This document shows positions 1-32,000 of a stretch of DNA of 32,000 nt, piece after piece. The DNA lies in NCBI RefSeq assembly GCF_002932875.1, contig NZ_PSWS01000036.1:56026-88025 (forward strand), given 5' to 3'. How positions within the stretch are numbered: the stretch's first letter is position 1; each line of letters begins with the position of its first letter. Below the pieces are notes generated by a model that did no database searches, was not told the origin of the DNA, and saw only the letters and a list, made by a program, of their open reading frames with translations. Source of the DNA: Rathayibacter tritici. Lineage in GTDB: Bacteria > Actinomycetota > Actinomycetes > Actinomycetales > Microbacteriaceae. The translations under genes and the position numbers were made by a program.

Positions 1-672
1 AACGGCGGCGGCTACGACCACTTCCTCGACACCATGATCAGTGCGGCCAACACCGAGGCCCCCGTCATCACGGCCACCGTGATCGCCGGGCTCGAGGACG
101 TGCACGACCACGCGGAGGAAGAGCCGGAGGGCGAGCACGAGCACGCGGAGTTCAACGAGCACGTCTGGTACGACCTGACGCTGATGAAGGAGGTCGCGGG
201 GCGGATCGGCGACGAGCTCGCCGCGCTCGACGCCGACAACGCCGCTACCTACTCCGCCAACCTTGCCAGGCTCGACGGGGGGCTCGACGCCCTGATCGCT
301 CGCGAGGGCGAGCTGAAAGGTGTGCTCTCCGGCCGTTCCATCGCGATCACCGAGCCCGTGCCGCTCTACCTCACCGACGCGCTCGGTCTCACCGACGCGA
401 CTCCGGAGGCCTTCAGTGAGGCGGTCGAGGAGGGCACCGACGTCCCCGCGACCACGCTGCAGGAGACGCTGGCGCTGTTCTCCGGCAAGGCCGTCGACGC
501 CCTGATCTACAACGAGCAGACCGAGGGCACGCAGACGGACGCGGTGCTCGACGCGGCGAAGGCCGCGGGCATCCCCACCGTCGGCGTCACCGAGACACTG
601 CCCGAGGGCGACGACTACACCGGCTGGATGACCGCGAACCTCGACGCGATCGAGGGAGCCCTCTCCCCGTGA
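1..672 (+). CDS. znuA: Zinc-type metal ABC transporter substrate-binding protein, C-terminal part (5' end outside window)
   Basis: Frame-1 ORF is open from base 1 to TGA 670-672. It has a His/Asp/Glu-rich loop HDHAEEEPEGEHEHAEFNEH typical of Zn-specific cluster A-I binding proteins. ATPase, permease and Fur/Zur genes follow with overlapping junctions. Confidence 0.8.
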   Translation, partial: NGGGYDHFLDTMISAANTEAPVITATVIAGLEDVHDHAEEEPEGEHEHAEFNEHVWYDLTLMKEVAGRIGDELAALDADNAATYSANLARLDGGLDALIAREGELKGVLSGRSIAITEPVPLYLTDALGLTDATPEAFSEAVEEGTDVPATTLQETLALFSGKAVDALIYNEQTEGTQTDAVLDAAKAAGIPTVGVTETLPEGDDYTGWMTANLDAIEGALSP

Positions 673-1532
673 GGCACGACCCCCCGAACGGCACCGACCC
701 GATCAGGCCCGCCTTCCCGGAGGCGGGCCCTTCGGCGCCCGTGCTGCGGCTGCGCGGCGCCGGGCTCCGCTTCGGCGACCGCGAGCTGTGGAGCGGCGTC
801 GACCTCGACGTGCGCGCCGGAGAGTTCGTCGCGGTGCTGGGCGCGAACGGATCCGGCAAGACGAGCCTCCTGCGGGCGGTTCTCGGTCAGCAGCAGCTCA
901 GCGCGGGAGAGATGCAGGTGCTCGGCGAGCCCGTGCACCGCGGTAATCGGCGCATCGGCTACATCCCGCAGCAGAAGCTCGCTGACGAGGGCACGCCGCT
1001 GCGCGCCCGCGACCTGCTCGGACTCGGAATCGACGGTCACCGGTTCGGCCTGCCGCTGCCCTCGCGTTCCCGGCGGGCGGCCGTCGACGCTCTGCTCAAG
1101 GCCGTCGGTGCCACGACGTTCGCCGACGCCCCCATCGGCCGCCTGTCCGGGGGCGAGCAGCAGCGCGTTCGCGTCGGCCAGGCGCTCGCGGGCAATCCGG
1201 CGCTCCTGCTCTGCGACGAGCCGCTGATCGCCCTGGACCTCGCGCATCAGCGGGGGGTCAGCGAGCTGATCGACCGGCACCGCCGTGAGCGGAACCTCGG
1301 CGTCCTCTTCGTCACCCACGACGTGAATCCGGTGCTCGGCATGGTGGACCGGGTGCTCTACCTCGCGGGCGGTCGCTTCCGCATCGGCACACCAGACGAG
1401 GTGCTGCGCTCGGAGGTGCTCAGCGAGCTCTACGACGCGCCGGTCGACGTGATCCGCGCCCGGGGCCGGGTCATCGTGGTCGGCGCGCCCGACCACTCGC
1501 ACGTGCACGAGCACGAGGAGGGGCAGTCGTGA
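669..1532 (+). CDS. znuC: Metal ABC transporter ATP-binding protein
   Basis: Walker A GANGSGKTSLL, ABC signature LSGGEQQRV, Walker B LLLCDEP. The GTG start overlaps the upstream stop (GTGA). Confidence 0.88.
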   Translation: MRHDPPNGTDPIRPAFPEAGPSAPVLRLRGAGLRFGDRELWSGVDLDVRAGEFVAVLGANGSGKTSLLRAVLGQQQLSAGEMQVLGEPVHRGNRRIGYIPQQKLADEGTPLRARDLLGLGIDGHRFGLPLPSRSRRAAVDALLKAVGATTFADAPIGRLSGGEQQRVRVGQALAGNPALLLCDEPLIALDLAHQRGVSELIDRHRRERNLGVLFVTHDVNPVLGMVDRVLYLAGGRFRIGTPDEVLRSEVLSELYDAPVDVIRARGRVIVVGAPDHSHVHEHEEGQS

Positions 1533-2395
1533 TGGACGTCTGGTCGCAGATCGTCGACTTCTCGGACTACGGGGCGCTGCTGGCGCTGCTGATCAACTCG
1601 GTGATCGCGGGTGCGGTCCTCGGAGTGGTCGGCGGGCTGATCGGCGTCTTCGTGATGTCGCGCGACATGGCGTTCGCGGTGCACGGCATCAGCGAGCTGT
1701 CGTTCGCGGGCGCCTCCGCGGGGCTGCTGCTGGGGGTAGGAGTCGTCGAGGGGTCGATCGTCGGCTCGCTGATCGCGGCCGTCCTGATCGGCCTGCTCGG
1801 CTCGCGCGCCCGCGACCGCAACTCGATCATCGCCGTGCTGATGCCGTTCGGCCTCGGCCTCGGCATCCTCTGCCTGGCGCTGTACCCGGGACGTAGCGCG
1901 AACAAGTTCGGCCTGCTCACCGGGCAGATCGTCGCGGTCGACGACCCGCAGCTCGGCTGGCTGATCGGTATCTCGGTGGTGGTTCTCGTCGGGCTCGCGC
2001 TGATTTGGCGCCCGCTCACCTTCGCGAGCGTCGACGCCGACGTGGCGGCCGCGCGCGGCATCCCGACACGGGCGCTCTCCATCGCGTTCATGCTCCTGCT
2101 CGGCCTCGCGGTCGCCGTCTCGGTGCAGATCGTCGGCTCGCTGCTGGTGCTCGCGATCCTGGTGACGCCCGCGGCTGCGGCGCTGCGCCTCTCCGCCTCA
2201 CCGGTGGTCGTGCCGCTGCTGAGCGTGCTCTTCGCGGTGGGCGCGCTGGTGGGCGGCATCTTGCTCGCGCTGGGCGGATCGATCCCGATCAGCCCCTACG
2301 TGACGACGATCTCGTTCGCGATCTACGCCGTCTGCCGGATCGTGGGCCGCACGGGCGTGCGTCGCTCCCGGGCCGTGGTCGGCGAGGGGCGGTAG
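1529..2395 (+). CDS. znuB: Metal ABC transporter permease (ABC-3/ZnuB type)
   Basis: 288-aa polytopic hydrophobic protein. The start overlaps the ATPase stop (GTGATG). Position between the ATPase and Zur genes supports the call. Confidence 0.85.
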   Translation: MMDVWSQIVDFSDYGALLALLINSVIAGAVLGVVGGLIGVFVMSRDMAFAVHGISELSFAGASAGLLLGVGVVEGSIVGSLIAAVLIGLLGSRARDRNSIIAVLMPFGLGLGILCLALYPGRSANKFGLLTGQIVAVDDPQLGWLIGISVVVLVGLALIWRPLTFASVDADVAAARGIPTRALSIAFMLLLGLAVAVSVQIVGSLLVLAILVTPAAAALRLSASPVVVPLLSVLFAVGALVGGILLALGGSIPISPYVTTISFAIYAVCRIVGRTGVRRSRAVVGEGR

Positions 2396-2396
2396 C

Positions 2397-2831
2397 GTGG
2401 CGCGGGTCGTCAGGAGTGGAGGTGGTCCCGTGGTCAAGCGCAACACGTGGCAGCGGGAGGCGGTGCGCGAGGCGCTCGGGCGCCGCGAGGATTTCGTCAG
2501 CGCCCAGGGCCTCCACAGCGCCCTGCACGCCTCCGGCTCGCCGATCGGACTCGCGACCGTCTACCGCGCCCTCTCGGACCTGGCGGTCGAGGGCGAGGCC
2601 GACTCGCTCCAGTCGCCCGAGGGCGAGAGCCTGTATCGTGCCTGCACGCCGGGCACGCACCACCACCACCTGATCTGCCGCCGGTGCGGGCTGACAGTCG
2701 AGATCGCAGCCGACGAGGTCGAGACCTGGGCTCGCTCGGTCGCCTCGCAGAACGGATTCACGGATGCGCGCCACGTCGTGGACGTCTTCGGGCTGTGCGC
2801 GGGCTGCACAGCGGAGCTCGCCGGGGCCTGA
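2397..2831 (+). CDS. zur: Fur-family zinc uptake regulator (Zur)
   Basis: Winged-helix N-terminus (GLATVYRALSDL), metal-site motifs HHHHLICRRCG and CAGC, and position as last gene of the znu cluster. An alternative GTG start at 2430 has the better SD (GGAGTGGAGG). Confidence 0.85.
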   Translation: MARVVRSGGGPVVKRNTWQREAVREALGRREDFVSAQGLHSALHASGSPIGLATVYRALSDLAVEGEADSLQSPEGESLYRACTPGTHHHHLICRRCGLTVEIAADEVETWARSVASQNGFTDARHVVDVFGLCAGCTAELAGA

Positions 2832-2869
2832 GGCCGACGGCTCCCCGGACGACCCGGGCTGCGCGGCAC

Positions 2870-3355
2870 TCAGGCGGGGAGGAACATGCCGATCGACCGG
2901 TCCTTGACCACGGAGCCGGCCGGCAGCACCCGCCCGCTCATCGCGAGGTAGACGCCGGGCGGCAGCAGCTGCACGGCGGCGACCGCGGTGCCGAGGTTGA
3001 ACGCCGCATCGCTGTCGGACATCCGCGCGGGCTGCATCGCGCCGGTGAGCACCACTACGCGGTCGCGGACGACGCCGAGCGCCTCGGCCGTCGCGGTCAT
3101 CGTGTCGGTGCCGTGGGTGAGGATGATCCGGTCCTCCTCCGCAGCGAGGACGCGTTCTGCGATCAGCGCCCGGTCGGCGTCGTCGAGGTCGAGGCTGTCT
3201 TTGGCGAGGACCTCCTCGATACGGAACTCGAGCGTGGTCAGCACCGGGGCGAGCAAGCGGGGCACCATCGGCGCGCCGATCTCGAGTTCGCCCGCGAGCG
3301 AGTACTCCTTGTCGACGGTGCCACCGGTGGTGAGGACGAGAATGCGGTCAGTCAC
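2870..3355 (-). CDS. Asparaginase-domain protein (N-terminal domain only, 161 aa)
   Basis: LVLTTGGTVDK (TGGT active-site motif) and THGTDTM second motif of L-asparaginase/glutaminase N-terminal domains. High GC3 frame. Confidence 0.7.
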   Translation of the reverse strand: MTDRILVLTTGGTVDKEYSLAGELEIGAPMVPRLLAPVLTTLEFRIEEVLAKDSLDLDDADRALIAERVLAAEEDRIILTHGTDTMTATAEALGVVRDRVVVLTGAMQPARMSDSDAAFNLGTAVAAVQLLPPGVYLAMSGRVLPAGSVVKDRSIGMFLPA

Positions 3356-3442
3356 CCGATCAGACTAGGCGCCGCCTCCGACACCGGCAGGTGTGTGCGC
3401 TCCGGCCGCGCCATGTGTCGTCGGCGGCCCGCATCCGGAACG

Positions 3443-3853
3443 ATGGATGACATGCAAACGTCTTCTTCGTCCCTGTTCCGTGCCGGCGCCAAGGTGTTCC
3501 TGGGCTCCACCCTGGTCTTCGCGGGGGTGAGCCATCTCACCCGCAAGCGGGAGGAGTTCCAGGCGCAGGTGCCGGAGTGGGTGCCGCTGGACAAGGACGC
3601 GGTCGTGCTCGCCTCGGGCGTGGTCGAGATCGGGCTGGGCGCCGCGCTGGTGCTCGCGCGCCGCCGGGCGCCGCTGGTCGGAGCCGCGGCCGCCGCCTTC
3701 TTCACCGCGATCTTCCCCGGCAACGTCTCGCAGTGGCTGACCCGGACGAGTGCCTTCGGCCTCGACACCGACCGCAAGCGCGCTGTCCGCCTGGTGTTCC
3801 AGCCGCTGCTGGTGGCGTGGGCGCTCTGGTCCACGCGGCGACCGCAGGGCTGA
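3443..3853 (+). CDS. Small 4-TM membrane protein, DoxX-like
   Basis: This is the C-terminal 136 codons of the 2447..3853 ORF; upstream of ATG 3443 that ORF is Arg/Pro/Gly off-frame junk. It has four hydrophobic helices and an FPGNVSQ motif. The family call is by recollection only. An alternative ATG lies at 3413. Confidence 0.6.
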   Translation: MDDMQTSSSSLFRAGAKVFLGSTLVFAGVSHLTRKREEFQAQVPEWVPLDKDAVVLASGVVEIGLGAALVLARRRAPLVGAAAAAFFTAIFPGNVSQWLTRTSAFGLDTDRKRAVRLVFQPLLVAWALWSTRRPQG

Positions 3854-3873
3854 TCCCGCTCGGCGGACGACGT

Positions 3874-3935
3874 AACGTCAGCTGAGAGTGCTCTTCATCC
3901 ACGATGGTGGATGACGGGGCCTCTCAGCTGACGTT
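3874..3935. terminator. Nested palindrome between convergent genes; candidate bidirectional terminator
   Basis: Perfect 15-bp arms AACGTCAGCTGAGAG (3874-3888) and CTCTCAGCTGACGTT (3921-3935) enclose an 8-bp stem TCATCCAC/GTGGATGA (3895-3902 / 3907-3914, loop GATG). There is no T-tract. Confidence 0.45.
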
Positions 3936-4634
3936 GTGCGCCGCCCCCGCCGGCAGCGGGGCGAGCAGCGGGGCCAGCAGCTCCTCGATCCCGCGCCGAG
4001 CCCCCTCCGCATCACCCGCCGCGATGGCCTCGACCAGCTCGGCGTGCTGTCGGGCGTGCGGATCCTCCTCGCCGACGACGTCCTCCTCCAGGACCGACTC
4101 GAACACGCCGGTCAATCCGTCGTAAAGCTCGACGAACAGGTCGTTGTGCGTCGCGACGACGACGGCCCGGTGCAGGGCCGTGTCCGCGGCGATCCGCTCG
4201 GCGGACTCCGCCTCCCACGACCGGGCCCGGCGCTCCAGCAGGGCGCGGAGGGAGGCCACGTCCTCGTCGGTGCGGCGCTCGGCGGCCAGCGCGGCCGTCG
4301 CTCCGTCGATCGCGAACCGCAGCTCGAGTCCCTCCCGGCGTGCGGCACTCGGGAGGCGGCGGCGCAGCGACTCGGCGAGCTGCGAGCGCGCGATCACGAA
4401 GGTGCCGCGACCCTGCTCGCGCCGCACCAGCCCCGCCTGCACGAGGGTCTGCACGGCCTCGCGCACGGAGTTGCGGCCCGCGCCGGTCCAGCGGGCGAGT
4501 TCGGCCTCCACCGGGATCCGCTCGCCCACGGCCCAGCGGCCGGAGCGGATCTCCTCGTGGAACAGTGCGGTCACGTGATCGATCACGCTCTCGCGCTGGA
4601 ACGGCGCGGCCGGGCTAGACTCGCCGGAATTCAT
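3924..4634 (-). CDS. GntR/FadR-family transcriptional regulator
   Basis: N-terminal GntR winged helix (ELARWTGAGRNSVREAVQTLVQAGLVRREQGRGTFV) plus an all-helical FCD-like C-terminal domain. Divergent from the MFS gene. Confidence 0.85.
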   Translation of the reverse strand: MNSGESSPAAPFQRESVIDHVTALFHEEIRSGRWAVGERIPVEAELARWTGAGRNSVREAVQTLVQAGLVRREQGRGTFVIARSQLAESLRRRLPSAARREGLELRFAIDGATAALAAERRTDEDVASLRALLERRARSWEAESAERIAADTALHRAVVVATHNDLFVELYDGLTGVFESVLEEDVVGEEDPHARQHAELVEAIAAGDAEGARRGIEELLAPLLAPLPAGAAHNVS

Positions 4635-4661
4635 CCCATCATCCTACCTCCTGGGGACTCC

Positions 4662-5864
4662 ATGACCGCAGCACCGACGCTCCGCGCCACCGCCCTCCTC
4701 GCCCTGGCCGCTATCGCGATGACCGCGCTCAACCTCCGCACCGCCGTCACCGGCTTCAGCCCGCTGCTCGACACGATCGGCGCCGACCTCGGCTTCGGCC
4801 CCGCGCTCTACGGCGCGCTCGGCACGATCGTCACTGCCTCGTTCGCCGTGTTCGGCTTCGTCGCGGCGGCCGCCTCGCGCCGGATCGGGCTCGAGCGCAC
4901 GCTCGCCGTCGCGACGCTGGTGACCACGCTGGGGATCGCCCTTCGCGCGCTGAGTCCGACCCCCGTCGCGCTGGTGCTCTCGACGGTCGTCGCCTTCGCG
5001 GGCGTGGGCACCTCGAACGTGCTCATCGTGCCGATCGTGAAGCGCTACTTCGCCGAGCGGATCAAGACGGTCAGCTCGCTCTACCTGGCGCTGTTGCAGG
5101 TGGGCCAGTTCGTCGCCCCGCTGGTCGCGGTGCCGCTCGCCTCGGGGGTGGACTGGCGCTGGGCGATCGGAGTCTGGGCCGGGATGACGGCGGTGGCGTG
5201 CCTGCTCTGGGTCGCGCTCGCGGCCCGCGGAGGAGGCGGGACGGCGCCGACCGCGGTGGGTGGTCGGGTGGACGGGGCGTGGCGCACTCCGCTGCTCTGG
5301 GCGATGGTGCTGATGCTCGGCATGACCGGTCTGCACACCTACGGGATCATCACCTGGCTGCCGACGATCCTCGTCGACGCGGGCGCGGACCCTGCGCAGG
5401 GTGGTGCGCTGCTCGCGCTGTTCTCGGTGTTCGGCCTGGCCGCCGCGTTCGTGGTGCCGCCGCTGACGCTGGGGATGCGCAACCCGGTCGTGGTCGTGGT
5501 GGTGTGCTGCGCGCTGCTCGCGGTCGGCTACACGGGGTTGGTCCTTGCTCCGCTGGCCGGCGCTGTGGCCTGGGTGGTCTGCCTGGGCCTCGGCGTCAGC
5601 ACCTTCCCGATGACGCTGACGCTGGTGAATGCGCGGACGCGGACGACGACCGGCTCCTCGACCCTTTCTGGGGCGACGCAGGGGCTCGGCTACGGTCTCG
5701 CGTGCCTCGGTCCCCTGCTGATCGGCGTGCTCTACGAGGTGCAGGGCGGCTGGGGAGGTGCGTACACGCTGCTGTTCGCGGGCGTCGCCGTGCTGCTGGT
5801 CAGCGGGATCGTGGCGAGCCGGCCGCGGTTCCTGGAGGACGAGGCGGCGCTGCGGCGGGCCTGA
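4662..5864 (+). CDS. MFS transporter, CynX/NimT-like
   Basis: 400 aa with about 12 TM helices. The N-terminal ALNLRTAVTGFSPLLDTIGADLG block is typical of the CynX-type MFS. Only 27 bp separate its ATG from the divergent GntR start. Confidence 0.8.
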   Translation: MTAAPTLRATALLALAAIAMTALNLRTAVTGFSPLLDTIGADLGFGPALYGALGTIVTASFAVFGFVAAAASRRIGLERTLAVATLVTTLGIALRALSPTPVALVLSTVVAFAGVGTSNVLIVPIVKRYFAERIKTVSSLYLALLQVGQFVAPLVAVPLASGVDWRWAIGVWAGMTAVACLLWVALAARGGGGTAPTAVGGRVDGAWRTPLLWAMVLMLGMTGLHTYGIITWLPTILVDAGADPAQGGALLALFSVFGLAAAFVVPPLTLGMRNPVVVVVVCCALLAVGYTGLVLAPLAGAVAWVVCLGLGVSTFPMTLTLVNARTRTTTGSSTLSGATQGLGYGLACLGPLLIGVLYEVQGGWGGAYTLLFAGVAVLLVSGIVASRPRFLEDEAALRRA

Positions 5865-5876
5865 GCGCTGGGCCGC

Positions 5877-7202
5877 TCAGGCGGCGGGGACGAGGTTCCA
5901 GCGGTCGGCCAGGATCTCGAGGCCCTTGTCGAACGTGGCCGACCACGCCGTGACGTCGTGGGCGCTGCCGGGCACCTCGATGTAGGTGGCGTTCATTCCG
6001 GCCGCGAGCGCCGCCGCGTGCAGGGTCTTCGCTCCGGGGAGGAAGGAGGCGTCGTTGGCGCCGACCCCGAAGATCGCGACGGTGCCGGTGTAGGGCGCGT
6101 TCTTCGCGAGGAGGCCGAGCGGCGTCGCGGCTTTGTAGGCGGCCGCGTCGCCGCCGAAACCCTGCGCGATGGTGGCGGCCTCGCTGCCGAGCGTCGGCGC
6201 GAGCTCGCCCGAGGCGTCGATGATGTTGCCGAACAGTGCCGGGAAGCCTGCGCCGAGCTGGATCGCGCAGGTTCCGCCCTGCGAGAGGCCGCCGATCGCC
6301 CAGTGCTGCGCGTCGCCGAGTACCGGGAGGTTGGCGCGGATCCAGTTCGGGACGTCGACGGTGAGGTAGGTGGCCGATTTCCCCATCGGCGAGTCGATGC
6401 ACATCGTGTTCGTGTTCGGGTCGCCCAGCTGGTCGGGCGAGACGACGATCGGCGCGAGGCCGGCGTGCGCGGCGGCGTAGGTGTCGAGGGCCTGCTGGAG
6501 CTTCTCGGTCGAGAGCGGGTCGGAGGGGGAGCCGGGCTGGCCCGAGAGCATCACCATCACCGGCAGGAGCGGCGGGGCCGCGGTGAGAGCTGCGGGCGGG
6601 AGATAGACCACGGCGTCGCGGGCGGGGAATCCGGAGGCGGTGGCGGGGATCGCGACGCTCGAGACCGAGCCCGCGGCAGGCATCCCGGGGGGCGCGATCC
6701 AGGTCGCGAGGTCGGCGTGCGGGCCGCCCGGGACGACGGCGAGGACGTCGGAGTCGGAGTAGGCGCTGATCCCGAGCGCGCTGCGGACCGTCGGGTACTG
6801 GCCGAAGTCGATGTTGATGCTCATCGCGGCGGTCGCCACGACGAGCACCGCGACGCCGAGGGAGGCGAGCACACCCCGTACGCGCCGACGGCGGATCGCC
6901 TGCACGAGCACGACGAGGGCGACGGCGACGCCGCCGAATCCGAGACCGATCCAGAGGCGGGTGATCGGGGTGAAATCGACGCCGAAGGGGCCGTCGGATT
7001 CGCCGACGAGGGCGGCGAGGGCGATGCCGACGAGAAGGCCCAGGACCAGGAACGCGACGGCGACGGCGCCGCGGCGGATGCGGCCGGAGCCGCGGGAGCG
7101 GATGTGGACCGCGAGCAGGAGGAGCAGCGCGGCGGCGGCGAGCGCGTAGACGGAGACGACGAGGACGCCGGAGACGAGGCTCAGGTCGAGGAAAGTGGTC
7201 AT
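5877..7202 (-). CDS. Membrane-anchored alpha/beta hydrolase (esterase D / mycolyltransferase-like family)
   Basis: The first ~130 aa carry 4 TM helices. An esterase domain follows, with nucleophile elbow GGLSQGG and a C-terminal GSAHDV His. Confidence 0.75.
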   Translation of the reverse strand: MTTFLDLSLVSGVLVVSVYALAAAALLLLLAVHIRSRGSGRIRRGAVAVAFLVLGLLVGIALAALVGESDGPFGVDFTPITRLWIGLGFGGVAVALVVLVQAIRRRRVRGVLASLGVAVLVVATAAMSINIDFGQYPTVRSALGISAYSDSDVLAVVPGGPHADLATWIAPPGMPAAGSVSSVAIPATASGFPARDAVVYLPPAALTAAPPLLPVMVMLSGQPGSPSDPLSTEKLQQALDTYAAAHAGLAPIVVSPDQLGDPNTNTMCIDSPMGKSATYLTVDVPNWIRANLPVLGDAQHWAIGGLSQGGTCAIQLGAGFPALFGNIIDASGELAPTLGSEAATIAQGFGGDAAAYKAATPLGLLAKNAPYTGTVAIFGVGANDASFLPGAKTLHAAALAAGMNATYIEVPGSAHDVTAWSATFDKGLEILADRWNLVPAA

Positions 7203-7411
7203 GCGTCGATCCGGTCGGAGGTGCTCGGGCGGGCGTCAGTCTGGCCGCGGTCTCTGGGGGATGGCCGTGAGTGGCGAGGGCGATTCTCCTCCCCAGGCGA
7301 AGATCCTTCGACCTCTCCACAGATACGGCGCAACCCCGCGCGCCGCGGTGGCGCTCGCACCTAGCGTGGAACTCCCGACGCATCCCGCGCCCTCACGAAG
7401 GAGCCCGCACC

Positions 7412-7507
7412 ATGAGGCAGCATCCCCGCACCGAGAGCCCCGTCCGCGAGAGCCCCGTCCGCGAGAGCCCCGTCCGCGAGAGCCCCGTCCGCGAGGCCCG
7501 CGCATGA
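7412..7507 (+). CDS. Candidate 31-codon upstream ORF MRQHPRT(ESPVR)4EARA, translationally coupled to the SDR gene
   Basis: SD GAAGGAG (7397-7403) lies 8 nt before ATG 7412. The stop TGA 7505-7507 overlaps the SDR ATG 7504-7506 (ATGA). All repeat codons in this frame end in G/C. It is too short for the ORF track as an independent gene. Confidence 0.4.
   Translation: MRQHPRTESPVRESPVRESPVRESPVREARA
7433..7492. repeat. Perfect tandem repeat, 4 x 15 bp (GAGAGCCCCGTCCGC)
   Basis: Read directly: units at 7433, 7448, 7463 and 7478, followed by a partial diverged copy GAGGCCCGC. Confidence 0.95.
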
Positions 7508-8502
7508 GCCGTGGAGTCGCCGTCGTCACCGGAGGCACGGCCGGGTTGGGACGCGCGACGGTCCGTGAGCTGGCCTCCCGCGGCTGGGACGTCGCCGTGC
7601 TGGCGCGCGGCGAGGACGGCCTCGCGGCCACTGTCGCCGAGATCGAGCAGAAGGGCCGGCGTGGGCTGGGTATCCCGACGGATGTGGCCGACCGCGAGGC
7701 CGTCGAGTCCGCTGCGGATCGGGTCGAGGCCGAGCTCGGTCCGATCGAGCTGTGGGTCAACGACGCGATGGTCGGCGTGTTCGGCGAGTTCCTCTCGACC
7801 GAGCCGGCCGATTTCGAGCGCGCGGTGGGCGTGAACTTCTTCGGCTTCGTCAACGGCACTCGCGCGGCGCTCTCGCGAATGACTCCGCGCGACCGCGGGC
7901 ATGTCATCCAGGTGGGCTCCGCGCTCGCGCACCGGGGCATCCCGTTGCAGGCGGCCTACTGCGCCTCGAAGTTCGGCGCGCGCGGCTTCACCGAGGCCGT
8001 CACCGCCGAGCTCCTGCACGCGAAGAGCCGCGTGCGGCTGTCCGAGGTCGACATGCCGGCGCTCAACACCATTCAGTTCAACTGGGTGAAGTCCCAGCTG
8101 CCGCACCACCCGCAGCCGGTGCCGCCGATCTACGAGCCGGAGGTGGGTGCGATCGCGATCGCCGATGTGGCCGACACGCCGCGCCGCCGCACCTGGGTGG
8201 GCGAGCCGACCGCGGGCACGATCCTCGGCGACCGCTTCGCCGGCCGCTTCATGGACTGGTACCTCGCCCGCAACGCGTTCGACGGCCAGCAGGCTGCGGA
8301 CAAGACCGAGCCGATGCTGCCGAACAACGTCTACGAACCGGTCCCCGGCGATCACGGTGCGCGCGGCCTCTTCAGCGACCGCGCGCACACGATGACGCCG
8401 CAGATCTGGATGATCCGCCACCGCGGTCTCAGCTACGCGGGGGCCGCAGCGGCCCTCGCCGCCGGAGCCGTAGGTGTCCTCTCCGCCCTGCGGAGGAGGT
8501 GA
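7504..8502 (+). CDS. SDR-family oxidoreductase with C-terminal membrane anchor
   Basis: TGGTAGLG cofactor motif, catalytic YCASK (YxxxK). The C-terminal stretch LSYAGAAAALAAGAVGVLSAL is followed by RRR. Confidence 0.85.
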   Translation: MSRGVAVVTGGTAGLGRATVRELASRGWDVAVLARGEDGLAATVAEIEQKGRRGLGIPTDVADREAVESAADRVEAELGPIELWVNDAMVGVFGEFLSTEPADFERAVGVNFFGFVNGTRAALSRMTPRDRGHVIQVGSALAHRGIPLQAAYCASKFGARGFTEAVTAELLHAKSRVRLSEVDMPALNTIQFNWVKSQLPHHPQPVPPIYEPEVGAIAIADVADTPRRRTWVGEPTAGTILGDRFAGRFMDWYLARNAFDGQQAADKTEPMLPNNVYEPVPGDHGARGLFSDRAHTMTPQIWMIRHRGLSYAGAAAALAAGAVGVLSALRRR

Positions 8503-8504
8503 GC

Positions 8505-9962
8505 GTGGTCGACGCCATCGTCGTTGGAGCGGGACCGAACGGCCTCGCCGCCGCGGTCACCCTCGCGCGAGCCGGGCTCGCGGTCACCGTCCTCGAGCGC
8601 AACGAGACGATCGGCGGCGGCGCGCGCACGGCCGAGCTGACGCTGCCCGGATTCCACCACGACGTCTGCTCGGCGGTGCACCCGATGGCGCTCGCGTCCG
8701 GATTCTTCCGCGCCTTCGGGCTCGACCGACGCATCGAGCTGGTCGTCCCCGAGATCTCCTACGCACATCCGCTCGACGGGGGTCGCGCGGGCATCGCCTA
8801 CCGCGACCTCGACCGCACGGCCGAGGCGCTGGGCCGCGACGGGGCGGCCTGGCGGGCGCTGATGGGGCCGCTCGCCGAGCGGGCCGACCGGGTGGCCGGC
8901 TTCACGAACGATGCACTGCTGCGGATCCCGACCGACCCGAGCGTGCTGATCCGTTTCGGACTGCGGGTGCTCGAGCAGGGCACGCCCGTGTGGAACCTGC
9001 GTTTTCGGGAGGAGGTCGCCCCGGCGATGTTCTCCGGGGTCGCGGCGCACTCGATCCGCCCGATGCCCAGCCCGTCGACGGCCGCCGCGGCCCTGGCGCT
9101 CGGCGCCTACGCCCACGCGCGGGGCTGGCCGGTTCCGGTCGGCGGGAGCCAGTCGATCGTCGACGCGCTCGCCCACGACCTGCGAGTGCACGGGGGCACC
9201 ATCGAGACCGGCGTCGAGGTGACCTCGCTCGCGCAGCTGCCTCCGGCCCGCGCCGTCCTCGTCGACGGCACACCGACGGCGCTACTCGCGATGGCGGGCG
9301 ATCGCCTGCCCGCCGCCTACGCCGCCGCCCTCCAGCGCTTCCGCTACGGCAACGGCGTGGCCAAGGTCGACTTCGCCCTCGACGGCCCCGTGCCGTGGAC
9401 GAACCCCGAGCTCGCCCGCGCGGGCACGCTGCACGTCGGCGGGAGCCGCGCCGAGATCGCGGCGGCCGAGCGCGACGTGAAGCGCGGCCGGCACAGCCGC
9501 AGCCCCTACGTTCTCGTCGCTCAACCCTCGATCGCCGACCCGACCCGGGCGCCCGAGGGCAGGCACGTGCTCTGGACGTACACGCACGTCCCGCGGTACT
9601 CGCCGGCCGACCAGCAGGAGGCGATCACCGCCCAGATCGAGCGCTTCGCCCCCGGGTTCCGCGACCGCGTGCTCGCCGCCTCCTCGATGACCGCCCGAGA
9701 CATGCAGGCCTACAACCCCAACTACCTGGGCGGAGACATCGCCGCCGGAGCCGCGAGCGTGGCGCAGCTGCTCTCCCGGCCGGTCCCCACGACCGACCCG
9801 TGGCGGACACCGGCGAAGGGGCTGTACCTCTGCTCGTCGTCCACGCCGCCCGGACCGGGCGTGCACGGTATGGCCGGTTGGCACGCCGCGCGCAGTGCGC
9901 TGCGACACGAGTTCGGGGTGAGCGAGTCGCCGGACCTCTCGCCCGAGGCGAGCCCGGTCTGA
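8505..9962 (+). CDS. NAD(P)/FAD-dependent oxidoreductase, phytoene-desaturase (CrtI)-like
   Basis: N-terminal dinucleotide fold VVGAGPNGLAAAVTLARAGLAVTVLERNETIGGG and ~485 aa length. SD GGAGGAGG lies just upstream. An alternative GTG at 8499 overlaps the SDR stop. Confidence 0.8.
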   Translation: MVDAIVVGAGPNGLAAAVTLARAGLAVTVLERNETIGGGARTAELTLPGFHHDVCSAVHPMALASGFFRAFGLDRRIELVVPEISYAHPLDGGRAGIAYRDLDRTAEALGRDGAAWRALMGPLAERADRVAGFTNDALLRIPTDPSVLIRFGLRVLEQGTPVWNLRFREEVAPAMFSGVAAHSIRPMPSPSTAAAALALGAYAHARGWPVPVGGSQSIVDALAHDLRVHGGTIETGVEVTSLAQLPPARAVLVDGTPTALLAMAGDRLPAAYAAALQRFRYGNGVAKVDFALDGPVPWTNPELARAGTLHVGGSRAEIAAAERDVKRGRHSRSPYVLVAQPSIADPTRAPEGRHVLWTYTHVPRYSPADQQEAITAQIERFAPGFRDRVLAASSMTARDMQAYNPNYLGGDIAAGAASVAQLLSRPVPTTDPWRTPAKGLYLCSSSTPPGPGVHGMAGWHAARSALRHEFGVSESPDLSPEASPV

Positions 9963-10037
9963 GGAGCCACCATCGCCGTCGCCGGCCTGCCAGGCTGGGA
10001 GCGGCCTCAGCCCCACCACTTCACGAAGGAGTCCGCG

Positions 10038-10637
10038 ATGTCCCGCACCACCCGCGTCGTCCACTGCCCGCCCGAGTCCGTGTTCGCGGTGCTCGCCTCC
10101 GGCTGGCTGTTCCCGAGCTGGGTCGTCGGCGCCTCCCGGATGCGGAAGGTCGACGCCGACTTCCCGCATGTCGGTTCGCGCCTGCACCACTCCTTCGGCC
10201 TGTGGCCGCTCGTGATCGATGACCGCACCACGGTCCTCGAGTGGGACCCGCCGCGACGGATGGTCATCCAGGCCGCCGGCTGGCCGCTCGGCGAGGCCCG
10301 CGTCCGCGTCGAGGTCGAGCCCCACGCGCGCGGCGCGAGGGTGCGGATGCACGAGGCGCCCGTGAAGGGGCCGGGCACGCTCATCCCCCAGCCGCTGATG
10401 CACGCGGGCCTGTGGCTCCGCAACCGCGAGGCGGTGCGTCGGCTCGCGCACCTGGCCGAGGCGGGAGCGGCGGGGCGCGCGCTGGCTCCGGCGTCGCTCC
10501 CGTCGCCGGCCGACCGCGAAGGCATCGACCGGCCCAAGCACATCATGGTGCGGCTCACGGGGGCGATCGGGTCGATCGCGGTCGGGGCGCTCGTGCTGCG
10601 CGGAGTGCTCGGGGCAGCACGGCGCGCCCGGCGCTGA
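10038..10637 (+). CDS. SRPBCC (polyketide cyclase/dehydrase-like) protein with C-terminal membrane anchor
   Basis: SD GAAGGAG precedes the ATG. The N-terminal block TTRVVHCPPESVFAVLASGWLFPSWV resembles SRPBCC ligand-binding domains. The C-terminal hydrophobic helix LTGAIGSIAVGALVLRGVLGA is followed by ARRARR. Confidence 0.65.
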   Translation: MSRTTRVVHCPPESVFAVLASGWLFPSWVVGASRMRKVDADFPHVGSRLHHSFGLWPLVIDDRTTVLEWDPPRRMVIQAAGWPLGEARVRVEVEPHARGARVRMHEAPVKGPGTLIPQPLMHAGLWLRNREAVRRLAHLAEAGAAGRALAPASLPSPADREGIDRPKHIMVRLTGAIGSIAVGALVLRGVLGAARRARR

Positions 10638-10643
10638 CAGCGG

Positions 10644-10961
10644 TCAGACGATCCGCTCGACCAGCCGCACGTGCTGCACCGCGACGCGCTGGGGCTCGCC
10701 CGCGAAAGCGGCGTCGCGCTCGGGGGACGCCAGGTAGGCCCGCTCGACCTCGGCGAACGCGTCGGCGTCGCCGGCCGTGCTCACCGCCCAGACGAACTCG
10801 TTCACCTCGCGGTCGGCGTAGGCGAACTCGATTCGGAAGCCGTGGGCCTCGCGCGCCGGCACGATCCGCGCGGGGAACCAGGCGAGGAAGTCGTCGAGCA
10901 CCCCGTCCATCAGCTCGTAGCGTCGGAGTTGGATCGTCCTGGTCTCGCCTGCGTCGCTCAT
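10644..10961 (-). CDS. Small alpha+beta protein, NIPSNAP / dimeric alpha-beta-barrel-like
   Basis: 105-aa high-GC3 ORF downstream of ppx on the same strand. The family call is weak and by pattern only. Confidence 0.5.
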   Translation of the reverse strand: MSDAGETRTIQLRRYELMDGVLDDFLAWFPARIVPAREAHGFRIEFAYADREVNEFVWAVSTAGDADAFAEVERAYLASPERDAAFAGEPQRVAVQHVRLVERIV

Positions 10962-11031
10962 CCTCCGACGGTACCGCTCCGGCGGGCGCGGTGTCGGTGC
11001 GCGGCGCTCGCCGCCGACGGTCGCGTGGAGG

Positions 11032-11970
11032 TCAGCCGAGGCCGAGGCCCAGGGCGATGCCGTCGAGGATGTCGTGGGCGCTCGAGCGGACCGAGGTCAC
11101 GGCCGGCGAGGCGTCCTGGACGGCGCGCAGGACCTCGCCCCAGATCAGCGCGCCGGCAGCGAGCACGTCCTCGCGACCCGCGCGGACCCAGGGCAGGGCC
11201 GCCGTCTCGGCGGGGGAGAGCGCGGCGAGTTCGTCGCAGGCGGCGAGCACGTCGGTCAGGGGAAGTGCGGTCTCGATCGCCGCGCGGTCGGTGCTGCGCA
11301 GGACGTGCGCGGTGACCGTCAGCACGGTCGCGGCGACGCCGACGACGCTCCGGGCGCGCGAGAGGTCGACGGAGGAGGCGGCCACCGCGGCGCGCACATC
11401 GGAGCGGATCGCCGCGCGCTCGCCAGCGGTCGGCGCGGCCTCGGCCGGGGCGGCAGCGCGACGGTGCCGCTCGGTCAGGCGAACGCTGCCCACCGCCATC
11501 GAGTGCGCCTGCTCCGGCTCGGCACCGCCGAGGACCAGCTCGGTGGACCCGCCGCCGAGGTCGACGACGAGCACGGGGCGGGCGGAGTCGACGGCCGAGA
11601 CCGCGCCGCGGAAGGAGAGCCGCGCCTCCTCCTCGCCGATGATCGTCTCGGGGACGACCCCGAGAATCCGCTCGACGGCGGCGAGGAAGTCGTCGCGGTC
11701 GGCGGCGTCGCGGGTGGCCGAGGTGGCGACGAAGCGGATGCGCTCGGCGCCGGCCTCCTGCGCGGCGGCCGCGTACTCGCGGGTGACGGCGAGGGTCCGC
11801 TCGAGCGCCCCCGGGTCGAAGCGGCCGGTGTGGTCCACGCCTCGGCCGAGTCGCACGAGTTCGGTGCGGCGGTGCACGTCGCGGAGGCGGCCGCCCTCGA
11901 CATCGGCGATCAGCAGGCGGAGCGAGTTGGTGCCGCAGTCGAACGCCGCGACGCGCGTGAGGGTGGCCAT
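11032..11970 (-). CDS. Ppx/GppA-family exopolyphosphatase / pppGpp phosphohydrolase
   Basis: Actin-like ATPase motifs AAFDCGTNSLRLLIA and VVDLGGGSTELV. 312 aa. Confidence 0.85.
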   Translation of the reverse strand: MATLTRVAAFDCGTNSLRLLIADVEGGRLRDVHRRTELVRLGRGVDHTGRFDPGALERTLAVTREYAAAAQEAGAERIRFVATSATRDAADRDDFLAAVERILGVVPETIIGEEEARLSFRGAVSAVDSARPVLVVDLGGGSTELVLGGAEPEQAHSMAVGSVRLTERHRRAAAPAEAAPTAGERAAIRSDVRAAVAASSVDLSRARSVVGVAATVLTVTAHVLRSTDRAAIETALPLTDVLAACDELAALSPAETAALPWVRAGREDVLAAGALIWGEVLRAVQDASPAVTSVRSSAHDILDGIALGLGLG

Positions 11971-12041
11971 CCGCCCATTCTGCCCGCGCGGCCGGGCCGC
12001 GAGGCGGGCGATAGCCTAGGGGCGAGAGCAAGGAGCCGCCC

Positions 12042-13565
12042 GTGCACGAACACCACGTCCGCGTTCACCGCAGCGAGGAGGAGCTTCCCCGACACGGGCA
12101 GCTCGCCCACGCGCTCGCCGAGGTTGCCGCCGATCCGGTCGAGATCGATGCCGAGGTCGCCGAGATGGTGGTCAACCGCGTGATCGACAATGCCGCCGTC
12201 GCCACCGCATCGCTCCTGCGCCGCCCCGTCGTCGCCGCCCGCGCTCAGGCGCTCGCGCACCCCGCCTCCATCGGCGGGCAGGGGTCGGTCGTCCTCGGCG
12301 TCGATCCGGCCCGCCGCGTCTCGCCGGAGTGGGCGGCCTGGGCCAACGGAGTCGCCGTGCGCGAGCTCGACTACCACGACACGTTCCTCGCGGCCGAGTA
12401 CTCGCACCCCGGCGACAACATCCCTCCGCTGATCGCCGTCGCCCAGCACGCCGGTATCGGCGGTGCGCAGCTCGTGCGCGGCATCGTCACCGGCTATGAG
12501 GTCCAGGTCGACCTCGTCCGCGCGATCAGCCTGCATCAGCACAAGATCGACCACGTCGCGCACCTCGGCCCGTCGGCCGCCGCCGGGATCAGCACACTGC
12601 TCGGCCTCGATGTCGCGACGACGGAGCAGGCGATCGCGCAGGCGTTGCACACCACGACCGCCACCCGGCAGTCGCGCAAGGGCGAGATCTCGAGCTGGAA
12701 GGCGTACGCGCCGGCCTTCGCCGGGAAGATGGCGGTCGAGGCGGTCGACCGGGCGATGCGCGGCGAGACCAGCCCCTCGCCGATCTACGAGGGCGAGGAC
12801 GGCGTGATCGCCTGGCTGCTCGACGGCGCCGAGGCGAGCTACGACGTGCCGCTGCCCGATCGCGGTGAGGCCAAGCGCGCGATCCTCGACACGTACACGA
12901 AGGAGCACTCGGCCGAGTACCAGGCCCAGGCGCTGATCGACCTCGCCCGCCGCCTGCACCGCACGCACCCCGAGGCCGCCGATCCGGAGCGCGTGGAGCG
13001 GATCGTCCTGCACACCTCGCAGCACACCCACGTCGTGATCGGTTCGGGCGCGAACGACCCGCAGAAGTACGACCCGAGCGCCTCGCGCGAGACGCTGGAC
13101 CACTCCGTGCCGTACATCTTCACGGTGGCGCTGCAGGATGGCGCCTGGCACCACGTGCACAGCTACGCCCCCGAGCGCGCCGCCCGCGCCGACACGATCG
13201 CGCTCTGGCACCGGGTGAGCACCCGGGAGGACGCGGAGTGGACGCGCCGCTACCACTCCGCCGACCCGAGCGAGAAGGCGTTCGGCGCGCGCGTCGAGAT
13301 CCTGATGACGGACGGCACGACGATCGTCGACGAGATCGCGGTGGCGGATGCGCATCCGCTCGGGGCGCACCCGTTCAGCCGCGAGCAGTACGTCGCGAAG
13401 TTCCGCACGCTCGCATCCGACGTGCTCGAAGAGCCCGAGATCGAGCGATTCCTCGATCTCGCCCAGCGCCTGCCCGAGCTGACCCCGGAGGAGGTCGGCC
13501 GCCTCAGCGTGATCGCGGCGCCCGGCGTCCTCGCCTCCGTCGAGCCTCCGCGCGGCCTGTTCTGA
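12042..13565 (+). CDS. prpD: MmgE/PrpD-family protein (2-methylcitrate dehydratase-like)
   Basis: 507 aa with conserved blocks [23 protein letters not shown] and [30 protein letters not shown] precedes the GTG. No prpB or prpC is present in the window. Confidence 0.8.
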
Positions 13566-14718
13566 GCCCCCGCGCGGCCTGATCCGGTCCCTGACCCGGC
13601 TGTTCCGGTCGCTCACTCGGCAGGATGACGCGCACGAGGAGCCCGCCCTCCTCGCGGGCCGTGAGTGTCAGGCGGCCCCCGTGGGCCGCGACGATCCGCG
13701 AGACGATCGCCAGGCCGAGACCGGTGCCCGTGTGGCCCCCATCCGTGCGGCGGGTGCGGGTACCGCCCCGCACGAACGGCTCCAGCAGGGTCGGCAGCGT
13801 CGTCGGGTCGATCGCGGAACCGCTGTTCTCGACGGTGACGACCGCTCCCTCCGCGCTCTGCTCCGTCCGGAGCACGACGAACCCCGCCGAAACGTTGTGC
13901 ACGATCGCGTTGTGCAGCAGGTTCGTCATCAGCTGGAGTAGCAGCGACGTGGATCCGAGTGCGGAGCACGGCTCGACCTGCAGGCGGAGGGAGACGCCGC
14001 CGCGCTCGGCGAGGGTGAGGACGCTGTCGCGTGCCTCCTCCGCGAGCAGCGACAGATCGAGGGTCTCCGCCTCGGGTACGGGGCGGTCGGCCCGACTCAA
14101 CTGCAGGAGGGCCTCGACCAGGTCGATCGAGCGGGCGGTGACGGAGGACAGATCAGCGAGCAGGTGGTCCATGTCGGGGGACGTGTCGCGCCGGGCGACG
14201 TCGAGCATCGTCTTCGTGATGGTCAGCGGCGTGCGGAGCTCGTGCGAGGCGTTCGCGGCGAACCGCTCCTGCTCGCGGACGTGCGCCTCGGTCTGCTCGA
14301 GCATCGCGTTGAAGGCCTCGGCCAACTCGTCGAACTCGTCCCGCGACGGCATGTCCGCGACCCGGTGCGAGTAGCCGTCCGCGGCGACCAGCCGGGCGAC
14401 GCGGGTGAGCTCGTCCAGCGGCGCGAGGATCCTCCTGGCCAGGAGCCAGCCGCCGACGGTCCCGGCGATCAGGAGGAGCACGATCACCCCGGCGGCGACC
14501 GGAACGAAGGCGCTGAGCAGCTCGGTGCGGTTGGGGACGAAGATCTGCTCGTTCGTGCGCTGCGAGTACGAGACGAAGTACTCGTCGGTGATGTAGCGCA
14601 GGAGGAAGAGTGACATCGCCCCCAGAAGCCCGGTGACCGCCAGCCCGAGCAGCAGGACGTAGCTGAGCGTCAGGCGCGTGCGGATGCTGATCGAGCGAGG
14701 CCGACGGGCCGGCGCCAC
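13504..14718 (-). CDS. vanS: Sensor histidine kinase, VanS-like
   Basis: Two N-terminal TM helices flank a ~30-aa loop. HAMP domain, H-box [11 protein letters not shown] box LLHNAIVHN and G box GTGLGLAIV are present. The GTG start lies 1 nt after the vanR stop. The last ~37 codons are low-complexity and overlap the prpD 3' end. Confidence 0.8.
13548..13581. repeat. 12-mer CCGCGCGGCCTG duplicated at a 22-bp offset, straddling the prpD stop codon
   Basis: Copies at 13548-13559 and 13570-13581. The prpD TGA is at 13563-13565. Confidence 0.85.
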
Positions 14719-14719
14719 G

Positions 14720-15412
14720 TCAGCTCCGCCGGGTCTCGGCGGACTCGGGGGTGCGCGGCGCGATCCGGTAGCCCGAGCCGGGCACGGTGCCGATCAGCGA
14801 CGGGTCGGGGAGTCGCTTGCGCAGGCCGGAGATCGTGATCCTGATCGCGTTGGTGAACGGATCGGCGTTCTCGTCCCATGCCCGCTCCAGCAGCTCCTCG
14901 GCGCTGACGACACCGCCGTCGGCCTCCGCGAGGACGTGCAGGACGGCGAACTGCTTGCGGGTCAGGGCGACGAAGCGGCCGTCGAGGAAGACCTCGCGGC
15001 GGAACGGATCGATCCGCAGTCCATCCCGCTCGTACACGGGAGGACGGGCCTGCCTGCGGCGCCGGGCGAGAGCCCGCACGCGCAGGACGAGTTCGCGCAG
15101 CTCGAAGGGCTTCGTGAGGTAGTCGTCGGCGCCGATCTCGAAGCCGCTCTCCTTGTCCAGGAGGCGATCGGCCGCGGTGAGCATGATGATCGGCGTCCCC
15201 GAACCGGAGGCGACGATAGCGCGGGCGACATCGTCGCCCGACGGGCCCGGGACGTCACGGTCGAGGAGTGCGACGTCGTACACCGTCGTCTCCAGGAGCG
15301 CGAGCGCCTGGTGTCCGTCGGCGGCGATGTCCGACGCGATCGCCTCGAGCCGGAGGCCGTCGCTGATCGACCGGGAGAGGAAGGGTTCGTCTTCGACGAT
15401 CAGGACCCGCAT
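14720..15412 (-). CDS. vanR: OmpR/PhoB-family response regulator, actinomycete VanR-like
   Basis: Receiver MRVLIVEDEP...DVALLDRDVPGPSGD...MLTAADRL...DDYLTKPF plus a winged-helix C-terminus (TRKQFAVL...TVPGSGYRI). It strongly resembles Streptomyces VanR as I recall it. Start chosen at MRVLIVEDE (15412), not the 15460 ATG. Confidence 0.85.
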   Translation of the reverse strand: MRVLIVEDEPFLSRSISDGLRLEAIASDIAADGHQALALLETTVYDVALLDRDVPGPSGDDVARAIVASGSGTPIIMLTAADRLLDKESGFEIGADDYLTKPFELRELVLRVRALARRRRQARPPVYERDGLRIDPFRREVFLDGRFVALTRKQFAVLHVLAEADGGVVSAEELLERAWDENADPFTNAIRITISGLRKRLPDPSLIGTVPGSGYRIAPRTPESAETRRS

Positions 15413-15503
15413 CGGTGAACCGTAGACCGCGCAGGCTGCCATCCCTCGTCTGCGGCGCATCCCGATCCGTCGCTGTCGTGCCGGGGCGGCAGGGCGCAGG
15501 ATG

Positions 15504-16112
15504 TCACGTGATCGGGAAGTCGAAGTAGTGGTCGGGAAAGGGCTCGCCGGCGAGCGTGTAGTGCCACCACTCCTGCGGATACGGGTGGAAGCCGCTGTCG
15601 AGCATGATGGCGCAGAGGATCCGCCGGTTGTCCGCGGCGACGGGCCCTACCTCCTCGGTCGCGTGATGCGAGGTCTCGTCCATCAGATCGTGCCGACCGC
15701 CCATGTCCAGCAGCAATCCGCTCGCGGAGTCGACGAGGGTGAGATCGAGCGAGCCGCCGCGGGTGTGCCCCGAGGAGCAGGCGATGTAGCCCTGCTCGAG
15801 CATTGCGGCGCGGCTGATGCGCGGGTGGAAGACGCTCTTGGCGCGCGGGCACTCCGGCTCCTGCGCCCACCGGATGAAGTGGTCGACGGCGCGCTGAGGG
15901 CGGTAGGCGTCCCAGACGAGCAGCCCCAGTCCGCGCTCGGCGGCCCGGCCCTGCGCCTCCTGCAGCGCCGCCGCCACCGCCGCGGTCGTCACGACCCGAT
16001 CGGTTGCATATCCGTCGACCGGGCCGCCGGTGAAGTTATCGGAGCCGGCGTACTTCGCGTCCCAGAGCACGGAGTCGACGGCGTCGTCGAGGTAGACGAA
16101 TCCCGGGCTCAT
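15504..16112 (-). CDS. vanX: D-alanyl-D-alanine dipeptidase VanX
   Basis: Motifs WDAKYAGSDNFTG, WDAYRPQRAV, SGHTRGGSLDLTL and EWWHY, with the C-terminus YFDFPIT. The ATG overlaps the ligase stop (ATGA). Confidence 0.92.
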   Translation of the reverse strand: MSPGFVYLDDAVDSVLWDAKYAGSDNFTGGPVDGYATDRVVTTAAVAAALQEAQGRAAERGLGLLVWDAYRPQRAVDHFIRWAQEPECPRAKSVFHPRISRAAMLEQGYIACSSGHTRGGSLDLTLVDSASGLLLDMGGRHDLMDETSHHATEEVGPVAADNRRILCAIMLDSGFHPYPQEWWHYTLAGEPFPDHYFDFPIT

Positions 16113-17140
16113 CGGGTCATCGCCAGCTGGACGCTGCGGTCGATCAGGTCGGAGACGCCGAGGCCGGCGGCGGCCATCATCCGGGGGTACCGGCTGTAGG
16201 AGGTGAACCCGGGCAGGGTGTTGACCTCGTTCAGGACCACGCGCCCATCCTCGAGCAGGAACATGTCCACGCGGGCCAGGCCCCGGCAGCCGAGCGCCCG
16301 GTACAGCGCTTTCGCCCGCTCCTGGATCGACGCCCGCTGCGCCTCGGGGAGGTCGGCCGGGACGGTGATGGAGGAGTTGACCGACCCCTTCTCCGGCTCC
16401 GCCTCCTGGTGGATGCGGAAGAGCCCGTGCTCCAGGCGGATCTGGTCCACCTCGCCGACGACCAGGTCGTCTCCGTCGCCGAGGACGGCGCAGCCCACCT
16501 CCGAGCCGAGCACCTGCTCCTCGATCAGCACCTTCTGGTCGTACTGGCGGGCAAGGGCGATTGCCTCGTCGAGGCGCTCGGCGGACTCGACCTTCGTGAC
16601 TCCGAACGAGGAGCCCGAGCGCGCCGGCTTCACGAAGACGGGGAAGCTCAGGCTGGCCGCATCGACGCTGTCGCCCGGGTGCACGACGGTGAACGCCGGC
16701 ACGGGCATGCCGGCCTGCGCCGCGACGGTGTAGGCGAGCGACTTGTCCATGCACACCACCGAGCCCTGGATGTCGCAGCCGACGTAGGGGACGCCGGAGA
16801 GTTCGAGCAGGCCCTGGATGGAGCCGTCCTCGCCTCCCGTGCCGTGCAGGACGGGGAGGACGACGTCGACTCCGACCCGACGGAAGGTGCCCTCGTCCTC
16901 GACCAGCAGGCCGCGGGTCCCGCGGTCGGGGGAGATCACTGCGGCGCGGCCGTGCTGCGACTCCCAGTCGGGGCGCGGGCCCTCGCAGAGCCGCCACTCG
17001 CCGCGGCGGGTGATCCCGATCCACAGGGCGTCGTACCGGTCCGGGTCCAGTGCGGCGGTGATCTCGAATGCCGACTTGACGGAGACGTCGTGCTCCTCGG
17101 AGCAGCCGCCGAACAGGATGGCGATGGTCGTCTTAGACAT
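16109..17140 (-). CDS. vanA: D-alanine--(R)-lactate ligase, VanA/VanB type
   Basis: 343 aa of the Ddl family. The block EVDQIRLEHGLFRIHQEAEPEKGS...ITVPA and the C-terminus RVDMFL..GRVVLNEVNTLPGFTSYSRYPRMMAAAG match my recollection of VanA, including the His-containing omega-loop. Confidence 0.9.
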   Translation of the reverse strand: MSKTTIAILFGGCSEEHDVSVKSAFEITAALDPDRYDALWIGITRRGEWRLCEGPRPDWESQHGRAAVISPDRGTRGLLVEDEGTFRRVGVDVVLPVLHGTGGEDGSIQGLLELSGVPYVGCDIQGSVVCMDKSLAYTVAAQAGMPVPAFTVVHPGDSVDAASLSFPVFVKPARSGSSFGVTKVESAERLDEAIALARQYDQKVLIEEQVLGSEVGCAVLGDGDDLVVGEVDQIRLEHGLFRIHQEAEPEKGSVNSSITVPADLPEAQRASIQERAKALYRALGCRGLARVDMFLLEDGRVVLNEVNTLPGFTSYSRYPRMMAAAGLGVSDLIDRSVQLAMTR

Positions 17141-18113
17141 GGGTGGTGGTCCTCTCGTGAGCCACGCAGAGCGAGAGCGTCGTCTCGATGATCTGGTGAA
17201 GGGTGCGGGTGGTGAAGTAGGCCAGGTGGGGAGTGACGACGACGTTCGGCATCGCGACCAGGCGCTCGAGGGAGCGGTGGGGGAGCGGCCGGCCGGAGTG
17301 GTCGACCGAGAAGTAGCCCTCTTCGCCCTCGACGACGTCGAGAGCGGCGCCACCGAGCCGGCCGTCCTCGAGGGCGGCGAGCAGCGCGTCCGTGTCGACC
17401 AGGCCGCCGCGACCGGTGTTGACCACGAGTGCGCCCGTCCGCAGTCGGTCGATCCGCTCGGCGGTGAGGAAGTGGTGGGTTGTGTCGGACAGGGGCAGGT
17501 GCAGGGTGAGCACATCGCTCGCGGCCAGCGCTTGCTCGAGCGGGACTCGCTCCGTGCCCTCGGGCGCCGGGCCGGAACCGCCGACGATCAGCACGCGGCA
17601 GCCGAAGGGGCGCAACCGCTCGGCGACGGCGCAGCCGATGCGCCCGCCGCCGATCACCGCCACGGTGACACTGCGCAGCTCCCGGCCTCGCGTGTCGGGC
17701 GCGCGGAAATCGTGCCGGGCGACGGCGGCGAGAGTGGGCCGGGCGTTGCGCAGGGCGAGGAGGATCAGCATGACCGTGTGGTCGGCGACTCCGTCGGGCT
17801 CGTACCCGACGTTCGCGACGGTGATGCCGAGCGCGGCGGCCGCCTCGACGTCGAGGTGATCGACGCCGATACTCCGGGTGATGAGCGAGCGCACTCCGTT
17901 CGCGGCGAGGGCGTGCAACGTCTCCGCGGTCACGGCGCTCACGTGGCTGACGCTGACGCAGGGCGTCCCGACCGCCAGGGCCGCGCTCACCGGGCTGACG
18001 GGGACAGCCTCCACCCGGCAGCGCACGGGGTAGCGGCGCGACGCCTCCGCAATGGCACGCGCTTCTTCACGATCGCACCCGAAGAAGGTGATCGCCTGGT
18101 CTGTCTCGAACAT
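17133..18113 (-). CDS. vanH: D-specific 2-hydroxyacid (D-lactate) dehydrogenase VanH
   Basis: D-isomer 2-hydroxyacid dehydrogenase fold (VAVIGGGRIGCAVAERLRPFGCRVL, ALDVVEGEEGYF, MPNVVVTPHLAYFT). Its 3' end overlaps the ligase start by 8 nt. Confidence 0.9.
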   Translation of the reverse strand: MFETDQAITFFGCDREEARAIAEASRRYPVRCRVEAVPVSPVSAALAVGTPCVSVSHVSAVTAETLHALAANGVRSLITRSIGVDHLDVEAAAALGITVANVGYEPDGVADHTVMLILLALRNARPTLAAVARHDFRAPDTRGRELRSVTVAVIGGGRIGCAVAERLRPFGCRVLIVGGSGPAPEGTERVPLEQALAASDVLTLHLPLSDTTHHFLTAERIDRLRTGALVVNTGRGGLVDTDALLAALEDGRLGGAALDVVEGEEGYFSVDHSGRPLPHRSLERLVAMPNVVVTPHLAYFTTRTLHQIIETTLSLCVAHERTTTHV

Positions 18114-18276
18114 GACTCAAGACAACGCGATCCCCCGTTGCGTCCCCGTCGCCCCTTCCCGATACGCCGACAACACCCCCCGCCCGCCCCAGCCCCCTCC
18201 TCCCCCGCCGCGAGATGCCACTTATGTACGCGACACGCCGGGCGGGGCGCACCCACGTGGCATCTTGCGGCAAAGG
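18114..18276 (-). promoter_or_regulatory. vanH upstream region / putA downstream region with a G-quadruplex motif and a 9-bp inverted repeat
   Basis: The sense (minus) strand carries G5-AGGA-G5-CT-G4-C-G3-C-G6 (plus-strand C runs 18176-18206). Inverted repeat AGATGCCAC (18213-18221) / GTGGCATCT (18257-18265). CCACGTGG palindrome at 18253-18260. Confidence 0.4.
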
Positions 18277-21200
18277 TCAGAGCAGGGAGTCGGTGAGGTG
18301 GTCGGGCGTGCCGAAGCGGTGGGCGGTGATCGAGACGGCTTGCTCGCGGAGGAAGGGCAGCAGTTCGAGGCGGCCGGCCTCGGTTGCCTCGCCGGCGTAG
18401 ACGGCGAGGTCGGGGCGTCCACCGGTCACGGCGGTGACCGTCGCGGCGGGGGCGCCCAGCAGGCGCACCCGTCCGGCGCCGTGGGCGCGCACCCGTGCCT
18501 CCCACGCCGCGTCGTCCTCGACCACCACGGCGCCCGCAGTCTCGGCGAGCGCGGCGGCGACAAGCGGAGGCAGTACCACAGCACTCGAGACGACCACGGA
18601 TGCCCGGGCGGTCGCCGCGGCGACGGCCACCCGGACGAGCGAGCCGAGCGGCTCCCCGTCGGCCAGGCGCACCAGCACGGCGGAGTCGTAGGGCAGGTGG
18701 CGGAACACGTTCCGTTCCGCCGCCAGCCCCGTCACGTCGCGGGGAGCGCCCGCGGCCCACGCCGCGGCGCAGCTGCGGGCAGTCCGCTCGACGCCGACGT
18801 ACTCCTGGGCCGAGAGTTCGCCGCGCGCCGCCGCGAGCAGTCGCGCGGCCGGGCCGACGACCGCGGCCGTCGCCTCCGACGGCGTCGCGCTCCACGAGCC
18901 CAGCCCGAGCAGGTAGTCCGGCCCGCCCGCCTTCGTGCCCGGCCCAACCGCCGACTTCTTCCAGCCGCCGAACGGCTGGCGCTGCACGATCGCGCCGGTG
19001 ATCCCGCGGTTCACGGAGAGGTTGCCGGCCTCGATCCCGTCGAGCCAGGTGCCGATCTCGTCCGGGTCGAGCGCGTGCAGGCCCGAGGTGAGCCCGTAGT
19101 CCACCTCGTTCACCAGCGCGATCGCCTCGTCGAGGGTCGCCGCCGTCATGATCCCCAGGATCGGCCCGAAGTACTCGGTGCGGTGGAAGTCGGAGCCGCG
19201 GCGCACGCCCTCGCGCACGCCCGGGCTCCACAGCCGGCCGGACTCGTCCAGCGTCCGCGGCTGCAGCAGCCAGGTCTCGCCGGCGCCGAGCGTCGTCAGG
19301 CCGCGCAGCAGCTTGCCCTCGGCCGGCTCGATCACCGGGCCCATCCGCGTCGCGGGGTCCGTCGGGTAGCCGACGGTGAGGGAGGAGACCGCGTCGAGCA
19401 GCTGCCCGCGGAACCGCGTCGAGCGGGCGACGGAGCCGACCAGCACCACGAGCGAGGCGGCCGAGCACTTCTGCCCGGCGTGCCCGAAGGCGCTCGCCAC
19501 GACGTCCTTCACCGCGAGGTCGAGGTCGGCCGAGGGGGTGACGATGATCGCGTTCTTGCCGCTGGTCTCGGCGAGCAGCGGGAGGTCGTGCCGGAAGGAG
19601 CGGAACAGCTCCGCCGTCTCGTAGGCGCCGGTGAGGATCACGCGGTCCACCGCGGGCGAGGCGATCAGGTCGCGGCCCAGCTCCTCCTCCGGCAGACGGA
19701 GCAATCGCAGCGCCTCGCGGGGGACGCCCGCCGCCCACAGCGCCTCGGCCACCACGGCGCCGCAGCGGGCGGTGGGACCGGCGGGCTTGAGCACCACGGC
19801 GGAGCCGGCCGCCAGCGCCGCGAGCACGCCTCCGGCCGGAATCGCGACCGGGAAGTTCCACGGCGGAGCGACCAGCGTCAGCGCGGCCGGGTGGAAGCGG
19901 GCACCGTCCACCGCGTCGAGTTCGAGCGCGCGCTCGGCGTAATAGTGCGCGAAGTCCACGGCCTCCGAGACCTCGGGGTCGCCCTGGTCGATCGTCTTGC
20001 CGCCCTCGGCCGCCATGACCTCCAGCAGCTCGGCGCGGCGCGCCTCCAGCTCGTCGCCGGCGCGGTGCAGGATGCGGGCCCGCTCGCCGGCCGGAACGTC
20101 GCTCCAGCCGCTGGCGCGCGCTCCGGAGAGCACCGACTCCAGCTCGCCGCGGGTGCCGATCGTGGCGGCCTCGATCGCGTCGGCGCCCGCGCGGGAGGAG
20201 GGAACGCGCGCGAGGATCGCCCCGGCCCACTCGCGGTTCGCAGCCACGGACGGGTCGGTGTCCGGGGTGCTGCGGAAGTCGCCGACGCCGGGGCGACCGC
20301 TCGCGGCGAACCGGTCGGCCACGCGATGCGCCGGGGGCACTGCCCCGTCGAGGGCGGCCACGGAGGCGCGGAACCGCTCCTCCTCCCGCGCGAACAGCGC
20401 CGGATCGGCCTCGAGCTCGAAGACGGCCGACATGAAGTTCTGGCTCGACGCGCCCTCCTCCAGCCGGCGGATCAGGTAGGCGATCGCCACATCGAACTCG
20501 GCCGGCGCGACGACCGGCGTGTAGAGCAGGAGCGAGCCGACCGTGCGGCGCACCGCCTCCGCCTGGCCCTGCGCCATGCCGAGCAGCATCTCGTACTCGA
20601 TGCCCTCGCGGACGCCGCGGGTACCGGCGAGCAGCCACGAGTAGGCGATGTCGAAGAGGTTGTGGCCGGCGACGCCGACCCGAACGGCGCGGATCCGCTC
20701 CGGGTGCAGGGCGTAGCCGAGAACGCGCTTGTAGTTCGTGTCCGAGTCCTGCTTGCTGCTCCAGGTCGCCAGCGGCCAGCCGTGCACCGACGCCTCGACC
20801 TGCTCCATCGGCAGGTTCGCGCCCTTGACCAGGCGCACCTTGATGGCGGCGCCACCGCGGGCACGGCGGGCCGCGCTCCACTCCTGCAGGCGGATCATCG
20901 CCGACAGCGCGTCGGGGAGGTACGCCTGCAGCACGATGCCGGCCTCGAGGTCCGTGAACTCTGGCCGGTCCAGGATGCGGGTGAAGACCGCGATGGTGAG
21001 GTCGAGGTCCTTGTACTCCTCCATGTCGAGGTTGATGAACTTCTGCGGCGAGGAGGCGGCGGCCCGCGCGAACAGCGGCGCCAGCTCCTCGACGATGTCG
21101 TCGACCGCAGCGTCGAAGGCCCACGGGTTGTGCGGGGCGGTGCTCGAGGAGACCTTGATCGAGACGTAGTCGACGTCCTCACGGGCGAGGAGGCGGTGGG

Positions 21201-21732
21201 TGCCCTCCAGGCGGCGGCGGGCCTCCTCCCGGCCGAGGACGGCCTCGCCGAGCAGGTTCATGTTGAGCCGCACGCCGTCGCGGCGGATCGCGGCGATCGC
21301 CGGGCCCAGGCGCGAGTCGGTCGCGTCGATGAGGAGGTGGCCGACCATCCGCCGCAGCACCCGGCGCGCGATCGGCACCACGACGTCCGGGAGCAGCGGC
21401 GCCATCACGCCGCCGAGGGCGACGGCCGCGCGCATCGGAGCCGGGAGGAACCCGGGCACGCCGCCCGCGATGGCCTTCAGCGCCGCCGCGGCCACGCGGG
21501 TGTCCTCGGGGCGGACGACGCCGTCGACGAAGCCGACCGTGAAGTCCAGGCCAGACGGATCCTTCAGCACGCCTGCCAGCTGCGCCCCGGAGGCGTCGGT
21601 GGGGATCGCGGAGGCCTCGCGCAGCCAGCGCCGGACCAGAGCAACGCTGTCGTCGACGAGGCGGGGGTCGACGGAGTCGGGAGCGGGGCCGGAGGTGGCG
21701 GGCGCGGAAGCGGGGCTGGCGAGATCCGTCAT
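18277..21732 (-). CDS. putA: Bifunctional proline dehydrogenase / L-glutamate-gamma-semialdehyde dehydrogenase PutA
   Basis: 1151 aa. The N-terminal half is proline-dehydrogenase-like. The C-terminal half is an aldehyde dehydrogenase with ETSGKNAIIV and the catalytic-Cys block FGHAGQKCSAAS. Confidence 0.93.
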   Translation of the reverse strand: MTDLASPASAPATSGPAPDSVDPRLVDDSVALVRRWLREASAIPTDASGAQLAGVLKDPSGLDFTVGFVDGVVRPEDTRVAAAALKAIAGGVPGFLPAPMRAAVALGGVMAPLLPDVVVPIARRVLRRMVGHLLIDATDSRLGPAIAAIRRDGVRLNMNLLGEAVLGREEARRRLEGTHRLLAREDVDYVSIKVSSSTAPHNPWAFDAAVDDIVEELAPLFARAAASSPQKFINLDMEEYKDLDLTIAVFTRILDRPEFTDLEAGIVLQAYLPDALSAMIRLQEWSAARRARGGAAIKVRLVKGANLPMEQVEASVHGWPLATWSSKQDSDTNYKRVLGYALHPERIRAVRVGVAGHNLFDIAYSWLLAGTRGVREGIEYEMLLGMAQGQAEAVRRTVGSLLLYTPVVAPAEFDVAIAYLIRRLEEGASSQNFMSAVFELEADPALFAREEERFRASVAALDGAVPPAHRVADRFAASGRPGVGDFRSTPDTDPSVAANREWAGAILARVPSSRAGADAIEAATIGTRGELESVLSGARASGWSDVPAGERARILHRAGDELEARRAELLEVMAAEGGKTIDQGDPEVSEAVDFAHYYAERALELDAVDGARFHPAALTLVAPPWNFPVAIPAGGVLAALAAGSAVVLKPAGPTARCGAVVAEALWAAGVPREALRLLRLPEEELGRDLIASPAVDRVILTGAYETAELFRSFRHDLPLLAETSGKNAIIVTPSADLDLAVKDVVASAFGHAGQKCSAASLVVLVGSVARSTRFRGQLLDAVSSLTVGYPTDPATRMGPVIEPAEGKLLRGLTTLGAGETWLLQPRTLDESGRLWSPGVREGVRRGSDFHRTEYFGPILGIMTAATLDEAIALVNEVDYGLTSGLHALDPDEIGTWLDGIEAGNLSVNRGITGAIVQRQPFGGWKKSAVGPGTKAGGPDYLLGLGSWSATPSEATAAVVGPAARLLAAARGELSAQEYVGVERTARSCAAAWAAGAPRDVTGLAAERNVFRHLPYDSAVLVRLADGEPLGSLVRVAVAAATARASVVVSSAVVLPPLVAAALAETAGAVVVEDDAAWEARVRAHGAGRVRLLGAPAATVTAVTGGRPDLAVYAGEATEAGRLELLPFLREQAVSITAHRFGTPDHLTDSLL

Positions 21733-21849
21733 GGTGCGGTCCTTCTGCTCTGAGGGTCGGTCCCCTCAGTATTCGACCGAGTACCGTTGAGCAGAAGCGA
21801 CCGTTCCTTACCGGTACCGGTCAGCTCAGCTGAACGATCGGAGGTCGCC
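21733..21849. promoter_or_regulatory. Divergent putA / LysR control region rich in dyad symmetry
   Basis: CTTCTGCTC (21742-21750) / GAGCAGAAG (21789-21797), inner CTGAGGG/CCCTCAG (21750-21756 / 21763-21769), and palindrome CCGGTACCGG (21811-21820). Confidence 0.45.
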
Positions 21850-22740
21850 GTGCTCGATGTCCGCCGCCTGGTCCTGCTGCGCGAGGTCGCCATTCGCGGA
21901 ACCCTCGCCGCCGCCGCGGAGGCCCTCGCCTACAGCCCCTCCGCGGTCTCGCAGCAGCTCGCGGTGCTCGAGCGCGAGACCGGAGTCGAGCTGCTGCGCA
22001 AGGCCGGACGGCGCGTGCAGCTCACTCCGCAGGCCGAGATCCTGGTGGCGGCGGCCGGCGAGGCGCTCGCCCTGCTCGAGCGGGCGGAGGCGGCGCTCGC
22101 GGCGTCCGGCGAGTCGATCACCGGGCGGGTGCGCGTCGCGGTGTTCCAGTCGGCGGCGCTCGCTCTGATGCCGGGCGCGCTTCGGGCCGTGGCCGAGCGC
22201 TTCCCGGAGGTGCGGGTCGAGATGGTGCAGCGCGAGCCGGAGGGGGCGCTGCACGAGATGTCGTGGGCGCGGGAATTCGACCTCGTCGTCGCCGAGCAGT
22301 ACCCCGGCCACTCCACCTCGTGGCTGCCGGGGCTGGTGCGCAGCGATCTCACGACCGACGCGATCCGCCTCGCCGTCAGCCGCGACTCCGCTGTGGTGGA
22401 CCTCGCCTCGACCCGCGACTGCGCCTGGGTGATGGAGCCGCGCGGCACCGCGAGCCGCCACTTCGCCGAGCAGACCTGCCGCGTCGCGGGCTTCGAACCC
22501 GACGTCCGCTTCGAGACCGCCGACCTTCAGGCGCAGATCCGCCTCGCCGCCTCCGGCCACGCCGTCGCCCTGATGCCCGACCTGGTCTGGGCGGGCGAGG
22601 AGCCGGACTGCCGCCTCCTAGAGCTGCCGGGAACGCCTCGCCGCACGATCTTCACGGCCCAGCGGGAGGCGCAGCTGGCGTCGCCGGCCGTGCGCGTCTT
22701 CCGCGAGTGCCTGGCCGAGGTGGCGGGGCGGTACGCCTGA
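21850..22740 (+). CDS. LysR-family transcriptional regulator (divergent from putA)
   Basis: HTH block RLVLLREVAIRGTLAAAAEALAYSPSAVSQQLAVLERE. GTG 21850 is preceded by GGAGG. The ORF track gives a longer form from 21787. Confidence 0.85.
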   Translation: MLDVRRLVLLREVAIRGTLAAAAEALAYSPSAVSQQLAVLERETGVELLRKAGRRVQLTPQAEILVAAAGEALALLERAEAALAASGESITGRVRVAVFQSAALALMPGALRAVAERFPEVRVEMVQREPEGALHEMSWAREFDLVVAEQYPGHSTSWLPGLVRSDLTTDAIRLAVSRDSAVVDLASTRDCAWVMEPRGTASRHFAEQTCRVAGFEPDVRFETADLQAQIRLAASGHAVALMPDLVWAGEEPDCRLLELPGTPRRTIFTAQREAQLASPAVRVFRECLAEVAGRYA

Positions 22741-22884
22741 GCCGACGGCGCCTGGAGCCGGACGGAGGGTCGGCTGCTCCGTGAGCGGTGAGAATGTCCC
22801 TCCACAGGGCCGATTCAGGGGGCGATTGTCCGGAACAGGACGATCCGCGGCCCCACTGTCAGTGGTCGCTGGTTCAATACTTAT

Positions 22885-24270
22885 ATGAGAGTACACGGAG
22901 TGACAGCGGCGGCGGAGGCGGTGCTCGGCGAGGTGCGCGCACGCGGTGACCGGGCTGCAGCGCTCGCCCGCTCGGCATCTCCGCTGCTCCTAGCGTCGGC
23001 CGAGGAGCTGTACGCCGGGTACCGCGTCGCGCTCGAGCGTCCGGAATCATTCGCCCGAGGGTCGGCGCCGCATGCTTCGAGCGAGCTCGCCGAGCGATCG
23101 ATCCGTGCCGAGTTCGCGGTCGCCCTCGGAGTGTCCGAGCGGGTCGCCTGCCGCGAGCTCGAGAACGCGCGGCTCCTGGTCGAGGATCTGCCGGCCACCC
23201 GCTCTGCGCTCGCCGAGGCGCGGCTGCGCTGGGAGGCGGGCCAGGCCGTGTGCGCGGTCGCGGCCACCCTGCCGCCGGGCTCCCGGGCGGAGTTCGACGC
23301 GCGGGCCGCCGATCTCGCTGCCCGGTCCACACCCACGCAACTGCGGCGCGCTCTGGCGAGGCTCCGCGAGGAACTCCACGAGCAGCCCCTCGCCGACCGT
23401 CACCGACGCGCTCGCGAGGACCGTGCGGTGTGGCTGAGCCCCGAGGTGGACGGCATGGCGACGCTCTGCGCCCTTCTCCCGGCGCCGGTCGCACTCGGGG
23501 CGTACGCGCGTCTCGACCGGATCGCCCGGATTCTCCGCGACGGTCCCGAGGGACGCGAGTCGGATGCCGAGGGACGCGAACCTGATGCCGGGAGCTCCCC
23601 CGTCCCGGGGCTCGACGGGGGAGACGAGCGCACCCTCGCGCAACTGCGGGCCGACGCCCTGGCCGACATCCTGTGCGATGCCGACGTCATCGGCACGATC
23701 CCCGACGAAGCCGGCGCCGATCGACCCGCTCCGACCCTGGTCCCGGGCGTCCGGGCCGAGGTGCGCGTCACCCTCGCCGCGAGCACCGCCTCCGGCCACG
23801 ACGACGCCCCCGCCGAGCTCGACGGCTACGGTCCGATACCCGCCGGCGCCGCCCGGAGCCTCCTCCCCGCGACCGTCACCCGGGTGATGACCGAGCCGCG
23901 CACGGGCGCCGTCCTCTCGGTCGGTCGCACCCGCCGACTCCCGCACCGTGAGCTGCGGCTCCTCCTCCAGCTCCGCGACGTGACCTGCCGGTTCCCCGGC
24001 TGCACCCGCTCCGCCAGCGGCGCCGAGGCCGACCACGTCGTCGAATGGCGCAACGGAGGCGGCACCGATCCCGGCAACCTCGCCAGCCTCTGCGTCGCCC
24101 ACCACCACGTACGACACGGCGATCGCTGGACCTACGTCCTCCACCCCGACGGCACCGCCGACTGGACCACCCCCACCGGACGCCGCATCACGACCCGGCC
24201 ACCGGCCCTCGAGGCGCGACCGCGATCAGGCCCCCGCCCGAGCTTCGACGACCGCCCGCCGCCGTTCTGA
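22885..24270 (+). CDS. DUF222-type HNH endonuclease (REP13E12-like family)
   Basis: C-terminal HNH nuclease block CRFPGCTRSASGAEADHVVEWRNGGGTDPGNLASLCVAHHHVRH after a long Ala/Arg-rich helical N-terminal region. An unusually AT-rich stretch (TTCAATACTTATATG) lies at the start codon. Confidence 0.8.
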   Translation: MRVHGVTAAAEAVLGEVRARGDRAAALARSASPLLLASAEELYAGYRVALERPESFARGSAPHASSELAERSIRAEFAVALGVSERVACRELENARLLVEDLPATRSALAEARLRWEAGQAVCAVAATLPPGSRAEFDARAADLAARSTPTQLRRALARLREELHEQPLADRHRRAREDRAVWLSPEVDGMATLCALLPAPVALGAYARLDRIARILRDGPEGRESDAEGREPDAGSSPVPGLDGGDERTLAQLRADALADILCDADVIGTIPDEAGADRPAPTLVPGVRAEVRVTLAASTASGHDDAPAELDGYGPIPAGAARSLLPATVTRVMTEPRTGAVLSVGRTRRLPHRELRLLLQLRDVTCRFPGCTRSASGAEADHVVEWRNGGGTDPGNLASLCVAHHHVRHGDRWTYVLHPDGTADWTTPTGRRITTRPPALEARPRSGPRPSFDDRPPPF

Positions 24271-24274
24271 TGCG

Positions 24275-24366
<92 letters not shown>

Positions 24367-24367
24367 C

Positions 24368-25900
24368 CTACGCCGCCAAGAAGCGGTCCGCCGTCCGCAG
24401 CGAGAGCGCCATCGTTGCGAGCGCCGGGTTCGCGATCAGCGAGCTCGGGAACACCGAGTTGTCGCACACCCACAGGTTCGGCACGTCGAAGCTGCGGCCG
24501 TCGGAGTCGACCACCGCGTCGCCCGCGTCGGTCCCCATCCGCACCGTACCGAGGGTGTGCGCCGTGCGCGCCAGCACACGGGTGCTCGTTGCGCCCGCCG
24601 CCTCCACGATCGCGGTCATCGTCCGGATCGCATGCCGGTCGATCGCCTCCTCGTTCGCGCCCGCCGAGAACGTGATGCGCGCCTTCGGCACTCCGTGCTC
24701 GTCCAGCTCGTCGGTCAGCTCCAGCCGGTTGCGGTCGGCGGGCAGGCATTCGGCGTTGATCCCCACCCCCGCGGCGAAGCGGTAGCCGTCGAGCGCGTCC
24801 ATCAGCTCGGCGCCCCACAGCCCGGCACCGCGGGCGAGGGTCGTGGCGTAGGTCAGCGGCATCACGCCGAGGCTCTGGATCAGGTAGCCGCCCACGAAGT
24901 CGGCGTCGGCCGGACGCACGGTGTCCTCGGTGATCGCGGAGGAGGGGTAACCGCGGTAGCCGCGCATCTCGCTCTCGAACGTCCCCCACACCTGCGTCGC
25001 CCCGTGCGCCAAGAAGTTCCGGCCCACCTGCCCGCTGCTGTTCGCGACACCCGTGTGGAGCAGGAGCCGAGGCGTCTCGACGCCGCCCGCGCAGAGGAAC
25101 AGGGCGGAGCAGCGCTGCCGGTGCTCCAGTCCACCGCTCGTATACACCACGGCGCACACCTGGCCCGCGGCGTCCAGCTCGATCCCGTGCACGAACGAGT
25201 CGGCGCGGATCTCAGCGCCGGCGCGCACCGCCTCCGGCAGGTAGGTCACGTCCATGCTCGCCTTCGCGCCGGTGCGGCAGCCCTGATGGCACTGGCCGCA
25301 GTTGACGCAGGCGGGACGGCCGTCGTCCCGCGCCCCGCTCAACACGGCGGCGGGCGCGTCGGTCGCGCGCATCCCGATCGCCGCGCAGCCCCGCAGCATC
25401 ATGTCGGCCGAGGCGTTCCGGGCGAGCGGGCCTTGAAGGTAGCGGCGCGTCGGGTCCCACGGGTACTCGGCCGGCCCCGCCACTCCGATCGACGCCTCGA
25501 CCCGCTCGATGTACGCGGTGAGCTCGGCGTGCTCGATCGGCCAGTCGCGGCCGACCCCCGAGTCGCTCCGCAGCCGCAGGTCGCGCGCGTCGGGGCGCGG
25601 CGTGAACGCCCCCCAGTGCAGCGTCGAGCCGCCGACCCCGCGGCCGCTGTTGTTCTGCCCGAAGGCGGTGGGAGTCCCGCCTCCGCTGAGGCGCTCCTGC
25701 ATCCAGTTGATCTCCACGGCCGCCGTCTCATCGGCCGTGTGCCCGAGCGGATCGACGTGCGGCCCGGCCTCGAGCGCCACCACGCGCAGCCCGCGAGCGG
25801 CGAGCACCGACAGGAGCGGAGCGCCGCCGGCCCCGGTGCCGATCACGATGGCGTCGACCGTCTCCTCCAGCGCGAAGCGGCGCATGCCGGTCGTGTTCAT
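24368..25900 (-). CDS. GMC-family FAD-dependent oxidoreductase
   Basis: N-terminal AIVIGTGAGGAPLL...ALEAG fold and C-terminal GMC blocks AHTLGTVRMG and NLWVCDNSVFPS. The ATG overlaps the upstream stop (ATGA). The rest of the 984-aa ORF in this frame is off-frame junk. Confidence 0.88.
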   Translation of the reverse strand: MNTTGMRRFALEETVDAIVIGTGAGGAPLLSVLAARGLRVVALEAGPHVDPLGHTADETAAVEINWMQERLSGGGTPTAFGQNNSGRGVGGSTLHWGAFTPRPDARDLRLRSDSGVGRDWPIEHAELTAYIERVEASIGVAGPAEYPWDPTRRYLQGPLARNASADMMLRGCAAIGMRATDAPAAVLSGARDDGRPACVNCGQCHQGCRTGAKASMDVTYLPEAVRAGAEIRADSFVHGIELDAAGQVCAVVYTSGGLEHRQRCSALFLCAGGVETPRLLLHTGVANSSGQVGRNFLAHGATQVWGTFESEMRGYRGYPSSAITEDTVRPADADFVGGYLIQSLGVMPLTYATTLARGAGLWGAELMDALDGYRFAAGVGINAECLPADRNRLELTDELDEHGVPKARITFSAGANEEAIDRHAIRTMTAIVEAAGATSTRVLARTAHTLGTVRMGTDAGDAVVDSDGRSFDVPNLWVCDNSVFPSSLIANPALATMALSLRTADRFLAA

Positions 25901-27312
25901 CGGTGACTCCTCGTCGTCGGTTCCCAGCTCTCGCGATCGTCGGCGCCGAGCAGCCGGAAGCCCGTCACCAGCGCACGCGTGTCGCCGCCGCTGGCGTAGC
26001 CGTCGTAGCCGATCCGCGCCATCGAGGCGGGGTGGGCCAGCCACTGCTTCACCAGATCGACACGGCAGTCCTCGAACCAGGCGGTCAGCTGGCGTGCACT
26101 GACCTGGCCTGGTGTGGCGGTGCCGTCGGCGACCGCCCTGAGCTGGGCGTCCTGCTCGTCGGCGCCGAGGTCGGCGAAGCCGCGGAGGGTGTCGAGCGCG
26201 AGTCCGTAGGCGACCGGGTCGGCCGGCAGGTCCGCGTTGCGCCAGCCGTCGCCCTCGCCGTTCGCGAGCTGCGTGTCGACGCGGGCGGCCAGGTCGATCT
26301 GCCCGCCCTCCTGCGGGACCACCCGGCCGGCGATCGCCCGGAGGTCGATGAGCTGCACGGCGGTCAGGGCTCGCGGCGCGTACTCCGGATCGTCGGCGAG
26401 CGCACGCACGGCGAGCAGACCGCGCACCCGTGTGGAGGTGCGGGCGGAGGCGATGACCGCGCCCACGTCCGCCGGCACGACAGGAGCGACCCCGGCCTCC
26501 TCCTCCCAGAATCGCCGGATCGCGGAGGCCACCTCGGCAGGACGCTCGAACGGCAGCAGGTGGCCCGCCCCCGCGAGGGTGAGCAGCCGACCGCGGGAGT
26601 AGAGGGAGCCGTTGAGGCGGGCCTGTGCGTCGGTGCCGAGGTCGCCGTCCTCCCCGCCCGCGATCAGGAGCGCCGGCGCGGCGTCGAGCGCGGCCTCGGC
26701 CGTGCGGTCCTCGCGGCTGCCGTGCTCGAGCCAGTCGCGCCAGCCCTCGGGGGAGTAGCGGCGTAGTTCGGCGAGCGCCTCCGCGTCGGTGTCTACGGGC
26801 AGCGGCGAGCCGACGTTCTGGTCGACGAATTCGCGCGCCTGCGCCTGGTCGAGTGGGCCGTCGTCGACCCAGCCGAGCATGGTCGAGCGGCGCTCCTCCG
26901 CCATCGGCTCGGGCGAGAGCGGCGACCCGGCGAGCAGCACGACTCCGGCCAGCCCGAACAGGCCCGAGCGGCCGGTCATCGTGCGGGAGGCGACCAGCGA
27001 GGCGATCTTGCCGCCCATGCTGTGCCCGAGGAGCAGCCAGCGGGAGGCGCCGTGGTCGCGGATCCGGCGGATCGTGGCAGCGGTCAGCGCTTCGAGCGAG
27101 GTTCCGGAGTCGCCGGGCAGGTCGAGCGCGACGAGGTCGGCGACCTCGGCGAGCTCCCGGCGCAGCGCGTCGAAGGCACGGCCGTCGAGCCCGAGCCCGG
27201 GCAGGGCGAAGAGAGTGGGGCGGGGGCTCGTGGACACGGGCGTCCTGTCGGATCGGCCGCGCCACGGCAGGGGGAGCGGGAGGGGGCGGCGGCGGGTGGC
27301 GGCCGTCTTCAT
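25897..27312 (-). CDS. Fusion protein: alpha/beta hydrolase (N) + gluconate-2-dehydrogenase subunit-3-like domain (C)
   Basis: The N-terminal half has nucleophile elbow LLGHSMGG and a C-terminal GAGHLLPFE His. The C-terminal ~190 aa (LTAVQLIDLRAIAGRVVPQ...DGWRNADLPADPVAYGLALDTL...DEQDAQL) resemble the small partner subunit normally encoded next to GMC oxidoreductases. Confidence 0.65.
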   Translation of the reverse strand: MKTAATRRRPLPLPLPWRGRSDRTPVSTSPRPTLFALPGLGLDGRAFDALRRELAEVADLVALDLPGDSGTSLEALTAATIRRIRDHGASRWLLLGHSMGGKIASLVASRTMTGRSGLFGLAGVVLLAGSPLSPEPMAEERRSTMLGWVDDGPLDQAQAREFVDQNVGSPLPVDTDAEALAELRRYSPEGWRDWLEHGSREDRTAEAALDAAPALLIAGGEDGDLGTDAQARLNGSLYSRGRLLTLAGAGHLLPFERPAEVASAIRRFWEEEAGVAPVVPADVGAVIASARTSTRVRGLLAVRALADDPEYAPRALTAVQLIDLRAIAGRVVPQEGGQIDLAARVDTQLANGEGDGWRNADLPADPVAYGLALDTLRGFADLGADEQDAQLRAVADGTATPGQVSARQLTAWFEDCRVDLVKQWLAHPASMARIGYDGYASGGDTRALVTGFRLLGADDRESWEPTTRSHR

Positions 27313-27375
27313 CCCAACACACCTTGCCCGCGCGCCCGGACCCTTGCGTCGGAGGCGCTCCCGTGCAACCGCCGC

Positions 27376-27423
27376 GCTCCGCCGTCTCCGTGCTCCGCCG
27401 TCTCCGCGCTCCGCCGTCTCAGT
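27376..27423. repeat. Tandem repeat, 3 x 16 bp (GCTCCGCCGTCTCCGY), last unit containing the lysE-family stop codon
   Basis: Units at 27376-27391, 27392-27407 and 27408-27423 (the last is diverged, ...TCAGT). The exporter stop TCA (minus strand) is at 27419-27421. Confidence 0.9.
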
Positions 27424-28057
27424 GCAGGGCCAGCGACACCGCGAGCGCCACCATCACGACTGCTACGGCCGCATCGAGCACCCGCCACGCGACGCGGCTC
27501 CGGAACAGCGGACGCAGCGCCCGGGCGCCGAACCCGAGGGCGGTGAACCACAGCACGCTCCCCGCCGCGGCGCCCGCTCCGAACCACCAGCGCTCCTCGC
27601 CGTGCGTGTTCGCGACAGAGCCCAGCAGGACGACCGTGTCGAGGTACACGTGCGGGTTGAGCAGCGTGAGCGCCAGACACGTGCCGATCGCCGTGCGGAG
27701 CGAGGTGGATGCGCCGGCCGGATCGCCGTCGAGCGTCCCCGGGCGCAGAGCACGCCGGGCGGCGAGCGCCGCGTAGACCAGAAGGAAGACGATGCCGCCC
27801 CAGCGGATCACCACCAGCAGCCACGGCGCCGATTGCAGGACCGCGCCGATCCCCGCGATCCCCAGCACGATCAGAGCGGCATCGCAGAGTGCGCAGATCG
27901 CCACGACGGCAGGCACGTGCTCGCGGCGGAGGCCCTGGCGGAGCACGAAGGCGTTCTGGGCGCCGATGGCCACGATGAGCGAGAGACCGAAGCCGAGGCC
28001 CGACAGGGCGGCGAGCAGCGGTACGGCGGGCAGCGGCACGGCGGGCAGCGGAGACAC
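27419..28057 (-). CDS. LysE/ArgO-family basic amino-acid exporter
   Basis: 212 aa with ~6 TM helices. It carries the N-terminal signature LIVAIGAQNAFVLRQGLRREH. Codons 3-12 (PLPAVPLPAV) come from a 2 x 15 bp duplication at 28023-28052. Confidence 0.85.
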   Translation of the reverse strand: MSPLPAVPLPAVPLLAALSGLGFGLSLIVAIGAQNAFVLRQGLRREHVPAVVAICALCDAALIVLGIAGIGAVLQSAPWLLVVIRWGGIVFLLVYAALAARRALRPGTLDGDPAGASTSLRTAIGTCLALTLLNPHVYLDTVVLLGSVANTHGEERWWFGAGAAAGSVLWFTALGFGARALRPLFRSRVAWRVLDAAVAVVMVALAVSLALH

Positions 28058-28124
28058 GTGTCGACGCTAGAGGCGTCCTCGCCTGTAGACCAGCTCACGC
28101 TCCTTCAGACCGTCAGCAGAACTG

Positions 28125-28208
28125 GTGCTGACCGACGACCTCGACCTCTCCCGGCTGCGCGCGCTCGCCGCCGCCGTCTCCGAGGCCGCCCGCGCCTGCC
28201 TCCGCTGA
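28125..28208 (+). pseudogene. Possible 27-codon stump of a LysG/ArgP-type LysR regulator divergent from the exporter
   Basis: GTG 28125 lies 67 bp from the exporter start. The peptide VLTDDLDLSRLRALAAAVSEAARACLR* resembles the first ~18 residues of LysG/ArgP N-termini (..QL.AL.AVV..), then ends in the 13-bp repeat. Speculative. Confidence 0.3.
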
Positions 28209-28236
28209 CTGCCTCCGCTGACTGCCTCCGCTGACT
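28198..28236. repeat. Perfect tandem repeat, 3 x 13 bp (GCCTCCGCTGACT)
   Basis: Units at 28198, 28211 and 28224. Each unit carries a TGA (28206, 28219, 28232), and together they fall in all three plus-strand frames. Confidence 0.95.
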
Positions 28237-28247
28237 GCTGCCGGCGC

Positions 28248-29075
28248 TCAGACCGCGAAGACGTCGCGGAGGGTGACCGTCTCCAGCGAGCGCTCGTGGA
28301 GGATGTCGACGAGCCGCGCGTAGACCTGCGTCACCGGGTCGAAGTTCGCATGCCCGATCACGATGTGCTGCGGCAGGAACCATTGATCCGCGAAGCCGAC
28401 CACCTGCTCCGGAGTGATCCGCCCCGAGTCCGAGAGCGAGCCGTACCAGAGCACCGTCGCCCGGTAGCCGATCGCCGCCGCCGCCGCGCGGGTCCGCTCG
28501 TCGGTGTAGCCGAACGGCGGCCGGTAGAACGGCGCCGCCTCCACGCCGTAGGTCGAGCGGATGAAGTCGCCGTTACGCCCCAGTTCCTCCTGCACCCCAG
28601 CGGTCGAGAGGTCCGTGAGGTCGGCGTGCGACCAGGTGTGGTTCGCCAGCTGCACCTGCCCCGAGGCGACCAGTGGACCGAGCGCCGGCGCGTTCACGGT
28701 CCACGAGTCGTACTGCCCGTTGAGGAAGAAGGTCAGGCGCGTCCCGGTGTCCCTCGCGAACTGCGCGTACGCGGCCACCACACCGGAGTCGGCGCCGTCG
28801 TCGACGGTCCACGCGAGCAGCTTCCCGTCCCCCGGCAGCTCCGAGATCGTGCCCGAGGGCAGCGGCGCCTTCACCCGCACCGGCACCGGCGCGGCGGTTC
28901 CGCTCGGCGCGGGGCGCGGGAGAGCCGGAGTGACGGGCTGTTGCACGTCCGCGGGCGCCGGTTCCGTAGGTGTGCATCCGGTCAGCGCCACCGCCGAAGA
29001 GGCGATCCCCAGCAGCAGCGCGCGCCGCCTCAACCGCTCCACAAGCCTCCCTTTCGAGCCCCGGTCCCGGAGCAT
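28248..29075 (-). CDS. Polysaccharide deacetylase (NodB-type) lipoprotein
   Basis: Signal peptide with lipobox VALTGC. NodB motifs WTVDDGAD and NHTWSHAD are present. An alternative GTG start at 29042 (VERLRRRALLLG...) follows the SD AAGGGAGG. Confidence 0.85.
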   Translation of the reverse strand: MLRDRGSKGRLVERLRRRALLLGIASSAVALTGCTPTEPAPADVQQPVTPALPRPAPSGTAAPVPVRVKAPLPSGTISELPGDGKLLAWTVDDGADSGVVAAYAQFARDTGTRLTFFLNGQYDSWTVNAPALGPLVASGQVQLANHTWSHADLTDLSTAGVQEELGRNGDFIRSTYGVEAAPFYRPPFGYTDERTRAAAAAIGYRATVLWYGSLSDSGRITPEQVVGFADQWFLPQHIVIGHANFDPVTQVYARLVDILHERSLETVTLRDVFAV

Positions 29076-29203
29076 CGCGGCGACCGTAGCCGGGGGGAAG
29101 GTCGCCGGGCAAAACGGTGGCGGGATCTCCGGCGCAGCAGGCGCCCCGCGGCCACCGGTGTCCCGCATCCGCGGGTGCCCTGCGGCCACAAGTGCCCCGC
29201 GTG

Positions 29204-29233
29204 TTGCGGCAGTCGCCCGGGCCCGCCTAAGCT
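29204..29233 (+). promoter_or_regulatory. Candidate promoter of the rpmB operon (TTGCGG-N18-TAAGCT)
   Basis: -35-like TTGCGG at 29204-29209 and -10-like TAAGCT at 29228-29233, followed by palindrome GCGTGCATCTGCACGC (29243-29258). By eye only. Confidence 0.25.
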
Positions 29234-29349
29234 AGCGAGGTTGCGTGCATCTGCACGCGCTTGCGTGCTGCCCGCCGGGCGGGGGCTCCGGCTCCTACCG
29301 AACGGCCGGGCGGTGCGCCGACAAGTGACCTTGGGTGGGTCGGGCGAGG

Positions 29350-29386
29350 CCATGTGTCCCGCGTGATCCACGGTAACCACACATGG
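29350..29386 (+). promoter_or_regulatory. 5'-UTR hairpin whose 3' arm abuts or overlaps the rpmB Shine-Dalgarno
   Basis: CCATGTGT (29350-29357) pairs with ACACATGG (29379-29386). The SD GGAGGA is at 29385-29390 and the ATG at 29395. Confidence 0.3.
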
Positions 29387-29394
29387 AGGAAATC

Positions 29395-29631
29395 ATGGCA
29401 GCAGTCTGCCAGGTGACCGGAGCCGTCCCCGGCTTCGGGCACGCCATCTCGCACTCGCACCGGCGCACCAAGCGCCGCTTCGACCCGAATGTGCAGAAGA
29501 AGACGTACTACGTGCCGTCGCTTCGCCGTAACGTCACCCTGACCCTCTCGGCCAAGGGCATCAAGGTCATCGACGCCCGTGGCATCGAGTCCGTCATCAA
29601 GGACATTCTCGCTCGTGGGGTGAAGATCTAA
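29395..29631 (+). CDS. rpmB: 50S ribosomal protein L28
   Basis: [36 protein letters not shown]... is the canonical L28 N-terminus. SD GGAGGA lies 4 nt upstream. Confidence 0.95.
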
Positions 29632-29798
29632 TGGCAAAGCAGCAGGACGTCCGTCCCATCATCAAGCTCCGTTCGACGGCCGGCACCGGTTACACCTACG
29701 TGACCAAGAAGAACCGCCGCAACGACCCCGACCGTCTCGTGCTCAAGAAGTACGACCCCGTAGTGCGTAAGCACGTCGACTTCCGCGAGGAGCGCTAA
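29631..29798 (+). CDS. rpmG: 50S ribosomal protein L33 (Cys-less form)
   Basis: Translated by hand; it is too short for the ORF track: [55 protein letters not shown]. The ATG shares one base with the L28 TAA. Confidence 0.93.
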
Positions 29799-29800
29799 AT

Positions 29801-30106
29801 ATGGCTAAGAAGAGCAAAATCGCCCGCAACGAGCAGCGCAAGGTGGTCGTTGACCGCTACGCCGCCAAGCGCCTCGAGCTGAAGAAGGCCCTCGTCGACC
29901 CGGCCGGGACCGACGAGTCCCGCGAGGCCGCCCGCGTCGGCCTCCAGAAGCTGCCCCGCAACGCCTCGCCCGTCCGCGTCCGCTCGCGTGACGCCGTCGA
30001 CGGCCGCCCCCGCGGCAACCTCACGAAGTTCGGCATCTCGCGTGTCCGCTTCCGCGACATGGCGCACCGCGGCGAGCTGCCCGGCATCACCAAGTCGAGC
30101 TGGTAG
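29801..30106 (+). CDS. rpsN: 30S ribosomal protein S14 (long, 101-aa zinc-independent form)
   Basis: [14 protein letters not shown]...[21 protein letters not shown] is canonical S14, with no CxxC motifs. Confidence 0.95.
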
Positions 30107-30122
30107 CAGCGCGCTCACCGTG

Positions 30123-30158
30123 GGCCCGCGATCCAATGGATCGCGGGCCTTTGTCGTT
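30123..30158 (+). terminator. Rho-independent terminator after rpsN
   Basis: 12-bp GC-rich stem GGCCCGCGATCC (30123-30134) / GGATCGCGGGCC (30138-30149), loop AAT, then TTTGTCGTT. Confidence 0.8.
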
Positions 30159-30168
30159 CCTCCGGCCG

Positions 30169-30174
30169 TAAAAT
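30169..30174 (+). promoter_or_regulatory. -10-like TAAAAT hexamer 6 nt before the deoC ATG (possible leaderless transcript)
   Basis: It is the only AT-rich hexamer in the gap and there is no SD before ATG 30181. The spacing fits TSS = A of ATG. Confidence 0.3.
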
Positions 30175-30180
30175 AACCGA

Positions 30181-30906
30181 ATGACCGACTCCACCCTGCC
30201 CGCCCTCGCCGAGATCGCGGCTCTCATCGACCACGCGATCCTGAAGCCCGAGCTCACCCGAGCCGACGTCGACGCCCAGCTCGACGAAGCGCGAGCATCC
30301 GGCGTCTTCAGCGTCTGCGTCCGCCCCTCCGACATCGACCACGCCGTCGCCCGGCTCGACGCCTCCGCGGTCCTGGTCGGCACGGTCATCGGCTTCCCCC
30401 ACGGCACCACCTCCACCGCGGCGAAGGTCGCCGAATCGCGACAGGCCCTCGCCGACGGCGCGGTCGAACTCGACATGGTCGTCAACATCGGCCGCCTGCG
30501 CAGCGGCCTGCTCCAGGACGTCGAGGACGACATCCGTGCGGTCGTCGACGCCGCAGAGGGTCGCATCGTCAAGGTCATCCTCGAGACGAGCGTCCTCGAC
30601 GACGAGCAGATCGTCGGGGGCAGCCGCGCCGCCGAGCGCGCCGGAGCCGACTTCGTCAAGACGGCCACGGGGTTCGCCGGCGGCGGCGCCACCGAGCACG
30701 ACCTGCGCCTGATGCGCGGCGCCGTCTCCGAGGCCGTCCAGGTGAAGGCGTCCGGCGGCGTCCGCGACCTCGACACTCTCCTCGCCTACCGCGAGCTGGG
30801 CGTCACCCGCTTCGGCACCAGCGGCTCCGCGACCATCCTCGGCGACCTCGCCGCGCGGCTCTCGGGCGACTCCTCCGCGGCTCGTGTCGACTCCGCCTCC
30901 TACTGA
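30181..30906 (+). CDS. deoC: Deoxyribose-phosphate aldolase
   Basis: IDHAILKPE, VCVRP, VIGFPHG, Schiff-base/active Lys blocks VKVILET and FVKTATGF, and VKASGGVR. Confidence 0.92.
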   Translation: MTDSTLPALAEIAALIDHAILKPELTRADVDAQLDEARASGVFSVCVRPSDIDHAVARLDASAVLVGTVIGFPHGTTSTAAKVAESRQALADGAVELDMVVNIGRLRSGLLQDVEDDIRAVVDAAEGRIVKVILETSVLDDEQIVGGSRAAERAGADFVKTATGFAGGGATEHDLRLMRGAVSEAVQVKASGGVRDLDTLLAYRELGVTRFGTSGSATILGDLAARLSGDSSAARVDSASY

Positions 30907-30932
30907 CGGATCGGCCGCTGACGGATCGGCCG
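30903..30932. repeat. Perfect tandem duplication, 2 x 15 bp (CTGACGGATCGGCCG) containing the deoC stop
   Basis: Units at 30903-30917 and 30918-30932. TGA at 30904 (the deoC stop) and TGA at 30919 are in the same frame. Confidence 0.95.
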
Positions 30933-30958
30933 GGAGCCGTACCGCACCCGCCGGCCGG

Positions 30959-31498
30959 ATGACGCCGGTGCGCCTGCGCCCGGGCCGAGCCGGCCGCTGG
31001 GCCGAACGCACCCGCCGCCCCCTCGACGAGATCGCCCGCGCCCTCAAGGAGCGGGTCTACGCGACCTTCACCGGCCTGGCCGTGGTGATGATCTACCTCG
31101 TCGGCGACCACCCGGACGCAGTGCACGCCCTGCAGAGCCTGGTGGTCTCGATCGTCGGGATCTCGGCCGCCGGCTTCGTCGCCGAAGTGATCGCACACCA
31201 GATCGTGCACGCGGCGACTCCCTCCGCCGCCGAGGCGCGCACCATGCTCCGGATCGCCGGCGGAGCGCTCGCGTCCGCCTCGCTGCCGGTCCTCGCGCTC
31301 GGGGCGGCGGCCCTGGGCTGGATCGACGCCACGCTCGCCCTGCGCATCGGCGCGGGCGTCTATGTCGCGACTCTGGCGGCGATCGCCGTGATCGCCGTCG
31401 TCCGCGCGGGACTCTCCTGGCGGCAGAGCCTCGTCTCGCTGCTCGGCATTGCGGGGCTCGGCGCGCTGGTCGTGGGTGTCCTGGCCCTTGCGCACTGA
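30959..31498 (+). CDS. Hypothetical integral membrane protein
   Basis: High-GC3 frame with ~4 hydrophobic helices (FTGLAVVMIYLV, LVVSIVGISAAGFVAEVIA, ...LLGIAGLGALVVGVLALA). Start chosen at ATG 30959; the track ORF begins at 30884 in low-GC3 sequence. Confidence 0.6.
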   Translation: MTPVRLRPGRAGRWAERTRRPLDEIARALKERVYATFTGLAVVMIYLVGDHPDAVHALQSLVVSIVGISAAGFVAEVIAHQIVHAATPSAAEARTMLRIAGGALASASLPVLALGAAALGWIDATLALRIGAGVYVATLAAIAVIAVVRAGLSWRQSLVSLLGIAGLGALVVGVLALAH

Positions 31499-31731
31499 GC
31501 GCGTACTGCGGCCGCGCGGAGGCTCGAGCGATGACGTCACGAACCCGGGTCAAACTCGGCCGCCGCGAGGACCTCGGCGATCTGCGCGGCGCGCTCCTCC
31601 TCGACGCCGGGCGCAGGTGACCAGCGCCCCCGGAAACGCGGCCACAACACTGCCCGCGCATGTCGAGCGTCCCTTGCACTGGGGTGGCTCAGCAGGAGGT
31701 TCCTGAGCACGGGCGTCCTGCGCGCTGCCCG

Positions 31732-32000
31732 TCAGATCGTGCCGGGTCCACGGAGCGATTCGTCGCTGTCCGCATCGTCCAGGCCCAGGCCCAGGCCCAG
31801 GCCCAGTCCCTCCACGACCTCGCGGCCGAGCAGGTGGGCGCCGCTCCACCCCTCGATCACGCAGCGGGGAAACGCCTCACGGTCGGGGGAGCGGAGCCAC
31901 GTGGTTGCGGCCTCGCGGGCCCATGATTCCGAGGCGTAGACGCCCATGATCTCGGTGCGGTCGTCCCAGGGGGTCGCAGTGGAGAGCACGAAGTGGTCAC
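31732..32000 (-). CDS. Hypothetical protein, C-terminal part (frame open to window edge), with (GL)5 linker
   Basis: High-GC3 frame continues past the listed GTG 31989 to base 32000. No family recognised. Confidence 0.5.
   Translation of the reverse strand, partial: DHFVLSTATPWDDRTEIMGVYASESWAREAATTWLRSPDREAFPRCVIEGWSGAHLLGREVVEGLGLGLGLGLDDADSDESLRGPGTI
31780..31809. repeat. Hexanucleotide repeat (CAGGCC)4 plus one diverged unit, encoding (GL)5 on the minus strand
   Basis: Read directly: units at 31780, 31786, 31792 and 31798 are perfect, and 31804 is CAGTCC. Confidence 0.9.

Follow-up and report, generated by a model that had tools for sequence, protein, structure and literature searches.

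A chromosomal vanHAXRS cluster in Rathayibacter tritici, probably a functional and inducible D-Ala-D-Lac-type glycopeptide-resistance operon

Described van systems and the R. tritici cluster

Sets of vanHAXRS genes have been catalogued in non-producing Actinobacteria, including Micrococcales, and Rathayibacter stands in the genus-abbreviation list of that survey (Andreo-Vidal et al., 2021, PMC8698665). The cluster analysed here lies in a window of 32,000 nucleotides of DNA from R. tritici, a pathogen of wheat; the window is 99.6% identical to R. tritici NCPPB 1953, and the cluster belongs to this category of actinobacterial non-producer clusters. The original prediction had stressed that its HAX-RS gene order differs from both the enterococcal and the S. 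coelicolor layouts; the difference holds, but the layout is not special because vanHAXRS is a common actinobacterial combination, Micrococcales included (PMC8698665). The main text of the survey does not describe the prpD/putA site, the history of gain and decay in Rathayibacter, or the tail of the R. tritici VanS.

The vanRS/vanJ/vanK/vanHAX genes of Streptomyces coelicolor (VanB-phenotype) likewise reside in the chromosome of a high-GC actinobacterial non-producer and have the core vanHAX chemistry in common with R. tritici. The two VanR proteins are 74% identical over 219 aa (7LZ9, E 2.5e-102), and the VanS proteins are built alike (two TM segments and a short loop, ~25 aa long in S. coelicolor, with HAMP, HisKA and HATPase), although the loop sequences are unrelated (PMC7109055). 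S. coelicolor has vanJ and vanK, neither of which is present in the R. tritici cluster, and its genes form four separate transcription units, whereas R. tritici carries five co-directional genes, HAX and then RS. The R. tritici ligase shares only ~67% of its residues with VanA-Sc-type proteins and falls outside their group in the neighbour-joining (NJ) tree. The cell walls differ as well, the Rathayibacter peptidoglycan being of the B-type (diaminobutyrate).

The vanO cluster of Rhodococcus equi, likewise a chromosomal cluster of an environmental actinobacterial host, reportedly consists of vanHOX divergent from vanSR, plus extra ORFs including murG. Its regulators are the best NCBIfam matches of the R. 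tritici pair (VanR-O, 359 bits, cut-off 505; VanS-O, 279 bits, cut-off 720), but neither the divergent arrangement nor murG-type extra ORFs occur in the R. tritici cluster, and the ligase reaches only 499 bits on the VanO model (cut-off 750). The enterococcal vanA (Tn1546) and vanB operons have the three core enzymes in common with R. tritici; VanA and the R. tritici ligase are collinear along 341 residues, and the vanA and vanB plasmid loci show the very same 8-nt overlap of vanH with the ligase gene. Their regulators are of a different lineage (R. tritici VanR scores ~100 bits on enterococcal VanR types, with 98 on VanR-A), their gene order is RS-HAX, and they come with vanY/Z/W and a transposon or ICE backbone, none of which accompanies the R. 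tritici genes. The vanB of L091 adjoins an integrase, unlike the R. tritici cluster. A Tn1546-type or ICE-borne vanB-type element was rejected, as the window and the insert borders showed no adjacent transposase or integrase, no terminal inverted repeats and no target-site duplication.

Organisation of the cluster and its predicted proteins

Five intact genes occupy positions 13504-18113, all on the minus strand, between two housekeeping neighbours, PrpD (12042-13565, plus strand) and PutA (18277-21732, minus strand). These are vanH (17133-18113; 326 aa; D-specific 2-hydroxyacid dehydrogenase, pyruvate to D-lactate), a VanA-like D-alanine--(R)-lactate ligase gene (16109-17140; 343 aa), vanX (15504-16112; 202 aa; Zn-dependent D-Ala-D-Ala dipeptidase), vanR (14720-15412; 230 aa; OmpR-family response regulator) and vanS (13504-14718; 404 aa; GTG start; membrane sensor histidine kinase). 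The first two genes overlap by 8 nt (17133-17140), the ligase end and the vanX start have ATGA in common (16109-16112), vanX and vanR are separated by 91 bp (15413-15503), and vanR and vanS by 1 nt (14719). The overlapping junctions imply translational coupling. The extent, strand, junctions and flanking genes agree with what had been predicted. VanR begins with MRVLIVEDE; an alternative ATG start lies upstream at 15460.

In an NCBIfam profile search, all five proteins matched Van families with E-values of 1e-83 to 1e-171, so that chance matches are of no concern, and Van families were by far the best matches for VanH, VanX, VanR and VanS too. Each of these four falls under the NCBI curated cut-off for its named family, which counts against a functional resistance operon.

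Residue 244 of the omega loop is Tyr in D-Ala-D-Ala ligases and His in VanA-like ligases. The R. tritici ligase aligns without gaps to the VanA structure 1E4E over residues 1-341 (E 4e-142) and keeps His244 (VanA numbering) within FRIHQE; it scores 568.4 bits over 1-341/342 on the D_ala_D_lac equivalog NF000206 (cut-off 550), and the block LFRIHQEAEPEKGS is located at residues 240-253. Both the omega-loop block and the VanA-type assignment were therefore correctly predicted, and the ligase would be expected to synthesise the D-Ala-D-Lac depsipeptide. Its identity is 63.6% to plasmid-borne VanA and 62.4% to VanB. On the type models VanA, VanB, VanD, VanF, VanI, VanM, VanO, VanA-Sc and VanA-Ao2 it scores 490-522 bits (cut-offs 650-775), and it belongs to none of the named Van ligase types. 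A ligase phylogeny had been proposed as a check: in the NJ tree the Rathayibacter ligases are monophyletic (100% support) and congruent with the species tree, but their deep placement is weakly supported (44%), and a published tree already places them at the stem of the VanA/B/D/F/M clade (PMC11273654).

VanH has 2-Hacid_dh and 2-Hacid_dh_C Pfam domains, and its best NCBIfam match is vanH_gen (NF000492; 353 bits, E 1e-105, cut-off 540), more than twice its score on generic D-LDH models (at most 165 bits). The NAD-binding motif GGGRIG is present, as are the Arg and His motifs of the catalytic Arg/Glu/His triad, the Glu being assigned by eye from the alignment only. VanX scores 290.8 bits on NF033115 (below the cut-off of 320), with DdpX as the next family at 117 bits. 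It aligns without gaps to structure 1R44 (50.5% identity), and the Zn ligands His116, Asp123 and His184, the catalytic Glu181 and Arg71 are all at 1R44-identical positions.

VanR retains the phospho-acceptor Asp51. VanS carries HAMP, HisKA and HATPase_c Pfam domains with the H-box His at 159, and two predicted TM segments (hydropathy peaks centred near residues 23-35 and 73-89) enclose a predicted extracytoplasmic loop of ~27 aa (about residues 41-67). The loop is nearly invariant between species, in which the whole VanS is only 75% identical. The sequence comparisons support an actinobacterial, Streptomyces-type two-component system. The prediction of a Streptomyces-type VanRS with a short sensor loop thus stands for the regulator identity, the VanR-O and VanS-O matches and the membrane topology, but not for the loop sequence, which does not resemble the loop with which S. 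coelicolor VanS binds vancomycin, DQGWLLTNERGAVRATPGTVFLRSF (PMC7109055), a point against glycopeptide-inducible function. The last ~35 aa of VanS (13504-13611, minus strand) are an Arg-rich, lineage-specific read-through. The ancestral vanS TGA stop is now CGA in R. tritici, also counted against function, and as a result the ORF overlaps the 3' end of prpD by 62 bp; the tail begins past a complete HATPase domain.

Insertion site, distribution and control regions

Relative to empty-site genomes, the inserted segment is ~4.7 kb (13566-18276). In blastn comparisons with these genomes the match ends at 13563-13569 and restarts at 18276-18277, and the empty sites contain 14 bp (VKM Ac-2754) or 152 bp (VKM Ac-2630). 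No direct or inverted repeats flank the insert, and neither the window nor the borders of the insert yielded traces of a mobile element, whether a transposase, an integrase, terminal repeats or a duplicated target site. The domain scan, which directly took in the window genes outside 8502-9963 and 24270-25897, detected no VanJ/K/Y/Z/W, transposase or integrase domains; the closest gene of a mobile type is a DUF222/HNH ORF (22792-24270), past putA and lysR. Within the 32-kb window there is no glycopeptide biosynthetic cluster, all neighbours being housekeeping, catabolic or transport genes, and a producer self-resistance cluster was rejected for lack of such co-located genes. The absence of accessory, mobility and biosynthetic genes had been anticipated.

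The van cluster is found at the identical prpD/putA site in R. tritici, R. rathayi, R. iranicus and R. agropyri, with all five van ORFs intact in each, which contradicts a 2020 published claim that vanHAX is absent from these species. Three further Rathayibacter species have an empty site, and R. oskolensis is without both the cluster and putA. One related strain has only vanH, the ligase gene and a vanX stub left; as it has lost vanX, vanR and vanS, the cluster is dispensable, which weighs against a functional operon. The carriers form one derived clade, with 89% support in a rooted PrpD tree and 99% in a five-gene tree. Over the five van genes dN/dS is 0.08-0.31 (flanks 0.10-0.17), dS is comparable to that of prpD and putA, and GC3 is 0.90-0.95, equal to that of flanking host genes; overall GC is 0.70-0.72, against 0.75-0.77 for putA and ppx. 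The congruence of the ligase and species trees, the flank-like dS, the low dN/dS, the host GC3 and the derived carrier clade together argue for one old insertion followed by vertical descent under purifying selection, and indicate that the insertion probably took place once, in the common ancestor of the four species. The predicted match in GC with the host and the prediction of an old acquired cassette, not a recent import from Firmicutes, are in line with these data, the sister-genome site being empty in three species and filled in the derived clade.

5' of vanH lies the block GGGGTGTTGTC-N5-TATsGGGAArGGGCGACG (18147-18179, minus strand), a candidate promoter or VanR target that all four species with the full cluster have kept, whereas it is degraded in the strain left with vanH and the ligase gene; it contains no match to the sigma-70 consensus. 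The vanX-vanR gap (minus strand) has a -10-like TACGGT at 15419-15424, 6 nt ahead of the vanR ATG, and TAC(G/A)GTT(C/T)AC just 5' of this ATG is kept in four species, so the gap may hold a leaderless vanR promoter. No terminator-like site was found in the gap, which folds with no extra stability over shuffled sequence (z +0.85). Neither a recognisable promoter nor a VanR box could be delimited for the cluster, which counts against inducible function. A long hairpin (18200-18276, minus strand; MFE -47.9 kcal/mol, z -4.2; inverted repeat I9) separates the putA stop from the vanH promoter region and is likely a putA terminator or insulator and also a dispersed repeat. The hairpin occurs in R. tritici and R. 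rathayi as well as in the vanH-ligase-only strain, where an additional copy lies elsewhere, but not in R. iranicus or R. agropyri.

Proposed function and competing explanations

We consider it probable that the R. tritici cluster is a chromosomal, functional and inducible D-Ala-D-Lac-type glycopeptide-resistance operon, most likely acting through VanRS-induced remodelling of cell-wall precursors. The sequence data establish what the genes are, their catalytic residues, the site of insertion, the distribution and the selection, whereas induction, promoter architecture, depsipeptide synthesis and resistance phenotype are what we infer. VanS, a kinase that crosses the membrane twice and has a short outer loop, would detect a glycopeptide itself or the effect of the compound on the wall and phosphorylate VanR at Asp51, and VanR~P would activate the vanH promoter. 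VanH would then convert pyruvate to D-lactate, the ligase would produce D-Ala-D-Lac, and VanX would destroy the normal D-Ala-D-Ala pool, such that peptidoglycan precursors would end in D-Lac and bind vancomycin poorly. A weak leaderless promoter inside the 91-bp gap probably serves the vanRS genes separately, and read-through from vanHAX may also reach them, giving positive feedback. We found no report in the literature of a glycopeptide phenotype or expression in R. tritici, which also counts against this function.

Conceivably, the genes are a cryptic relic, intact genes that R. tritici neither induces nor benefits from any more and that are heading for loss, as the remnant in the sister strain, the lost vanS stop, the missing clear promoter and the somewhat faster evolution of the van genes than of their flanks would suggest. 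We regard such decay as improbable, since every ORF is intact in four species, dN/dS is well under 1 in each gene including vanS, all catalytic residues and the nearly invariant sensor loop are retained, and the VanS tail starts only after the HATPase domain is complete. Somewhat less probable still is a functional D-Ala-D-Lac operon whose VanS responds to another cell-wall-active compound or to a host or nematode cue instead of clinical glycopeptides. VanS types are known to differ in the inducers that they recognise, the niche of plant and nematode gall has no known glycopeptide richness, and the loop departs from that of S. coelicolor; against this, the output genes make sense only against D-Ala-D-Ala binders, VanR closely resembles a vancomycin-responsive regulator, and two TM segments with a short loop are the architecture of glycopeptide-sensing VanS proteins.

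A cassette gained recently by horizontal transfer and still mobile, derived from a plasmid or transposon or brought in from Firmicutes, finds some encouragement in enterococcal VanA being the best plasmid-borne ligase match and in the slightly lower GC of the cluster. It is effectively refuted by the one insertion site common to four species, divergence that tracks the flanks, GC3 identical to that of the host and the lack of mobility genes, terminal repeats or target duplication, and the plasmid relatives are all at most 64% identical. The reading that we prefer remains a vertically inherited, probably functional resistance operon. Rathayibacter van genes are already included in published surveys (2021, 2024), and the R. 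tritici cluster represents a real but known kind of environmental resistance cluster.

Gene layout and protein identity of the van cluster

From the ORF listing of the window, with start codons placed manually, the five van genes were found on the minus strand in the order vanH (17133-18113, 326 aa), the D-Ala-D-Lac ligase gene (16109-17140, 343 aa), vanX (15504-16112, 202 aa), vanR (14720-15412, 230 aa), and vanS (13504-14718, 404 aa), flanked by prpD (12042-13565, plus strand) and putA (18277-21732, minus strand). This listing fully confirms the original prediction of a complete five-gene module in a single orientation between prpD and putA, and the junctions are as claimed there: vanH and the ligase gene overlap by 8 nt, the ligase gene and vanX have an ATGA in common, and gaps of 91 bp and 1 nt separate vanX from vanR and vanR from vanS, respectively.

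The ligase scored 568.4 bits against the NCBIfam equivalog NF000206 (D-alanine--(R)-lactate ligase; cut-off 550) and 490-522 bits against each of the named-type models (VanA, B, D, F, I, M, O, Sc, and Ao2), all under their cut-offs of 650-775. The closest solved ligase is VanA; the alignment with the E. faecium enzyme (PDB 1E4E) is gapless over residues 1-341 (E 4e-142) and has His at residue 244 as in VanA, and the ligase shares 63.6% of its residues with VanA and 62.4% with VanB. His244 sets depsipeptide ligases apart from Tyr-type Ddl enzymes. An ordinary Ddl is ruled out by the family scores and His244, and the expectation of a VanA-type ligase holds, as the NF000206 cut-off is passed and His244 is kept.

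VanX aligns without gaps to the VanX structure 1R44 (50.5% identity) with Arg71, His116, Asp123, Glu181, and His184 all present. VanH has its top match in the VanH model, at 353 bits (generic D-lactate dehydrogenase models give at most 165 bits), and it carries the NAD-binding motif as well as the motifs with two members of the Arg/Glu/His triad, Arg and His. VanR has Asp51, and VanS has two hydrophobic segments enclosing an outer loop of ~27 residues (about 41-67), followed by HAMP, HisKA (His159), and HATPase domains. The regulators are of the actinobacterial type, as had been proposed: VanR shares 74% identity with its S. coelicolor counterpart (7LZ9), and in NCBIfam the pair matches the Rhodococcus equi types VanR-O and VanS-O best, not the enterococcal ones (for VanR, 359 bits on VanR-O versus about 100 bits on the enterococcal models). 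The closest characterised regulators are those of S. coelicolor and of the R. equi vanO operon. VanH, VanX, VanR, and VanS all fall under the curated cut-offs, indicating that they are divergent members and not orthologues of a named type. Judged from its sequence, the system is functionally a classical VanHAX with VanRS, and we consider it quite probable that the module is functional.

Insertion site, distribution, and descent in Rathayibacter

The PrpD of the window and that of Rathayibacter tritici are identical (100%), and the window matches the chromosome of R. tritici NCPPB 1953 (CP015515.1) at 99.6% identity over 19.5 kb and a contig assembled from SRR6799098 at 100%. The neighbouring genes are ordinary ones and encode transport and regulatory proteins (ZnuA, ABC-3 transporter, Fur-family regulator, MFS transporter, LysR regulator, and LysE), enzymes (asparaginase, esterase, short-chain dehydrogenase, Ppx/GppA, PrpD, PutA, alpha/beta hydrolase, polysaccharide deacetylase, and DeoC), a cyclase-like protein, and ribosomal protein S14. 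The gene for Ppx/GppA, upstream of prpD, is nearly gone in R. rathayi (locus L083, 13112-13516), where ~40 aa still match, and is intact in the other species. GC falls to 0.67 around the S14 gene (29000-30500), which is accompanied by L33 and L28 genes in related loci; the opposite window end (1-2831) carries ZnuA, the ABC-3 permease, and the Fur-family regulator, and the two sets together suggest zinc-regulated alternative ribosomal proteins.

By blastn against genomes with an empty site, homology ends at window positions 13563-13569 and restarts at 18276-18277, so that the insert spans about 13566-18276 and starts directly after the prpD stop codon. The distribution was surveyed with PrpD as the query, using one genome per species, and then with contigs encoding related proteins. 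The full five-gene cluster lies at the prpD-putA site in R. tritici, R. rathayi (CP028129.1), R. iranicus NCPPB 2253, and R. agropyri, and the site is empty in Rathayibacter VKM Ac-2630, VKM Ac-2754, and R. caricis DSM 15933, while R. oskolensis has neither the cluster nor putA. A decayed version was found at the same site in Rathayibacter sp. GCA_015351245 (locus L088, 9033-9425), where vanH and the ligase gene are intact (68% and 75% identical, respectively), vanX is a stub of ~100 aa, and vanR and vanS are gone. In the other Microbacteriaceae genomes scanned, prpD never adjoins putA. The 152-bp prpD-putA spacer of VKM Ac-2630 (locus L004, 11528-11679) was considered as an insertion scar and rejected, as it gave no alignment to the van ends; it consists of palindromic repeats of the GGTCGAGTAGsCGC...TCTCGATACGCC type and looks like an intergenic REP/MITE-like element, not a van remnant.

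The repeat search across 13300-18400 returned no terminal repeats or duplications, and repeats occurred at chance level only; Pfam found no VanJ, VanK, VanY, VanZ, VanW, transposase, or integrase among the window genes scanned, in agreement with the earlier statement that no accessory or mobility genes adjoin the cluster. Nor was a close mobile copy found, the best plasmid-borne match being enterococcal vanA (63.6%). The sole mobile-type gene of the window is a DUF222/HNH endonuclease ORF (22792-24270), past putA and lysR and before the hydrolase and LysE genes; it occupies this position in R. tritici and R. rathayi, not in R. agropyri, and is probably a separate small insertion unlinked to the van cluster.

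The trees, which are neighbour-joining with few loci and a partial sample of Rathayibacter species, place the carriers in one derived clade (PrpD rooted with two outgroups, 89% bootstrap) below which the empty-site species diverge, and, when five flank genes are used, divide carriers and non-carriers with 99% and 95% support. The Rathayibacter ligases form one clade (100% support), within which the branching order, ((tritici, rathayi), (iranicus, agropyri)) and then the vanH-ligase-only strain as the outermost branch, is that of the species tree. Synonymous divergence of the van genes is 0.14-0.31 between R. tritici and R. rathayi (prpD/putA 0.15-0.18) and 0.30-0.59 between R. tritici and R. 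agropyri (prpD/putA 0.43-0.45), their dN/dS is 0.08-0.31, and their GC3 of 0.90-0.95 is the same as that of the flanks. The simplest account is that the cluster was inserted once, long ago, was then inherited vertically under purifying selection, and decayed partially in a single lineage. The polarity, that is, gain in the carrier clade, is well supported but not proven; at prpD-putA, the sister genomes are filled in the derived clade and empty in VKM Ac-2630, VKM Ac-2754, and R. caricis. The proposed old actinobacterial residence or intra-phylum transfer is upheld by the flank and ligase trees, the matching synonymous divergence, and the host-like GC3. On these comparisons, the module is complete, non-mobile, ameliorated, and an old intra-phylum acquisition amid catabolic genes; the finding is real, and the original interpretation was essentially right.

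Regulatory anatomy and the VanS tail

The putA, vanHAX, and vanRS genes run in one direction, and prpD converges on vanS. Directly 3' of the putA stop, before the vanH upstream region, lies a long, near-perfect hairpin (18200-18276; core GAGATGCCACTTATG; -47.9 kcal/mol, z -4.2). It is a dispersed repeat, with copies in R. rathayi (L083, 6895-6909) and in the vanH-ligase-only strain (L088, 2324-2338 and 6848-6903), a related genome in which an extra copy lies beside lysR; R. iranicus and R. agropyri lack the hairpin at this position. Here the dispersed repeat has probably given rise to a terminator or insulator. Further towards vanH, all four species with the full cluster keep the block GGGGTGTTGTC-N5-TATsGGGAArGGGCGACG (18147-18179), which has degenerated in the strain with vanH and the ligase only; this pattern fits a putative regulatory site, but no -10/-35 elements or VanR box could be assigned within the block. 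A TACGGT 6 nt before the vanR ATG is also kept in four species, and its spacing has the geometry of a candidate leaderless actinobacterial promoter. The common-motif search between the vanH and vanR upstream regions gave short GCGAC-type similarities and separate conserved blocks only, and the literature search yielded nothing usable on a defined actinobacterial VanR site.

Scans for sigma-70 promoters and intrinsic terminators gave no hits, nor did searches of the window for Rfam families and tRNAs, and the predicted folds of the 91-bp vanX-vanR gap and the vanH leader are no more stable than those of shuffled sequence. With no terminator-like site or unusual structure in the gap, read-through from vanHAX into vanRS is plausible, and transcription continuing in this way could plausibly generate positive feedback.

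At the other end of the operon, VanS of R. rathayi ends in LPRA followed by TGA, whereas the same codon is CGA in R. tritici, in which 21 bp are also missing just downstream of the lost stop. VanS of R. tritici is thereby extended by an Arg-rich tail of about 35 aa (13504-13611), overlapping the last 62 bp of prpD (13504-13565) on the opposite strand. The tail occurs in every R. tritici assembly seen, and R. rathayi, R. iranicus, and R. agropyri do not have it; because independent assemblies carry the same sequence, the stop loss is not a sequencing error. Sitting after a complete kinase domain, the tail is probably tolerated.

Relation to known van systems and significance

The plasmid-borne enterococcal vanA and vanB operons (L090 and L091, 4501-4508) have the same 8-nt vanH/ligase overlap as the window (17133-17140), whereas a soil actinobacterial cluster (L094, 6001-6004) has a 4-nt overlap instead; the 8-nt overlap may be a shared rare character, on a comparison of very few loci. 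Other clusters with related ligases have RS and HAX divergent, convergent, or not adjacent. A 2021 survey of Actinobacteria covered 1741 Micrococcales genomes, of which <1% were reported to have van genes, in the combinations vanHAX, vanHAXRS, or vanHAXRSY, and Rathayibacter appears in its genus-abbreviation list (PMC8698665). The RefSeq name of the R. rathayi and R. agropyri proteins is already D-alanine--(R)-lactate ligase. The cluster is an unnamed new member of a well-known kind, such clusters having been catalogued by in-silico surveys, and it reveals no new mechanism.

According to a 2020 comparative study, R. toxicus alone has vanHAX, and R. tritici, R. rathayi, and R. iranicus lack it (PMC7143919). 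This statement is contradicted by the retrieved loci, as CP015515.1 (R. tritici), CP028129.1 (R. rathayi), and NZ_QGDV01000015.1 (R. iranicus) all bear complete vanHAXRS, and the published distribution within the genus is corrected here. The R. toxicus ligase gene is 1041 bp with a 346-aa product starting MNTLTV (PMC4878776); these features may point to a separate lineage that was acquired independently.

In a 2024 phylogeny, the ligases of several Rathayibacter species lie at the stem of the VanA/B/D/F/M clade (PMC11273654); in our neighbour-joining tree they form a separate deep lineage, the sister group of which is without clear support (44%). The VanD, VanI, and VanA models give the ligase a higher score than VanO and VanA-Sc do. 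From the common 8-nt overlap, these scores, and the 2024 tree, one could read the Rathayibacter-type ligase as the closest surviving actinobacterial relative (stem group) of the clinical VanA/VanB/VanD/VanM/VanF clade, paired with Streptomyces-type VanRS, a reading that we consider rather improbable. If true, plant-associated Microbacteriaceae would hold a snapshot of the vanHAX core shortly before its move to Firmicutes and the swap of regulators.

The main value of the finding lies in the series of gain, decay, and empty site, and in the possible stem lineage of the clinical ligases. Rathayibacter peptidoglycan is of the B-type, and the full cluster, the vanH-ligase-only remnant, and the empty site offer a natural comparison set for the cost and benefit of van genes. 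Since the van genes are not mobile, the clinical risk is low. In essence, an intact, selected D-Ala-D-Lac operon in the chromosome of a cereal-pathogen clade extends the environmental resistome by a reservoir associated with plants and nematodes.
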